Made by a program: the position numbers and the translations under genes. Of a stretch of 64,000 nt of DNA, positions 1 through 64,000 are shown in pieces. Location of the stretch: contig CP060227.1 in NCBI GenBank assembly GCA_023898525.1, positions 429,634 through 493,633 on the forward strand, in the 5' to 3' direction. Source of the stretch: Candidatus Nomurabacteria bacterium. Its GTDB lineage: Bacteria; Patescibacteriota; Minisyncoccia; Phycocordibacterales; UBA918. The notes beneath the pieces are model-generated. The model made no database searches. It was given only the letters and a program-made list of their open reading frames with translations, and was not told where the DNA came from. How positions within the stretch are numbered: position 1 is the stretch's first letter; every line of letters starts with the position of its first letter.

Positions 1-118
1 CTGCAGGTAGGCGGCATCTTTACCGCCATTGTATTTTCACCGAGCAGGTCCTCGAGACAGTTTCCCACTCGTTACGCCATTCGTGCACGTCGGAACTTAC
101 CCGACAAGGAAATACGCT

Positions 119-390
119 CTATATCTCCTTCTCCTACAAAATAAATTGTAGACATTTCACTATAGGACTCTATCTTCACCCTTCTGATATTTTGGTATAA
201 CTCCTTAGTTGAATAAGTATTTCATTCAACTAATTTGATATCCCATATCAAATTAGGGTGTGCAACATTTGGTCTCTTGTTGGTTGCATTTGGACAATCT
301 TACATTTCTGTAAGTAAGGTAACTATGGCTAGGCTGCTTAACCTACAATCGTTCTAGTCCGTTTGATGCACGTATTTCTACACGCACCAA
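119..390 (-). other. Intervening sequence 1 in 23S rRNA (~270 nt, no ORF) at the E. coli L1931-equivalent site; candidate small group I intron
   Basis: The conserved 23S sequence CCTAAGGT|AGCGAAATTCCTTGTCGGG is continuous in E. coli. Here CCTTAGAACG ends at 391-400, and cccgacaaggaaatacgctct ends at 120. The ~270 nt between them has no 23S counterpart and contains internal hairpins, for example ccctaatttgatatgggatatcaaattag. Confidence 0.55.
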
Positions 391-1147
391 ACCTTAGAAC
401 GATTATAGTTATCGCTGACATTTACTGGGGCTTATACAGTCCAGCAATACAATCCGAAGATCATATCACCCCCCGTATTTAACCTTCCAGCATAGGTCAG
501 GCGTCACCCTCTATACATGGACTTACGTCTTCGCAGAGAGCTGTGTTTTTGTTAAACAGTCGGCAGGAAATCTTTCGCTGCGGCCCTTACCCCGAAGGGT
601 TTGGGCGGACCTTATCCCTAAGTTACGGTCGCTTTTTTGCCGAGTTCCTTGAGGACCTCTCACTCGTTCGCCTTAGTCTTCTCGACTCTACCACCTGTGT
701 CGGTTTGCGGTACGGAACCACTATGTTTAACCCAAACGAAGTTTTTCTCGGAAGCGTGCTCCTCAAATCGGTTTGACGAATCTCCCCTTCAGACTCACCT
801 TGGAGTATTGCCATGCGGATTTGCCTACATGACCTCCTCAGTGCTCCAGCACCAATCCAATAAGATGCTTTGAGTACAACACTCCGTCCCTCCATAGGAA
901 CATAGCAGTGTGCAGGAATATTAACCTGCTATCCATCGAGTCCCCCTTTCGGGATTCCCTTAGGACCGACTAACCCTTCGCTGATCACCATCGCAAAGGA
1001 AACCTCGGTATTTCGGCGGACGGGGGTCTCACCCGTCTTGCGGTTACTTGTGCCGGCATTCTCACTCCTCCTCGCTCCATCTTGGCTCCCGCCTTGAGTT
1101 CATCGCAGAGAAGGACGCTCTCCTACCACTTGTAGGCTTCATTGAGG

Positions 1148-1425
1148 ATCCGAGGACGAATCCTCGGAAAATTATTTTAACGAAATGTTTTTCTCATACT
1201 TCAAATTTTGAGACAGAATATGGTATTTTTTTGATACTTCTTTCAATACTTCCTTTGCTTTATTAACCGCTTCATCATGTCCAAAAGCTTTTATTGGGGC
1301 CTTTTCACGTTTAATAGAATTCGTAAAGCCTACCATCCTTGAAAAGAAACTATCGTTTATATAAGAATAATATAAAAAATACCCTTCCTCTTCTTTACTC
1401 ATTTTTTCCTCCTGTTATTTTACTT
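1148..1425 (-). other. Intervening sequence 2 in 23S rRNA helix 45 (~278 nt), flanked by a 19-bp perfect inverted repeat, carrying a protein-coding ORF
   Basis: tgtaggcttcattgagg (1131-1147) and cctcaatgaagcctaca (1426-1442) form an extended helix-45 stem. Everything between is absent from E. coli 23S, whose corresponding hairpin is GCAGCGACGCUUAUGCGUUGUUG. Helix 45 is a classical site for RNase III-excised IVS. Confidence 0.65.
1172..1402 (-). CDS. 76-aa protein encoded inside 23S IVS2; N-terminus resembles small GIY-YIG nucleases (YhbQ/UPF0213-like: FLY...G.T......R)
   Basis: The ORF lies fully within the insertion. A strong SD, AGGAGGAAAAAATG, sits upstream (revcomp of 1403-1416). The motif GYFLYYSYINDSFFSRMVGFTNSIKRE parallels the [24 protein letters not shown] of GIY-YIG family members. 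Confidence 0.45.
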   Translation of the reverse strand: MSKEEEGYFLYYSYINDSFFSRMVGFTNSIKREKAPIKAFGHDEAVNKAKEVLKEVSKKYHILSQNLKYEKNISLK

Positions 1426-1526
1426 CCTCAATGAAGCCTACAAATCCGCAGTTTCGGTAATATGCTTGAGCCCCGATCATCTTCGGCGCAAGGACTCTCG
1501 ACCAGTGAGCTGTTACGCTTTCTTTA

Positions 1527-1561
<35 letters not shown>

Positions 1562-2128
1562 TAGAGAATCCTCACCTCCTCACTTTGCACTGAGCATATA
1601 TTTAGGGACCTTAACTGGCGATCTGGGCTGTTTCCCTTTCGACCAATGGAGCTTCTCCCCCATAGTCTAACTGCCGCGCTGTAACCTACTGGTATTCGGA
1701 GTTTGATAAGAAAAGCGAGATTTCTCCCTGTCTTTTCTTTCCAGTGCTCTACCCCCAGAGGGATCACGCGACGCCAACCCTAAAGCTGTTTCGGAGAGAA
1801 CCAGCTATTACGGAATTCGATAAGCTTTTCACTCCTTACCACAAGTCATCCGATGGTTTTGTACGGCCAACCGGTTCGGGCCTCCACGACCTTTTACAGT
1901 CGCTTCACCCTGCTCATGGCAAGCTCATCCCGCTTCGGGTCGTACCCCTGCCCTATATTCGCGCTATTAACGCTCGCTTTCACTGTGCCTACGTGGGATT
2001 ACCACTTAAACAAAGGACAAAGGTACACTCGCCGGCTCATTCTTCAATAGGCACGCCGTCACCCAAGTAAACTTGAGCTCCGACTCCTTGTAGGTGTATG
2101 GTTTCAGATCTATTTCACTCCCCTCTCC

Positions 2129-2174
<46 letters not shown>

Positions 2175-3473
2175 TTCAAGAATATTTAGCCTTACCAGTT
2201 AGTACTGGTGGATTCACCCGAGCTATTCATGTCTCGGGCTACTCAGGAACAAAAACCAAAGAGATGTATATATTTCGAATACAGGACTATTACCTTCTAG
2301 GGTCGTACTTTCCAGTACATTTTCCTATATATACATTTTGTAACTCTTCGCAACTAAATGCCGTTTTTGCCCTACAACCCCATACATATAAATACGTATG
2401 GTTTGGGCTCTTCCCGTTTCGCTCGCCGCTACTAAGAGAATCGCAAGAACCTTCTTCCTAAACGTAATGGCGCTCTCGCACCACAGTTCAGGAATTTCTC
2501 CCTGAACTGGATGCTAAAGCATCCGTTCAGAAAGAAAGTTCCACTATTGCTTTCTATTCCTACAGGTACTGAGATGTTTCACTTCCCTGCGTACGCCTCC
2601 TCATACAAGGATCACTGCCGATGACAGCGGGGTTTCCCCATTCAGACATTTCCGGGTCAAAGGTTGATTGGCACCTCACCGAAACTTATCGCAGCCATTC
2701 CACGTCTTTCTTCGCTTCTTGAAGCCTAGGCATCCACCATACACCCTTACATTCCTGTAAGGAACGCTATACACCGTTTGGCTTTACGTTCGCTTACCTT
2801 CATGCTGTGCACCGCTGCACAATTTTTGAGTGTGTGTCTCTGCTTGAAAAAATACAGTAATTCAAACAGAGACGTGTCTCATCTAAAAGATGAGACGTTG
2901 TGTTTGATTTGTCGTGGACGAAAAGACCCTGTCCGAAGACATAAAATCTTTACACGACAAATCGGTTTACCTACAGTGTGAAAATCACGAAGTGATTTTC
3001 ACACTATTGCCACGCGCGCGTCGAACACGCGTGGACTTTTCGGAACAGACCTTATCAATCTGTTCCTTTTAGAATATGCGATTGCGTGGTCTTTGCCACA
3101 CAACCCCCAATCACTTGATCAGGCGACAGAAAGTATGAACATGAATCATATTCGCACTTTCTGTCGCTCGACTTCAGTTCTTGAGAATTGTCAACGATCG
3201 CGTACCTCCGTAAGTTTAGTTTAAAAAAACCGCGTGACCGCGGGAAAGACGTAAAAACGAATTTCGCGCGATTAGCTATTTCTTGTTCCTAAACTCATAA
3301 ATACGTGAGCGCCATTGTATACGAATCAAAAATAAAGTCAAGCGTTTATTGTGGTTAAAAGTAGCCTACTTATGTACTTTTTATTCACAGTTTTATGCAC
3401 AATAAAAAATACCTTTGCGGTAGACCCTTTTTCAGCCACACAAACAAAATACAGCGCTTTTATTATTAGTAAA

Positions 3474-3509
3474 TAAAAAACCGCCGGTGTTAAATCCGGC
3501 GGTTTTTTA
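3474..3509. terminator. Rho-independent terminator hairpin (aaaaaaccgccgg...ccggcggtttttt), bidirectional
   Basis: Perfect GC stem flanked by A-run and T-run, immediately 3' of CDS 3524..4195 (minus). Confidence 0.7.
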
Positions 3510-3523
3510 AGAAAGTGTAACTA

Positions 3524-4195
3524 CTACCGTTTTGTAATAGAATCAATCACCCTACTAGCCGCCTCTTTTCCACCAAGACCAAAGGCCAAACCAAGAGCCA
3601 ATGAGATAGCGAAGACAATACCGGTAAATAGAGGTTGGATAAGCTCTGAGGCAATGTTTAGCTGATTTAGAGCTGCTAGTACCGCCATGGTTATGATGGC
3701 AACATAAGCAATCTTACCAAACAAATCCGGACGACTCATACCTGCGCTCTCAGTCGAAGCAACGATAGCTTTCTTAGCTATACGACCCACAACCGCTGCC
3801 ACCATCAAGATAAGAACAGCCACAATTACCCGTGGCAAATAGTCTACCACCACCTCACGCAAGAAAGTAGTAACTTCATCTAGCCTCAATATATCTAACG
3901 CCACAATAAAGAAGACTAGGAGAACAAACCACTTAACTAAAACAGCGATAAAAGCTCCCGCTCCTTCTTCAAAACCCATTCGTTTCGTGACTTCACTGAC
4001 ACCGGCAGCATCAAGCGCGGTATCAATACCAGTACGACTAAACAATTTCTCTACCACCTTCTTTATACCAGAAGCCACCATAACACCGACCGCGATGACT
4101 ATTATAGCCACCACAATGGTCGGTAGAAACTGAATCAGACTAGCCCACATATCCATAAAGGCTGATTGCAGTGAAGAAAAAATACTGTACTCCAT
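3524..4195 (-). CDS. Membrane protein with two TM-helix repeats (CmpX/MscS N-terminal-like)
   Basis: 223-aa ORF with repeated hydrophobic segments of similar pattern (LPTIVVAIIVIAVGVMVASGIKK / LPRVIVAVLILMVAAVVGRIAKK). Confidence 0.5.
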   Translation of the reverse strand: MEYSIFSSLQSAFMDMWASLIQFLPTIVVAIIVIAVGVMVASGIKKVVEKLFSRTGIDTALDAAGVSEVTKRMGFEEGAGAFIAVLVKWFVLLVFFIVALDILRLDEVTTFLREVVVDYLPRVIVAVLILMVAAVVGRIAKKAIVASTESAGMSRPDLFGKIAYVAIITMAVLAALNQLNIASELIQPLFTGIVFAISLALGLAFGLGGKEAASRVIDSITKR

Positions 4196-4264
4196 AAATG
4201 TAAGAATTAAATTATTAACAATTTAATTATACCATGAAAATGCAGTGTAAATAGGCAAATTGCC

Positions 4265-4304
4265 GATCAAAAGAGCCGCGTCCGAAGGACGCGGCTCTTT
4301 TGAT
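4265..4304. terminator. 19-bp perfect hairpin terminator (gatcaaaagagccgcgtcc gaa ggacgcggctcttttgatc)
   Basis: Perfect palindrome directly 3' of CDS 4305..4940 (minus). Confidence 0.6.
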
Positions 4305-4940
4305 CTACCCCCGATACGATCCGACATGCAACTCATCACGTACACCAATCCTATCTACCAGTATCTGATGCTTATAATCAAAAATGTCACGAGTTAATTT
4401 GTCATACATCCCTACTCGATACAAAAGGTCTTCTGATGTCATTGCAGCAAATCTTATCTCGATACCAATCTCTGCTTCAAGTGAACGGATAGCGCTTTCT
4501 ACTTTAGACTGAGACAGCTTTTTCATAGCGAGCAGAACATCCAATCGTTGCTCAAACTCCCGTACAAAAACCCCCGCCACCACCACAAAGTCCACCGGAC
4601 CAGCTTTACGCAAGTGCCGCAAAAGATTCTTTCCGTCTATCGGTGCTGTTTCAAATAAGAAAGTCTGAAGGGCTTGTAGTTCTGGGAATTTTTTATTTAG
4701 AGCGTAGCTTAAGACCTTTGTTTTTTTCGTTTTGCCCGGCAAAAGCGTCTGCGACATGCGAGAAGTTATGACTCCTGCTTTTTCTAAGGCCGAAATCTCA
4801 GTGCGCGCCGTTCGACGCACTAAACGCGCCCGCCGACACATATCATCAAAAGTAAATTCCTTAGACGGATTAAATAGAAAAAAACGTAGGAGTTTTACGC
4901 GAGCCGTACTACCAAACAGAATAGAAAGTGGGTCTGACAT
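4305..4940 (-). CDS. Hypothetical protein with N-terminal winged-HTH-like region
   Basis: 211-aa ORF with the N-terminal pattern ARVKLLRFFLFNP...ISALEKAGVITSR. No confident family assignment. Confidence 0.45.
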   Translation of the reverse strand: MSDPLSILFGSTARVKLLRFFLFNPSKEFTFDDMCRRARLVRRTARTEISALEKAGVITSRMSQTLLPGKTKKTKVLSYALNKKFPELQALQTFLFETAPIDGKNLLRHLRKAGPVDFVVVAGVFVREFEQRLDVLLAMKKLSQSKVESAIRSLEAEIGIEIRFAAMTSEDLLYRVGMYDKLTRDIFDYKHQILVDRIGVRDELHVGSYRG

Positions 4941-5015
4941 ATAGTGAAGTGGCGTGATTATAGCATAAATAACCTATAGTGAATCTGGACAAAAATGCGG
5001 GTGTGTTTCTAAGAA

Positions 5016-5046
5016 AATCAGCCATTAAAGCGCGCGCCTTCGGCGC
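5016..5046. terminator. Hairpin terminator (ttaaagcgcgcgcc ttcg gcgcgcgctttaa)
   Basis: 14-bp GC stem with TTCG loop, 3' of CDS 5061..6260 (minus). Confidence 0.6.
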
Positions 5047-5060
5047 GCGCTTTAATGCTT

Positions 5061-6260
5061 TTATAGAATATCCAACTGATTTAATATATCAATATGATCT
5101 TGATTAGTAGGATCATATTTACCAACCAAAAATCTTTCAACCTCTGGATCAGGACTCTCTATCAGATCTTTAACTCCCAAATAACCTGAAAAATAAATCA
5201 AATCACGAGTAAATGCCTCACCGGCACTTTGCCCAGTAGTCCCCCTGAAAGTTCTCATGCAACGTTTCCACGATTCATCTAGTATACGCTCTTTAGAAAC
5301 ACCTAGCATTTCATAATATTCTTTGGACAGATTAAATATCTGCCTGAAGTTAAACTTTTGCTTAGGATAAAGACCCATAATTAAACAGGTGTTAAAATAA
5401 TTTATAGTCCCCGGCATACTTTTATCTATGAATGACTGTCTGTAGGTAGCCAACCCCTCCTCTCCTTTTAAGTACTGACCCAACCCAACCGATAACAACA
5501 AAAGTGGGCTTTTAAGACCATTATAGTGTCTTGCTAAATGGACATTAATCTCATGCTCTACCAAAGCCCCAGCTTCTGTCTTTGTCACCTTCCTTGTTTC
5601 CGGTATCAACACAGACTTTCTACCGTAACTTAAGGTTATAACCAAAACAGTCGAATCAACCTGCACCTGCCACGGTATATTTTTTTCGACTAAAGCTTTT
5701 TTAAAAAACTCAACCAACTCATCAATTGTTAAATAATTTTGAACATCACTTGGTTTATATTCTATGTCAGAACCATCAGCCTCTACCTCAAAATAATCAG
5801 CTAAGTCGTTCCACTTTTCACTTAAAGCAAAGTTATGCCTTTCTGCCACATAAAGAGTAGCTGCTAAAGCCCGTCGCATGATTTCCTCGTCAGGAGCGCC
5901 GTAGATCTGTTTTGAAGCCTCTGTCACCGTTTTGTCCCCCTGCCTGACAATCGCCTCTAGCAAAGATACCTTATGTAGCTGACTCTCAATTTTTAGAGCA
6001 TAGGCTTTTTTAACCGCCAGGTGAGCAGAATTATCACTACTTACTATTTCTTGTAGTTCTAGCAGCTTGGTTTTATGATGTGATACTGCCTGTATATCAA
6101 CATTATATTTGAGAGTTGGCTCGTCGATAAGTCCGGCCAAAAATAACTCCTTTTGTCTAGCCATCTTAGCCTGATCAAACTTGATGTAGTCGATATCGTC
6201 AAAGGCACAGCCGTCTTTGTATATCTCAAACCAGTCTTTATCTAAAGCTTCCCTTTGCAT
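5061..6260 (-). CDS. DUF1704-like protein (QEGLA-motif family; HEINVH motif)
   Basis: 399-aa ORF containing ALVEHEINVHLARH and KGEEGLATY, reminiscent of the flavohemoglobin-expression-modulating QEGLA family. Confidence 0.5.
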   Translation of the reverse strand: MQREALDKDWFEIYKDGCAFDDIDYIKFDQAKMARQKELFLAGLIDEPTLKYNVDIQAVSHHKTKLLELQEIVSSDNSAHLAVKKAYALKIESQLHKVSLLEAIVRQGDKTVTEASKQIYGAPDEEIMRRALAATLYVAERHNFALSEKWNDLADYFEVEADGSDIEYKPSDVQNYLTIDELVEFFKKALVEKNIPWQVQVDSTVLVITLSYGRKSVLIPETRKVTKTEAGALVEHEINVHLARHYNGLKSPLLLLSVGLGQYLKGEEGLATYRQSFIDKSMPGTINYFNTCLIMGLYPKQKFNFRQIFNLSKEYYEMLGVSKERILDESWKRCMRTFRGTTGQSAGEAFTRDLIYFSGYLGVKDLIESPDPEVERFLVGKYDPTNQDHIDILNQLDIL

Positions 6261-6429
6261 ACGGTGATTGTATCACTTTTTTAATAACCCCATATTATCC
6301 TCATTTTCATTTTTTCTTTACATTTTTCGAAAACATGTTTTAATCTATCCAGGTTTTTTGATTAACTGTTTTTTATAGTTCGGAGGAACTTGAAAATGGA
6401 AGAAACATCCAAAAATTGGTATGAAAATG

Positions 6430-6985
6430 AACTACCCCGATGACAAGCATACGGGGTATCGGCGTTGGACTAGGTAGTAAACAGTGAAGTCTGAACCGGT
6501 GCGGAGTGTAGCTGTTGGTATTCGGGATAACCTTGGTTTTTAACGTAATTGGTAATAATATCCATACTGGCATTACCCACTGTATTTGCATAATAACCTT
6601 CAGTCCAGAACTTTCCTCCCCAGAGTTTTATTTTTAGTTCAGGGTGGATTTTAAAGAGATGATTGGAGGTGATGCTTTTTATTTTCTTTACCGTATCAGA
6701 GAAACGTATGTTTGGAATTGTTTGTATTAAAAAGTGTACATGATCTTCGTCTATTCCTATTTCAAGAAAGTATATCTCGTAAGCTGGACCAAATTCCAAA
6801 CATAAGTTTTTAAATGTTTTTGATATTGGTGGTGTAAATACATCTCTTCTGTATTTTACTGGGCATACCAGATGATAGATGAACAGAGTTTTGTTGTGTG
6901 GTTTTTTGATATGTTGTGGTTTACCTTTCATTACTGTTTAGTATGACAGTGTTTCCCCCGATGACAAGCATGCGGGGTAAAGATG
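6430..6985 (-). mobile_element. Minimal IS200/IS605-family insertion sequence (tnpA only) with matching subterminal hairpins
   Basis: Near-identical hairpin motifs ccccgatgacaagcatacgggg (6435-6456) and cccccgatgacaagcatgcgggg (6955-6977) flank a Y1 transposase gene. Confidence 0.7.
6470..6931 (-). CDS. tnpA: IS200-like Y1 (HuH) transposase TnpA
   Basis: 153 aa with LFIYHLVCPVKYRR..., an HxH motif (DHVHFLIQ) and a C-terminal GYYAN tyrosine region, typical of IS200 TnpA. Confidence 0.8.
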   Translation of the reverse strand: MKGKPQHIKKPHNKTLFIYHLVCPVKYRRDVFTPPISKTFKNLCLEFGPAYEIYFLEIGIDEDHVHFLIQTIPNIRFSDTVKKIKSITSNHLFKIHPELKIKLWGGKFWTEGYYANTVGNASMDIITNYVKNQGYPEYQQLHSAPVQTSLFTT

Positions 6986-6998
6986 GAATTTAAAAGTA

Positions 6999-7355
6999 TT
7001 GTTGATACAAACTATTCCTATCATGACTCGTCATACAACAGGAGGATTGGTATCTCTTGGCGTTAACATAGCCAATATTACTAGCGTAGACAATATAAAA
7101 AACGCTTTGGCTTTCATGCGAGAAAATCGGTGCGACCTGATAATTGTTGATACTAAAATTGTTGAGGATTTAAGCAACAACAGGATTTCAGACATCAGCT
7201 CTTCAGGTCAAAAAATTATTCTGATAATCGGCAATTACGATAAAAATAATCTGGCCAATGCAAAAAACAACGGTGTTTCTAAGTGCATTGTAAAACCATT
7301 CCAACCAGTAACACTGGGAGAAGTAATCGATAGTGTGTTTAACAAGACCACTTAA
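6999..7355 (+). CDS. Stand-alone CheY-like receiver-domain protein (atypical N-terminus; start possibly at 7023)
   Basis: DLIIVDTKI and a conserved KPF near the C-terminus suggest a REC fold, but the N-terminal acidic pocket residues are not evident. Confidence 0.45.
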   Translation: MLIQTIPIMTRHTTGGLVSLGVNIANITSVDNIKNALAFMRENRCDLIIVDTKIVEDLSNNRISDISSSGQKIILIIGNYDKNNLANAKNNGVSKCIVKPFQPVTLGEVIDSVFNKTT

Positions 7356-7363
7356 TAGACACA

Positions 7364-7426
7364 AAAAGCGCAGGATATGTGATGCCTGCGCTTTTTTTCA
7401 AAAAACCCCCCTTACGGGGTGTTTTT
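7364..7426. terminator. Two back-to-back hairpin terminators (agcgcagg...cctgcgcttttttt; aaaacccccc ttac ggggtgtttttt)
   Basis: GC stems with flanking T/A runs between a convergent gene pair (7355 + / 7450 -). Confidence 0.7.
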
Positions 7427-7449
7427 TGTCCTTATTTAGTCTAAGAAAC

Positions 7450-7968
7450 TTATTTCAAAGTCACTTTTGCGCCAGCCTCTTCAAGCTTAGCTTTCAAAGC
7501 TTCAGCGTCTTCCTTCTTCATTCCTTCCTTTACTACTGCTGGAGCGCCGTCTACCATCTCCTTAGCCTCTTTTAGACCAAGAGCTAGTACTTCCTTAACT
7601 GCCTTAATAACAGCAATCTTCTGTGCACCAGCATCAGTTAGCTCAACAGTGAACTCTGACTGTTCTTCAGCACCACCAGCTGCACCACCAGCTCCCGGAG
7701 CCGCTACCGCTACTGCAGCAGCTGATACACCAAAGCGCTTCTCTAACACCTTAACAAGCTCGTTAAGCTCTAGTACGCTCATTTTTTCTACCTTTTCAAC
7801 CAAGTCCTTGAACTCAGCCGGTACTTCAACTGATTCATCTACACCACTGTCAGTAGCTGTATCAGCTGCCGGAGTAGCTTCTTCTTTAGTTTCCTCAACT
7901 GGAGCAGCTTCTGCTGGAGTAGTAGTTTCTTCTACTGCCACGTCGTCTTTCTTTGTTTCTTCTGACAT
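7450..7968 (-). CDS. rplL: Ribosomal protein L7/L12; long ORF includes a 62-aa acidic N-terminal extension, alternative start at 7782
   Basis: C-terminal 110 aa ([19 protein letters not shown]...AGAKVTLK) is canonical bL12. The upstream in-frame 62 aa are E/T/A/P-rich low complexity. Confidence 0.85.
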
Positions 7969-8179
7969 ATTGTATTTAGTTACTTTACTGATTGATGTGT
8001 TCCAGGAATTTGCTCTAGGAAATGAGCAAATTCGGAACTAAATTCAGAATAGTCGCTTACGCTCCTTTCTTTATTTATTTTCATCACTCATATTAAATTC
8101 TATTAGTTTTGAATATTTAGTAATTTTAAATAAAAAATAATTAATTTCACTTTATATACTTTGTTAAATTAATTATTTC

Positions 8180-8665
8180 TTATGTTTTCTTCTCCGCAAT
8201 AGCGTTTAAAGATATAACCAAACCTTGAATTGGAGAGTTGATTACATTAACAAACATACCACGTAGTACTTGGAGAGGTGGGATTGAAGCAATTTCAATC
8301 ATCTCATCCTGGCTCTTATAAACTCCTTGGAATACTCCACCAACGATAGAGATATTCTTCTTGAATTTATCTGAAAAGTCTTTGATATTTTGGGCTGGCG
8401 CAATCGCATCAGTACTGTATGCTACCGCAATTTCTCCCTCAAGAGTCGGCATTTCACCAGTAAAGGTGTCACCGAAAGCTCGCTTCATCAGAGTCTTTTT
8501 GGCTACAAAATAACCAACTCCATTTTCACGCAACTCCTTTCTCATTGCGGTTGTATCTGCAACAGTTAATCCATTGTAGTGGACAAAAACAATTGACTCA
8601 GAATTGTCACGAACCTCCTCTAGTTTGGCCAGAATATCTTGCTTCTTGGCTTTTGAAATGGCCAT
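8180..8665 (-). CDS. rplJ: Ribosomal protein L10
   Basis: 161 aa, typical uL10 pattern, directly upstream of rplL. Confidence 0.9.
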   Translation of the reverse strand: MAISKAKKQDILAKLEEVRDNSESIVFVHYNGLTVADTTAMRKELRENGVGYFVAKKTLMKRAFGDTFTGEMPTLEGEIAVAYSTDAIAPAQNIKDFSDKFKKNISIVGGVFQGVYKSQDEMIEIASIPPLQVLRGMFVNVINSPIQGLVISLNAIAEKKT

Positions 8666-8993
8666 GATTTTCTATAAATAACTACACTAATAATTCTCAG
8701 GCCACGGATATTAAAAAGCTAATATCTATAGGCTTCGACCCCAAACTTTAAAATAGATTGGACCTCGGTCGGCTGATGTTAAGACATCAATTACCGCACT
8801 ACAGTGCGACCAACTGTCATGAGCCTGACGGGGTTCAATATAACAAATATATAAAAATAGTAAAGGTCCGGACTGCCTTGCATACAGCCGGACCCTTGGG
8901 CACCCACTAACCAGGAATGAAAGTGGTACTTTTATCCTATATGAAATGAAAATATAGTCAATACCTCCCCGCTTTAGTACAATAATGAAGTTT

Positions 8994-9067
8994 CGGGGTG
9001 TAGCATAGTGGTAGTGTGCACGCATGGGGTGCGTGTGGCCCGAGTTCGATTCTCGGCATCCCGACCA
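8994..9067 (+). tRNA. tRNA-Pro (anticodon GGG)
   Basis: Manual fold of the 74-nt sequence cggggtgtag...catcccgacca. The acceptor stem is CGGGGTG/CATCCCG with the C1:G72 pair typical of bacterial tRNA-Pro. The anticodon stem is CACGC/GCGTG with loop ATGGGGT. The T-arm is CCGAG TTCGATT CTCGG, followed by discriminator A plus encoded CCA. Confidence 0.8.
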
Positions 9068-9118
9068 CAAATAAGTAAATGAGGTGCGGCCTACGGCCGC
9101 ACCTCATTTACTTATTTG
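9068..9118. terminator. 24-bp perfect hairpin (caaataagtaaatgaggtgcggcc tac ggccgcacctcatttacttatttg)
   Basis: Perfect inverted repeat between tRNA-Pro (+) and the DoxX gene (-); candidate bidirectional terminator. Confidence 0.6.
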
Positions 9119-9128
9119 TGGTCACTCA

Positions 9129-9593
9129 TTAAACACTAGGCATAGTCACTGTTTCTCCTCTGTTTTTCAACTTTGCAGAAAGTGAGACCGCTCCCGGACC
9201 GGCAATCAGTAAAGCTATAGTCAGACCGAGCGCCAATACATCCAAATCACCCGCGGCCCCAATATTGAATGACTTAATTGTCCACCACGCCACAAAAGCA
9301 ATGATCGCTAACCACAAAGACCAAAAACGTGTCATTACCCCTAGTATCAAAGCGATACCACCAAAGAGCTCAGCAAAGGCTACCAAGAAAGCAAAAATAT
9401 CAACTATTGGAAAGCCGTGATTGGCCAGCATTCCAGCAAAGCCAGCCAAACCCGCTTCACCAAAGAATTTGCTATAACCATGCACAGTAAAAAATACACC
9501 AGTCGCAATTCTGGCTACCAATAAAGCGTAGTCTACGTCGCAAGCGGCAGGACGCACATCATCAAAAAATGTAAAAACTTTTTTAAACATCAT
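9129..9593 (-). CDS. DoxX-family membrane protein
   Basis: 154 aa with four TM segments and the DoxX-like pattern (GVFFTVHGYSKFFG...). Confidence 0.65.
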   Translation of the reverse strand: MMFKKVFTFFDDVRPAACDVDYALLVARIATGVFFTVHGYSKFFGEAGLAGFAGMLANHGFPIVDIFAFLVAFAELFGGIALILGVMTRFWSLWLAIIAFVAWWTIKSFNIGAAGDLDVLALGLTIALLIAGPGAVSLSAKLKNRGETVTMPSV

Positions 9594-9673
9594 AATATTT
9601 ATATTATTAGCAAACGATTAACCTCTATAAACATCTTATCAGTCAAAACAAGGTATGCCCAGCCACTAACTGT

Positions 9674-10162
9674 CTATTCTTTGTTCTTTTTATCTAAATA
9701 TTCTGCACTATTACCAACTAAAGTACCGACATTCTGCAAAAAAGTTGCCACTGCTGACACAGCCAGAATCACAACTGGTATCACCGCATATGATGTAAGC
9801 AGATAGAAGAACACAACCGTGGCCCCCATCCAGATACCCAAACAAGCTGGACAACCAAGCAAATCTGCCAGCGTACGTCTAGGGCCAGTGGTAGGTTTTA
9901 CCAACTCAAAACCTCTACCCACCTTCTTCAAATCCCAGAACTGTTCGCGAAAAAAACGCATGATTATGTCATAAGCAAAGAGCCGGATTAGTCGCCAAGT
10001 TGCTAATGTCATTAAAACATAATCAATCGGCTTAAGTTCCTCCTCCAAAAAACGTGACTCCGTTTGGAGTATAATTATCCCCATCACCACCAGTGCTAAA
10101 AAGAAAATGGAGAAAACAAAATTCCAAAAGTACTGATCAGTAATACGTATCATATACACCAA
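9674..10162 (-). CDS. Hypothetical membrane protein (DUF1360-like; CPAC motif)
   Basis: 162 aa with TM segments and LGCPACLGIWMG. Confidence 0.4.
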   Translation of the reverse strand: MVYMIRITDQYFWNFVFSIFFLALVVMGIIILQTESRFLEEELKPIDYVLMTLATWRLIRLFAYDIIMRFFREQFWDLKKVGRGFELVKPTTGPRRTLADLLGCPACLGIWMGATVVFFYLLTSYAVIPVVILAVSAVATFLQNVGTLVGNSAEYLDKKNKE

Positions 10163-10322
10163 TATTATACACTAGCCCCAACTACCATGATAAAAAATAA
10201 AGTCCCAGCAATCACTACCGCAAAACTGATCAGGAATTTATAAAATGTTTTATTGAACATTTGTTTATTATACACCACTCATACACAACCACGTTACAAC
10301 AAACACTCAGTCAAGTAATAAA

Positions 10323-10364
10323 CCAAGGGTAACCCTAGGCAAGTCTGCCTAGGGTTACCCTTGG
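10323..10364. repeat. REP-like perfect palindrome (ccaagggtaaccctaggca agtc tgcctagggttacccttgg)
   Basis: 19-bp perfect arms, 20 bp 3' of the RAYT-like transposase gene. A near-identical element occurs at 14054-14110. Confidence 0.7.
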
Positions 10365-10382
10365 TAAGTAATTTAATTACCC

Positions 10383-11135
10383 TTAAAATGCAAATAGATT
10401 GTCTTTGTAATTCAACCACTCAAACAACTCTTCCTTTATATTATCTTTTGTTTCAAAGTATTCCGGAAAAGAATCAGGATTTAAGATCATTTTTTCCGGT
10501 CTAGTGCTTCCTAAATAATCCTGCAAACTAGAATACTGAAAAGACGCACAAAAATCATATGATTTTTGTGCGTCTTTTATCCCCTCCTCTTTCCAAGTTG
10601 AGTCTATCAACTTTACCGGATTTAAATGGATATAAGCATATAGATATTTTAAATATTCATCTGTATCAGTATGTTCTGCTTTAAAAGTACCCTGAAATAA
10701 TGATCCGCTTCGATTATTTTTCTTATTGAAATACATTGAGTAACCAGTTGCTAACTTTTTCATAAAAGCAGTTACCCCACCATCAACCATTGGTGTTATC
10801 AAAATATGAAAATGATTAGGCATAAGACAATAAGCTCCGATGGATACAAGTTTGTTTTTACGATCAAATTCGTACACAGAAGCAAATCGTTCGCGAATGT
10901 CCCTGACACTAATATGAAGTGCTGAGTTTGAAAGAAACATAAGTTCTGTAAATCTGTTGTAATCTTGTGAGTCTAAGAAAATTGTACGCTTATCTACTCC
11001 TCGGTTGTAAACATGATAAAATTCATTTTCAACAAAACCTATAGTTCTTGTACTCATTACTAAATAATATAGCATGTCATCAAACCTACCCCGAGGAAAG
11101 ACCTCGGGGTAGGTTTGGTTGGTTTGGTTAAACAC
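10383..11135 (-). CDS. REP-associated tyrosine transposase (RAYT) / IS200-like Y1 transposase, long form
   Basis: 250 aa with YHVYNRGVDKRTIF and YCLMPNHFHILI (HuH motif), the classic COG1943 pattern. Confidence 0.8.
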   Translation of the reverse strand: MFNQTNQTYPEVFPRGRFDDMLYYLVMSTRTIGFVENEFYHVYNRGVDKRTIFLDSQDYNRFTELMFLSNSALHISVRDIRERFASVYEFDRKNKLVSIGAYCLMPNHFHILITPMVDGGVTAFMKKLATGYSMYFNKKNNRSGSLFQGTFKAEHTDTDEYLKYLYAYIHLNPVKLIDSTWKEEGIKDAQKSYDFCASFQYSSLQDYLGSTRPEKMILNPDSFPEYFETKDNIKEELFEWLNYKDNLFAF

Positions 11136-11219
11136 ACAACAAAACCCCGCTTATTAAGCGGGGTTTTGTCTGGTTTAGACTGAACTTTTACATTCACCTT
11201 TACCTATCTAGTCAATTAA

Positions 11220-13307
11220 CTAGTTAGTGATTAGGTATGTATTAGTTTCAAAGTCTTCCTCTGGCAGAGTTGAATCTGTCTGAGTAGGTGTTGCAGCAGA
11301 AGTGTCGTTAAATCCAACTGAAAGGATTTGTGCACGGAACTGTCCGCTAGCTACTGGGTCGTAGGTAACTGTCAACTTAAGTTTTGCAGTATCACCTTCT
11401 GAGATGTGTACATAGTTTCCTTCAATAGTACCACCGCTTACGCGCTGTACAGATTGAGTAACTGTACCAGTTGCAACAGAGGCACCAGTATCATCTTCAA
11501 TTTCGTAAGCAATACCTACTGTAGATGAAGCATTTCGGGTTGCTGTAAGAGGAACCCAAGCATCCTCACCAAAAGCAGTGACCTCTAACTCTACTACGTA
11601 ACTACCGTAATTCTTAGTAGAGTCATTAGCATCAACTGTTTGTGTTGATGGTGACTTGTCGTCTGACATAATGGTATCAATTCCAGATGTTCGTAGTGTA
11701 TGAGTATCACCAGCAGCTGATCCTCGTAACTGATCTGGAGCTGTGTTGTCAAGATCATCTCCACCTTCTGCTACGTTAGCATCAGCGTTAGCTGAAGTAA
11801 CTTCAGCCATAACTGTAGTACCTTCTAGAGCTACAGCTAGAGAGTTGAACTTAAGCTTAAGCGCTGCTTCAACACGATCACCAGCATCAATAGTAACATC
11901 CTTATCAACATTGAAGTTCAATGTTGCTGTCGCTGTACCACCGTTGGTAACAGTAACATCATCGATAGTTGTACCGTCAATAACAAGTTCTGCATCGTCA
12001 ACGATAGTGTTGTAAGTTGTTGAACTAACAGCAACAGTTACGTAGATGTTATCAAGTGCAATATCATTTACAGAATCATCTGTGTCGAGGTCGAAGATAA
12101 ATACTTCGTACCAGTCTGAATCAGCATCATCCTCTACTTCAAAAGTAGTGCTTGTTGGATCATTAGCTGAAGTCTTTACGATAAGCTCGTCATCATTTCC
12201 AGCTTCCTCTAGTGTAAAGTTCTCATTAACACCAAAGTCTTGTCCTGAGTTCTCAGTTGTTGAAACATCGTCAGCATCGAAGAAGCGAAGTGCTTCCATT
12301 GAAACATTCCATGTAGTCAATTCAGCTGCATCAAGGTTGTTTTGAACTGATCCAGCTAGTACAACATCGAACCGATCGTCCTCTGCACCGAAGATATCAA
12401 GACCGCTGAAACGGAATGTTCCAAGATCCTCATCTAGGTAATCATCTTCATTATCAGCATCCTCCTCAGCCACTTTCTCACCATCTACCCATAGAGATAG
12501 AGTATCAAAAGCGTCCCAAGGCTTAACTGTGTTTGTGTTTGATTGACCATCAGCTAAAAGCTGTACATCAATACGACTGATCAAAGCGTCACCGTCTGTG
12601 AATTCTAACTCAAATTCAGCTAGCTCAGCATCCTCTGAACCCTCTTCGATAGTATCATCAGCAGCGCTGTTGATGTTGAAGGTGTCAAGTGAAGCCTCTC
12701 CTGAAAGAGTTGTATCCTCTTCCTCCTCCTCATCCATGTCTTCGTCTTCATCCATGTCTTCGTCTTCGTCATCCGCTACTGGAGGAACAACTACTGTGTT
12801 AAGAGCGTTAGCCTTATTGCGAGTAGATGGACCAAAGTATCCAGTTGGATTAACTAGACCAGCTGGAGAAAGAATCTCTGAGCGGTACTTAACTTGGAAC
12901 TTAGATACTGCAGCTGCTGTAGCAGGACCGTAGTATTCAGTTTCCATTCCAGCAGATCCTACAGAACCAGCTGCTGCTACGCGAGTATCAGGGTCAGCGT
13001 TTAGGAACTTCTGTAGCTCCATTACATCTGCACCTGTTGAACCTGTTGAAAGGTCACGAGTCCAAGTGAAACCACTAGCTGTAGTAGAACCACCTTGACC
13101 AACTTGTGCTTGCAAAGAAGCAATCTGTGCTAGTAAATCATTAATCATCTTTTGCAAGTCTTCAGCTGACTGTGCCTGCGCAGCAGGAGCGTAAGCTGAG
13201 AAGATCATTGCGAGTGCCACAAGAGCCACACCGGCCTTTGCAGCGATATCTTTTACAATAGTCATAAATATAATTAAATAATATTTTTGCGTGGGGTTAG
13301 CACGCAC
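11220..13307 (-). CDS. Large acidic secreted protein with N-terminal peptidoglycan-binding-like domain (start uncertain; possibly 13265)
   Basis: Signal-peptide-like AKAGVALVALAMIFSAYAPAAQA; a PG_binding_1-like segment (GADVMELQKFLNADPD...YGPATAAAVSKFQ); then a long D/E/T-rich region. Confidence 0.6.
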   Translation of the reverse strand: MRANPTQKYYLIIFMTIVKDIAAKAGVALVALAMIFSAYAPAAQAQSAEDLQKMINDLLAQIASLQAQVGQGGSTTASGFTWTRDLSTGSTGADVMELQKFLNADPDTRVAAAGSVGSAGMETEYYGPATAAAVSKFQVKYRSEILSPAGLVNPTGYFGPSTRNKANALNTVVVPPVADDEDEDMDEDEDMDEEEEEDTTLSGEASLDTFNINSAADDTIEEGSEDAELAEFELEFTDGDALISRIDVQLLADGQSNTNTVKPWDAFDTLSLWVDGEKVAEEDADNEDDYLDEDLGTFRFSGLDIFGAEDDRFDVVLAGSVQNNLDAAELTTWNVSMEALRFFDADDVSTTENSGQDFGVNENFTLEEAGNDDELIVKTSANDPTSTTFEVEDDADSDWYEVFIFDLDTDDSVNDIALDNIYVTVAVSSTTYNTIVDDAELVIDGTTIDDVTVTNGGTATATLNFNVDKDVTIDAGDRVEAALKLKFNSLAVALEGTTVMAEVTSANADANVAEGGDDLDNTAPDQLRGSAAGDTHTLRTSGIDTIMSDDKSPSTQTVDANDSTKNYGSYVVELEVTAFGEDAWVPLTATRNASSTVGIAYEIEDDTGASVATGTVTQSVQRVSGGTIEGNYVHISEGDTAKLKLTVTYDPVASGQFRAQILSVGFNDTSAATPTQTDSTLPEEDFETNTYLITN

Positions 13308-14053
13308 GCACTCAATTTAATGAGCAGTTAATTTGATAACGACTGATAATATGAATTAATTCATATTTCGTAGACGGTTTATCACGTCATCTACGCAATA
13401 TCACTAACTCCAGACTAACGGATATTTTATTTATCCCTCAGGCCAGAGGTTAGCTGCAATACAAGTCTGAGTTTCAATCATTAGCCACCAATACGGAATC
13501 AAGTTAGTCAGAAACGTGTGTACTTGAATATTATAAGGAATAATAATGTACGTGACACACAAACGTTTTGTAAGATTAGATATATAAAAATTATGCAGCC
13601 TCCTACACAACCCTGCTTAACTAAAAACTATCAAAATTCAAGACTCTGAAATTTAGTCAGCACGTCTCTCAAAGAACATTCATACCTTATGTACTATTTC
13701 AAAAAAATGCTTGGTAAATTGTAGTCTATACAATACCCGAATGACACTTCCAGAAAAAGCGCACATAAGCGCATAAGAAATAGTATATCAGTTTCTTATA
13801 CATTTACTGTAAGGTTTAAACATTCCCATGTGGATTATTTGCAGAAACTATTAAAAGAAAGTTTATGCATATAAAAAATCTGTTTAAACTATTGACTTAC
13901 AGCTGACACGATACGTCAAAGTATAAAAAACGTCAACGAAAACTACTCTTCCTGTCTGCGTATGATGACGACCAATACTACCTCATCTTACCAAAGAAAA
14001 AACACTAAAAAACAAAAAAAGCTAAGTGACAAGACCTTCTTCATGTGGAGTCA

Positions 14054-14110
14054 AAAACGGTCAAGGGTAACCCTAGGCAAGCTTACCTAGGGTTACCCTT
14101 GACCGTTTTT
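14054..14110. repeat. REP-like palindrome, second copy (aaaaacggtcaagggtaaccctagg ... cctagggttacccttgaccgttttt)
   Basis: Shares the caagggtaaccctagg core with the element at 10323-10364. Confidence 0.7.
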
Positions 14111-14209
14111 ATTGTCCTAAAGAAGTTATCTAAATAAGTCCAGCCTATAGGATATAGTTAAGTGTGTATTGGAGTAAGCTGTCCTTATTATCGCGTGACT
14201 TTTTGTCCG

Positions 14210-14938
14210 TTATTTAATAACTGAATATTTAGACCATCTCCTCTCTCCTTGTCTTATTACTTGTCCTTTGTCTATTAAAGAATTGAGTTCGCGCTGAATG
14301 GTCTTCTCACTCACGTCTGTTATTACTTCTGCTATGTCTTTTATTGTCGCTTCAGGCTTTGCCTCTAAGACTGTCTTTATGCGCGTAGCCCGGTCAACCA
14401 ATTGACTGTAAACCATATGAGCATCTGAACTTATATCACCCTTGGGTATAGACACTCGAGAGGGTCTAGCAACTGAAGCGGAACGCATCGTCATAGATCG
14501 TTCGGTTGCCACCGGGGGAGTCTTAGGTCCATCCTCCTGTAGAGAAAGTGGGGTCTTATTGACGTAGTGATTCTTAATGTAACGCTGTACCAGATCAAGC
14601 TCAGTCAGTAGCATAGTGAGAACATCGTCAGTTATTATTCGGGCAGCGTTGGCAATTCTAAGGACACCTTCTAGAGACACTAGAGTTTGCTGAAAGATAA
14701 AGACCCTATCCTTGGCTTCGTACTCATAAAAAGACAGCGTGGTCAGCGACTCTTCATATACGTTCATAGCTCTGTCACTTAGTGTCTTTATATGAAAGTC
14801 TGACCTTTCGTCTTTTTCTATATGAGACAGTATGTAGAAAATGACTGACACGATTTTTTCTGTCCTTTTAAAAACATTACCATAGTAATCATTATCTGCA
14901 GCTAGTCTTTTTGTTGCATAAAGTTTGTCTTTGTCCAT
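14210..14938 (-). CDS. Hypothetical protein with C-terminal winged-HTH (DeoR-like)
   Basis: 242 aa ending in IKDIAEVITDVSEKTIQRELNSLIDKGQVIRQGERRWSKYSV. Confidence 0.45.
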   Translation of the reverse strand: MDKDKLYATKRLAADNDYYGNVFKRTEKIVSVIFYILSHIEKDERSDFHIKTLSDRAMNVYEESLTTLSFYEYEAKDRVFIFQQTLVSLEGVLRIANAARIITDDVLTMLLTELDLVQRYIKNHYVNKTPLSLQEDGPKTPPVATERSMTMRSASVARPSRVSIPKGDISSDAHMVYSQLVDRATRIKTVLEAKPEATIKDIAEVITDVSEKTIQRELNSLIDKGQVIRQGERRWSKYSVIK

Positions 14939-15181
14939 AACGTCTTTTTTCTATTTGTGTCTGTTAACCATCTGTCTTTTGTGTCTGTTATCTTCTGTTT
15001 AGGACACCTTCTTCGTCCTTACTACTATAAAGACATTTTGTTCTTTGGCAAGGTTTTTTTGTCTTGTCTTTAAGGAATTTTATTGCCTGTTTTTTCTCTT
15101 TTTTGCCGATTAAAACCAAAAGATATTCGTGGTTTCATGTTATTATTGGCGTATTCAAAGTTTAGAGTTTTTATTTTTGTT

Positions 15182-17392
15182 ATGTCTAGGAAAAAGAAAA
15201 ATACTGTCGAAAAAACACCAATGTTTGATGATTTGTCGCCACAGACAAAACAGGCAATTGGAGCTGTAGTAATTGGAATTCTGGGAATCTTTTTTCTCCT
15301 TTCTTTACTTGGTTTCGCTGGTCGAGTTGGCGGTTTCAGTGAATTAGCTTTGACCAAACTATTTGGTACCGGGGCCTGGCTGGCACCCATCGCTTGTGGC
15401 TTTTACATGTTTGCCATGATGCGTCCACGAGAGGATGAGCGGGTCAGTACTTCTAAAATTCTTGGCATCTCACTTATGTTCCTTTCCCTACTAGCCTTAC
15501 TCGAGCTCTATCAAGAAAATTTAGGCGGCTTGGCCGGCTTGGCCCTCAGTTACCCCCTATCTTTTCTGGTTGGCAATGTAGTAACTGGAATCCTCCTAGC
15601 TGGTTTTGTTTTGATTGGCATCTTCCTTACTTTCAACACTGGTCTCTCAATGCCAAAATTTGGTAAAAAAGACACCACTGGTCTTGAGGATATAGACGAA
15701 GATTTTGATCTAGAAGAACTCGACATACCAGAAGTTGAAGAAGCTAACGCCAGAAACGAAGAGTCTGGTAGCGGTGAAGACGACGATGAGACTGCTACTA
15801 AGAAAGGTCTACAATCCCTGACCAACAAAGTCAAAGAGACCCTAACCAAAGACGGAGACATGATGGTAAAGCACTTTAGTGGTCCTTATATCCCCCCTTC
15901 GCTGTCCCTCTTAAACAAAGACAAGGGTAAGGCGGTAGCTGGCGACGTGAAGGCCAACTCTCTCACGATAAAACGTACCCTTAAGGAATTCGGTATCAAT
16001 GTCGAAATGGATGCAGTCGAAAGTGGACCTGCCATCACCCGCTACTCCTTAAAGCCAGCTCAAGGTGTGCGAATCTCGCGTATCGTAGCTTTGCAACAAG
16101 AGCTACAGCTAGCACTTAAGGCCAGCACCATTCGTATAGAAGCTCCAATACCAGGTAAGTCATTGGTCGGTATTGAAGTACCTAATTCTGTTCGCTCAAC
16201 CGTTGGTCTAGCCTCTATCTTGCGTAACCCAGAATACACCGACTCACCACGACCATTGCTTGTAGCACTCGGTAAAGACGTGGCCGGAGGGGTTCACTTC
16301 GCCAACATCGCTCGTATGCCCCACGCCCTAATCGCCGGTACAACCGGATCAGGTAAGTCGGTCACGATACATAATATTATTGTGTCGCTACTGTTTAGAA
16401 ATTCACCAGACCAGCTTCGCTTTATTCTGGTAGACCCAAAGCGAGTGGAACTTACTCTATATAACGGAATCCCTCACCTCCTAACTCCGGTTATCACTGA
16501 ACCGAAAAAGGCACTAAAATCTCTAAGTTGGGCAGTGAAAGAAATGGCTAGACGTTATGACATCTTGCAAGCCGAAGGTATACAAGGTCTTGATCTCTAT
16601 CACAGCCAAGTCTATCAGCCGGCCAAGGAAGAATGGGAAGCTAACGGCAGTCCAGAGGAAGAGCGTGACAACCTACCTGAACCGCTACCTTATATTGTGA
16701 TCATTCTTGATGAGCTCAACGACCTAATGCAAGCCTACCCACGCGAGCTAGAAGCTCTGATTGTACGACTAGCGCAAATGAGCCGCGCAGTTGGTATACA
16801 CTTACTTTTGGCTACCCAAAGACCATCGGTGAACGTAATTACCGGTACCATTAAGGCCAATATTCCAACCCGTATTGCCCTCAATGTAGCTTCTCAAATT
16901 GACTCTCGCACTATTATTGATCAAATGGGAGCTGAAAAACTGCTCGGACAAGGTGACATGCTCTATCTATCCTCCGACAGTCCAAGACTAATCCGTATTC
17001 AGTCTGCTTTTATTTCGGGTGATGAAATCAAAAAGGTTGTCTCCTACCTAAAAGCTCAAGATGCGGACACTCTCGATACCATCGACTTTGAAGAAACAAA
17101 AGATGGTAACGCTAACTCCTTTATGGCTTCAATCGACGGAGAAAGCGACGACGAGGAAGACGAGCTGTTTGATGACGCTAAGCAAGCGGTTCTAGAGGCT
17201 GGAAAGGCTTCTACCTCATACCTACAAAGAAAGCTCCGCATTGGCTACTCTAGAGCAGCGCGGCTAATTGATATTCTTGAAGAAAGAGGAATTATCGGTC
17301 CAGCTGACGGTTCCAGACCGCGCGAAATACTTCTTGGTAAAGAAGAGGAGGCTGACGATGAAGAGAAAGAGGATCACTCGACCCACCAATAA
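15182..17392 (+). CDS. ftsK: DNA translocase FtsK/SpoIIIE (start chosen at MSRKKK; ORF opens at 15083)
   Basis: Has N-terminal TM helices, Walker A (GTTGSGKSV), a motor domain, and a C-terminal gamma wHTH (YLQRKLRIGYSRAARLIDILEERGIIG). Confidence 0.9.
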   Translation: MSRKKKNTVEKTPMFDDLSPQTKQAIGAVVIGILGIFFLLSLLGFAGRVGGFSELALTKLFGTGAWLAPIACGFYMFAMMRPREDERVSTSKILGISLMFLSLLALLELYQENLGGLAGLALSYPLSFLVGNVVTGILLAGFVLIGIFLTFNTGLSMPKFGKKDTTGLEDIDEDFDLEELDIPEVEEANARNEESGSGEDDDETATKKGLQSLTNKVKETLTKDGDMMVKHFSGPYIPPSLSLLNKDKGKAVAGDVKANSLTIKRTLKEFGINVEMDAVESGPAITRYSLKPAQGVRISRIVALQQELQLALKASTIRIEAPIPGKSLVGIEVPNSVRSTVGLASILRNPEYTDSPRPLLVALGKDVAGGVHFANIARMPHALIAGTTGSGKSVTIHNIIVSLLFRNSPDQLRFILVDPKRVELTLYNGIPHLLTPVITEPKKALKSLSWAVKEMARRYDILQAEGIQGLDLYHSQVYQPAKEEWEANGSPEEERDNLPEPLPYIVIILDELNDLMQAYPRELEALIVRLAQMSRAVGIHLLLATQRPSVNVITGTIKANIPTRIALNVASQIDSRTIIDQMGAEKLLGQGDMLYLSSDSPRLIRIQSAFISGDEIKKVVSYLKAQDADTLDTIDFEETKDGNANSFMASIDGESDDEEDELFDDAKQAVLEAGKASTSYLQRKLRIGYSRAARLIDILEERGIIGPADGSRPREILLGKEEEADDEEKEDHSTHQ

Positions 17393-17412
17393 TAGTTTGG
17401 AATAATACAACT

Positions 17413-17790
17413 ATGCCAGATTTTCCCCAGACGCTAGCACTAAGAAGTATTCTCAAGGTGTTAATAGTAGTTTTTTTTACCACTGTATTTGCGTCTTATG
17501 TTTTGTTCCAGGCCAGATTTGTTATTGCCGGACCGCAAATAACCCTGACTGAAGAACCAACTACTCAACATAACACCAGAGTGGTAGAATTAGTCGGTAC
17601 AACTAAGAATATTACCCATCTCTGGCTCAATGATCGACCTATTTTCACTGACGAAACAGGTAGATTTGACGAGACATTGGTACTAGAAAACGGATACACT
17701 ATAGCCACCCTGCGTGCCAAAGACAGATACGGAAGAGAAACAGAGTTGGTCAGATCATTTGTTTATACACCCGTTTCATTTATTCAATAA
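17413..17790 (+). CDS. Hypothetical membrane-anchored protein
   Basis: 125 aa with a single N-terminal TM. Confidence 0.4.
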   Translation: MPDFPQTLALRSILKVLIVVFFTTVFASYVLFQARFVIAGPQITLTEEPTTQHNTRVVELVGTTKNITHLWLNDRPIFTDETGRFDETLVLENGYTIATLRAKDRYGRETELVRSFVYTPVSFIQ

Positions 17791-17808
17791 TAATTAATAA
17801 TTAACATT

Positions 17809-18882
17809 ATGGTAAAGAAAAAGACGACAAAGAAAGTAAAGGAGGTAGCCACTGCTGAAACGGAAGAGCGAGGAGTTTCAAGTATTGCTGAAACCCTACG
17901 AGCCATTAAAACAAAGTTTGGTGACGAAGCCATCATGACACTGGACGAAAGCAAGAAAGTAGATATTGATGCAGTCCCAACCGGATCAATCGGCTTAGAT
18001 GATGCCCTTGGTATCGGCGGTTTTCCACGCGGCCGAATTATTGAAATCTTTGGCCCTGAATCATCTGGTAAAACTACCCTATCTCTGCATGCAGTAGCCG
18101 AAGCACAGAAAATGAACGGTATCTGCGCCTTCATTGATGCTGAACACGCCATGGATCCGGAATATGCAAGAAATATCGGTGTAAAACTGGATGAACTTCT
18201 TATTTCACAACCAGATAACGGTGAACAAGCCTTGGAGATCGTAGAGTCGTTGGTTCGCTCTGGTAAGATAGACGTTATTGTAATTGACTCAGTCGCTGCC
18301 CTAACCCCCCGTGATGAAATAGAAGGAGAAATGGGAGCACACCATGTTGGTAAGCAGGCTCGTCTGATGAGTCAGGCCCTGCGTAAACTTACCGGTATCG
18401 TAGCCAAAAGTAAGACAGTAGTAATCTTTATTAACCAAATTCGCATGCAGGTAGGAGTGATGTTTGGTAACCCAGAAACCACTCCCGGTGGAAAAGCTCT
18501 TAAATTCTACACTTCCGTCCGTCTAGACATAAGGCGTATAGCCCAAATCAAAAAAGGTGAAGAAGTGGTTGGTGGTAGACACCGCGTAAAAGTGGTCAAA
18601 AATAAGGTCGCTTCCCCTTTCCGCACCACTGAATTTGACTTAATTTACGGTGAAGGTATTTCTCGTGAAGGTGAACTATTGGCTCTGGGAGAAAAATACA
18701 AGCTAATCAAAAAAGCTGGAGCATCATATACTTATATACCACCAGGTGGCGACGAAAGCGCAGAAGTGAAACTAGGTCGCGGCTATGATGCAGCCAGAAC
18801 CAGCTTGCGTGAAGACAAAAAAGTACAAAAAGAACTACTTGGCCATATTAGAAAAGCACTGAAAGAAGAAGCGGCGGCTTAA
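17809..18882 (+). CDS. recA: Recombinase RecA
   Basis: 357 aa with GPESSGKTT Walker A and canonical RecA motifs throughout. Confidence 0.95.
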
Positions 18883-18883
18883 A

Positions 18884-18947
18884 GTGGTGGGTTTTTAAAT
18901 GGCCGGGCCGTGGCCGCGACCGGCCTTTTATAAACCACCACTTTACC
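18884..18947. terminator. Nested long palindrome (aagtggtggg...ggccgggccgtggccgcgaccggcc...aaaccaccactt)
   Basis: Sits between convergent recA (+) and the oxidoreductase gene (-). Confidence 0.6.
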
Positions 18948-18950
18948 CTC

Positions 18951-19664
18951 TTAATACCCTGAAAACTCCTCAAACCTTATAGAATCTGGGTCAACCTTAG
19001 CTTCTAAAAGCATTGACCGCATAGCCTGCACCATGCCCTGCGGCCCCGCCATATAATAAATAGCCTTATCAGTATCTGGTACATGACGCTTGACCATCGG
19101 CCAGTCAATATAACCCCGCTCGCCTGACCAGTCATCAGACTCGTCCAACTTAGTCATGGTGGGTATAAAATTTAGATTTAGAGCTTTTGAATTAGAAAGG
19201 TCGCTAAGCTCGGACAAAAAAGGGGCATCCTTGGGTTCGTTATTAGAATAGAATAAATATAGTTTGTGCGGTTTCTGGTTACTTTTAGCCTCTTTAATCA
19301 TGCTCATAAAGGGAGTGATTCCAATTCCGCCAACTAAAAAAACGGCTGATTTTTGTTCGTTTTGATGTAAAGCGAAAGAACCATAAGGCCCTTCTATCTC
19401 AACCAGATCGTCTGGAAGTAAATCATTTAAGGTATTTTTATAATCTGATCCGCGCATCCTAGTCGCTATCGCCAGGTCAGACTCAACCGGCTCTGTCACC
19501 AAAGAAAAAGTGTGAGCGTTGGATCCAGTTAACTTTGGTAAAATCAAGTCTATAGTTTGACCAGCTTGGTATTGAAAATTTTCCGGTTTTTCAAAACGAA
19601 ATAGTCTGGTACCCGCAGCGACTTCTTCTGCGCCTTTGAATTTAACCTGGTATTTAGCTGCCAT
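18951..19664 (-). CDS. FNR-family FAD/NAD(P)-binding oxidoreductase (ferredoxin-NADP reductase-like); start at MAAKYQ
   Basis: GGIGITPFMSM NAD-binding motif and an N-terminal FAD-binding beta-barrel pattern. Confidence 0.65.
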   Translation of the reverse strand: MAAKYQVKFKGAEEVAAGTRLFRFEKPENFQYQAGQTIDLILPKLTGSNAHTFSLVTEPVESDLAIATRMRGSDYKNTLNDLLPDDLVEIEGPYGSFALHQNEQKSAVFLVGGIGITPFMSMIKEAKSNQKPHKLYLFYSNNEPKDAPFLSELSDLSNSKALNLNFIPTMTKLDESDDWSGERGYIDWPMVKRHVPDTDKAIYYMAGPQGMVQAMRSMLLEAKVDPDSIRFEEFSGY

Positions 19665-19714
19665 AACGTAATTAATGTCGTAATTAAAAAATAGTGTTAT
19701 TAGCAACACGTTTG

Positions 19715-20050
19715 TTAAGCGTATTGCATTGGACTGGGACTGATTTTACCACGAAAGCGCAGACTGAGTAAGGAGAAGATTATCAGGCCAAGGGTTAGAA
19801 GTGTCAAAAATTCACCATGCTCTACAGCTTGAATAAAAGTCTGCCAAATATAAGCTGGTAGCAATCCTAATTGTACGCTAAGTAAATTGGTCCAGATATC
19901 AGGCAAAGACACCAGACTGACAAATAAAGCGCTGCTGACCCCAAAAATAAAGCCCAACGAAGTATAAAAATTAGTAGAAATACTGACCAAGTAACTATAC
20001 CAAACCCGTTTCATAACTACACTTCTTATTTTTGTATTGGTGTTTTCCAT
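19715..20050 (-). CDS. Small membrane protein downstream of the ECF sigma factor gene (candidate anti-sigma factor)
   Basis: 111 aa, 2-3 TM segments; operon position only. Confidence 0.35.
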   Translation of the reverse strand: MENTNTKIRSVVMKRVWYSYLVSISTNFYTSLGFIFGVSSALFVSLVSLPDIWTNLLSVQLGLLPAYIWQTFIQAVEHGEFLTLLTLGLIIFSLLSLRFRGKISPSPMQYA

Positions 20051-20099
20051 AGATTATTACTTTATTTATACTATATAACTAAACAATAAGCCCCTTAGG

Positions 20100-20690
20100 T
20101 TACATCAACCCCTCTATCTCCTCCTCTCGACTTTCCCTTCGAAACGCAATCTTAGCGCGATAAATTCGTACCTTGATAGTACCTACACTTTCTTTGGTGT
20201 GCTTGGCAATGTCCGCATGAGACCACCGCTCCAAATAATGCAAGCGCAAAACCTGAGCAAAGTGACCAGGTAACCTGGATAATATGCGCTCTACCCCGTC
20301 TTTTTTTTCGGACAAAGCACCATGCTCCTTCTGTTCGCTAATAAATTGCTCAAATTCTGGATCTAAAGAAGTGAAACGCTGCCCCTCTTTCAATAATTTT
20401 TGGTATCGCGTAAAAGCTGTATTCATCAAAATCTTGTACGCCCAAGAGGAAAACTTGGCCCCGTCCTGGGGTGAAAAAGATGCAGCATTAACATATATCT
20501 TAGTAAAAGTGTCCTGCACTACCTCTTCGGCATCACTTTTGTTAAAAATAATGCTCTGCGCTTTACGCAAAAAAGGTGTCTCATAGCGGTCAAGCAAGAT
20601 AGCAAACAGCCAAGGCTCATTAATTGACCGACGTAGCACCTCTTCATCGGTTAGCGAATGTCCTTTGTTGGTAGTTGTCAGTCCTAACAT
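20100..20690 (-). CDS. ECF-type RNA polymerase sigma-70 factor
   Basis: 196 aa with region 2 (DTFTKIY...) and a region 4 HTH (ADIAKHTKESVGTIKVRIYRAK). Confidence 0.8.
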   Translation of the reverse strand: MLGLTTTNKGHSLTDEEVLRRSINEPWLFAILLDRYETPFLRKAQSIIFNKSDAEEVVQDTFTKIYVNAASFSPQDGAKFSSWAYKILMNTAFTRYQKLLKEGQRFTSLDPEFEQFISEQKEHGALSEKKDGVERILSRLPGHFAQVLRLHYLERWSHADIAKHTKESVGTIKVRIYRAKIAFRRESREEEIEGLM

Positions 20691-20736
20691 ATATGGTAGT
20701 ATCTTCTTGCCTTTACTATAGCATTTTTAAATATTT

Positions 20737-21312
20737 ATGGCAGTCTTATCTTATAACGAAATTACCCCGAAAAAGGTTATCATTTTTAATGATGAGCCTT
20801 ATTTAGTGCTCTCTTACCACGTTTTTCGCAAACAACAACGTAAACCAGTAAACATCACTAAGCTTAAAAGCTTAAAATCAGGACGGGTGGTTGAAAATAC
20901 TTTTCATGTAAATGAAACCGCTGAAGAAGCTGATCTAGAGAATCGTAAAATTGTTTTTATCTACCGCAAAGGTGATGAATATTGGTTCCATAACTCAGGC
21001 CGACCCAGTGAACGCTTTGCTTTAACAGCTGATTTAATCGGTGATGCCGGCAAGTTTATCAAGGACCGTTCAGAACTTGAGGCTTTAGTTTACGAAGATG
21101 AAGTGATCGGCGTAAAAATACCGATCAAGATTGAACTAAAAGTCAAAGAAGCTATGGACGCTGTCAAAGGTAACACCTCCTCTGGTGCTCAGAAGGAAGT
21201 GACTCTAGAGACCGGGGCGACTTTGATGGTGCCAATGTTTATTGGTGAGGGTGATATGATTGCAATCAATACCGAGACCGGGGAGTATTCAGAGCGAGTA
21301 GAAAAGGCGTAA
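20737..21312 (+). CDS. efp: Elongation factor P
   Basis: 191 aa with typical EF-P three-domain pattern (KKVIIFNDEPYLVL..., GATLMVPMFIGEGD). Confidence 0.9.
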   Translation: MAVLSYNEITPKKVIIFNDEPYLVLSYHVFRKQQRKPVNITKLKSLKSGRVVENTFHVNETAEEADLENRKIVFIYRKGDEYWFHNSGRPSERFALTADLIGDAGKFIKDRSELEALVYEDEVIGVKIPIKIELKVKEAMDAVKGNTSSGAQKEVTLETGATLMVPMFIGEGDMIAINTETGEYSERVEKA

Positions 21313-21316
21313 ATAT

Positions 21317-21346
21317 GAAAAGCTCTCATAATTTGAGAGCTTTTTT
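21317..21346 (+). terminator. Rho-independent terminator (aaaagctctca taatt tgagagcttttttg)
   Basis: Hairpin plus T-run just after the efp stop. Confidence 0.7.
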
Positions 21347-21363
21347 GTTTTTTACAAGAGAAA

Positions 21364-21525
21364 TTACAGCCTCCAGGGCTCTTTTTTTCTTAATTCATTA
21401 TCTATTTCTCCATATCTAGGATCATCTGTAATAGTGCTATCTAAGAAACGTCTCCCCCAAGAAGTCCGAGACAGAATAGCAACTATAACCACAAACGCCA
21501 AAGCTGCACAAAGAAATATATTCAT
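21364..21525 (-). CDS. Small membrane protein (53 aa)
   Basis: ORF MNIFLCAALAFVVIVAILSR... with RBS aaaggaaaagaaaATG. Lies between two terminators and is not in the provided ORF track (<60 aa). Confidence 0.35.
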   Translation of the reverse strand: MNIFLCAALAFVVIVAILSRTSWGRRFLDSTITDDPRYGEIDNELRKKEPWRL

Positions 21526-21586
21526 TTTCTTTTCCTTTTGTTTAAAAAATTACTTATCTTGCCCACAACTTTATACTCTATAAAAA

Positions 21587-21626
21587 CAAAAAGGGCAAGA
21601 ACTGCGTTCTTGCCCTTTTTGTTTTT
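21587..21626. terminator. Hairpin terminator (aaaaagggcaagaactgcgttcttgccctttttgtttttt)
   Basis: Perfect stem plus T-run, 3' of rpsR. Confidence 0.7.
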
Positions 21627-21635
21627 TCTCTAAAC

Positions 21636-21839
21636 TTAGTGCTGAATATACGGCAGCAAAGCCATAAACCGTGCTCGTTTGATAGCGCGAGCAAAATCAC
21701 GCTGTGATTTAGCTGAAAAACCAGTTCGCTTGCGACCAAACATACGAGAGTGCGGATTTACATAAGCTCCAAGGCTAGTTATATCCTTGTAGTCAATGTG
21801 CTCCAAAGCAGCTTTTTTGTGTAGATTATGCTGTTCCAT
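21636..21839 (-). CDS. rpsR: Ribosomal protein S18
   Basis: 67 aa, conserved bS18 core. Confidence 0.9.
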   Translation of the reverse strand: MEQHNLHKKAALEHIDYKDITSLGAYVNPHSRMFGRKRTGFSAKSQRDFARAIKRARFMALLPYIQH

Positions 21840-21882
21840 AGTTGCTTTCTTAATTTTACTTATAAATTTCTTATTGTTTTAA

Positions 21883-22320
21883 TTAAAACGGAATGTCTTC
21901 AGGATTGATTTCTTCTTCTGGGTAATCTGGAAGAGCGGACTTTTGACTATCATCATCTGATTTACCACTTCCACCAGCTGAAACTGACGAACCTCCACCC
22001 TTAGGACCAAACTGTACTCGCTCTGCAATCACCTCTGTACGATACTGTTTTTGTCCATCCTTATCCCAAGACCGAGTTTGCATCCTACCTTCAACAAAAG
22101 CACTATTGCCTTTACTTAGATACTTGGCGCAATTTTCTGCCTGCTTACCAAATACCACAATATTGTGATAATCAGCCGCTTCTTGTCTCTTACCATCACG
22201 ATCATTAAAAACACGGTTGGTAGCAAGTGAAAATGAACACACTTGCATACCGCTAGGCAAAGATTTTAACTCTGGATCACGAGTCAAGTTGCCGTAGACC
22301 ATTGCTTTGTTGATATACAT
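21883..22320 (-). CDS. ssb: Single-stranded DNA-binding protein
   Basis: OB fold, glycine-rich linker, acidic C-terminal tail ending DIPF. Confidence 0.9.
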   Translation of the reverse strand: MYINKAMVYGNLTRDPELKSLPSGMQVCSFSLATNRVFNDRDGKRQEAADYHNIVVFGKQAENCAKYLSKGNSAFVEGRMQTRSWDKDGQKQYRTEVIAERVQFGPKGGGSSVSAGGSGKSDDDSQKSALPDYPEEEINPEDIPF

Positions 22321-22354
22321 AGAATTTTTATATAATTAGCTTATTATGAGCTCA

Positions 22355-22891
22355 TTATACCGTTTCTTCAGCCTCTTTGCTATTGTTGTCGTCTTTTGTT
22401 TCTCCTTCAGATTCCACCTCTTCTTCATTGATAGATTCTTCATCTTCCTCCAAATCCTCATCGTCTATAACCTGAACCTTCTTTTCAACAATCGCATCAT
22501 GGAAGCGAAATGGATTTTGCTCCTCAACTTTCGTTAACTTTATAAGCAAGAAGCGCAGTAATTCTTTACTCCCCTCAAAGGCTTCGGTCAACTTAGCAAT
22601 CTTAGCCGGCTCAAGACGAAAACGAACCCAGCCAAAATAGGCGCTGTTGAATTTTCGATTCTTACCTTCAAGGTACTTAAAGATGTCGTACGCTAAATCA
22701 AAGCGTTTTGGTGACTCTTCATCTATGAGCTCACCCCCGACTTTAGTAATATGGTTTTTGAGTTGATCAAAAACACTGGCTACTTCCCCTTCAGCAACTG
22801 TTGGAAGTACGTGGAAAGCAAATTCGTAGCTAACAAGCTCACGCTCATCGCCGGTCTTTGCTTCAGTCGCTGGCATTTTTGTGTCTGACAT
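22355..22891 (-). CDS. rpsF: Ribosomal protein S6 with acidic C-terminal tail
   Basis: YEFAFHVLP...RFDLAYDI core of bS6; lies in the conserved rpsF-ssb-rpsR arrangement. Confidence 0.8.
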   Translation of the reverse strand: MSDTKMPATEAKTGDERELVSYEFAFHVLPTVAEGEVASVFDQLKNHITKVGGELIDEESPKRFDLAYDIFKYLEGKNRKFNSAYFGWVRFRLEPAKIAKLTEAFEGSKELLRFLLIKLTKVEEQNPFRFHDAIVEKKVQVIDDEDLEEDEESINEEEVESEGETKDDNNSKEAEETV

Positions 22892-22976
22892 TTATACAGA
22901 ACTTAACCTAATAACTCGGCTACACTACCACAGATATCATCTGTGTTCAAGACCGCGACCATGCTAGAATTAGCTG

Positions 22977-23909
22977 ATGTCACAAGAGCCAAAAACAAAA
23001 TCAATTAAAATCGTAGTGTTAATACTGATTGTCATTCTAGTTGCCCTAACAGGATATTTATTCCTAGAGAACAGCAAAAAGACTGACCAAATATTGGCTC
23101 TAAATACTGAGCGAGACGAGCTCCAGATATCGTTGGAAAAACTTGGTTTTGAGAAAACTCAAATCGAAAACACTGCCGAAGAGCTCACAAAAGAGTTGAC
23201 TCTGACCAAAGAAACGCTGCAAGAAACCGAAGACGATCTGAGACACGAAAAAAACAAAAATGATGATTTTGAAGATCAGATTCGCTCTATTTCCGGTACG
23301 GTAAAAGATTTGGATAAGCTTTCTAAGACCGATGAGGAACTACTACAAAAATATTCTCGTACTTATTTCTTGAATGAAAACTTCATCCCACTCAAATTAA
23401 AGCAAATTGACGATAAATACATATTGCCGGGTAAGAAGGACCAATATTTTCACGGTGATGCAATTGGGTTTTTAGAAGACTTGCTTGATGCCGCTAAAAG
23501 GGCCGGTCACGACATAAAAATAGTTTCAGCTTATCGGTCTTTTGACGAGCAACAGGATCTGAAGGGCCAATATACACAAGTCTACGGTAGCGGCTCAAAC
23601 GCTTTCTCAGCTGATCAAGGCTACTCGGAACACCAGCTCGGTACTACAGTAGATTTGACCGACGAATCTACCAACGGCACCTATCAGTCTTTTGGCGAAA
23701 CTGAAGCTTATAAATGGTTGGTGGACAACGCCTATCGCTACGGATTCATTCTCTCCTACCCTGAGAATAATGAGTTTTATATTTATGAACCATGGCATTG
23801 GCGCTTTGTCGGTACTGACCTAGCTGGCGACCTTCATCGCAAAAATGCCCAATTTTACGAATGGGACCAAAGAAAGATTGACGAGTATTTAATTAAGATT
23901 TTTGATTAA
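22977..23909 (+). CDS. Membrane-anchored D-alanyl-D-alanine carboxypeptidase (VanY / peptidase M15B-like) with coiled-coil linker
   Basis: SAYRSFDEQ, SEHQLGTTVDL and EPWHWRF motifs of the LAS metallopeptidase family; N-terminal TM. Confidence 0.75.
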   Translation: MSQEPKTKSIKIVVLILIVILVALTGYLFLENSKKTDQILALNTERDELQISLEKLGFEKTQIENTAEELTKELTLTKETLQETEDDLRHEKNKNDDFEDQIRSISGTVKDLDKLSKTDEELLQKYSRTYFLNENFIPLKLKQIDDKYILPGKKDQYFHGDAIGFLEDLLDAAKRAGHDIKIVSAYRSFDEQQDLKGQYTQVYGSGSNAFSADQGYSEHQLGTTVDLTDESTNGTYQSFGETEAYKWLVDNAYRYGFILSYPENNEFYIYEPWHWRFVGTDLAGDLHRKNAQFYEWDQRKIDEYLIKIFD

Positions 23910-23937
23910 GATTTAAAAAATGATCGGTCAGATAATG

Positions 23938-23972
23938 AAAGGCCGGTCGCTTCGCGACCGGCCTTTCTTTTC
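23938..23972 (+). terminator. Hairpin terminator (aaaggccggtcgc ttcg gcgaccggccttt)
   Basis: Perfect stem plus T-rich tail. Confidence 0.7.
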
Positions 23973-24079
23973 TTTCTAAAACCAACTTTGTCGCCCACAA
24001 ACTTGTACGCTATACTGCACCCAACCTGCAGCTCGGTACTGCATGTTCTTTTACAACTTACATACATAAAGGAGTAATT

Positions 24080-27000
24080 ATGACAACTCTTACTGTAATC
24101 CCTGATGGTACCATCAGAGAAGGACAGAGCGCTATTTTTACGATCGTTCTCTCTGAACCTTTAACCGAAAGTGTTTTCTTTAGAGCCTCAACCATTACCA
24201 GTGGCGGAGCCTCCACAGCCGACGGTGATTATGAAGGATTTACCGACCGTATCTATGAAATACCAGCTGGTAAAACTAGTCTACAAATTGCCGTGTCGAC
24301 CTACCAAGCCGGAACTATCAATGAAGGAGTCGAAGCGATTGGTTTATGGGTAGACGATGTCTCTCCATCAAACATCAGTATTACTGATAGCGGTGTTGGT
24401 AGCGGTCGAGCTTTCGTCACTATTTTGGACCCCGTAGAAATACGAGTTAAGAATACCAACGGCTACGAAGGTGGCCAGGTGGGATTTATCGTAGAAGCGG
24501 AAAGTCCAGTACCTCACGACACTACCGTGTACCTACAGGTACAAGGCACAACTACCGCTGGCATAGCTAGTAATTCATGGTGGGTACAGGGTGTAATCAA
24601 AGCTGGTCAGACAGCAACCACCGTCAACATTAATACTGTGGAAGATGGTCAAACTTATGACACCCGCATTAATGTCAAATTATTCTCGTACCACGAAGAC
24701 GTTATGATCTTGGATGATACCGCCTATGGTACGGTATACAATACGACACAAGTACAAACCATACCCATTCTTGATATTTTCGCTGGGGGCGATGTAAACG
24801 AAGGTGATACAACAGTCTCGTACGCGAGATTGTCGACAGCCACCGACCATGATGTGACTTTTAGGGTCTCAACTTGGCTCGGCGATATGTCAGGTGACGC
24901 CAACCGAAATCCAGATAGTCCTGACTACGTTTCGTTTGTGAATCGTTCATTCACTATCAGAGCGGGCCAAACTACGGTACCAATACCGGTACAAACACTG
25001 CAAAATGACGACCCGACCGACTGGGCACAAGAAGTGTTTAGTATTCGAGTCGAACCAAACAGTGTTTCAGGTGCTACCTTAGGCCAAAGTCGCGCGGACA
25101 TCGTAATACATGATGTAGCAATCACGACAACACCGGATAACCAAAATTTAGAAGATTTGAGTATCTATAAAAATCTAATAAATACTCTTGTCGCTAAAGA
25201 AGGTATCTCAAAAACGGCTGACATAATCGCCGCTAGCAACACACTTAAGAGCGCCGCCCAATCACTTGAAGCCAGAGAATTGTTGGCAGCCGGTGTTTGG
25301 GATGCAACTGGCTTGGGTGCCATTGGTGGGATAGAAACTTATCTTGACTACCTTAGCCTATTCCCTAGCACACTAGCATTCTTGATTCGGCCGGCTTACA
25401 AAGCCGCAACCGGCCTAGATTTGTTTGATTCCATAAATTACAGTGAACTGGTTAATATTCCAGGAGCAGTTGCTCCCAGTGGCATTATATTTACCGGAAA
25501 CCAAGTATTATATGAAGGCAAACAAATCATTACCGATAACGATAGAGTAAACTGGACAGCTGACCAAGCCCTAGCGATAGCGAATGGAGAGCTGACTGAG
25601 ATACTTAAGGCTGGAGATTATGTTGATGGGAGGTTGGTGATACATCAGCCTGTAATAGCTTTCGATAGCTCTGGAAATTTGGTTAAACATACGAGTTATC
25701 AAGGTCGCTATGATCCTGAAAGAACCTCTGTTATGTCTGGCTCAAAGACCGATAACGTTTCACATTATGATGAAAATGCACAAAGTTTTGATTGGAGTGG
25801 AAATGTAGCTGATACAGTTTATATAGTAGCTCCATTTGATGGTTATGTAGTTTATTCCACTGATACGTACGCTTCTAAAGAAGTGAGTAACGGTGGATTA
25901 GGCAACGTAATTACTTTGCGAGCTGAACAAAAAACCACAGACGGCAAGGATGTGTTTGTAACCTTTGCTCACATAAAGCAAGGTAGTATAACAAGCAACC
26001 TTATCACAACACCTAAGAACCCTCCCGAAACAGATACTTCAATACCAGTAAAAGCCGGTCAAGTGTTGGGTATCGTTGGTGACACCGGTGGTAATTGGCC
26101 AGTGCATCTGCATATGTTGGCAGGTAACAACACATCAACCTATGGCACTATGACGGCTAAAGCTGGGCTGCGTGAAGGTCAAGTCGACACCCCTCCAGTC
26201 TTCATGCTTTTTGAAGGGGCAAAAATAGCTACCCGTAGTGAATTAAACTCGGGTATACGCGAGCGAGGAGGCGACTTTAAGCAAGACATTGGTTTCCCTA
26301 TAGGTGACACAGATACTTCTAGTGGAGCCTACAGCGAAATCGGATTATCTAGTGATGAACCATTGGTAGCAAAAAATATAAGCTCTACTTTTACCAAAGG
26401 TGAATTCTACGAAATAAACCCTACCTTTTCTTCAACAGACTCAGGAGGCCAAGGCGGCGACTTTCCCACCCCAGACCCAATCTGGAACGGAACGGACACC
26501 GCCGAAACCAACGAGTACTGGCAGGACAAAGTTTCAGCCGTCAATGAATTTATCTACGCCGGTGGCGGTTATGATTTCATTCTCGCCTCTGGTGGAGATG
26601 ATGTAATTGACGGACAAGGTGATGGTGGACAAGTCAACCTCTTTGGTCCGGGAGCTATTCGCGCCAACTTCTCCGTCACTACTACAGGTGATGGTGGATA
26701 CCGAGTACATAGTATCGATGGTTCTTTTGGTACTGATAAGTACTACAATATCGACGGTATGTGGTTTGGTGGTTACGGCAATATCCCTGGAGCTTGGCAT
26801 AATATGAATGACTTAGTCATAAACACCTTTAATGATGGTGACGGTACTTTACCTTCAGTAGCCGATCCTTACGATGAGTTATTTGCCGGTACTTCAGGCG
26901 ATGATCTCATAATAGGTGGTACTGGTATTGATTGGTTTACCGCTACACCGGGGAATGACATTCTCTATGGTGGAGACGGAAAGAACGTCGACCAAAGCTG

Positions 27001-27205
27001 GAACCAGGTTAATTTCACCACCGCTCCCTTCTATGAAATGCAGTGGGGTTATGACATCGCCAGCGACTTGTTATTTTCTCGTCACCCTAACCTCGATCTT
27101 GATTCATACAACCGTGACATCACCGACTTCTGGTTTCAAGATGGTGGCTGGCACGGTCGAGCTGAACTTATTGGTCTAGCGTCTCCTGACTTTGTATTTG
27201 TGTAG
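24080..27205 (+). CDS. 1041-aa multidomain protein: three Calx-beta-like repeats, an M23 (LytM-type) peptidase domain, and C-terminal RTX-like Ca-binding repeats; no N-terminal signal peptide
   Basis: Calx-beta-like repeats span ~24080-25115 (ADGDYEGF, ATDHDVTF). The M23 domain spans ~25750-26150 (HYDEN ... GDTGGNWPVHLHM). GGxGxD-type repeats span ~26550-26960 (GGTGIDWFTATPGNDILYGGDGKN). Confidence 0.8.
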   Translation: MTTLTVIPDGTIREGQSAIFTIVLSEPLTESVFFRASTITSGGASTADGDYEGFTDRIYEIPAGKTSLQIAVSTYQAGTINEGVEAIGLWVDDVSPSNISITDSGVGSGRAFVTILDPVEIRVKNTNGYEGGQVGFIVEAESPVPHDTTVYLQVQGTTTAGIASNSWWVQGVIKAGQTATTVNINTVEDGQTYDTRINVKLFSYHEDVMILDDTAYGTVYNTTQVQTIPILDIFAGGDVNEGDTTVSYARLSTATDHDVTFRVSTWLGDMSGDANRNPDSPDYVSFVNRSFTIRAGQTTVPIPVQTLQNDDPTDWAQEVFSIRVEPNSVSGATLGQSRADIVIHDVAITTTPDNQNLEDLSIYKNLINTLVAKEGISKTADIIAASNTLKSAAQSLEARELLAAGVWDATGLGAIGGIETYLDYLSLFPSTLAFLIRPAYKAATGLDLFDSINYSELVNIPGAVAPSGIIFTGNQVLYEGKQIITDNDRVNWTADQALAIANGELTEILKAGDYVDGRLVIHQPVIAFDSSGNLVKHTSYQGRYDPERTSVMSGSKTDNVSHYDENAQSFDWSGNVADTVYIVAPFDGYVVYSTDTYASKEVSNGGLGNVITLRAEQKTTDGKDVFVTFAHIKQGSITSNLITTPKNPPETDTSIPVKAGQVLGIVGDTGGNWPVHLHMLAGNNTSTYGTMTAKAGLREGQVDTPPVFMLFEGAKIATRSELNSGIRERGGDFKQDIGFPIGDTDTSSGAYSEIGLSSDEPLVAKNISSTFTKGEFYEINPTFSSTDSGGQGGDFPTPDPIWNGTDTAETNEYWQDKVSAVNEFIYAGGGYDFILASGGDDVIDGQGDGGQVNLFGPGAIRANFSVTTTGDGGYRVHSIDGSFGTDKYYNIDGMWFGGYGNIPGAWHNMNDLVINTFNDGDGTLPSVADPYDELFAGTSGDDLIIGGTGIDWFTATPGNDILYGGDGKNVDQSWNQVNFTTAPFYEMQWGYDIASDLLFSRHPNLDLDSYNRDITDFWFQDGGWHGRAELIGLASPDFVFV

Positions 27206-27296
27206 TATTTGTTCTTTTTAACAGATCGCCTAGAAATTAGGCGATCTTTTCTTTTACCTAAGGCTGTGGTACGGTACGAACATGAAAAAGATTATA
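27008..27296 (+). repeat. Repeat copy 1 (~290 bp): last ~65 codons of the giant gene, its terminator hairpin, and the RBS/start of the next gene
   Basis: ~99% identical to 27953-28243 (3 mismatches seen by eye). Confidence 0.85.
27223..27255 (+). terminator. Terminator hairpin inside the repeat unit (agatcgcct agaaatt aggcgatct tttctttt)
   Basis: Perfect 9-bp stem plus T-run, 15 nt after the giant-gene stop. Identical copy at 28168-28200. Confidence 0.65.
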
Positions 27297-27953
27297 ATGA
27301 TAACTTTAGTAGCGGTTTTAGCGATAGCTGTATCAGCTTTTATAATATCAGATAATAATCAAGAGACTGAAGTAAATACTGTTGTATCAAACCCTGTTGA
27401 GGAGACTAAGTCTTCACAAAAGTCTACTTATACCAGCAATGAAATAGGTATTACTTTTACTTACGATAAAAGGTTTGGGCAGCCGAAATTTTTAGATTTT
27501 TCTAAATATTGTACAGAAATAAAAGCATCTGATGATAGAATTTGCCAAAATTTTCAAATTTTGTTTGGGGGAGATAATTCAAATCTAGCAGATGTAGCAA
27601 TTTTTGCTGTCAATAAAGTTCGCCTTGAAAGCAATGAGTTGAGTCAAATTGGGAAAGAGGGAGTGGCATTCCCTTGGCCACCAACAGAATCAATGTCAAT
27701 GGATGATGAATGTTTTGTTCCGGGAGTACCTAATTACTCCAATGGTAAATGTGAGTATGTTACAAAAAATAATATCCTTATGCGACACACTTATTTAGAT
27801 GTGCAAAACACAATAAATGATTTTCCTCGTTATGAATATAGTTTTTATGTACCAGATAAAGACTTAGGAGTTGTTATTTACACAAAGGAACATGACTCTG
27901 AAAACCATATTGACTTTATAGAAAGAATAACAGAAAGTCTGAGTTTGAATTAG
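27282..27953 (+). CDS. Cassette gene A: signal-anchored, Cys-containing secreted protein (candidate immunity protein)
   Basis: 223 aa starting MKKIIMITLVAVLAIAVSAF. Preceded by repeat copy 1; its stop is followed immediately by repeat copy 2. Confidence 0.6.
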   Translation: MKKIIMITLVAVLAIAVSAFIISDNNQETEVNTVVSNPVEETKSSQKSTYTSNEIGITFTYDKRFGQPKFLDFSKYCTEIKASDDRICQNFQILFGGDNSNLADVAIFAVNKVRLESNELSQIGKEGVAFPWPPTESMSMDDECFVPGVPNYSNGKCEYVTKNNILMRHTYLDVQNTINDFPRYEYSFYVPDKDLGVVIYTKEHDSENHIDFIERITESLSLN

Positions 27954-28243
27954 ATTTCACCACCGCTCCCTTCTCTGAAATACAGTGGGGTTATGACATC
28001 GCCAGCGACTTGTTATTTTCTCGTCACCCTAACCTCGATCTTGATTCATACAACCGTGACATCACCGACTTCTGGTTTCAAGATGGTGGGTGGCACGGTC
28101 GAGCTGAACTTATTGGTCTAGCGTCTCCTGACTTTGTGTTTGTGTAGTATTTGTTCTTTTTAACAGATCGCCTAGAAATTAGGCGATCTTTTCTTTTACC
28201 TAAGGCTGTGGTACGGTACGAACATGAAAAAGTTAATACTTAT
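27953..28243 (+). repeat. Repeat copy 2 (~290 bp); encodes an orphan start-less C-terminal fragment (...DFTTAPFSEIQWGYD...GLASPDFVFV*) in a frame different from gene A
   Basis: Near-identical to 27008-27296. Confidence 0.85.
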
Positions 28244-28907
28244 AATCTTAGGTATAGTTATGTTAGTGACGGCAGGACTTTTGCTAAACAACACGCAATA
28301 TCAGATACAAGACGACCTTGATTTATCAGAATCAACTTCTACTATTGGTGTACTCGGTATACCAAAACCACTGACCTTAGCTTCGTTGGAAGCTAGAGAG
28401 GACTGGAACCCAACCATGGAAATAGAAGGTATGGTTAGGGTGGAAGATGGAGTGGCGGAATTGTCGGATAAAGAGAAAAAAATTAAAAAGCATAATATTC
28501 ATTTTTCACAATTAAACGATAGTTTTGTTACCGTTCTCCACTACGACGATGATTTTGAAAGTGAGTTTTGTGCCAAAGAAATGATGAGTGACCTACCAAA
28601 CGTACCGCTCAAGTGTCCACGATATAAACCATCTGAATACAATGAATTTATTATTCTTTCCAAAGATACCGGTGAGGTACTACATAAGTATAGGCTTAGA
28701 GAGGGGTATTCGATGACTACAACTGCCGCTGTATTACTTGGCAGTACAATATCACCCGGTTTTGGTAGCGACGAAAACCTATATTTTCATATAGGCCGAA
28801 TAGACATGGTAGAGAGAGAAGAGACCATTACTTCATCATTTAGCTACACTCTTAACGTTGTTACCGGTGAAATAACATTGGGTTATGATAGTAAAAGTGT
28901 GCGGTAA
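28224..28907 (+). CDS. Cassette gene B: signal-anchored secreted protein (candidate immunity protein), unrelated in sequence to gene A
   Basis: 227 aa starting MKKLILIILGIVMLVTAGLLL. Same upstream repeat, RBS and start context as gene A. Confidence 0.6.
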   Translation: MKKLILIILGIVMLVTAGLLLNNTQYQIQDDLDLSESTSTIGVLGIPKPLTLASLEAREDWNPTMEIEGMVRVEDGVAELSDKEKKIKKHNIHFSQLNDSFVTVLHYDDDFESEFCAKEMMSDLPNVPLKCPRYKPSEYNEFIILSKDTGEVLHKYRLREGYSMTTTAAVLLGSTISPGFGSDENLYFHIGRIDMVEREETITSSFSYTLNVVTGEITLGYDSKSVR

Positions 28908-28984
28908 CTTTTTTGATAGAGTCGTTTGTTTTTCCTAAAAATGTGATGTGTTGCTGGGTATAAAAAGTGAAATGACACAGATGT

Positions 28985-29082
28985 CTACAACCGTGACATC
29001 ACCGACTTCTGGTTTCAGGATGGTGGCTGGCACGGTCGGGCTGATTTGATTGGTTTAGCTGATAGCACCTTTTTTGTGTAGT
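28985..29082 (+). repeat. Repeat copy 3 (degraded, ~100 bp, ~85% identity): orphan fragment ...YNRDITDFWFQDGGWHGRADLIGLADSTFFV*
   Basis: Aligned by eye to 27110-27205. Confidence 0.7.
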
Positions 29083-29156
29083 TTTGGTTATTTGTTGTGG
29101 TTCTTTAGCTGTCACTTTCGAGCAACAGATGATGACACTTTGCTAACAGATAATAA

Positions 29157-30011
29157 TTATTTAATACCATACAACTTCTCTGCATTCTTCAGCAACTGCT
29201 CTCTTACCTCCTCTACCGGCAAATTCTTGATATCCGCAATCTTTTCTACCACCTCTTTCACATACATCGGCTCACAGCGCTTACCCCTATGCGGCACTGG
29301 TGCCACATACGGACTATCGGTCTCAGCATGCATTAGGTCTAGCGGTACCGCTCGTACTACCTCCTCATAAACCTTGGCAAAAGTAATTACTCCAGTGAAA
29401 GACACGGTAAACCCAAGTTCAAAAAGTTTCTTAGCCTGCTCATAGGTACCGGCATAAAAATGCACATTACCCGGCACTTTGGCGTATTTTTTCAATGTTT
29501 CGTACACATCTTCGTAGACACTACGCCCGGTCGGACTGACGCCACCCGGTTTTGGATCGCGAGTATGGATCATGAGCGGCAAACCAAGCTCATTGGCCAG
29601 TTCAATCTGCTTTATAAATGCTCGCTCCTGGATCTCATAAGTCTCCGGCCCACAATGGAAATAATCAAACCCGCATTCCCCAATCCCAACCACCTTATCA
29701 CTCTTGGCTAGCTCACAGTAGAACTCAGTATCGAACTCTTCACCTTTAGCGGTAAAAGGTTGACCATTTTCACCTACCGTTTCCTCATCGTGATGTCCGG
29801 GAGTAGTCTGGATTGGATGAAGACCAACAATCGCCCAAGCTCCGTCATTAGCTTCTGCTATCTCCACCGCTTTTTTACTAGTAGTGTCTTTGGTACCGAC
29901 ATTGATATGCGCCACCCCAGCCTCGCGAGTACGCTTCAAAACTTCCTCCAAGTCTTCCTTAAAAGCTGAGAGGTTGAGATGGGTATGGGTGTCAATGTGA
30001 GTGTATTTCAT
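29157..30011 (-). CDS. tatD: TatD-family metal-dependent deoxyribonuclease/hydrolase (start at MKYTHIDTHTHL)
   Basis: HxH N-terminal motif and TatD family pattern throughout. Confidence 0.8.
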   Translation of the reverse strand: MKYTHIDTHTHLNLSAFKEDLEEVLKRTREAGVAHINVGTKDTTSKKAVEIAEANDGAWAIVGLHPIQTTPGHHDEETVGENGQPFTAKGEEFDTEFYCELAKSDKVVGIGECGFDYFHCGPETYEIQERAFIKQIELANELGLPLMIHTRDPKPGGVSPTGRSVYEDVYETLKKYAKVPGNVHFYAGTYEQAKKLFELGFTVSFTGVITFAKVYEEVVRAVPLDLMHAETDSPYVAPVPHRGKRCEPMYVKEVVEKIADIKNLPVEEVREQLLKNAEKLYGIK

Positions 30012-30075
30012 AATTAAAGTAGAATACCACAATATCAATACCCTGAAAGTATCAAACTACCAGTTTAGATATTTA

Positions 30076-30708
30076 TCAAATAATCTTTTCTTCCTCCAAC
30101 ACCTCTTTTACTCTCTCATAAACAAGCCTATGCCCCTCAGCATTTGGGTGGATACCATCGGTAAAATAATCTTTAAAAGAGTCTACAAGTACATTAGATA
30201 CGTCTATTACTTTCACCGACTGTTTTTCTGCTACTAATTTAATAACCTCGTTATACTTATCTATATAATCCTGACTATAAGCATGAGTTGGTTTCCAGGG
30301 CATTGGCGATAATAACTCCTCATTTACTGGCAGTATAGTGAGTAGGAAAATTTTAGCCGTATATTTCTTGGCTTCTTCAATACAAAATATAAGGTTTTTC
30401 TCAAAATCCTCTGTAGACACTCGGTTTTTATTTGTTTTTATCTCATACTGACTATCATTTACTCCAATAGCCAACAAAACTGCTCCGTCTTGATCTGTCA
30501 ATCGGGCTTTTAACTCCACCTCGATTCTCTCGCGTAGGTCTTGAGAATTATCCCCTGAAATACCTAAGTTAAAAACAGAAGTACTATATTCATAATCTGA
30601 ATCTACAATCTTTTTATGTGCCAAAAGAGACAAACGGTTACACCACCCCCCAGCTTCACCATCATGATATCCAAAAGTATTACTATCACCAAAAACTAAG
30701 ATTCTCAT
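30076..30708 (-). CDS. SGNH/GDSL-family hydrolase
   Basis: FGDSNT, GVND and DGIHPN blocks. Confidence 0.75.
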   Translation of the reverse strand: MRILVFGDSNTFGYHDGEAGGWCNRLSLLAHKKIVDSDYEYSTSVFNLGISGDNSQDLRERIEVELKARLTDQDGAVLLAIGVNDSQYEIKTNKNRVSTEDFEKNLIFCIEEAKKYTAKIFLLTILPVNEELLSPMPWKPTHAYSQDYIDKYNEVIKLVAEKQSVKVIDVSNVLVDSFKDYFTDGIHPNAEGHRLVYERVKEVLEEEKII

Positions 30709-30723
30709 ATGTTTATTTGTATT

Positions 30724-30990
30724 TTAATCTAATATATTAACTGACTTATCTATATAGTTTTTAACCCACCACTTTTTTATCAGCGGCATAGACAACGTTG
30801 AAAGTAAATAACCACCGGTTGGCACAAAAGCGTTTATGAAAGGTGCGTTATTGTCAATAATAAACAGAAAGATACTGGCGGTGAAGTAAGTTATAAGGGC
30901 AATAATCACCTTTCTAGTCTTGCTAGTTTCCCAAGCTTTATCAAGCTCAACTCGACTATTTCTTTTTAAGATTTCTTCAACGCTTTGCAT
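30724..30990 (-). CDS. Small membrane protein, hypothetical
   Basis: 88 aa, two TM segments. Confidence 0.4.
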   Translation of the reverse strand: MQSVEEILKRNSRVELDKAWETSKTRKVIIALITYFTASIFLFIIDNNAPFINAFVPTGGYLLSTLSMPLIKKWWVKNYIDKSVNILD

Positions 30991-30992
30991 GT

Positions 30993-32438
30993 TTATTTTT
31001 CTAGTCGACCAAACAAATTCTCAGGTTTTTTGTTTGCCAAAACAGCTTCTTTAATTATTTTACTAGTTTCAGGCATAATAGGATTTAATAATCGGCCAAC
31101 TTTATATAATTCACTTACCAAATATTTTACCATTTCTATTCCCTTCTCTTTATCAGTCTTTATTACTTTAAACGGCTCGTTAATTGCTATATATTCATCT
31201 AGTTCACCAACTTTCTTCCAAACAAAGTCGCCAACAGCCTGAAAATTAAAATTTACAAAAGCTTCTTCATATTCAGTATCAAAGCCCACTGCTTCTGGTC
31301 TTTTTACAGGTTCTTCTAGATGCGTCTCCGCCATTTTCATCACCCGAGCCACCAAGTTACCAAGGCCATTTACCAAGTTGGCGGTATACCATTCGTCCAT
31401 TTTTTCCCAAGTTACGTCTGAATCATCAAATGGATGTACGTGACGAAGTAGAATATAACGAGTAGCGTCTACACCGTAACGCTCAATCATTTCATACGGA
31501 CTAATCACATTCCCTAGCGACTTACTCATTTTTTGTCCACCGCTATTGATAAAGCCATGATAAACCACTTTATCAGTCGCTTTTACTCCCGCGCTCCTCA
31601 GCATTGCTTGCCACATTATCGACTGAAAACGTACCTGGTCTTTTCCAGCTAGCTGCAACACCTCACCCTCTGTCCAGAATTTCTTGAAATCCCCTTCTTC
31701 ATCTGGCCAACCGAGCGTAGAAATATAGTTGGTCAAAGCATCAAACCACACGTACATAACCTGGTCTTCGTCATCCGGTACCGGTACTCCCCAATTCAAA
31801 CGCTTCTTTTCGCGCGAGATACTAAAGTCTTCTAGACCATTTTTTACAAAATTAAGCGCTTCTTGGCGTCGCCACTCCGGTAGCACCACTCCCTCTTTAG
31901 ACAAATATTCTTCCAAATATTCTTGGTAGTTAGATAGTTTGAAAAAATAGTTCTCCTCCTCTATTAGTTCAGGTTCTTGGTTGTGATCAGGACATTTTCC
32001 ATCCACCAAGTCTGACTCCACCTTAAAAGACTCACATCCCACACAATAAAGTCCCGAATACTTCTTCTTATAGATATCACCTTTCTCAGCACAACGTCGC
32101 CAGATCTCTTCTGTTGCTTTTTTGTGCCCTTCATCAGTGGTACGGATAAAATTATCAAAAGAAAGATTGAGACCAGTCTCAGGGTCGGCTAATTTCCTAA
32201 ACTCATTGGCATAGTGGTCAACATAAGCCTGCCTATCCTCCCCTTTTTCATCAGCCTTTTGAGCAATCTTTTGTCCATGTTCATCGGTACCAGTATTAAA
32301 AAACACCTCATGACCAAGCAAGCGATAATATCGCGCTAGAGCATCAGCTTGTACCACTTCAAGCCCAAAACCAATATGTGGATCGGAGTTTACATACGGT
32401 AAAGTGGTGGTGATATATTTAGCTTTTTTGTCTGACAT
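30993..32438 (-). CDS. metG: Methionyl-tRNA synthetase (short form without C-terminal tRNA-binding domain)
   Basis: PYVNSDPHIGF (HIGH-type), KMSKSLGN, and a Zn knuckle (CVGCESF...CPDHN). Confidence 0.9.
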   Translation of the reverse strand: MSDKKAKYITTTLPYVNSDPHIGFGLEVVQADALARYYRLLGHEVFFNTGTDEHGQKIAQKADEKGEDRQAYVDHYANEFRKLADPETGLNLSFDNFIRTTDEGHKKATEEIWRRCAEKGDIYKKKYSGLYCVGCESFKVESDLVDGKCPDHNQEPELIEEENYFFKLSNYQEYLEEYLSKEGVVLPEWRRQEALNFVKNGLEDFSISREKKRLNWGVPVPDDEDQVMYVWFDALTNYISTLGWPDEEGDFKKFWTEGEVLQLAGKDQVRFQSIMWQAMLRSAGVKATDKVVYHGFINSGGQKMSKSLGNVISPYEMIERYGVDATRYILLRHVHPFDDSDVTWEKMDEWYTANLVNGLGNLVARVMKMAETHLEEPVKRPEAVGFDTEYEEAFVNFNFQAVGDFVWKKVGELDEYIAINEPFKVIKTDKEKGIEMVKYLVSELYKVGRLLNPIMPETSKIIKEAVLANKKPENLFGRLEK

Positions 32439-32470
32439 AGTATGGTTACTTTAGCATAGGTTTCGGTGGT

Positions 32471-32509
32471 AAAAAAGCGGACGGCGCCTGTGGCGCCGTC
32501 CGCTTTTTT
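32471..32509. terminator. Hairpin terminator (aaaaaagcggacggcgcc tgt ggcgccgtccgctttttt)
   Basis: Perfect 15-bp stem flanked by A6/T6, between glyQS and metG. Confidence 0.7.
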
Positions 32510-32528
32510 AATACAACCTATACATCTA

Positions 32529-33920
32529 TTATTTATTTAGATACTCCACCAACTCGTCGATCTTCACCCTTGTCTGCTCGCCAGTATCACGGTCGCGTAC
32601 TGTCACAGTATCCTTTAGCTCTGGTTTTTCTTCTCCTAGAGTTTCGAAGTCAATCACCACACAAGCTGGTGTGCCGATTTCATCTTGCCTACGGTAACGC
32701 TTGCCAATATTACCGTTGTCATCAAAGGCAACGTTACCGAAGCTCTTTTTTAGGTGTTTAAATACTTCTCTAGCCTTCTCAACCAACTGAGGTTTATTTT
32801 TCAAAAGCGGTGAAACCGCTACCCGATATGGTGCCAGATCTTTATGTAGTTTTAAGACCGTTCGTACATTACCATCAATTTCATCTTCATAATACGCATC
32901 TGAAATAACAGCCATAAACATTCTACCCATACCAACAGATGTTTCTAGAATCCACGGAATATACTTCTCACCTGTCTCAGGGTCAGTATAGCGAAGATCA
33001 ACTCCGGAAAACTTCATATGTTGTGTAAGATCATAATCAGTACGATCGTGAATACCTTCAAGTTCATCAAAACCAAGACCTGGAAAATTATATTCTATAT
33101 CCCAAGCATCAGACGCATAAAAAACAAGGTTGTCATGTTGTTTAAAGCGAAGATTTTCTGGCTTTATACCGATAGAAAGATACCAATCCCAACGATCTTT
33201 TTTTACTTGCTCGTAGGCTTCTTTGTTTTCATGTGGTCTAACAAACAGTTGTGTGTCTGCTTGCTCCATTTCACGAGTACGAAAAAGAAAGTTGCGTGGT
33301 GAAATTTCGTTACGAAATGCCTTACCAATTTGCACAATACCAAACGGTAGCTTTGGTGACATGGTATCGAGAATGTTTTTGTAATTTAGATAAATACCTT
33401 GACAAGCTTCCCCTGGCAAATACACGGGATTATCTCCTTTTGAAGTAAAATCTCCAAGATTTGATTTTACAAGCAAATTGAACGCACGAGCTGGTGTAAA
33501 ATTTTTCTTACCACACTTAGGACACTGGATGTTATCACGGTTAGCATCAAAAAGTTGATTGATTTCCTCTTCCGACATTTTCTCATCTGCCGTTACACCA
33601 ATGGCTCCCAGTTCTTTGTCGACTCGAATCCGTGTATTACACTCACGGCACTCAGCTAAAGGATCAGAAAAACCTGACGTATGTCCGCTAGCATCCCATA
33701 CTTTTGGATGTTTAAACATTCCTGAATCAACCCCAAAATAATTTTCTTTATCGTAGACATTTGCCTTCCACCAAGCTCGCTTCAAATTATTCAGAAGTTC
33801 AACTCCATTTGGACCATAATCAAAAACCCCAGCCAACCCCCCATAAATCTCACTTCCTTGGAATACAAACCCTCGTCGCTTTGAAAGCGCTACTATCTTC
33901 TCCATTTTGTCGTTTTTCAT
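32529..33920 (-). CDS. glyQS: Glycyl-tRNA synthetase (alpha2 dimeric class II type)
   Basis: 463 aa with class II motifs and the typical GlyRS insertion domain with Cys cluster (CRECNTR...CPKCG). Confidence 0.85.
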   Translation of the reverse strand: MKNDKMEKIVALSKRRGFVFQGSEIYGGLAGVFDYGPNGVELLNNLKRAWWKANVYDKENYFGVDSGMFKHPKVWDASGHTSGFSDPLAECRECNTRIRVDKELGAIGVTADEKMSEEEINQLFDANRDNIQCPKCGKKNFTPARAFNLLVKSNLGDFTSKGDNPVYLPGEACQGIYLNYKNILDTMSPKLPFGIVQIGKAFRNEISPRNFLFRTREMEQADTQLFVRPHENKEAYEQVKKDRWDWYLSIGIKPENLRFKQHDNLVFYASDAWDIEYNFPGLGFDELEGIHDRTDYDLTQHMKFSGVDLRYTDPETGEKYIPWILETSVGMGRMFMAVISDAYYEDEIDGNVRTVLKLHKDLAPYRVAVSPLLKNKPQLVEKAREVFKHLKKSFGNVAFDDNGNIGKRYRRQDEIGTPACVVIDFETLGEEKPELKDTVTVRDRDTGEQTRVKIDELVEYLNK

Positions 33921-33938
33921 AATCTTCAGAAATTAACA

Positions 33939-35948
33939 CTACTCTGCCTGTACTCGACCGTTACCCTCAGAAAAACCTAGTTCTTCCGAAAGATTATTGT
34001 CCAACTTAATAGCCCTAGCTTTGAGACCGACTTCGGTAAACCGATCAGTGGCCCGAAAGTCCTGAGCTTCCAGCAGTGTCAATGTTTTACCAATATGTGT
34101 CACACTTGGCAAGAGCTTGATTTGCATCTTGATTTGCTTTTGCTGATGAGCTGACATATTCCCAACCCTCCAGCTAATTTGTTTAGAAACTGGATTAAAT
34201 TCAATTTCACCATCACCACTAGTTCTCTCTGCCCAGCTTACATACTGAGGTAAAGCAGTAGTCACCACTCCGCCTGATATATCGTTAACCCCAGCAGTCG
34301 CGACTAGTGTAATAGTGTAGTCAGTTGTCTGCCCAGCCACTGGTGGGACGGGTCCACCGTCACCAAACGGACTACTAGTATGGTTTATTTCTCCGGCAAT
34401 TTGTATTTCTGAAGAATACTTAGCTTCAGCCACCGCTGTTCCAACTAGATTTTCATTGGCATTAGCTTCATTTACCCGCCTGGCAAAGACCTTCACCGAC
34501 AAATCAAACGAGCCAGTGCTCTGTCCCTTGTCCGGCTTCACGGTAAATGAAAACTTACGACTTTCTCCAGGTGGTACTTCTGTCAAAGATTTCATTCCAG
34601 CAATTTCCCAATTGATTTTTTTGGTCACTGAATCATAAAATCCGCTGGAAATATCCAAATTGTCATCGCGGATTAAGTTCCCTCGTGGCACCAACTCTAC
34701 CCGCATATCATACAAAGTCTCGTTCATAGTATTGGCTACAAGAACTTCAACATTAGCATCTGCACCAGCCGCCAACACAGCCGCTCCATCGCGATCACCA
34801 CCAATACCAACGGTCACATCTATGAAAGGATTCTCAATTGTGTACCCTACTTTAGTCTGCGTCAAAACAGAACTTAATTCAGTTTGATTATCTGATTTTG
34901 GCGTACCAGCTTTAAGCTGTATCTCAGCCGCCTCGCTAGCTAGTCCGGTGACTAAACCTTTAAAAGTAATTGTATAGACAGTGTCAGGAAGAACTTCATC
35001 TAGAAGCCAACTATTTTGACCATAGGTTGTCTGTGGTACCGCATTCAAAAAGGAGAAGCTGTTGGGATAGTCAGCGGTTATCAATACATCATGCATTGGA
35101 TTTATAGCGTTAGATAAAAGAGTCAAAGTTACTTCAAGCTCCTGTCCGGAAGAAATTTTCTCAACCGCTTCAGTCCGAATCACAATGGGAGAAGAGTTTA
35201 TTTTAACCATAACCGGTTCTGCGTTCTTGTAGAAAGTACCGTTGGAATTTTTTACCCGATATTCAATTGTTGCCTTTATTTCCTTGTCTTCATTTTCTTC
35301 ACCAAACATTATGACCTTGATTGGTTTATTAACCACTCCACCCGCTTCAATATCTTCAAGCGGCAAACGATCTTCATACAAGTCGCGATTACCTTCCTCA
35401 ACCGACTTTGTTCCTGGCGGATAATTTAGAATCAAGGTAGCTGATTCAATCGGAATGGAGTTTTGGTTGGTAATACCCACCTGAATCGGAACTGTATCGC
35501 CACCCGCCACTGAAAATGGCGCTTCAATAGAAATGCTGATATTGTTGGCTGATATTTGATTACCACCCAACAATATATAAATAGCGGAACCGATAACCGA
35601 CAGCAGCAAAACTCCCAAACTAAAAAGAAGAATGATGGTTCGGTAAGTTCGGTTTTTCTTAGGAGGAGGAACGACAACATCTTTATCATTTTGAATAATT
35701 GTATCGGAGATTTGTGAAACTATACTCTCAGACTCATTTGGTGGCAGTTGGGTCACTGGTGGATTGTCGTGTGTACTTATATTTTCTTTAGCCGGAATTT
35801 GACTTGCGACTTCACTTCCCCAACCCCGCTTAACATCGATTGATGTTTTAGTAAGATCATGCCTTTTTACACTTTTATCTTGCCAACCACGATCGTAAAG
35901 ACGCTTTCGTAGCTCGTCGATATTTTCCTGATCTTTAATTCCCGACAT
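33939..35948 (-). CDS. Large hypothetical membrane protein (cytoplasmic N-terminus, one TM, ~540-aa beta-rich extracellular region)
   Basis: 669 aa; TM TIILLFSLGVLLLSVIGSAIYILLGG. Confidence 0.5.
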   Translation of the reverse strand: MSGIKDQENIDELRKRLYDRGWQDKSVKRHDLTKTSIDVKRGWGSEVASQIPAKENISTHDNPPVTQLPPNESESIVSQISDTIIQNDKDVVVPPPKKNRTYRTIILLFSLGVLLLSVIGSAIYILLGGNQISANNISISIEAPFSVAGGDTVPIQVGITNQNSIPIESATLILNYPPGTKSVEEGNRDLYEDRLPLEDIEAGGVVNKPIKVIMFGEENEDKEIKATIEYRVKNSNGTFYKNAEPVMVKINSSPIVIRTEAVEKISSGQELEVTLTLLSNAINPMHDVLITADYPNSFSFLNAVPQTTYGQNSWLLDEVLPDTVYTITFKGLVTGLASEAAEIQLKAGTPKSDNQTELSSVLTQTKVGYTIENPFIDVTVGIGGDRDGAAVLAAGADANVEVLVANTMNETLYDMRVELVPRGNLIRDDNLDISSGFYDSVTKKINWEIAGMKSLTEVPPGESRKFSFTVKPDKGQSTGSFDLSVKVFARRVNEANANENLVGTAVAEAKYSSEIQIAGEINHTSSPFGDGGPVPPVAGQTTDYTITLVATAGVNDISGGVVTTALPQYVSWAERTSGDGEIEFNPVSKQISWRVGNMSAHQQKQIKMQIKLLPSVTHIGKTLTLLEAQDFRATDRFTEVGLKARAIKLDNNLSEELGFSEGNGRVQAE

Positions 35949-35982
35949 GGTTACCAGCCATTATATCATTATCAAACAGTAA

Positions 35983-36561
35983 TTAGAGGTGGCTATTCGC
36001 AACTGCGTTGTCTATTAGTTTCTTCATTTTTTCAGCTGACAACTCAGATTCATATTCAGCCAAGGTACTGGCCGGGGCCACCTTGAAGTTTTTGGGAATA
36101 TCTTTTGAATCAACATAGCCAAGCTCGTCCAAAATCCTTAATTGCACCGCCAATTCCAGAAAGCTGCGCTTTTGACACTCACTAATCAAAAGACGCGAGG
36201 CACCAACACAGAAGTCAAAAAGTAAAGAGTGCGCCTCCTCACCATGGACAAACCGCCTTAAGGTCTTCATAAGCATGACCACACTACCACGAGCCTCACG
36301 ACTCTTAGCTGTAGCAAAATAGTTTGGCCCTGGAACAACACTACCGATTCGCCAACCTTGCTTACCTTTCACTAAAGAGACTCTGATTTGAGAAAACTCT
36401 TGCAAGGCCGGCCGCTGCTTCGACCGCTCTTCGCGCACACTACGGGCAGTAGCATAGAGCATGCCTGCCTCACGGGTAAAAAGCACAAATACCTTATCAG
36501 CGGTATTGTGCAAAAAACTACCGCAAACTATCGCCTCTGTGATGTAGGTTTGGTATGACAT
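35983..36561 (-). CDS. recO: DNA repair protein RecO-like
   Basis: N-terminal OB-fold pattern (TEAIVCGSF...VFVLFTREAGMLYATARSVRE), 192 aa; abuts ileS. Confidence 0.5.
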   Translation of the reverse strand: MSYQTYITEAIVCGSFLHNTADKVFVLFTREAGMLYATARSVREERSKQRPALQEFSQIRVSLVKGKQGWRIGSVVPGPNYFATAKSREARGSVVMLMKTLRRFVHGEEAHSLLFDFCVGASRLLISECQKRSFLELAVQLRILDELGYVDSKDIPKNFKVAPASTLAEYESELSAEKMKKLIDNAVANSHL

Positions 36562-39500
36562 TAAACCTTAACAATAGAAATTAGGTATGAATTATCACCA
36601 ATTTGGATTTCTTTTCCTTTGGTTGTGGTAAATGTGATTTCTTTCGCTCCAACCACTTTCTTGATTATATCTAGCTGTGCTTTTACCATCTCCTCACCAG
36701 CTGGTGATGTGGCTATGGTCAGAGTAATTACGTCCTGGGGCTTGAGACCAGACTCTTTACGCATATCCTGTATAACCCTAATCAATTCACGCGCCTCTCC
36801 CTCCTGTTTCAATTCGGTAGTAATATTAGTGTCGAGTACCACTACTTCAGACTGAGTTTCGTTGACTGTAACCGTCTTTACATTAACCTCGTCTGCAATC
36901 ACACTTAATAACTCTGAATCAACCGGTTTAGAGACCGACAAAGACGACAGTGGTTGTCGTACCTTTATTCCAGATCGTGTGCGCTGCTCCAAAGCCAAGG
37001 TCACTAATTCACGGGTAGTCCTCATACAATCAAGTAAAACTTCATTAACAGACCCGGTCTCTGGCCACTTAGCCAAGTGCACGCTCTCTGCCTCACTTTC
37101 ATCTCGCACTGCTCGGTATAGATATTCAGCGTAGAAAGGCATGGCCGGTGCCATTACCTTGGCTAATTCACGAAGGACATAGCGCAAGGTACCAAGCGCT
37201 AGCTTCTTGTCTTCCACATCCTCACCCTTGAGACGGTCACGTGAGCGGCGGAGATACCACACGGACAAATCATCAATAAAATCAGTAATTGGTCGCACGG
37301 CTTTATCGAGCTCATAAGCTTTGTAACCAGCAGTTGATTCGGCGATCAGTTGATTGAGGCGCGCCACGATCCAGCGATCTAAAACATTATTGGAATCGTG
37401 GCGCGGTTCGGAAGCCCCCCGGGCTTCCTCACCACCATCCGCAAACATTTCATACATCGCCAGTACATTATGAAGTCGTCCGATATTCTTCCGTTGTATT
37501 TCAAGCACGTCTTTTTCGGCGAAGCTCAAATCTTCACTATGCACTACCGGCGAAGACAAAAGATAATACCGCATCGAGTCTGCCCCCAAGCGACCCACGA
37601 GCTCCATCGGATCAGGATAGTTCTGCAATGACTTACTCATTTTCTTTCCATCCTCCGCCAAAACCAATCCGTTTACAATCACATTCTCATACGGCGACTT
37701 ACCAAAAAGCGCCACCCCTAAGACGAGCATGGAGTAAAACCACCCCCGAGTCTGATCTAGACCCTCAGCAATAAACTGCGCCGGGAAACGCTCTGCCTCG
37801 AACTTTTCCTTATTTTCAAACGGATAATGAAGCTGCCCATACGGCACCGACCCACTCTCAAACCAACAGTCAAAGACATCCGGCACTCGCTTTAATTCCT
37901 CCCCGTCTTCATACAACTTAATATCGTCGATATATGGTCGATGATAATCGAGTTCGTAGCTGTCGTTATGAGGAAATGGCACAAACGGCAAAGCTCTGAG
38001 CTCTGCGTTATTTAAGTCGTAGGTATTTTCCTCAATAATCTTTCCTAAAGTTTCAAAATCATCACCTTTGGCGACCGCTTGCAACATCTGCAAAGTCCCG
38101 TTATGAGAAACAAACAAAACATTCTTATCCTTATGCTTTGTTTCAATTTCATTCAACAATTCACCCGCTCGTCTTTTCACATCCGTCCAGTTTTCTCCTC
38201 CTTCTGGAGTTTTGGTCAAACGATCAGTTCCAGTCGTAAAAAAAGCGTGATATTCACTTACAGTCTTGCCATCAAATTCACCAAACCGTACTTCAAGCAA
38301 ACGTTCGTCCGCCACTAAAACCTCCTTAGACAAACCTAGTCCTTCCGCTACTTTCTCTGCCGTTTCTTTCGTGCGTTGTAGTGGAGAATAATAAATAAGA
38401 TCAATCTTTTCGGCTTTTAGTTTTTCTACCAACTCACTTACCTGCTCTTTACCTTTATCAGTAATACCATTCTCAACCGCCACATCCACATTTAAAGTCT
38501 CTTTGGTATTCAAAGCTGATTCAGCGTGACGGGTAATAAAGTATTTATTGCCACTTTTGGGCACAAATTCCTGCATCTCAGCCATGCTACCGAACACCTT
38601 ATATTCACCAGTCTTTTCATTTTTCCAGATCGGCAGTGGCGCACCCCAATAACGCTGCCTAGACACCGCCCAGTCGCGTGCCCCTTCCAGCCACTTGCCA
38701 AAGCGGTTTTGTCCGACATAATCCGGCACCCACTTCACTTTATTATTGGCGGCCACCAACTCATCTCTCATGTCAGTTACTTTCACAAACCACGATGTAG
38801 TCGCGTAATTTAAAAGCGGTGTGCTGTCGCGCCAACAATGCGGGTAACTGTGAGTGATATTTTCTTTCTTGAAAATCTTTCCAGCTGTTTGTAGGTGACG
38901 CAAGACTTCAATATCCGCATCCAAGTGCGACACCCGAGCTTCATCGTCATCTTTTGGCTTCACTAATTGCCCAGCAAAGTCAGTCACAAAATCCATAAAC
39001 CGCCCACCATAATCAACATGGTGTGCGATAGGAATATTATTTTCCTTAGCTACATTCATATCGTCCTCACCATAAGCCGGCGCCAAATGCACGACCCCAG
39101 TCCCCTCCTCACCAATTTCGACAAAATCCGCGTGGTAAATCTTCCAAGCTTTTTTTTCTTTTTCTTTCTCCTCATTAAAATCATCTATTCTTTTTGGGCC
39201 TCTAGGTGTTGCCCATAAATTTTCAAAGTAATTGAACGGTGGCTCGTATGACAGATCTAGCAAGTCTGAACCTTTCATTTCCTCTACCACCTCATAAGGC
39301 AAATCACCCAATTGAGCCAATCGACCTTTGGCTAAAATTACATTCTCGTATTTAATTTCCTTTTTTATTTCTCCATCAGCACCCACTCTGTCAGGAATAG
39401 TTGAGTTTAGAACAGAAACCTTCACATAATCCAACTCTTGATTGACCGCAATTGCCATATTACCTGGCAAAGTCCACGGGGTCGTCGTCCAAATCAAGAT

Positions 39501-40226
39501 ACTGGTATCAGTCTTATTACCGTTTTCATCCAGTAGTGGCATTTTGACCGTCACCGCGATATCCTTCACATCCTTATAACCTTGATTCACCTCAAAGTTA
39601 GACAAAGTCGTCCCACAGCGTGGACAAAGATGCATACTCTTAAATCCTTCATACACCAGCCCCTTTTCATGGAGTTGCTTAAATACCCACCACACACTTT
39701 CGGTGTAGTTTGAGTCCATGGTCTTGTAATCATTTTCCATGTCGACAAACCGACCAAGGCGCGGGATAATCTGTCGCCAATCATCCGCATACTCCAAGAC
39801 CGCCTCCCTAGCGGCTTCATTAAAATTCTTGATACCGTAGTCCTCGATATCTTTTTTGTTGGCTAGGCCAAGTTTTTTCTCAATCAAGTTCTCCAGGGGC
39901 AAACCATGACAATCCCAACCCCACTGCCGCCTTACGCGGTAGCCATTCATCGTCCAAAAACGCGGGATTGCATCTTTTATAGTGCCCGGCACTATATGAC
40001 CATAATGTGGCAAGCCAGTTGCAAACGGCGGTCCATCATAAAAAATATAATCTCCTTTAGGACTCTCTCCCGCCGGCTTCTCTACACTTTTATTAAAAAT
40101 ATCATTCTCCTCCCAAAAAGCCTGTACCTCTTCCTCCCGCAAAGCTACCTCAGACTTCTCTACTTCTTTCACCACCTCAACTGAATCGTTCTCACGACCG
40201 TGTACTTTTTTATCTTTCATATTCAA
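36561..40226 (-). CDS. ileS: Isoleucyl-tRNA synthetase with an embedded histidine-phosphatase (PGAM-like) domain (~170 aa insertion at 38037-38555)
   Basis: HYGH (LPHYGHIVPG) and KMSKSLQN class I motifs. Between the PIW block and HRPYIDD lies ITRHAES...SPLQRTKETA...VSHNGTL, matching histidine phosphatase signatures. Confidence 0.85.
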   Translation of the reverse strand: MNMKDKKVHGRENDSVEVVKEVEKSEVALREEEVQAFWEENDIFNKSVEKPAGESPKGDYIFYDGPPFATGLPHYGHIVPGTIKDAIPRFWTMNGYRVRRQWGWDCHGLPLENLIEKKLGLANKKDIEDYGIKNFNEAAREAVLEYADDWRQIIPRLGRFVDMENDYKTMDSNYTESVWWVFKQLHEKGLVYEGFKSMHLCPRCGTTLSNFEVNQGYKDVKDIAVTVKMPLLDENGNKTDTSILIWTTTPWTLPGNMAIAVNQELDYVKVSVLNSTIPDRVGADGEIKKEIKYENVILAKGRLAQLGDLPYEVVEEMKGSDLLDLSYEPPFNYFENLWATPRGPKRIDDFNEEKEKEKKAWKIYHADFVEIGEEGTGVVHLAPAYGEDDMNVAKENNIPIAHHVDYGGRFMDFVTDFAGQLVKPKDDDEARVSHLDADIEVLRHLQTAGKIFKKENITHSYPHCWRDSTPLLNYATTSWFVKVTDMRDELVAANNKVKWVPDYVGQNRFGKWLEGARDWAVSRQRYWGAPLPIWKNEKTGEYKVFGSMAEMQEFVPKSGNKYFITRHAESALNTKETLNVDVAVENGITDKGKEQVSELVEKLKAEKIDLIYYSPLQRTKETAEKVAEGLGLSKEVLVADERLLEVRFGEFDGKTVSEYHAFFTTGTDRLTKTPEGGENWTDVKRRAGELLNEIETKHKDKNVLFVSHNGTLQMLQAVAKGDDFETLGKIIEENTYDLNNAELRALPFVPFPHNDSYELDYHRPYIDDIKLYEDGEELKRVPDVFDCWFESGSVPYGQLHYPFENKEKFEAERFPAQFIAEGLDQTRGWFYSMLVLGVALFGKSPYENVIVNGLVLAEDGKKMSKSLQNYPDPMELVGRLGADSMRYYLLSSPVVHSEDLSFAEKDVLEIQRKNIGRLHNVLAMYEMFADGGEEARGASEPRHDSNNVLDRWIVARLNQLIAESTAGYKAYELDKAVRPITDFIDDLSVWYLRRSRDRLKGEDVEDKKLALGTLRYVLRELAKVMAPAMPFYAEYLYRAVRDESEAESVHLAKWPETGSVNEVLLDCMRTTRELVTLALEQRTRSGIKVRQPLSSLSVSKPVDSELLSVIADEVNVKTVTVNETQSEVVVLDTNITTELKQEGEARELIRVIQDMRKESGLKPQDVITLTIATSPAGEEMVKAQLDIIKKVVGAKEITFTTTKGKEIQIGDNSYLISIVKV

Positions 40227-40273
40227 ATTAGTTTTTATGTATATCAGACATATTACTTATTGAAGATTAAACC

Positions 40274-40358
40274 AAAGTAAAGAAAATAAAGGAGGTGCGA
40301 CCTTAAAGAGGAGCGATGAGCGACGAGAAAGGTCGTTCCTCAGTTATTTTCTTTACAA
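40274..40358. repeat. Long imperfect palindrome with conserved loop ttaaagaggagcgatgagcgacgagaaa; flanked by 18-bp direct repeats atgtATATCAGACATatt (40237-40255) and atgtGTATCAGACATgtt (40396-40413)
   Basis: Arms gtaaagaaaataaaggaggtgcgacc and ggtcgttcctcagttattttctttac. The loop is near-identical to the loop of the element at 50149-50218. Confidence 0.6.
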
Positions 40359-40547
40359 ATTAATAAGCTCAAATTTCAATAAATACTTAATAAACATGTG
40401 TATCAGACATGTTTTTACATACTATCATGAGTGGTGATTTTGGCTAGCCAAAAATATTGACATAAAAATATTTCTATTATATAAAAAAGGAGAAGTGTAC
40501 TTAAACAAAAACTTTCTAACACATTAAATCTATGTAAGGGAGAAAAA

Positions 40548-41126
40548 ATGGACATAGTAAATGATTGGTTTGATGCAAAAAATATCTTAACCTTAACAGG
40601 AGCAATAACCTCAGAAAAAACTAGCAACTTAGCCAGCAAAATGCTGGAGTTTCAAATTAAATCTGAATTAAAAGAAACTACAACAGAACCATTAGTATTA
40701 CTTATAAACAGTGGTGGTGGCGATATCATTTCAGCTTTAAAACTTTGTGACGTAATTAAATATGTTATTAAAAAACCTGTCAAAGGTATCGTAGTTGGCA
40801 GTTGTCATTCTGCAGCTACTTTGATTTTGCTGAGCTGTGAAATCAAAGTATGTCTACCTTATTCAGATTTTTTACTTCATTCCAACAGCGTAGCAAGAGT
40901 TACCGCCAGTACAGAAGAAGAATTAAGTCAACTACGAGAAGATTTGATTCTTACACGCAAAACCATTCTTTCGTATTACGAAAAAACCCTGAAGCTTAAT
41001 GTTGTTGAAATTGAAAAGTTGATGAATAAAGGAGATCAGACCTTTAATCGCTATATTTCACCCACAGAGGCGCTAAGTATAGGATTTATTGATGTAATTC
41101 AGCATGAAAACATCAATATATTTTGA
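40548..41126 (+). CDS. ClpP-family serine peptidase-like protein (orphan, divergent)
   Basis: INSGGGD (oxyanion region) and GSCHSAATLIL resemble ClpP/TepA-like folds; 192 aa, no adjacent clpX. Confidence 0.55.
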   Translation: MDIVNDWFDAKNILTLTGAITSEKTSNLASKMLEFQIKSELKETTTEPLVLLINSGGGDIISALKLCDVIKYVIKKPVKGIVVGSCHSAATLILLSCEIKVCLPYSDFLLHSNSVARVTASTEEELSQLREDLILTRKTILSYYEKTLKLNVVEIEKLMNKGDQTFNRYISPTEALSIGFIDVIQHENINIF

Positions 41127-41478
41127 TCAAGGTTATAAAAATATAACACCCCACCAAAACATCGGTGGGGTTGTTTTTATTTTAAGACAAGTAAACAAAG
41201 TGGTTATGCTCAGAAAATTTTTTGGGAATAAAATTGGTATTTTAGATTTACTTGGCGACTACATATTCATTTTCTCCCTTGTAGGTCGAAAATTTCATTG
41301 TGTCTGCCTAAGTAAAACATAGTGGTTGTGCTCCGAAAAATTCCGAAGGAAAGGAATTTTTTCGGAGAAAATTCGCAATAGTTAAGTAAAATTAAGGAGT
41401 GTAACGACTATAATTTACTTATGTCAGAATTTGTTCTGCCCTTGGGCAAATTCTGACCGCTATGCTCGTTTGCTCATT

Positions 41479-43181
41479 TTACATTCTCTCCGGGGCTTTG
41501 ATACCCAAGACCCAAAGACCGTTTTTGAGAGTAGTTTTTACCGCTTTAGCTAAAGCGATCTTGTACGGAGCATGCTCGTCGGTCGTGTCAGCAATTTTTT
41601 CTTTGCCGTAGAAAGAGTTGAATTCACCAGCTAGTTCGGTCAAATACCCCACTACTTTATGCGGCGCTCGCTCTTGTAGCGCTATCTCAATCACTTCTGG
41701 GAATTGGTAAATAATTCGCTCAACTTGATACGGAGTATCAGGTGCATTAGCGATATTTTCTGCCAAGCCAGCCGTTTCAGCTTTTTCCAAGACACTTGCA
41801 ATACGCGCGTGTGTGTATTGCAAGTACGGACCAGAATCCCCTTCAAAAGACAGAGCTTTTTCTTTATCAAAAATTGAGTCCTGCAAAATACTTCCTCGCA
41901 AAGTACTGTATTTAATAGCCGCGATAGCAACGTCTTTAGCTAGCTCTCCATTTGGCTCAGTTTTTCCTTCGGCTATTTTTGCCAAAGCAGTTTCTGTTAC
42001 ATCATCAATAAAATCATTGGCCGCTATCACATCTCCAGTCCGAGAAGACATTTTTCCAGTCGTTAGGCGTACCATCCCATGCCCTATATGCTCAGTCTTT
42101 TCAGCTAAGTCTGGATAAATAAAACTTAGAGCTTTTTTCAAAACCTTGAAATATTCATTTATCTCATTGGCAGTACTAACCACCGATAGATCATATTCAC
42201 CTAGTCGATCTTCCTTAAGTTTTGCTAAGGCCAATTCTTTGGCTTCATAAGTCGGCAAACCTTCTTTATTTAAAAACACCCGAGTGTGAAGACCGTGATC
42301 TTCACCTCTAAAGATTCTCGCCCCATCACTTTCGGGAAATATTTCAGGGTGAGATACTACAATCTCCTTCCCTAACGGACCGGTTTCGCTTTCAAAAAAA
42401 TAACTATCGAACTTAGTACCTAAAGTCTGGTAAATAGTTTCAAAATACTCTAGAGACACACGTCGTCCAGCGTCATATAACTTATTTATTTCTTCATCAG
42501 ACCGTTCGTAGACTTTTTTATTGATATCACGAATTTCTGCTTGAGCTGTCTCATCTTCCTTATATGCGGTTGCCCCGAGAGCATAAGCCTGACCAAGCTC
42601 GCGAGCCGAAAATTCTTGATCTCTATCAATACCAATTTTCTTCATTCCCCAGATGGCGTTGGCTACATGAAGTCCAACATCCCCTTGGTAGTTCACACAC
42701 TTGGTGTCAGCCCCGTTCATCATAAATAAACGAGCAATACTTTCACCTACCGCATTGGTAAACATATGTCCAATATGAAATTCTTTAAAAGGGTTGGGGT
42801 CAGTGTATTCCACTAGCACCTTCTTACCAGCCCATGAATCACTCTTCCCCCACTCTTCCGGTGAGTTATTGATACGAGCGATTTCCGCTGTGAAAAAATC
42901 GCGACTTAAATAGAAGTTTAGAAAACCAGGACCAGCGATCTCGATTCGGTCGACGTACTCGATTTGACCTTCGAGCGCCGCGGGGAAATGGGCCCCCAAA
43001 TTCCGCGCGGCGCTTTCCCCACCTGCTTCGCCACCACCATCGCCACATTACAAGCATAGTCACCATGGGTCATATCAGCCGGATGCTCCACCACAAAATC
43101 AGCTGAGTCCAACCCCAGCCCATTTAAAACATCATCAATAGCCACTTCAATTACTCCTTTCATAAACCACAGAATACCCAA
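41479..43181 (-). CDS. argS: Arginyl-tRNA synthetase, interrupted by a 1-nt frameshift in a T-run near 42999-43005
   Basis: N-terminal domain is in ORF 42918..43181 (MKGVIEVAIDDVLNGLG...HGDYACNVAMVVAKQ). Catalytic and anticodon-binding domains are in ORF 41479..42999 (IEIAGPGFLNF, HIGH-type FHIGHMF, C-terminal LGIKAPERM). The two frames join if tttt replaces ttt in ggaatttggggg. Confidence 0.8.
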
Positions 43182-43188
43182 TTATTTG

Positions 43189-44295
43189 TCATTCTACAAC
43201 TGTCACTAATCCTTGCGGTGACTTTGTACTATCAATCACGAAAGTTTTCTTACCCAACACTTGTCCCCGCTTATTCTCCACTATACAGCGCCACTTGCCA
43301 TCATGAACCGAAGTCACGGTTGTATAGCCACGATAGCCGTTCTTATTCTCTCCGGTTATTTTGTACGACCGACTAAAATGCTCCTGCCAGTCTCCATTTT
43401 TATCTACGTATTCCCAACGATGTACAATCTCAGTTGTCAACTTTGTCGGCGCATAGACCCGAGCAAAACAAGTCGCCCCCTGCCCTGCAACCGGATGAAA
43501 ATAATCGGGCACAAATGGTAGATACTCAAACCAAGACTGCTTCTCCTTGGTGATGCGATAATCACCCAGACTGCTTCTATCTACCGATTGATAAATATTA
43601 AGTTCGGTCAGCGACAACGGAATCGGTGGAATGATGTTTAAAAAATAAAATCCATTAAATACCGCATACAAACTGGCAATAGTGAAGACCAACAATCTTT
43701 TTTGAAGGTTTATAAAATTTGGAATAATCCTTGACAGAGTGTGTATGGTTAAACTTACATCCAACAGAGCCAACAACCCACTACCAAAAAAGATTAAATT
43801 ACTCATCTCACCAACCAAGACTGGCACTACCAAAACAAAATAAGAAAAAACTCCAACAAAGTAGACAGCCAGATTATAAACAAGTCGTTCTGATTGTTTC
43901 TTTACCAACTCATTAACAGCAATTACTCCAATAATCAAAGCAAAGAAAGGAGCACTGGAAATAAAGTCACCGCTTCGACCGTAGAAGATCAACATACCAG
44001 ACAAAAGTCCACCAAAGGAATATTGCATCAACATCGGCATGTAGTGCCTAAGCTTTGCGGTCCACCAGTCACCAAGACGCCCGGCTACACCAAGATAAAA
44101 AAGCAAGAGTGAAGCCGTGGCCAACACCACATAAGTTAGTAGAATAAAATTATCCAACTTATCATCAATCCGATTTAGAAGTAGATAATCGGTTACAAAA
44201 CCAAAAAGAAAGACCACTGTTAACCAGTGCGATTTTGCAAAACGCGCAAGGCGGCCAGTTTTTGGCTCAATTAATTTCTCATCAAAATTCTCCAT
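43189..44295 (-). CDS. Hypothetical polytopic membrane protein with C-terminal soluble domain
   Basis: 368 aa, ~6 TM segments then a ~110-aa C-terminal domain. Confidence 0.45.
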   Translation of the reverse strand: MENFDEKLIEPKTGRLARFAKSHWLTVVFLFGFVTDYLLLNRIDDKLDNFILLTYVVLATASLLLFYLGVAGRLGDWWTAKLRHYMPMLMQYSFGGLLSGMLIFYGRSGDFISSAPFFALIIGVIAVNELVKKQSERLVYNLAVYFVGVFSYFVLVVPVLVGEMSNLIFFGSGLLALLDVSLTIHTLSRIIPNFINLQKRLLVFTIASLYAVFNGFYFLNIIPPIPLSLTELNIYQSVDRSSLGDYRITKEKQSWFEYLPFVPDYFHPVAGQGATCFARVYAPTKLTTEIVHRWEYVDKNGDWQEHFSRSYKITGENKNGYRGYTTVTSVHDGKWRCIVENKRGQVLGKKTFVIDSTKSPQGLVTVVE

Positions 44296-44773
44296 TGTTA
44301 AATCTATTGTGCCATATTATAAAAAAGAGAACCTACACAGTTATAGTCAAATAAAGCAAGACCATAACCGCGTAGGTTGTAAAAAGAGAAGTAGTTCGAC
44401 GCACCATGCGTCAATTTTAATGATGACACACGGCCAAAAAGTTGTAAATGTGTCAAAGTTTAATAAAGAACCTCTTGCCCCAGTAAGTTTGGGGCAAGAG
44501 GAAAAATACTTCCGCAACAACATGACGGTCCTAGGGTCATGTTTAATAATCAGAATACCACAAATATCTAAAAAAGAAACAAAAACCTGCACATTGCGTC
44601 TTACACAAAGGCAGGGATAGAGTGGCTACTTCTCACGAATAAACCTATCAGAACAAGAAAAATGAAGCAACCACTCCAGAAGACGGTGTTTATTTCGATA
44701 AATCTTTATAATTAAAAGATGTCACCACCTCCGCCACAAAAGTAGCATACAGCACCGAATAAAGCAACGGTTT

Positions 44774-46042
44774 CTAAACAAACCGCTCTGGCACCGGAAA
44801 GGCTTCACATATTTCTTCCACCTCTTGCCTGAATTCAACCTTTTTCTTCTTATCATCTTTAGCATGCAAAACTTCAACCATTATCTCAGCCAGTCTAGTC
44901 GCTTCCCTTTCTTTCATAAGACGCGTGGTCATAGCCGGTGTACCAAAGCGAATACCAGACGGATCAAGAGCGGTACGGGACTCATCTGCAATCATATTTT
45001 TATTTAAAGTGATACCCACTTCATCAAGAGCTGTCTCCGCTTCTTGTCCGGTCACTCCAAGGGAGTCGTAAACATCAGCCAGAAGCAAGTGGTTGTCTGT
45101 ACCACCACCCAAAAGCCTAATACCAGCCGACTTAAACACCAACTCCATCGCCTTGGCATTTTTTAAGATCTGCTTACTGTATTCTTGAAACGCGGGAGTG
45201 AGAGCTTCACCAAAAGCCACCGCCTTGGCTGCTATGATGTGCATATGTGGCCCACCTTGCATCCCTGGAAAGACTGACCGGTTGATCTTCTTGGCAATTT
45301 CTTCATCTTCCCTCACCAATATCATTCCGCCTCGTGGCCCGCGCAGCGTCTTGTGCGTAGTAGTGGTAATAACATCAAAGCCGACATCAAACGGATTTTT
45401 AGCTACCCCACCAGCGATTAGTCCCGCAATGTGCGCCATGTCAGCCACCGTATAAGCACCCACTTCTTTAGCAATATCTACAAACTTAGCGTAGTCAAGC
45501 TCACGACTATAAGCGGAAAAACCGGCCAAAATAATCTTCGGTTTTTCTCTAAGCGCCACTTCACGAAGCTCGTCATAATCAATCTCGCCGGTATCGACAT
45601 TTTTCATCTTGTAGCGTACGAAGTTGAAGACTTTATTAATGGTAGTAGTTGGATGACCGTGGGTAAGATGTCCGCCGTGACCCAGATCCATACCCAAAAC
45701 CGTATCCCCCGGCTCCATTAGAGCAAAGTACATCGCTACGTTAGCATTAGCTCCGCCCAAAGGTTGTACGTTGGCAAACTTGGCGTTAAATAATTTTTTA
45801 GCTCGCTCAATGGCAATCGTCTCGACGATGTCAGTAAATTCCTGACCGCCGTAGTAACGACGTCCCGGGTACCCTTCTGAGTATTTGTTGGTAAAAATAG
45901 AACCAGCCGCTTCGCGCACAGCTCGTGAAGCATAATTTTCGCTTGGGATCATTTCTACCCCCTTACGTTCTCGCTCCTCCTCACCCTCTAGCGCACGATA
46001 GACTTCTTCGTCTTGGTCTTTGATAAATTTGTATTCGTTCAT
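44774..46042 (-). CDS. glyA: Serine hydroxymethyltransferase (start at MNEYKF; upstream in-frame TTG is less likely)
   Basis: PLP-lysine region (TTTTHKTLRGPRGG) and overall SHMT pattern. Confidence 0.9.
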   Translation of the reverse strand: MNEYKFIKDQDEEVYRALEGEEERERKGVEMIPSENYASRAVREAAGSIFTNKYSEGYPGRRYYGGQEFTDIVETIAIERAKKLFNAKFANVQPLGGANANVAMYFALMEPGDTVLGMDLGHGGHLTHGHPTTTINKVFNFVRYKMKNVDTGEIDYDELREVALREKPKIILAGFSAYSRELDYAKFVDIAKEVGAYTVADMAHIAGLIAGGVAKNPFDVGFDVITTTTHKTLRGPRGGMILVREDEEIAKKINRSVFPGMQGGPHMHIIAAKAVAFGEALTPAFQEYSKQILKNAKAMELVFKSAGIRLLGGGTDNHLLLADVYDSLGVTGQEAETALDEVGITLNKNMIADESRTALDPSGIRFGTPAMTTRLMKEREATRLAEIMVEVLHAKDDKKKKVEFRQEVEEICEAFPVPERFV

Positions 46043-46145
46043 GATAAATAGCTTAAAAGTAATAATCTGCCTCAACTGAATTTTTTGAACGAGTTAATTT
46101 AGATCATGGTAATTTAGCTTATTGGTAAAAATTATAGCATAGAGA

Positions 46146-46199
46146 GAGGTAAAAGGTCGCCCAGCCCTCGCAAGCGAGGGCTGGGCGACCTTTTACCTC
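46146..46199. terminator. 26-bp perfect GC-rich hairpin (gaggtaaaaggtcgcccagccctcgc aa gcgagggctgggcgaccttttacctc)
   Basis: Perfect inverted repeat in the glyA upstream region; candidate bidirectional terminator or REP. Confidence 0.5.
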
Positions 46200-46262
46200 T
46201 ATACAAGATCCCTTTTTCATACTATAATAAACACTTTCTAAATACGTTCTTTGAGGAGAAAT

Positions 46263-46421
46263 ATGAAAACAATCGTCGCCGCACTAAGCGCAATAGTCAT
46301 GGTAGTGACAGTAGCATTTTTAGCTGGCACTCCCGAACCGGTAAATTTGTTGGCTGTAATAGCTGCTGTAAGTTCATTTTTTATTGGTTTAGCAGCTCTA
46401 TCGCGGTCATTACCTGGATAA
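46263..46421 (+). CDS. Small membrane protein (52 aa)
   Basis: MKTIVAALSAIVMVVTVAFLAG... with SD gaggagaaatATG; not in the ORF track (<60 aa). Confidence 0.4.
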   Translation: MKTIVAALSAIVMVVTVAFLAGTPEPVNLLAVIAAVSSFFIGLAALSRSLPG

Positions 46422-46457
46422 GTAATTTGTTTTTTAAATCTTTAGGGGAGAATTGCA

Positions 46458-46784
46458 ATGAAAATAGACGATATCATTGTTGATAATATACTTAACAACA
46501 ACAACTGCTTATCATTGTTACTATTTTCAATCTTTTTTGTGGGAGTAAGTATGCTTATTTGGCTACTTGCCCACAAAAAAGAAAGTTCTACTATGTTGGA
46601 TTTTTCTTGGTTCTTTCTGCTATTATCGGTAATGTCCCTTGTGGTCTTACTTACAGAAATTGGACTAAATCCAGTTTCTTTGGCTCTTATTTTGTTTGCG
46701 ATCTTAGGCGGTACAACAATTTATCTAGCACATTTAGAATACCCAGACCCGGTTCGGCACGAAGAAGAAACCGTGGAAATCTAA
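46458..46784 (+). CDS. Small membrane protein (108 aa)
   Basis: Three predicted TM segments; SD aggggagaattgcaATG. Confidence 0.5.
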   Translation: MKIDDIIVDNILNNNNCLSLLLFSIFFVGVSMLIWLLAHKKESSTMLDFSWFFLLLSVMSLVVLLTEIGLNPVSLALILFAILGGTTIYLAHLEYPDPVRHEEETVEI

Positions 46785-46800
46785 CATTAACTAATAGTGT

Positions 46801-46843
46801 AACAACCTCGCTGGTATTAATACCTACGAGGTTGTGTTTTTAT
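46801..46843 (+). terminator. Hairpin terminator (aacctcgctggtattaatacctacgaggtt + T-run)
   Basis: Stem-loop followed by tgtgtttttat after the stop at 46784. Confidence 0.65.
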
Positions 46844-46862
46844 AAATTTTATAGCTTCAATT

Positions 46863-47828
46863 TTAATCCCCCTCAATCTTATGATCTACTCCCCCTACCA
46901 CTGCCATTTGAGCTTTTATCGGAGGATGTGACTCATAATTATTTAGTGTCACATGTTCTGGTCTGAAATCATCTAAAGAAGTCATCTCATCACTAAGGAT
47001 AACAGTTGGGAATTTCATCGGCTCACGAGACATTTGTTCTTTAGCCTGTTCTTTGTGATTTTCATAAATGTGCACATCACCAAAAGTATGAATAAACTCC
47101 CCTGGTTCATAACCAGTAATCTTCGCTAAAAGCATAGTCAAAAGTGAGTAACTAGCGATATTAAAAGGCACTCCAAGGAAGATGTCGGCTGAACGCTGGT
47201 AAAGCTGCAGACAAAGTCGACCGTTTTTTATATTCACCTGATACATATTGTGACAAATCGGAAACTGACTAGCCTCGCTTGGCTTAGCCATGCTATACAA
47301 ATATTCAGGATTCCAACTATTTACCAAGGTATTGTGAGCATGTGGATCTTTCTTGATTTCGTCTACCACCCACTGCAATTGATCAATTCCTCGACCGTCT
47401 TTGGTTGGCCATTTGCGCCACATTTCACCGTATATGCGCGGTAGCTCCCCATGCTTGGTCGCATACTCATCATCAGTCGCAATCTTTTCAATAAATTCTT
47501 CTTTAGTCATTTCCGGCCAACCTTCTTTTTCACGCTTGTTGTTGTAGATACGGAAAGGATAATCGTCCCAAATATGCACGTTATTATCTACCAAATACTT
47601 TATATTGGTCTGCCCAGACATAAACCAATACAGTTCATGCAACACTCCTTTCCAGTAAACTTTCTTAGTGGTCAAAAGTGGTAAACCTTCGCTGAGGTCG
47701 AAGCGCAGCTGCCGACCAAACAAACTATGAGTTACATCTCCTGTCATTAAATCTTCTTGCCGATCACCTTTTTCTAAAAGCTCCTGCATTAAATCTAAGT
47801 ATTGGTATTCTGGATGTTTGTTTGACAT
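46863..47828 (-). CDS. thyA: Thymidylate synthase (ThyA, long form with insertion)
   Basis: PICHNMYQVNIKNGRLCLQLYQRSADIFLGVPFNIASYSLL matches the ThyA active-site region. Confidence 0.9.
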   Translation of the reverse strand: MSNKHPEYQYLDLMQELLEKGDRQEDLMTGDVTHSLFGRQLRFDLSEGLPLLTTKKVYWKGVLHELYWFMSGQTNIKYLVDNNVHIWDDYPFRIYNNKREKEGWPEMTKEEFIEKIATDDEYATKHGELPRIYGEMWRKWPTKDGRGIDQLQWVVDEIKKDPHAHNTLVNSWNPEYLYSMAKPSEASQFPICHNMYQVNIKNGRLCLQLYQRSADIFLGVPFNIASYSLLTMLLAKITGYEPGEFIHTFGDVHIYENHKEQAKEQMSREPMKFPTVILSDEMTSLDDFRPEHVTLNNYESHPPIKAQMAVVGGVDHKIEGD

Positions 47829-47834
47829 GATTTT

Positions 47835-48308
47835 TTAATTATTATTGTTAAAGTAATCCTTCAATTTAGTAGCGAACTCTGCTCTAGAAACTGGGTCTGA
47901 CGAAAAGCTTTGTTTATGTAGTGAATACAAATCATCTCCTTCATATCTTGGAAAGACATGTAGATGATAGTGCCACACCTCTTGGTTTCCAGCTGGTTCG
48001 TTATGCTGCCGAATACTAACACCGTCACATTTATAAAGTTCCTTCATAGCAATAGCTACCTTTTTGGAAAAAATATGAATTTTAGCTAATAGATTATCTG
48101 GTATATCGTAAATATTCTCATAATCTGTGTTTGGAATAATAATTACATTACCAGGATTGTTTGGCCATTGCTTAGAAGAAATAAAAGCTGAAATATCGTT
48201 ATCTTGATAAAAAATGTCCTCCTTATTGGTATGGATGCTATCAAAATTTCCGTTATCTATAATAGCTTGAAAAGGATTTTTGTATTCTGCGGATTTATGG
48301 CTGTACAT
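47835..48308 (-). CDS. HIT-family nucleotide hydrolase (start at MYSHKS)
   Basis: Histidine triad HYHLHVFPR. The longer ORF upstream of MYSHKS lacks homology and would overlap dcd. Confidence 0.75.
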   Translation of the reverse strand: MYSHKSAEYKNPFQAIIDNGNFDSIHTNKEDIFYQDNDISAFISSKQWPNNPGNVIIIPNTDYENIYDIPDNLLAKIHIFSKKVAIAMKELYKCDGVSIRQHNEPAGNQEVWHYHLHVFPRYEGDDLYSLHKQSFSSDPVSRAEFATKLKDYFNNNN

Positions 48309-48318
48309 TTTTTTATAA

Positions 48319-48864
48319 TTACTTCTTCGGCTCTGCGAAGTGGTTTGAATTCTCGCTGTCATAGCGCCCAACATCTTCGTAAGACTTGCTAGTTGGAGAG
48401 GAAAGCTTGGCAAACAATAACTGCGCGATCTGCATCCCCGGACGAAGAATGATCGGAATATTGCTGGCATTCACGAGCTCAAAGGTCGGGTAGAATTTGT
48501 GTCCCGGATTAAAAAGCATAGCGGTGTTGTGCACCACCAGCCCAATCCGTGCCAAGCTACTTTTACCGGAAAGCAAGATCAAGTGCTCATTGTCGACCCC
48601 AATAAACTCCCGTTGCTTCCCTAGCACATTCTCTCCCGGATGAAGTACAAACTCATCATCATCCTCGATACGAAACTTACGGGTAGAAGGATAAACCTTC
48701 CTGGCCGGATCAGACGCTTGTACCAAATGTCTATCGACTACTTCAAACTCATTACCTAAAGTCACATCGTAGCTAGCGAGCTGCAACTGTTCTTCACGAA
48801 AAGGCTCGATAATAAGCGCCCCCCTTTTTACCCCATTCATGATGTCGACGTCAGACAAAAACAT
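48319..48864 (-). CDS. dcd: dCTP deaminase
   Basis: 181 aa, dUTPase-fold Dcd pattern (MFLSDVDIMNGVKRGALIIEPF..., LSGKSSLARIGL). Confidence 0.85.
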   Translation of the reverse strand: MFLSDVDIMNGVKRGALIIEPFREEQLQLASYDVTLGNEFEVVDRHLVQASDPARKVYPSTRKFRIEDDDEFVLHPGENVLGKQREFIGVDNEHLILLSGKSSLARIGLVVHNTAMLFNPGHKFYPTFELVNASNIPIILRPGMQIAQLLFAKLSSPTSKSYEDVGRYDSENSNHFAEPKK

Positions 48865-48867
48865 ATT

Positions 48868-49542
48868 TTATTTAACAACAAAAGTCTTATCGGTGCCGTA
48901 ATAATCCGTCCAGTTTTCATTATAAAAAGCAAACATACGCGCCAGACGATCCTGCGATAATTCTTCTACTTCTAATTCGGCCATCAATTTCTCCAGATTA
49001 GCTCGTACCTGATCAAGACCAGACTCATCGTCGGTGACCGTTTCAAATTCAGCCAAGTAACCATAACCAGCGTTTTTATCTAAACAAACATTGATATCTT
49101 TATAAGCATACTCTACCCGCTCCCTAGACCACTTGGCCTCATATTCATAGCCAACCGAAAGAATCAGAGCATCGAGTTCAAGTAGCGACAAAGCCACCGT
49201 TTCTTCAAATTCCAACCTGGAGACAGTGTTGCTACTACTACCACCGTCAACAGCAGCCTTCACAACCAAAAGTACCTGATCATCTTTTTGTCTAGTACGA
49301 ACCGAAAAGTCAGTACCCCGCTCGGCAATCATTTTGAACTTATCGTGTTGATCATCAATAAAAAGATGCTCTACTTTGTCATAGAGGTCATGAATGTCCC
49401 CGCCGATAAAATAATGATTGAGCTGTTTATTTTCGCCAATTACCTTCAAATCCGGATCTAGCTTTCGCATTTTTTCGACTAAATTATCAGCTTGCTCTTT
49501 TTCTCCCAAGAGACTTTTAATTTCAATTTCAAAGTTGGCCAT
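48868..49542 (-). CDS. CYTH-domain protein (triphosphate tunnel metalloenzyme)
   Basis: N-terminal EIEIK motif and alternating acidic beta-strand pattern typical of CYTH. Confidence 0.65.
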   Translation of the reverse strand: MANFEIEIKSLLGEKEQADNLVEKMRKLDPDLKVIGENKQLNHYFIGGDIHDLYDKVEHLFIDDQHDKFKMIAERGTDFSVRTRQKDDQVLLVVKAAVDGGSSSNTVSRLEFEETVALSLLELDALILSVGYEYEAKWSRERVEYAYKDINVCLDKNAGYGYLAEFETVTDDESGLDQVRANLEKLMAELEVEELSQDRLARMFAFYNENWTDYYGTDKTFVVK

Positions 49543-49619
49543 AGTCTAAGCATTATAGCAGACTGATTTTGCTAAAAAATCACGACAGTATTTGAAATCT
49601 ATGCCATAATCAGTGCACT

Positions 49620-50135
49620 ATGAAAAAACCAAACGTACCGGTAGTAATAGTAGCCGCCATGAGCCGAAAAAACCGAGTGGTTGGTAAGGAAAATAAGCTA
49701 CTTTGGCACGTACCGGAAGATCTAAAACACTTTAAATCCCTTACCCTTGGTCACCCCGTTATTATGGGTCGCAAGACCTTTGAATCGATTGTTCAGATAC
49801 TTGGTAAGCCTCTACCCGGTCGCACCAACATAATAGTCACCAGAAATTCTGACTATCAGCATGAAGGTGTAAAAACTGCGACATCTTTAGAAAAAGCTTT
49901 TACCATTGCCCAAGAAGAAAACCCGACCGAAATCCACATCGGTGGCGGTGAAGAAATTTGGCGACTATCTTTTCCTTACGTAGACCGACTTCACTTAACT
50001 TTTTTTGATGATGAACCGGAAGGCGACGCCTACTTCCCCGACTTTACCCAAGATTTTGTTGAAATAAAGAAACACCCTCCGCAAGAATACGGAGAGCTTA
50101 GATACCAGTGGGTAGATTTTAAGAGAAAACCTTAA
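49620..50135 (+). CDS. folA: Dihydrofolate reductase
   Basis: VVIVAAMSRKNRVVGKENKLLWHVPEDLKHFKSLTLGHPVIMGRKTFESI is the canonical DHFR N-terminal region. Confidence 0.9.
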   Translation: MKKPNVPVVIVAAMSRKNRVVGKENKLLWHVPEDLKHFKSLTLGHPVIMGRKTFESIVQILGKPLPGRTNIIVTRNSDYQHEGVKTATSLEKAFTIAQEENPTEIHIGGGEEIWRLSFPYVDRLHLTFFDDEPEGDAYFPDFTQDFVEIKKHPPQEYGELRYQWVDFKRKP

Positions 50136-50148
50136 CTAATTTGTATAG

Positions 50149-50218
50149 AAAACAACCAAGGGTAGACCTTAAAGAGGAGCGACTAGCGACGGGAAAGGTC
50201 TACCCTTGGTTGTTTTTT
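50149..50218. repeat. Long palindrome with conserved loop (aaaacaaccaagggtagacc ttaaagaggagcgactagcgacgggaaa ggtctacccttggttgtttttt); also acts as the folA terminator
   Basis: 16-20 bp perfect arms. The loop is ~90% identical to that of the element at 40274-40358, and the arm core aaccaagggta is shared with the REPs at 10323 and 14054. Confidence 0.65.
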
Positions 50219-50248
50219 GTTTTGGTTAACTTTAATTAGCACAGATGC

Positions 50249-51294
50249 CCCTATCTTGAATCACCACCCTAATTGCACAGACCATCACTTCCAAAATATC
50301 TGATGTGGAGACTTGAAATTATGTCTCTTTCTAGGACGATGATTTATACGACGAACCGCTTCAGAAAGTTCTTGTGGAGTAATGGTGTTGAAATCCAAGT
50401 CTTTCGGAAAATATTGTCGAAGTAGCCCGTTAGTATTTTCATTGGTACCACGCTCCCAAGAGTGGTATGGATAAGCAAAGTACACAGTCATACTCGTTTG
50501 TTTCTCAAACCGTTCCCAGTCACTGAACTCGGTACCGTTATCAAAGGTAGCGGTCTTTCGTTTGTTTTTGGGTATACGCCTGAATTTTTCCACCGCCAGT
50601 TTAGTGAGTAAAGTAGCATTTAATTTTGGCAGAAGATACGCAATTAGATACCCGCTTCTGCGATCAACGAAGGTGACAATACGTACTCGTTTGTCTCTTC
50701 CCAGCATAGTATCTCCCTCCCAATCTCCCAAACGGGAGCGACGTTCAATAATGGGCGGTCGTTCATCAATACGACGTTTCTTGGCTCTTTCACGAACTTT
50801 TTCACGTATTTTGGTGCCTCGTTTGCGCCGATACTTGCCTTTCTGAGAACGAAGAAATTGTTTAAGGTGTGGAGCTCGTTCGTTAATGTATCGGTAGATA
50901 GTGCTCGCAGAGATGTCATCACGTACTCCGACTATCTGTTCCGGTGAGTAGTGTTGTTTTAATAATCGTTTCACTTCTCGTAATAATACTCCTTTGAGTA
51001 TTCTAGTACCTTCCATAGCAATGATACGTGCCTGTTTTTTCTTTCTGCGAACCTCGCGAGCATCGTATCTATCCCGACCACCATACGCTTTAATATGTCT
51101 ATTAACCGCACTTGGATCTTTGTTGATAATGTGCGCAATCTCCACTCCTGAGTATCCCGCTTTGAGCATACGTGAAATAACCGGCCAGTCTTCCGGTCCT
51201 ATTTGTTTGTGTGACATACAAAAGCAGTATGTATGTCATCTTGACCTGTGCAATTAGGGTGCAAAGGATTGTGCAATTAGGGTGAGAATTCAGG
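50249..51294 (-). mobile_element. IS30-family insertion sequence (~1.05 kb)
   Basis: Terminal inverted repeats are cctatcttgaatcaccaccctaattgcacagacc (left) and the revcomp of ggattgtgcaattagggtgagaattcagg (right). The right end has an extra tandem copy of tgtgcaattagggtg. Confidence 0.7.
50285..51217 (-). CDS. IS30-family DDE transposase
   Basis: RSRLGDWEGDTMLG, NGTEF and ENTNGLLRQYFPK signature blocks, plus an N-terminal HTH. Confidence 0.85.
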   Translation of the reverse strand: MSHKQIGPEDWPVISRMLKAGYSGVEIAHIINKDPSAVNRHIKAYGGRDRYDAREVRRKKKQARIIAMEGTRILKGVLLREVKRLLKQHYSPEQIVGVRDDISASTIYRYINERAPHLKQFLRSQKGKYRRKRGTKIREKVRERAKKRRIDERPPIIERRSRLGDWEGDTMLGRDKRVRIVTFVDRRSGYLIAYLLPKLNATLLTKLAVEKFRRIPKNKRKTATFDNGTEFSDWERFEKQTSMTVYFAYPYHSWERGTNENTNGLLRQYFPKDLDFNTITPQELSEAVRRINHRPRKRHNFKSPHQIFWK

Positions 51295-51317
51295 TAAATA
51301 TTTTGCACCTTGTCAAA

Positions 51318-51362
51318 AATATGTTATAAACATTCATTCAAATTAATTAAATATTAATTTGA
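51318..51362. promoter_or_regulatory. 45-bp perfect palindrome (aaacattcattcaaattaat taaat attaatttgaatgaatgttt) between IS30 and the lipoprotein gene
   Basis: 20-bp perfect arms; AT-rich; 45 bp upstream of the lipoprotein RBS. Confidence 0.4.
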
Positions 51363-51406
51363 ATGAATGTTTGTTTGTCATTTCTACTTTACAAAAGGAG
51401 AAGAAA

Positions 51407-51832
51407 GTGAGAAGTTTTTTGATCTTCATCTTGATACTTACAATTTTGTTTACCGCTTCATGCGCCTCTGTATCTGACAGAAAAAATGCGCTGGTAGAAC
51501 CCTTTAAGTCCGAAAGAGCTCTAGCTGTTTTGGGTACAGAAAACTTACGGGAAATAGGACTGAAAAAGGACGACGGTATCGCCCTTGAAACTTTTATCCA
51601 AAACCATCTATCTATAGGTGAACAAGGTGGATTTGTAACAAAGAGTTTTAATGTAAGCAACAACAAAGATCCGTTAACCTTGTTCTTACTTACAAAGAGA
51701 ATGGATCGAGAGACAAGCTGCATACCATTAGTACTGGGAATAAACTTAGGTAACGGAGACTCTTTCCAAGGGGAAGGTACGGTATGCCCTAAACTCACCA
51801 AACAAGGTGTGATCTGGAAAAGATCGGTGTAA
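51407..51832 (+). CDS. Putative lipoprotein (GTG start; lipobox FTASC)
   Basis: SD aaaaggagaagaaaGTG; signal peptide VRSFLIFILILTILFTASC. Confidence 0.55.
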   Translation: MRSFLIFILILTILFTASCASVSDRKNALVEPFKSERALAVLGTENLREIGLKKDDGIALETFIQNHLSIGEQGGFVTKSFNVSNNKDPLTLFLLTKRMDRETSCIPLVLGINLGNGDSFQGEGTVCPKLTKQGVIWKRSV

Positions 51833-51872
51833 AAAAACACAGGCTGGTAAAATTATTTACCAGCCTATTTGT
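51830..51872 (+). terminator. Hairpin terminator (caggctggtaaa atta tttaccagcctatttgtt)
   Basis: Immediately after the lipoprotein gene stop. Confidence 0.6.
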
Positions 51873-52311
51873 TATTATCTTTAAACTCAGGGTTAATTAT
51901 GCAAAATGCTAAATGAGTAATAAGAAGACCCCTTTCTTTGACCACTATCTCTTGACGGACTAAGTAAGAATAAGTCATTAGAAACGTAAGAAAATCTTAA
52001 AAGAATATTCCTTTTAATACATTTTACTATAAAAACACCCTTTTCATAATCGACAAGACATAAGACCCACACGTCTGGAGAAACCTTGTCCTCGTCACGG
52101 CACAAACCTAGTCTTGTGCCAACAGATAAACCTGGTACATAAGTCGTTTACTATCTCTCCCCCTATATAAATAATGAATTAAATTAACCTACAACAAGCA
52201 CTTCTCTAAGCGATGATTCTGCCACATTTATATCAAAATAGCAACACCAAAAGACCAGCGCGAAGCGCCGGCCTTTTGGTGTTTTTATTTCGTTTCTTAT
52301 TCTAGACAAGA

Positions 52312-52737
52312 TTACCCCTCAATCTTTACCCCCATAGAATAAGCAGTTCCCTCTACAATCTTCATTGCGGCTTCGATTGAAGCAGCATTTAGATCAGGCA
52401 TTTTTTCTTCCGCAATTTCTTTAACCTGAGCTTTGGTTAGAGAACCGGCTCTTGATACTTTGTTTTTGCTTGAGCCTTTTGGTTTACCAAGTTTCTTTAG
52501 AATCAAGCGAGACATTGGTGACACTTTGGTAATAAAAGTAAAAGAACGATCATCATAAACAGAAAGTTCTACCGGTACCACCTCACCCATCCTCTCTCGA
52601 GTCTGTTCATTAAACTGGTTTACAAACTCTCCGATATTGATACCAGCCTGTCCCAGTACCGGACCCAAAGGTGGAGCCGGAGTAGCTTTACCACCCACGG
52701 CTTGCACCTTGATCTTTTTTACTAATTTCTTTGCCAT
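52312..52737 (-). CDS. rplK: Ribosomal protein L11
   Basis: 141 aa; KVQAVGGKATPAPPLGPVLGQAGINIGEFVNQFN is canonical uL11. Confidence 0.95.
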   Translation of the reverse strand: MAKKLVKKIKVQAVGGKATPAPPLGPVLGQAGINIGEFVNQFNEQTRERMGEVVPVELSVYDDRSFTFITKVSPMSRLILKKLGKPKGSSKNKVSRAGSLTKAQVKEIAEEKMPDLNAASIEAAMKIVEGTAYSMGVKIEG

Positions 52738-52896
52738 GTTTTTATTAAAATTAAGAATTTATTGTTATTTTGAGCAGCCTGTTCCATATCCAGACTTCTC
52801 AGTAGAAGCTCGCGTATCGTACAAGAAAAACCAGCTTTTTGCAAGAAAAAGAGGCCAAAAATATTCTGGCCCCATATTTTTAAATCATTTCTTCTG

Positions 52897-52986
52897 TCAG
52901 CCATGAATAGCTGACCCAATAGGCAACAATGCCGAGATTACAATGAAAACTACAAAGGCTAGTACTATAACTGGTTTTGGGATCAT
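52897..52986 (-). CDS. Micro-ORF (29 aa, hydrophobic) with strong SD
   Basis: aaggagacaggaaATG then MIPKPVIVLAFVVFIVISALLPIGSAIHG; speculative. Confidence 0.25.
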   Translation of the reverse strand: MIPKPVIVLAFVVFIVISALLPIGSAIHG

Positions 52987-53060
52987 TTCCTGTCTCCTTT
53001 TTTGAGTGAAATGTCCTTACACATTAAATAATTTTTTTGAGCTTGTAAACATCCGCGTAT

Positions 53061-53090
53061 GAAAAGCGCCGAGCGAAGCTCGGCGCTGAT
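53061..53090 (-). terminator. Hairpin terminator (agcgccgagc gaa gctcggcgct + T-run on minus strand)
   Basis: 3' of CDS 53164..53676. Confidence 0.6.
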
Positions 53091-53163
53091 TTACTGTATA
53101 AGACTAAAGGTTGCTCTTGGTTATTTTGCTTGATTTTAATTAGCGTAGGTGCCGTTAACACTG

Positions 53164-53676
53164 TTATGGTTTAGTGTTGTCTACATCACCATGATTCAAA
53201 TTACACAATTTCAGACACTTATCTCTAAAGTAGATTGCACCAATTCTTCTAATTGTTTCCATATTCATCCCTTTCGAAAAAGCATAGTCCTTAAACTTCT
53301 TATCTGTATCTTTATCAAACTCTATGCCATCAAACATATCAAATACATTTTCTTGTATCTCGTAGGCTGAAATATCGCAGTTATGACCACACTTATTATG
53401 TAACTCACTTTCATGTGAATCAATATATTCTTTCATCCCGCTAGCCTCTAGCACCCTCTCGCCCTCCGGCTTCAATCTTAGCGGAGATGCGTTGCCTATC
53501 AAATTTAATCTTTTATTATCTTTGGCAATACTTTGATTATTAGCAATATCCTTAACTGTTTCTTTCAACCAATCAATATTTGTTTCAATCGTTCCTATTC
53601 TTTCACCTCCTTTCCAAACAATAGCCATTATCGCTAGAAAATTCCCCAAACCAATTACTGTAAGTAGTGTTTCCAT
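53164..53676 (-). CDS. Hypothetical N-terminally anchored protein inserted between nusG and rplK
   Basis: 170 aa; no recognisable family. Confidence 0.5.
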   Translation of the reverse strand: METLLTVIGLGNFLAIMAIVWKGGERIGTIETNIDWLKETVKDIANNQSIAKDNKRLNLIGNASPLRLKPEGERVLEASGMKEYIDSHESELHNKCGHNCDISAYEIQENVFDMFDGIEFDKDTDKKFKDYAFSKGMNMETIRRIGAIYFRDKCLKLCNLNHGDVDNTKP

Positions 53677-53810
53677 ATCTATATGATACAGGTGATGTCA
53701 AATTAAAACAGTTTTTATCGACGATGGTTATCGTGTTATCATTGAATTATATACATGTAAGACCAAGGTCTGCCCTTGGTCTTATTAGTCTTAATAGTTA
53801 GTTTTACTCA

Positions 53811-54356
53811 CTAAACTTTCTTAACCTGCAAGAAGTCTAGCTCGACTGGAGTTTCGCGACCAAACATCGGCACCAAGACCTTAACCTTACCGCTCTTTTC
53901 ATCAATCTCACCCACTCTACCCTCTAGGTCTTTGAATGGTCCGTCAACAATTCCCACAATGTCGCCGGTTGATAGATCAACTTTGTGTTTGATGGTATCG
54001 GTAGACATCTGCTTCATGAGGGCATTGTACTCTTCTTCAGTCAGTGGTACCGGCTGAGTTCCACTACCCACAAAACCGGTCACTCGTGGGGTATTTCGCA
54101 CCACATACCAAGACTCATCGTCCACGATCATCTCTACCAATACATATCCTGGGTAGATACGCTCCTCTTCCATGACTCGCTTGCCACCTTTCACGCGAAT
54201 CTTTTTTTCGGTTGGAACAACAACATTGAATATCTTGTCATTCATACCAAGAGAATCAATACGCTGTTTTAGGTTACGGGTTACCGCATTTTCATATCCG
54301 GAATAGGTATGAATAGCGTACCAGTGCCTCTCACCTGTATTTGCTTGTTTGGCCAT
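53811..54356 (-). CDS. nusG: Transcription antitermination factor NusG
   Basis: NGN domain (RHWYAIHTYSGYENAV) and a C-terminal KOW. Confidence 0.9.
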   Translation of the reverse strand: MAKQANTGERHWYAIHTYSGYENAVTRNLKQRIDSLGMNDKIFNVVVPTEKKIRVKGGKRVMEEERIYPGYVLVEMIVDDESWYVVRNTPRVTGFVGSGTQPVPLTEEEYNALMKQMSTDTIKHKVDLSTGDIVGIVDGPFKDLEGRVGEIDEKSGKVKVLVPMFGRETPVELDFLQVKKV

Positions 54357-54383
54357 ATAAATTTAAATAATTAAAACGATGGT

Positions 54384-54572
54384 TTATATGCGGTTAATAA
54401 TTGTGTCGATGCCGAGTTGGAAGACGTAGTCAAAAGCTCCCAAAAACAGCGAAACAAGAGCCGAAATAACGATAACCAGAATAGTATACAAAAACGCTTG
54501 TTTTTGTGTCGGCCAACTCACCTGCTTCATTTCAGCGGCCGTATCTCGTAAGTAGTTCCCAAAATTGCTCAT
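54384..54572 (-). CDS. secE: Preprotein translocase subunit SecE
   Basis: 62 aa with a single TM, immediately upstream of nusG. Confidence 0.8.
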   Translation of the reverse strand: MSNFGNYLRDTAAEMKQVSWPTQKQAFLYTILVIVISALVSLFLGAFDYVFQLGIDTIINRI

Positions 54573-54643
54573 AATAATAAGTTTACCAAAATAAAAACGC
54601 CTCTGCGGCGACTTGCTGACATTATACGCTTAATTGAAATAAT

Positions 54644-54685
54644 GTCAAAGGCCGGCGCTTCGCGCCGGCCTTTGACACAAAAAAC
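54644..54685. terminator. Perfect hairpin terminator (tgtcaaaggccggcgc ttcg gcgccggcctttgaca + A-run)
   Basis: 3' of the SIMPL gene on the minus strand. Confidence 0.7.
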
Positions 54686-54698
54686 TCTAGAGAGCCAA

Positions 54699-55499
54699 CT
54701 ACCGTACTTGGTAAGTAATAGTCACGCGACTGGAAATGGTATTTTCTCCGGTTGGTAACTCTGGTGCCTCAAAAGACTTAGCGGCCGATTCTATAGCCAT
54801 ATCACCACCGATTCCATAGTACGGCCGTGGACCACTTTCGTCTTCATAGTAACCAACCATCTTAACTACTCTAACTCCGAGTTCGTTAGCCAAAACTCTA
54901 GCCTTAGCCTTAGCATCAGCAATTGCTTGAGCTCTGGCTTCTATCTTTAAGTTATCAGTGTCATCAATCTTAAACTGAAGTCCACTTATATTGGTTGCCC
55001 CTAGGTCACCCACCCCAGCTATCAGACTGCCCGCCGTATCAATATCCCGCACCTTTACTGTAATCATCTGACTAACTTCGTAACCATCAGGTACCCGCTT
55101 CTGTGGACAAAGACTTCCTTCCGGACACACTTCTGCTTCATAGCGGTATTTTTGATACAGGTTGTAATTTTCGGTTTTGATGTCTTTTTCCTCTACCCCA
55201 CTATCTTTCAAATAAGCTATGATACTGTTTATCTTAGAACCAGACGCTTCTTGAGCCGCCGCCGCATCATCTCCTTTAGCGGTTACAGAAAAATTAAACC
55301 AACCCAGATCCGGCACCGCTGCTACCTCACCTACTCCAGAGACTGAAATTGTGACCGGACCGGTATAAAGATATTTAGATTGTTTCAGAGTGTAGGTAGC
55401 GTAAGAAGCTAAAGCAATGACCAAAGCAACCAAAGCAACCGTACCCAAAAAACGATTACCTTTTGAACTAAAAAATGAATTATTTATATTGTTCTCCAT
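54699..55499 (-). CDS. SIMPL-domain (DUF541/YggE-like) periplasmic protein
   Basis: N-terminal TM plus SIMPL-family pattern (AAVPDLGWFNFSV...). Confidence 0.7.
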   Translation of the reverse strand: MENNINNSFFSSKGNRFLGTVALVALVIALASYATYTLKQSKYLYTGPVTISVSGVGEVAAVPDLGWFNFSVTAKGDDAAAAQEASGSKINSIIAYLKDSGVEEKDIKTENYNLYQKYRYEAEVCPEGSLCPQKRVPDGYEVSQMITVKVRDIDTAGSLIAGVGDLGATNISGLQFKIDDTDNLKIEARAQAIADAKAKARVLANELGVRVVKMVGYYEDESGPRPYYGIGGDMAIESAAKSFEAPELPTGENTISSRVTITYQVR

Positions 55500-55511
55500 A
55501 TTAATTTGTTA

Positions 55512-56456
55512 TTAAAAGTAAGCTAATAAACCACGAATCATTTGTCTTGTTCTTTGAGAGACCTCCGTCCCTTCCCCACAAGTTTCCACCAAAGCTTCTT
55601 TATCTTCATCCGTTAAAACAACCAAACCAGACTGTTCTTTAGTTAAATAATACATTACTGAAGTTTCACCTTCAACATGATTAATACCAAGAGCGTGGCC
55701 AAACTCGTGCGCTAATACTTTTTTTAATTCTTCATTATTCGAGAATTTGTATATATTTATGCGTTCACGCTTAAAATCACCCTGCGTGAAAGTATCTGAT
55801 CGGCCAAAGATTTCATTATAACGAAGTACATTAGCATTGTACCGCTCAATTATCTCACTACTTTCTTCTCCCAAAGCGTTTATTCTGTTGGCCGTATCAT
55901 TTAAATCTTTTTCGGCCTCAAGTAATTTCTTTAATAATCCAGACAAGTACTCTTGTTCTTTTTTTAACTCGGTAAAGATTTCGCTCGGCGCCCCTCCTTC
56001 AGCGTTATATCTTTCAACTTGTTGGTTGTACTTATTAAGACGATCCTCATAAGTATCACGTTGTTTTAAGTAATCTGCCTCTAGGTTCTTGTATTCACTC
56101 CTTAATTGATCAACCCGGTCTGACACTTCTTGACTCTCTCTTTCCTGCTGATCTAAATCTTGACGCCATTCTTCCTCTGTTCGAGCCAACTGTTGTCGCT
56201 CATCATAAATAAAATTAACCGTAAAAGTCGTATCTTCATCATAGACAAATAGCTCGCGCTCTCCAGCCGCTTCCCACACATCTTCCGCTTCTAGAAGGAC
56301 GGCTTTTGCTTGTTCCGCCGAAAAATTAAATCGTGGGTCTATGTCCCCCAACTTATACTTGATCGGTACGGGGCAGATATGAGCGGAGCTGGTGTACCAA
56401 TAGCTGCCGCCAAATACAAGCACAAACAACAAACTGATAATAAGAAAAAAGCGCAT
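55512..56456 (-). CDS. Secreted metzincin-type zinc metalloprotease with coiled-coil insertion
   Basis: HEFGHALGINH extended zinc-binding motif; signal/TM at the N-terminus. Confidence 0.75.
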   Translation of the reverse strand: MRFFLIISLLFVLVFGGSYWYTSSAHICPVPIKYKLGDIDPRFNFSAEQAKAVLLEAEDVWEAAGERELFVYDEDTTFTVNFIYDERQQLARTEEEWRQDLDQQERESQEVSDRVDQLRSEYKNLEADYLKQRDTYEDRLNKYNQQVERYNAEGGAPSEIFTELKKEQEYLSGLLKKLLEAEKDLNDTANRINALGEESSEIIERYNANVLRYNEIFGRSDTFTQGDFKRERINIYKFSNNEELKKVLAHEFGHALGINHVEGETSVMYYLTKEQSGLVVLTDEDKEALVETCGEGTEVSQRTRQMIRGLLAYF

Positions 56457-56679
56457 ACTGATTTTATATCATAGCAATTTTTAATCGCCGATACTAATAA
56501 AGGCAGATAGCGGGGACTGCGTTGTCGCGAAACGTAGTCCCTGCCATCTGCCCTTTAAGAATCTTGGCTGGTACGTATACATAATACACTGTCCGTGAAA
56601 GTAAAAGGTTGAGCTTTCAACAGGAATAATTAAAAGCCGTGGTTAATAATCACGGCCCCCTTTATAATAAGTGTGAGTT

Positions 56680-56808
56680 TCAAGAATGAACTTTCAGCTC
56701 ACCAGTCGGTTTAAATTTGAGCTTTTTCCAGCCCACTGGTATCATGCGAGCAATCTTATTAAGTCTCAATATTCTTTGATTAGCGTTTGTATTTTTTTTA
56801 AGCTTCAT
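56680..56808 (-). CDS. Small basic protein (42 aa) with own SD and terminator
   Basis: aaaaggggagaggacATG; MKLKKNTNANQRILRLNKIARMIPVGWKKLKFKPTGELKVHS; hairpin ccgtgattattaaccacgg + T-run 3'. Confidence 0.4.
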   Translation of the reverse strand: MKLKKNTNANQRILRLNKIARMIPVGWKKLKFKPTGELKVHS

Positions 56809-56920
56809 GTCCTCTCCCCTTTTAATTTTTCGAGTTAGAAAATAAACGCTTTTGTACAACAGACCCTAAAATAACGAAATCACTCTAATATGTCAATGAA
56901 GATTGAACACAGTTCGAACA

Positions 56921-56959
56921 AAAAAATAACCACCGGTTTTTAGGCCGGTGGTTTTTATG
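56921..56959. terminator. Hairpin terminator (aaaaaaataaccaccggttttt aggccggtggtttttat)
   Basis: Perfect stem with flanking A/T runs. Confidence 0.65.
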
Positions 56960-56971
56960 TACGATAATTAA

Positions 56972-57139
56972 TCATGAACGACGCAATCTAGAACGTCGCT
57001 TATTAGTCTTAGGTCTTGTATAGCATTTTGGTTTAAGTTTCAATACGCTTTGAAGACTTGACCAAAAATGATATAAAAATGATGTTGCTGAAATGGCCAG
57101 GATTTCCATTCTTTCTATTTGTGGTTCTCTTTTTCTCAT
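56972..57139 (-). CDS. Small protein (55 aa), basic C-terminus
   Basis: SD aaaaaggggatgcaaATG; MRKREPQIERMEILAISATSFLYHFW...KRRSRLRRS; terminator directly 3'. Confidence 0.35.
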   Translation of the reverse strand: MRKREPQIERMEILAISATSFLYHFWSSLQSVLKLKPKCYTRPKTNKRRSRLRRS

Positions 57140-57160
57140 TTGCATCCCCTTTTTCTAAGA

Positions 57161-57346
57161 TTAATCAGAATCTTCGTTTACAGCTTTCTTTTCATCATCA
57201 ACATTATGTATATGACCATTAAGATAATAAGGATTACAAATTTTATCCTCAGGATCAACATACTCTTGACAGGTAACCCTTGTACCAACCAGTCTAGGAT
57301 CAGCATTCGCTAGTTCCGTCTCAGACGGTCCATCTCTATCATCCAT
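57161..57346 (-). CDS. Small acidic protein (61 aa; internal start of an 83-aa ORF)
   Basis: SD gaaaggggaaagttcattATG; MDDRDGPSETELANADPRLVGTRVTCQEYVDPEDKICNPYY... Confidence 0.35.
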   Translation of the reverse strand: MDDRDGPSETELANADPRLVGTRVTCQEYVDPEDKICNPYYLNGHIHNVDDEKKAVNEDSD

Positions 57347-57484
57347 AATGAACTTTCCCCTTTCGTGTACAAAAACAGATGAAACTGTAACAATATTCTT
57401 TAGTGATGTCAAATTTAAAAATAAAACACCCTCCTCGCCATAATGGCTCGGAGGGCAAATACTTATTTTATCCTGATATCATTA

Positions 57485-59452
57485 TTAAACGTTTTCTGAA
57501 AACAGGTCAATATCTTTTGCTAATTCATCTATTTCACCAGTTCCTATGCCTTCAGTTATTTTTCTGGTGCTTCTATCGATATTAAGCGATATTAGACCAC
57601 TCCGCTCAAGGCGTTTAACTAGTTCAGTTATTTGTGTAGAAAAAACAACTGAACAACCGCTGTCGGCGAGTGTTTTTAGTACTTTGTCGGAAAGCTCTAT
57701 TCCTTGTGCTTCTTGAGTACCACCCCCCAACTCGTCAATGATGGTTATACATTGTGAAGGCTTACTCTCTTTTGCTTTATCGAGTAATGCCTTAAGCTTT
57801 CTGAGCAGTAACTCAGCAGTTGAGCCAGATCCTCGTTCAATGAATACTAGCCCCATGGCTTGTTTGGCGTTGAATTTTACATTTGTTCCAAATACAGGTA
57901 GTCCGCATTGAGCCAAATATAAGGAAGTTGCTATTGTCTCCAAAACCACAGTTTTACCGCCAGCATTGTGTCCTGTTATACTGATTATGTTATCAGCAAT
58001 ATCAGGTAATTTTCCAACAGGAATAATATTTGACGGATCGACGTCTACAGCTAAGTGAAAAGGAAAAAGATTGTCCGAAGAAAATACGTGATTATTGTCA
58101 TCAAGTATCTCTGGAAAAGACAGTGTAGTCTTCCAGTCCTTTGACTTGATATCAAGTGACCGGATTATCTTTGTCATATCAATCAACTGGTTAAACAAGC
58201 CGCTGATGTACTGACGACAGGCATTGGCTTCATTAAACATATCGCCTACACCTTTTTCAACTTGACCTGAGCATAATGCAGTAATTGAGTTGTAAGCGAA
58301 TCGGCTAGAAAGATCATCTGAAGAAACTTCAACCCCGCTCTTTGAGAAAAAGTGTTTAGTTTTTTCATCAGAAAACAGATTTGCCAATAACTTAGCTTTT
58401 TTTACGTTTGCCAGGTGATCCCTTGTAGAGGCTTCTTTTAGTGCTTCAACTTCTCTCAAAAAACGTTGTGTGTTTTTTTGAGAATAACCAGGAAAGTCTC
58501 TATCACATTTGATCTGTAGTGATTGACTTTCATATTCGTCTTTCTGGTCTTTGTGTTTAATACCACTCAGTTGAAGTTGTATGTCTACAATCTTAACAAA
58601 AAGCCTTCCATACTCATATGTTAAACCTAGTTTTACATCCCAGGTGTGATTTGATTCATTGCGTACGTTTTTAAATAGCTCACCTACCACATCAGCCACA
58701 ATTTTTTTAAGAGACTCTGGAGTCTCGTCAATGACTTGTGGTCCGTATGCACTCTGATCATTGCTTTTGTTTAATCGTTCAACTACCCACTGCTTCCATT
58801 TGCGAGGGAGTGGAATTTTTGGAAAAAAACCACTGTCAATTGTCCATGGTTTGTAATCCAGGGGAGCGTATCCATATAGATGATACCCAAGAGTGTTATC
58901 TTCAAGTAACTTTACATCCCTTTTGTCTACAGTCAAAGATATAATGCTATTAAAGGAGACGGTAGTCCTTGATAGGTCAACCACCTGCTTTGAGAAGTTT
59001 TTCTCTAGCTCACTTATAGTTCCAAAATTTTCATTCAGAAATTTTATAAGTTTTTTAACTTCAGGTGGTACGTCTCCTTCTGCGGTACGCTGCAATGCAG
59101 TGTGGTACTCATGCAAGATTTCCAAGAATAAGGACGGCTGTTCTCTATCTGGATGAAAATCGTGCAAAAAAAGCTTGTCCTTAGTAGGTATGTCTGAAGG
59201 TAGGTTGAGTTCCAGTAATTTGTCCATAAAATCTGGATTTTGTTGTAACCATCTGAATATAGACTGCCTTGATAAAATTTCATTGCGATCACTGGTTGCA
59301 ATGAGGTCTACCAACCCAGTCTTCTCAATACCCAAAATTTTCAGTACAGGTTTAAGTCGAAGGTCACCTTCGTTGATAACTTCTAATGGAGGCACTTCTT
59401 TATTCCAGAAGGTTATTACAGGATAATTATTTGTTGTACATGCATCGGTCAT
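57485..59452 (-). CDS. MutS-family ATPase-domain (domain V) protein with large unrelated N-terminal region; lacks mismatch-binding and Smr domains
   Basis: ITGHNAGGKTVVLETIATSLYLAQCG parallels the MutS motif [26 protein letters not shown]. Walker B IIDELGGGT parallels MutS DEIGRGT. Confidence 0.7.
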   Translation of the reverse strand: MTDACTTNNYPVITFWNKEVPPLEVINEGDLRLKPVLKILGIEKTGLVDLIATSDRNEILSRQSIFRWLQQNPDFMDKLLELNLPSDIPTKDKLFLHDFHPDREQPSLFLEILHEYHTALQRTAEGDVPPEVKKLIKFLNENFGTISELEKNFSKQVVDLSRTTVSFNSIISLTVDKRDVKLLEDNTLGYHLYGYAPLDYKPWTIDSGFFPKIPLPRKWKQWVVERLNKSNDQSAYGPQVIDETPESLKKIVADVVGELFKNVRNESNHTWDVKLGLTYEYGRLFVKIVDIQLQLSGIKHKDQKDEYESQSLQIKCDRDFPGYSQKNTQRFLREVEALKEASTRDHLANVKKAKLLANLFSDEKTKHFFSKSGVEVSSDDLSSRFAYNSITALCSGQVEKGVGDMFNEANACRQYISGLFNQLIDMTKIIRSLDIKSKDWKTTLSFPEILDDNNHVFSSDNLFPFHLAVDVDPSNIIPVGKLPDIADNIISITGHNAGGKTVVLETIATSLYLAQCGLPVFGTNVKFNAKQAMGLVFIERGSGSTAELLLRKLKALLDKAKESKPSQCITIIDELGGGTQEAQGIELSDKVLKTLADSGCSVVFSTQITELVKRLERSGLISLNIDRSTRKITEGIGTGEIDELAKDIDLFSENV

Positions 59453-59601
59453 AAGACCTCCTCTTATACGTAACGTTAAAGAAACAGAATGATATTAATA
59501 AGTAAAATATCATGTCTGTTGGTATTAAAACAGAAATATTTTAAAAGTCAAGCCATGAAAAAAGCGGAACGGCTTTCGGCCGCCCTGCTTTTCCCCTCTT
59601 T

Positions 59602-61278
59602 CTACTTCTTCTCCGTCAACTTCTTCCTTACCATCTGCTGCGCGGCGTTCATACTATGCTGGTAATAGAGAGATTTAATTCCCTGCTTCCAAGCTTGGAT
59701 GTAAAGCTGGTTGATATCTTTGACGGGTGTGTCCGGCGCCACCATTACATTAAGTGACTGTCCTTGGTCGATGTGTTTTTGTCGATCAGCCGCTTGCTTA
59801 ATAATGGCAGATTGATCAATCTCGGCGAAAGTACGGTAAACTTCTTTTTCTTCGGCTGTTAAGAAGTCCAAGTGCTGTACCGAACCATCGTGATCACGGA
59901 TACTGTCCCAAGTCTCTTTACTATCCTTACCCTTCTCTTCCAACAAGGTCTTTAGGTTGGGGTTTTTAATCGTAACTTTCATTTTGGCTACATCCTTGAT
60001 GTAGCAATTAGACCAAATTGGCTCAATACCCTGTGATACTTGACCAAGAATAAAGGCTGAAGAAGTATTAGGGGCAATCGCTAAAAGAGTGGTGTTGCGA
60101 CGTCCGTAACCCTTCAATATTTCTGGCTCACCTAATTCTTTAGCTAATTCTTTAGTTGCCACGACAGCTCGTTCATTTATGTGTTTAAAAACTTCAACAT
60201 TAATCTTTTGTGCTTCTTCACTTTCAAAAGAAAGTTTTTTGGCTTGCAAAAGCGAGTGCCAACCTAAAGCTCCAAGACCCAGCGCTCGGTTGGCTTTAGC
60301 AAAGTTATAAGCTCGTTCCATAAAAGTAAACGCTAGACGTTTTTCTTTTTCTTTGCTATCTCGCATCTCCTCCAACTTTTGAATAAAATCTTCCATTACG
60401 GCGTCTAAAAAGGCAACCATTACCTCAACCAAATCTGTATCTTTCCAGTCGTCATAATGCCTAAGATTAATTGAAGAAAGACAACATACAAACGACCAAT
60501 CGTCGTGTGACGGTAGCATAATCTCACTACACATATTACTAGCGTAAATCCTTAGTTTTTTATCTTTGTAGACATCGACCGTGTTGTTGTTGGCGGCATC
60601 CTGAAACATGATGTACGGATATCCCATCTCCCCCCGACGCTGAATCACTCTGGCCCAAATGGCTCGTTTCTCTTCGTCCCCTTCAATCATTGATTCCATC
60701 CACTTGTCTGTCACGGTTACACCGTGAGTTAGTTTTTGGATTGGATTGCCCTCGGTTCCAATATCGAGAAACTCTAGAATATCAGGGTGTTCAATTGGTA
60801 AATATGGAGACAGGTGCCCGCGACGAACCGAACCCTGGCTCACCACATCAACCAAAGTTTCAAACAGCTGCATAAAATGAACCGCTCCTGATGAATGTCC
60901 ATTGTCACCAGAAATACGAGCTCCTCGTTCTCGCAAATCTCCAAAATATCCAGAGCATCCTCCACCAAACTTACTCATCATTCCCACTTCAGCATTAGTG
61001 TAAAGAATACTACCCATATTGTCGGCCACATAAGAACCAAAACAGCTGATTGGCAATCCTTTATCAATCCCAAAGTTAGACCAAACCGGCGAAGCTAGAG
61101 AAATCCACCCCTTACTCATGTAATCTACGAATTTATCAGCAAAACCAGGACGCTTCAAAAATTTCTCAGCTGCTTTAGCTATAACTTCTATTCTCTCTTC
61201 CGCTGTCTGTCCTTCTGCCAAATAACCTCTGGCCAAAAAACCGCGACTGTTTTCGTTCAACCAATACCATGACTCCAT
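59602..61278 (-). CDS. nrdA: Class I ribonucleotide reductase alpha subunit, short form without ATP-cone
   Basis: SNMCSEI thiyl-radical motif; C-terminal SLYY. At 558 aa it starts directly with the catalytic barrel. Confidence 0.85.
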   Translation of the reverse strand: MESWYWLNENSRGFLARGYLAEGQTAEERIEVIAKAAEKFLKRPGFADKFVDYMSKGWISLASPVWSNFGIDKGLPISCFGSYVADNMGSILYTNAEVGMMSKFGGGCSGYFGDLRERGARISGDNGHSSGAVHFMQLFETLVDVVSQGSVRRGHLSPYLPIEHPDILEFLDIGTEGNPIQKLTHGVTVTDKWMESMIEGDEEKRAIWARVIQRRGEMGYPYIMFQDAANNNTVDVYKDKKLRIYASNMCSEIMLPSHDDWSFVCCLSSINLRHYDDWKDTDLVEVMVAFLDAVMEDFIQKLEEMRDSKEKEKRLAFTFMERAYNFAKANRALGLGALGWHSLLQAKKLSFESEEAQKINVEVFKHINERAVVATKELAKELGEPEILKGYGRRNTTLLAIAPNTSSAFILGQVSQGIEPIWSNCYIKDVAKMKVTIKNPNLKTLLEEKGKDSKETWDSIRDHDGSVQHLDFLTAEEKEVYRTFAEIDQSAIIKQAADRQKHIDQGQSLNVMVAPDTPVKDINQLYIQAWKQGIKSLYYQHSMNAAQQMVRKKLTEKK

Positions 61279-61307
61279 ATGCGTTGTATCTTTAATTAGT
61301 ATATTAA

Positions 61308-62621
61308 TCAGAATAAATCATCACTAGTCACACTAGCACTGCGCTTATTATAGTTGATAGAGCGCTTATTGAAAAAGTCCACATGCTTAGTCGCAATCAC
61401 CTCGTTGTCAAACCAGTCAGTTTCTTCAAGCAAGGCTTCGCTCACTTCAAAGATGCGTGGTAGACCAATCGAAGCCAAAGAATTATTAAGACGATTTTTA
61501 ACAAACTCTTTCACGTTTGCTGCTGGTAAAAAGTCCAACTCACCCGCTTCATAGATCCAGTCAATTATTTCACTCTCAGCCTCGTAGGCTTCTTCGCAAG
61601 CCCTAATAATCATTGCCTTGCAGTCTTCATCAAACCATTCTGGGTGTTCTTTTTTTATGGTATTAATCACATCAATACCAAACATACCGTGAATCTGCTC
61701 CTCTTTTGAGGTGGCTTCTACGGCGTTACTGATTCCTTTCAACAAATTTCTATGTTTATTGAAAGACATGATAATTAGAAATTGTGAGAACAGTGACACG
61801 TGCTCAATAAACAAAGAAAATAGCAAAACAGAATGCATGTACTGACGATTTTCGTCTGTCTTTGACAGGGTGATTGTTTTTTCCAAATAAGCAATTCTTT
61901 TTTTGATAACCGGTACACTGGTGATTTTTTCAAACTCAGCATTTAGTCCCAAAATTTCCAACAAGTGAGAGTAGGCGTCCATGTGCCTCGCTTCACTCTC
62001 GGCAAAAGTCACACCAACCGCACTGATTTCTGGTTTTGGCATTTTTTTGTAAATATCTCCCCAGAAGGTTTTTACCGCCACCTCTATTTGAGCAATTGCC
62101 AACATAGCATTTTTAATTGCATTTCGTTCTGACGGGGTAACGTTAACGTGGAAATCGTTGATATCACTGGTGTAATTGAACTCGGTGTGAATCCAGTATG
62201 AGTGACGAATAGAATTAACGTATTCATACAACTCTGGATATTCGTAAGGTTTTAGGTTGGTACGCTTTTGGAATATGTCACGCTCACGGAGTTTTTTGCG
62301 GGCATTACGGTAGATAATGTAGGCTTTGGCTGTATCGAAATAATCAAGCTCCATCAGAGATTGCTCCACCAGGTCTTGAATCTCCTCTACCGCCGGGTAA
62401 CCATCAATACACTTCTTGGATTTGCTGCTCTCAGGGTCAGCGGTAGCCGCCTGGACACACATATCGATAGTTTTTTTATGAACCAACTCGGCTACTTTTT
62501 TGGCATCTACCACTTCTCCCTCTTCAGTCTCAAAAAGTGCTTTTAAGATAGCGCTTTCAACCTTAGCAATATCAAAAGACTGTACTGAACCGTCTCTTTT
62601 ACGAATCTGCTTAATCTCCAT
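61308..62621 (-). CDS. nrdB: Ribonucleotide reductase beta (R2) subunit with N-terminal ATP-cone fusion
   Basis: N-terminal ~100 aa are an ATP-cone (IKQIRKRDGSVQSFDIAKVESAILKA...). The rest is a ferritin-like R2 with the di-iron/tyrosyl signatures ExxHxxxY (EARHMDAY) and EEQIH. Confidence 0.8.
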   Translation of the reverse strand: MEIKQIRKRDGSVQSFDIAKVESAILKALFETEEGEVVDAKKVAELVHKKTIDMCVQAATADPESSKSKKCIDGYPAVEEIQDLVEQSLMELDYFDTAKAYIIYRNARKKLRERDIFQKRTNLKPYEYPELYEYVNSIRHSYWIHTEFNYTSDINDFHVNVTPSERNAIKNAMLAIAQIEVAVKTFWGDIYKKMPKPEISAVGVTFAESEARHMDAYSHLLEILGLNAEFEKITSVPVIKKRIAYLEKTITLSKTDENRQYMHSVLLFSLFIEHVSLFSQFLIIMSFNKHRNLLKGISNAVEATSKEEQIHGMFGIDVINTIKKEHPEWFDEDCKAMIIRACEEAYEAESEIIDWIYEAGELDFLPAANVKEFVKNRLNNSLASIGLPRIFEVSEALLEETDWFDNEVIATKHVDFFNKRSINYNKRSASVTSDDLF

Positions 62622-62979
62622 AAAATTATCTGAAATAAATAATACTTAATAAACCTAAATATCTCTCACAAACTTAATTGCTGGTGTTGTATACAATTAA
62701 GTCTAAGAAAGATCGTCGCTACAAACCGCGTGTGTTATAAGCCTTGGATGTCAAAACACACGGTGGAGAATTCGTGCGTACCCACATGATACCATTTTTT
62801 GAAAACGCCCATTTTTCGTACTAATGGCTAAAATAAAGGCTATTAATAAGCAAAAAAATCAAAAGTGTTTATAAAAATGTGGATAACTTAAGACCCTTAG
62901 ACAGTTATGATAAGGAATTCTTGTTTTGTGTAGTTTGCAAAGTGCGAAAATGTTCTGTGGTTGGAGAGGGTGAAAAATT

Positions 62980-63018
62980 AATTAAAGGGGTGGCCACGAA
63001 GTGACCACCCCTTTAATT
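62980..63018 (-). terminator. Hairpin terminator (aaagggg tggccac gaa gtgaccac ccctttaatt)
   Basis: 3' of mscL on the minus strand, followed by a T-rich stretch. Confidence 0.6.
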
Positions 63019-63030
63019 AATTTTTCACCC

Positions 63031-63414
63031 CTACTTCTGCAAAGAATCCCTGATTTCCCGAAGCAACTTTATATCTTCAGGTATCTCTTTGGGCTTTTCT
63101 TCTTTTTTCTCCTCCTCCTTTCGCTGCATCTTCTTCAGAGTCTTAACTGCGATAAAAATAGCAAAAGCGATAATGATAAAGTCAAAAACACTTTGCACAA
63201 ACACTCCATACTTGATTTCAGCATCACCAATAGCCACTGATAGGCCGGTAAAATCCACCCCTCCCATCAGCATACCTATGAGTGGAGTTACTATGTTTTC
63301 TACAAGTGATGAGACGATTTTCCCAAAAGCGGCTCCGATAACTACCGCTACCGCTAAATCGATAACATTACCCTTCATGGCAAAGGCTTTAAATTCTTTA
63401 ACGAAGTCTTTCAT
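63031..63414 (-). CDS. mscL: Large-conductance mechanosensitive channel MscL
   Basis: 127 aa; [31 protein letters not shown] is canonical MscL TM1. Confidence 0.9.
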
Positions 63415-63462
63415 ACATTATATTTAATATTAACCAACTAATTATAACACTTTTTTTGTTAA

Positions 63463-64000
63463 TTAATGTGAATGTTGGTGGTGATCAGCGCAAGTGTGTA
63501 AACCATCTTCATCAATACATTTATCTTTAAAATACCAAGCCGCTAAAGTAGTGGTCAACGGTACAGCTAGTACCAGGCCAATACTACCAACCACGATGCG
63601 TAATATTTCAGCTGCTATCACTTCTTGATTAAGAGTAATGAGAATTGATGATTCGGACAGTGAGTAAAGCAGTATGAGAGGCAGTGCCGCTCCCACATAG
63701 GCAAAAGCCAATGTATTAACAAGTGAACCAACATGATCTCGACCGACCTTTATCGCACTTGAATACAACTCCTTAAATCCAAGATTGTGATTGGCACCCT
63801 TTAATTGTTGCACCACAGAAGCTTGGGTAATAGAAACGTCATCCAGTACACCGAGTAGTCCAATAATAATACTACCGAGTAAAAGTCCAGTTAGATCCAG
63901 CGTACCATCGGTGGCAAAATTCAAATACACCGCCGCGTCATCACTAAAGCCGGTAAAACGCATCCACTCCACCCAAATCCACGCCATCAAACAAGTCACC
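63463..64000 (-). CDS. YibE/F-like membrane protein, C-terminal part (N-terminus beyond window end); His-rich tail
   Basis: Polytopic membrane ORF open at the window edge; ends HHQHSH. Confidence 0.45.
   Translation of the reverse strand, partial: VTCLMAWIWVEWMRFTGFSDDAAVYLNFATDGTLDLTGLLLGSIIIGLLGVLDDVSITQASVVQQLKGANHNLGFKELYSSAIKVGRDHVGSLVNTLAFAYVGAALPLILLYSLSESSILITLNQEVIAAEILRIVVGSIGLVLAVPLTTTLAAWYFKDKCIDEDGLHTCADHHQHSH

Follow-up and report, generated by a model that had tools for sequence, protein, structure and literature searches.

A class Id ribonucleotide reductase operon in Nomurabacteria with an ATP-cone on NrdB and no cysteines in the NrdA tail

The nrdB and nrdA genes of the window, by which is meant the whole 64-kb stretch of DNA analysed here, form a bicistronic operon that very probably encodes a class Id (NrdAi/NrdBi) aerobic ribonucleotide reductase (RNR) of a Parcubacteria/Nomurabacteria (CPR) bacterium, working by a mechanism like that of the Leeuwenhoekiella blandensis enzyme. 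On the minus strand, nrdB (62621..61308) is an ORF of 437 aa for the radical-generating subunit NrdBi, in which an ATP-cone precedes the R2 core, and nrdA (61278..59602) is an ORF of 558 aa for the cone-less catalytic subunit NrdAi. The two are 29 nt apart (spacer 61279..61307, minus strand, read from the sequence), and the beta-then-alpha order reported in the first-pass annotation thus stands. The unit is bracketed by a terminator-like hairpin 3' of nrdA (59585-59567, minus strand), found in a terminator scan, and by another such hairpin after mscL (63020-62978). The same gene order was seen in 81 of 81 related genome loci; for contigs, P0002, 91% identical to the window NrdB, was used in its place. 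It was previously reported that a cone on beta is almost confined to operons with alpha downstream, and that 70 of 104 NrdAi operons are ordered beta-alpha (PMC9669993). The exact protein is already recorded in NCBI, in a Candidatus Nomurabacteria genome. The first-pass annotation had rightly remarked that control through a cone on beta has been described for a few NrdB subclasses, the L. blandensis enzyme having been characterised; it had also regarded a cone on NrdB next to a cone-less NrdA as notable, which is less apt, as this is the L. blandensis architecture (5OLK) and the link to gene order was made in PMC9669993. An operon with an NrdB-borne cone has been known as a kind since 2018, and here is one more CPR example.

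The N-terminal cone proposed for the 437-aa ORF was recovered above the gathering score, PF03477 matching NrdB residues 5-110 (62292..62609, minus strand) with an E value of 1.2e-18 and 67.8 bits against a cut-off of 25.8, over profile positions 2-88 of 88. It is followed by the R2 ferritin-like core with the class Id metal-site residues (Ribonuc_red_sm, PF00268; residues 120-393, 61443..62264, minus strand; E 2.3e-61). The R2 ligands said earlier to be intact, E210-A-R-H213-M-D-A-Y217 and E308-Q-I-H311, were read in the protein together with its C-terminal DDLF. A frameshift or two separate genes behind the cone-R2 fusion was rejected, since there is a single ORF and almost all of its 120 closest homologues are likewise 437 aa long. 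Residues E180, K184, W187, E210, H213, Y217, E273, E308 and H311 are invariant in 50 diverse NrdBi sequences; the metal-site residues, E180, K184, W187, Y217 and E273 among them, align with L. blandensis E170, K174, W177, Y207 and E263, and the remaining predicted metal-ligand positions of that NrdB also align with the window protein. The site has the six carboxylate/His ligands, the lysine of the distorted first helix (K184) and the subclass-invariant W187 of an NrdBi. Y207 is not the radical site in L. blandensis (PMC5794259), and its counterpart here is Y217. The C-terminal PCET tyrosine, Y424, is invariant across diverse NrdBi.

An AF2 model of NrdB (pLDDT 88) had 5OLK as its best Foldseek match, and the model core fitted 6SF5 with a TM of 0.99 and an rmsd of 0.8 A. 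Full-length matches were to 5OLK (E 3.4e-168), 6SF4 (1.3e-152), 8DQ3 (2.7e-114) and 6CWO (1.4e-100); the best match beyond characterised class Id, the Francisella hispaniensis beta 9DWS, had an E of only 1.6e-23, and class Ic 2ANI one of 1e-15. The operon of the flavobacterium L. blandensis (5OLK, 6SF4/6SF5) encodes, like that of the CPR bacterium, an N-terminal cone on NrdB and a cone-less NrdA of about 560-600 aa. The two NrdBs also agree in the metal ligands, in the Lys/Trp pair that the distorted helix carries, in the non-radical Tyr, at the cone interface and in the DDLF terminus. One difference is that LbNrdA has a 39-residue disordered N-terminal extension which the window NrdA lacks. 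The class Id RNRs of Flavobacterium johnsoniae, Actinobacillus ureae and Aggregatibacter (6CWO, 6DQW, 6DQX, 8DQ3) share the same alpha/beta core subclass, with the window beta core matching 8DQ3 and 6CWO at E 1e-100 to 1e-114, but their beta has no ATP-cone and thus no overall activity regulation.

In the AF2 model the cone is composed of strands 5-7 and 13-15 and helices 18-32, 37-60, 78-91 and 95-112, the predicted arrangement being a four-helix bundle with an N-terminal beta-hairpin cap. The tetramer-interface and salt-bridge residues described in PMC5794259 map to D83, M90, K99, I102, I103 and R105. In 121 clade NrdB sequences K8, R9, K20, E79, Q82, D83, E86, K99, Y104, R105 and R108 are invariant, and Y101 is kept in 118. 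Nineteen of the 23 cone positions common to the two-dATP cones of L. blandensis and P. aeruginosa are retained, the changes being the non-conservative I7R, P15S and T22E, plus I21V. Some inner cones of multi-cone NrdAs are degenerate and non-regulatory, and these four substitutions, together with an insertion in the cone, might be taken to mean that the cone studied here is such a remnant. We consider this quite improbable, as the Pfam score lies far over the cut-off, and the nucleotide-motif and interface residues are invariant in 121 sequences (79-100% identity) in which adjoining positions vary.

Activation of class Id enzymes requires oxygen or superoxide chemistry. By homology to L. blandensis, the oxidant of NrdB would be a dimanganese Mn(III)/Mn(IV) centre, not a tyrosyl radical, and overall activity would be switched by the ATP-cone. 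In the ATP-bound state beta would be a dimer, combining with alpha into the active alpha2beta2; when two dATP occupy each cone, the cones would pair via helices 3 and 4 to give beta4 tetramers, which would trap alpha in inactive alpha2beta4 and alpha4beta4. Both the catalytic and the specificity site would lie on NrdA. Domain architecture, subclass, gene order and the conservation of metal-site, interface and PCET residues were observed here; metal identity, nucleotide binding and tetramerisation we infer from the mechanism of the L. blandensis-type enzyme (PMC5794259, PMC8350387, PMC6754362). Over aligned columns the identity to L. blandensis NrdB is 68% in the core and 41% in the cone, and the latter value, like the 18-residue insertion and the changes at positions common to the two-dATP cones, counts against a direct transfer.

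For alpha, the first-pass annotation had described a cone-less protein with SNMCSEI (247-253) and YY (538-539); both motifs were read, and PF03477 gave no match on NrdA, a cone being absent from every NrdAi (PMC5794259). Its view that NrdA is truncated was not borne out, as TIGR02510 'NrdE-prime' is covered end to end (residues 2-553 on model positions 13-552 of 560; 760 bits against a cut-off of 602) and 558 aa lies close to the median NrdAi length of 564 aa (PMC9669993). The protein matches 6DQX (E 4.5e-208) and 6DQW (E 1.4e-184), and Pfam gave a weak match to the all-alpha N-domain at residues 7-73. C79, C250 (of SNMCSEI) and C265, which by motif we take to be the equivalents of E. coli C225, C439 and C462, are invariant in 72 of 72 loci. 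Along with these catalytic cysteines NrdA has the N-x-C-x-E finger loop and the PCET pair Y538-Y539 of an NrdAi.

What sets this NrdA apart is its C-terminal tail, YYQHSMNAAQQMVRKKLTEKK (59605..59667, minus strand), which has the usual length and no cysteine after YY, and hence no double cysteine of the class I alpha kind. Class I alphas 'almost exclusively' have a C-terminal CxxC for active-site re-reduction (PMC6187632, PMC9669993), and statements on alpha tails made here are based on these two papers and on our own survey of loci. Flavobacteriaceae NrdA homologues do carry the motif (e.g. ...KQKKDCVSCEA). Since the CxxC is missing from the alpha tail, the reductant route must differ from that of the model enzyme, and the published catalytic cycle is not transferable unchanged. 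Beyond YY, tail-less members have 17-25 residues and short-tailed CxxC members 21-23, and this likeness indicates that the cysteines were substituted and not cut off. Three other accounts of the tail were rejected. Sequencing error is countered by the same state in 31 independent loci; a separate mini-gene for the tail by the 149 nt between nrdA and the next gene of the window, which hold only the terminator; and C266 of NrdA as a clade-specific substitute by its presence in tail-bearing CPR neighbours too.

In NrdB, residues 55-72 of the cone (62406..62459, minus strand) form a clade-specific insertion of 18 residues with the pattern M-C-V-Q-x..x-K-C-[IV]-[DEN]-G, bracketed by C55 and C71, which all 121 close homologues share. 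The insertion was found neither in L. blandensis nor in any other cone-bearing NrdBi representative compared. The AF2 model gives it an ordered structure, with helices 37-60 and 67-70 followed by a strand (block pLDDT 84-90), and places C55 and C71 at its base and not on a flexible tail. Where the cone has the Cys loop and nrdA is complete, the alpha tail is Cys-less in 31 of 32 loci, whereas a Cys-pair tail (CxxC or CxxxC) occurs in 57 of 57 loci without the loop. Tail-less taxa were monophyletic in 0 of 200 bootstraps. Counted as irreversible events, tail-Cys losses number at least three in every bootstrap tree (mode 5) and all fall within the cone-Cys clade, about 32% of the tree length (rough p <=0.03), these being simple NJ trees with MAGs as taxa, in which recombination at the nrdA 3' end could mimic repeated loss. 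On these trees, the alpha tail cysteines have been lost at least three times independently. Since two loci, L016 and L031, have both cone cysteines and tail cysteines, the cone cysteines predate the loss of the tail pair.

The association could mean that the redox shuttle has moved, with C55 and C71 replacing the alpha CxxC, or making it dispensable, by delivering reducing equivalents from the N-terminal appendage of beta to the alpha active site, or relaying them. A relocation of this type is suggested by the near-complete exchange of one feature for the other among the loci, by the repeated losses inside a clade whose cone cysteines are the older trait, and by the Facklamia ignava Grx-ATP-cone-NrdB fusion, which was shown to reduce its enzyme (PMC6187632). 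The F. ignava protein is likewise an NrdBi with a cone on beta and nrdA immediately downstream, and the cone Cys loop of the window may be likened to its N-terminal appendage, a redox-active cysteine module. In that case, however, the appendage is a complete glutaredoxin with CPWC and the C-terminal cysteines of NrdA are kept (PMC6187632), while the window has just a Cys-x15-Cys loop inside the cone and has lost the alpha tail cysteines. Moreover, C-x15-C is no known redox motif, and because the two cysteines sit on an ordered base instead of a flexible tail, their access to the buried active site looks sterically hard. With the possibility that nrdA 3'-end recombination imitates the losses in simple trees of MAG taxa, we regard a relocated shuttle as unlikely.

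It is also possible, at a little under an even chance, that alpha is re-reduced directly, either by a small-molecule thiol or by a dedicated redoxin whose gene lies elsewhere in the genome. C55 and C71 would then have no part in turnover, serving as a redox sensor or forming a structural disulfide or a metal site, and their correlation with tail loss would come from shared lineage physiology. Burnim et al. have proposed small-molecule reductants for RNRs without C-terminal cysteines (bioRxiv 10.1101/2022.04.23.489257), the predicted order of the insertion fits a role of this sort, and the CPR loci L016, L023, L031 and L048 have cone-loop Cys pairs yet retain the tail. Direct reduction nevertheless leaves unexplained why every loss is confined to the cone-Cys lineage, and searches for a redoxin gene gave nothing either in the window or, for all clade loci, up to 4 kb from the operon.

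A further thought is that the tail-less nrdA is decaying or accessory and that another RNR does the work, as in 2018 every species known with an NrdB cone encoded another RNR (PMC5794259). This seems very improbable to us, given that NrdA is intact, with invariant catalytic cysteines, N-x-C-x-E and YY, and that more than 30 independent tail-less loci share 70-92% identity and have kept the tail length. Within the 64 kb, no second ATP-cone or RNR paralogue was found by a cone HMM and NrdA/NrdB phmmer searches of all stop-to-stop ORFs of at least 50 aa, which answers within the window the earlier call to look for another cone-bearing nrdA. The separate nrdR that was likewise to be looked for was not found by Pfam among the larger window ORFs, a scan that covered these except for five of at least 150 aa (50285-51217, 51359-51832, 54699-55499, 55512-56456 and 63463-63999).

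Upstream of nrdB, candidate control elements were recognised. A predicted DnaA box of consensus sequence, TTATCCACA (62878..62886, minus strand), lies upstream of the nrdB promoter region and is the sole perfect DnaA box in the 64 kb; of 33 clade loci, 26 have TTATCC[AC]CA in the 450 nt that precede nrdB, compared with 1 of 11 non-clade loci. A putative extended -10, TGGTATCAT (62786..62794, minus strand), lines up with a conserved block, TGnTAnnAT, that lies at the conserved leader's 5' edge; a consensus promoter scan made no call at this site. The leader RNA itself would have a 5' domain (62715..62781, minus strand), with an inner hairpin CCGUGUGU..ACACACGG at 62729-62762 that is a divergent form of the clade hairpin GUGUGUC-GGAGGUAA-GACACAC, and a 3' domain (62661..62713, minus strand) of two stacked helices. 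The latter was matched by covariance model R1 (21.1 bits, E 0.042, model positions 112-181) over exactly the span that makes up domain two of the MFE fold, and in the clade alignment both sides change in 14 of 18 pairs of the 3'-domain helix. Over 164 nt the window leader has an MFE of -39.4 kcal/mol (z -3.15), a stability reached by none of 200 shuffles. The clade leader of about 190 nt covaries and offers alternative CACAC/GUGUG pairings, the copy in the window being degenerate. Rfam 15 gave nothing at gathering score in the window and 15 related loci, only hairpin noise with E up to 10. The E. coli nrdAB promoter is controlled through DnaA boxes (PMC8203912), and a consensus box is likewise conserved upstream of the RNR promoter region here, although a single box is predicted and it stands together with a long structured leader RNA for which E. 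coli nrdAB has no counterpart. These elements suggest that transcription is probably coupled to replication via the conserved DnaA box and modulated by the structured 5' leader. The organisms that carry the leader have minimal regulatory repertoires.

The missing alpha-tail cysteines, the cone Cys insertion and the leader were absent from the first-pass annotation. We found no report in the literature of a Cys-less NrdA tail, a Cys-bracketed cone insertion or a leader RNA of this kind with its DnaA box, and no paper on RNR in Patescibacteria or Parcubacteria.

A tentative and rather doubtful synthesis is that a CPR clade has rewired its class I RNR, alpha having dropped the redox shuttle repeatedly and only after the cone gained a Cys pair, with a leader RNA and a DnaA box controlling the operon. 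The repeated tail loss following the cone Cys pair suggests that the allosteric domain may double as, or gate, a reductant relay, and their co-occurrence would point to a link between redox supply and activity control. If true, this would be the first class I RNR to turn over without alpha-tail cysteines. As the alpha Cys pair is deemed near-universal, a tail-less enzyme that is conserved and has evolved repeatedly makes one ask by what route its active site is re-reduced, for which the tail-less clade offers a natural test system. As a possible riboswitch or attenuator of an RNR operon, the leader RNA is a candidate new cis-regulator of deoxynucleotide synthesis. The RNR described here may be the sole RNR of a genome of about 1 Mb, and if so, its features would be essential and not accessory.

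The ribonucleotide reductase (RNR) genes lie on the minus strand, nrdB (62621..61308, an ORF of 437 aa) being followed by nrdA (61278..59602, 558 aa) after a gap of 29 nt read from the sequence, exactly at the positions given in the first-pass annotation, and the pair has terminator-like hairpins on both sides (63020-62978 and 59585-59567). That annotation had placed an ATP-cone at the NrdB N-terminus, fused to R2, and had proposed a PF03477 search as a check; Pfam matched the cone at residues 5-110 (E 1.2e-18, 67.8 bits, cut-off 25.8) and R2 at residues 120-393 (E 2.3e-61), and all the motifs it quoted are present in the two proteins. NrdA, as it had said, has no ATP-cone: Pfam found the RNR barrel with a weak match to the all-alpha N-domain, and TIGR02510 'NrdE-prime' of NCBIfam covers the protein end to end (760 bits, cut-off 602). 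No NrdAi, the class Id alpha subunit, bears a cone, and NrdAi proteins have a median length of 564 aa (PMC5794259, PMC9669993); therefore NrdA is not 'truncated', and a cone on NrdB with a cone-less NrdA, thought notable, is very ordinary for this subclass. The finding itself is real and was correctly interpreted, but the architecture that the annotation describes is a known one. Neither a second ATP-cone nor an RNR paralogue was found in the 64 kb (cone HMM and phmmer, every ORF of 50 aa or more), and Pfam gave no NrdR or redoxin in 44 larger window ORFs, a scan that took in all but five of the ORFs of at least 150 aa. Adjoining nrdA on its 3' side is a 655-aa protein (57485-59452, minus) whose sole module is a C-terminal MutS domain V / KamC-like ATPase, and this gene is missing at the matching position in the syntenic locus L001.

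The enzyme belongs to class Id. NrdB matched 5OLK, the crystal structure of the Leeuwenhoekiella blandensis ATP-cone NrdB, over its whole length (E 3.4e-168), followed by the class Id betas 6SF4, 8DQ3 and 6CWO, and NrdA matched the class Id alphas 6DQX (E 4.5e-208) and 6DQW (E 1.4e-184). The AlphaFold model of NrdB (pLDDT 88) also had 5OLK as its top structural match, and its core superposed on the Mn form 6SF5 with a TM of 0.99 and 0.8 A. The residues described for the metal site of L. blandensis NrdBi (PMC5794259) are all present: Glu170 aligns with E180 here, Lys174 of the distorted helix with K184, Trp177 with W187, Tyr207, which is not a radical site, with Y217, and Glu263 with E273; these residues, together with E210, H213, E308, H311 and the C-terminal Tyr424, were invariant in 50 diverse NrdBi sequences. 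Likewise, Asp73, Met80, Lys89, Ile92, Ile93 and Arg95, which are reported to form the dATP-induced tetramer interface and internal salt bridge of the L. blandensis cone (PMC5794259), correspond to D83, M90, K99, I102, I103 and R105. Architecture and residue conservation are observed in the window enzyme, which most likely follows the published L. blandensis-type mechanism, from which we infer its nucleotide binding, oligomerisation and metal identity. By this analogy, with ATP beta would stay a dimer and alpha2beta2 would be active, while dATP, bound at two per cone, would join the cones into beta4 tetramers, trapping alpha non-productively in alpha2beta4 and alpha4beta4 complexes; a Mn(III)/Mn(IV) pair would serve as oxidant (PMC5794259, PMC8350387, PMC6754362).

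NCBI has the identical NrdB, recorded for a Candidatus Nomurabacteria bacterium as an RNR beta subunit and encoded on a 1.09-Mb contig, and more than 100 cluster representatives with 79-91% identity carry both the cone and R2 domains. At least 591 relatives were found in a scan of species-representative genomes, the best 80 of which were from Patescibacteria (65-86% identity) and then Flavobacteriaceae (60-64%), all with nrdB before nrdA. Burnim et al. reported that beta-borne cones are almost exclusively confined to operons in which transcription of alpha follows that of beta, and counted the beta-alpha order in 70 of 104 NrdAi operons (PMC9669993). Many of the NrdBi representatives P0122-P0221 have 550-1300 aa and align with the query in two or three pieces set apart from each other, suggesting possible intein insertions in the R2 core. 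CPR-like cone-bearing NrdBi were also found in MAGs labelled Woesearchaeota archaeon, Gammaproteobacteria, Erysipelothrix and Flavobacteriales (L003, L030, L057, L078; the Flavobacteriales-labelled L003 at 80% identity), which points to horizontal transfer or mis-binning.

A second CPR genome has the operon in the surroundings that it has in the window: mscL lies upstream, and DHFR, dCTP deaminase, ThyA and SHMT are close by. In the window about 10 kb separates the RNR operon from a thymidylate and dNTP-metabolism cluster (44774-50135), syntenic in L001, which holds SHMT, ThyA, a HIT-domain protein, dCTP deaminase and a CYTH protein, with DHFR divergent. Further away, a 1221-aa isoleucyl-type class I tRNA synthetase (36561-40226, minus) carries an insertion in its catalytic domain, a histidine-phosphatase domain at residues 563-731 (PF00300, E 1.3e-32). 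Two IS200-like Y1 transposase ORFs (6470-6931 and 10383-11135, minus) flank the L10-L7/L12 ribosomal protein genes and a tRNA-Pro, and we also noted a 399-aa MATCAP-like protein (PF08014; 5061-6260, minus) and a 1041-aa protein with RTX calcium-binding repeats (24080-27205, plus). A 23S rRNA fragment (1-2760, minus) takes 2760 nt to cover model positions 1-2075, an excess of about 685 nt over the bacterial model, with no ORF above 108 aa inside. Insertions in rRNA are common in CPR bacteria, and the excess length fits this.

Within the cone, a group of CPR relatives that includes the window enzyme (hereafter the cone-Cys clade) has an insertion of the form M-C55-V-Q-...-K-C71-[IV]-[DEN]-G, whereas L. 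blandensis and all other cone-bearing representatives are without it. Both cysteines were invariant in 121 of 121 close homologues, and the model predicts an ordered insertion, in which helix 2 is lengthened and a short helix and a strand are added.

The 409-nt region upstream of nrdB carries a putative DnaA box (62878-62886, minus), the only perfect one in the 64 kb; in the alignment its consensus, TTATCC[AC]CA, was present upstream of nrdB in 26 of 33 clade loci and 1 of 11 non-clade loci, and DnaA control is established for E. coli nrdAB (PMC8203912). Downstream of an extended -10-like block, the clade alignment revealed a conserved element of about 190 nt, with four CACAC/GUGUG segments predicted to pair in alternative ways, a GGAGGUAA loop, two hairpins that vary and, at the 3' end, a domain of two helices. 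A covariance model of this leader matched about 30 loci, always immediately upstream of nrdB (canonical copies include L005:3782-3964, L006:3775-3968 and L012:2156-2331), and among the loci searched it was confined to the cone-Cys clade with a cysteine-less NrdA tail, with none in Flavobacteriaceae or other CPR loci. In an alignment fitted to the model, which favours structure, 90.6% of cells in 29 sequences could pair versus 27-49% with slid partners, and 23 pairs varied on both sides (14 of 18 pairs in the 3' helix). No Rfam 15 family matched the leader of the window or of 15 related loci. The window copy is degenerate, only its 3' domain being matched (62661-62713, 21 bits, E 0.04); its 164 nt fold into two domains (z -3.15), the second being the exact span of that match, and box and leader together occupy 62661-62886 (minus).

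The window NrdA ends in ...YYQHSMNAAQQMVRKKLTEKK, with no Cys after the YY pair. Class I alpha subunits almost exclusively end in a disordered tail with two cysteines, usually CxxC, which serves to re-reduce the active site (PMC6187632, PMC9669993). Such a Cys-pair tail (CxxC or CxxxC, as in ...KQKKDCVSCEA) ends NrdA in all the surveyed loci of Flavobacteriaceae and of more distant CPR. With genome and metagenome loci combined, the tail cysteines were absent from 31 of 32 loci having the cone Cys loop and a complete nrdA, and kept in 57 of 57 loci without the loop; L016 has both together, and L031 has the tail with a shorter homologous C-x10-C loop. Tail length is unchanged in the tail-less members, therefore the cysteines were substituted rather than deleted. 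Decay of nrdA is unlikely, because the catalytic residues are all invariant and NrdA is 70-92% identical over more than 30 loci. Other NrdA cysteines did not explain the loss, as C266 also occurs in CPR neighbours that have the tail, and only some clade members have C108. In simple NJ trees of MAG data, built from the NrdA and NrdB cores only, tail-less taxa were monophyletic in 0 of 200 bootstraps, and two sub-clades had 98% and 96% support, the second mixing tail-less and tailed members. Assuming irreversible loss, every bootstrap tree required at least three tail losses (mode 5), all within the cone-Cys clade, which makes up about 32% of the total tree length; by chance this would have a probability of roughly 0.03 or lower.

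This association of the loop with tail loss, and the confinement of the losses to the clade, would fit a functional hand-over from the alpha-tail shuttle to the cone cysteines, which we nevertheless consider rather unlikely, as the modelled cysteines would sit at the base of an ordered element, the trees are of a simple kind and recombination could inflate the number of losses. Furthermore, C-x15-C is to our knowledge no known redox motif. Quite possibly the active site is instead reduced directly by a small thiol or a redoxin encoded elsewhere, in the way proposed for cysteine-less class II tails (bioRxiv 10.1101/2022.04.23.489257), the cone cysteines being structural or sensory; neither the window nor any clade locus has a redoxin gene close to the operon. 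Direct reduction is the more conservative of the two readings. In the literature searched we found no report of a tail-less alpha, a Cys-bracketed cone insertion or the leader RNA. These three are clade-specific features of the locus, and the comparative pattern suggests that the clade had the cone cysteines before it lost the alpha shuttle, a loss that they may have made possible.
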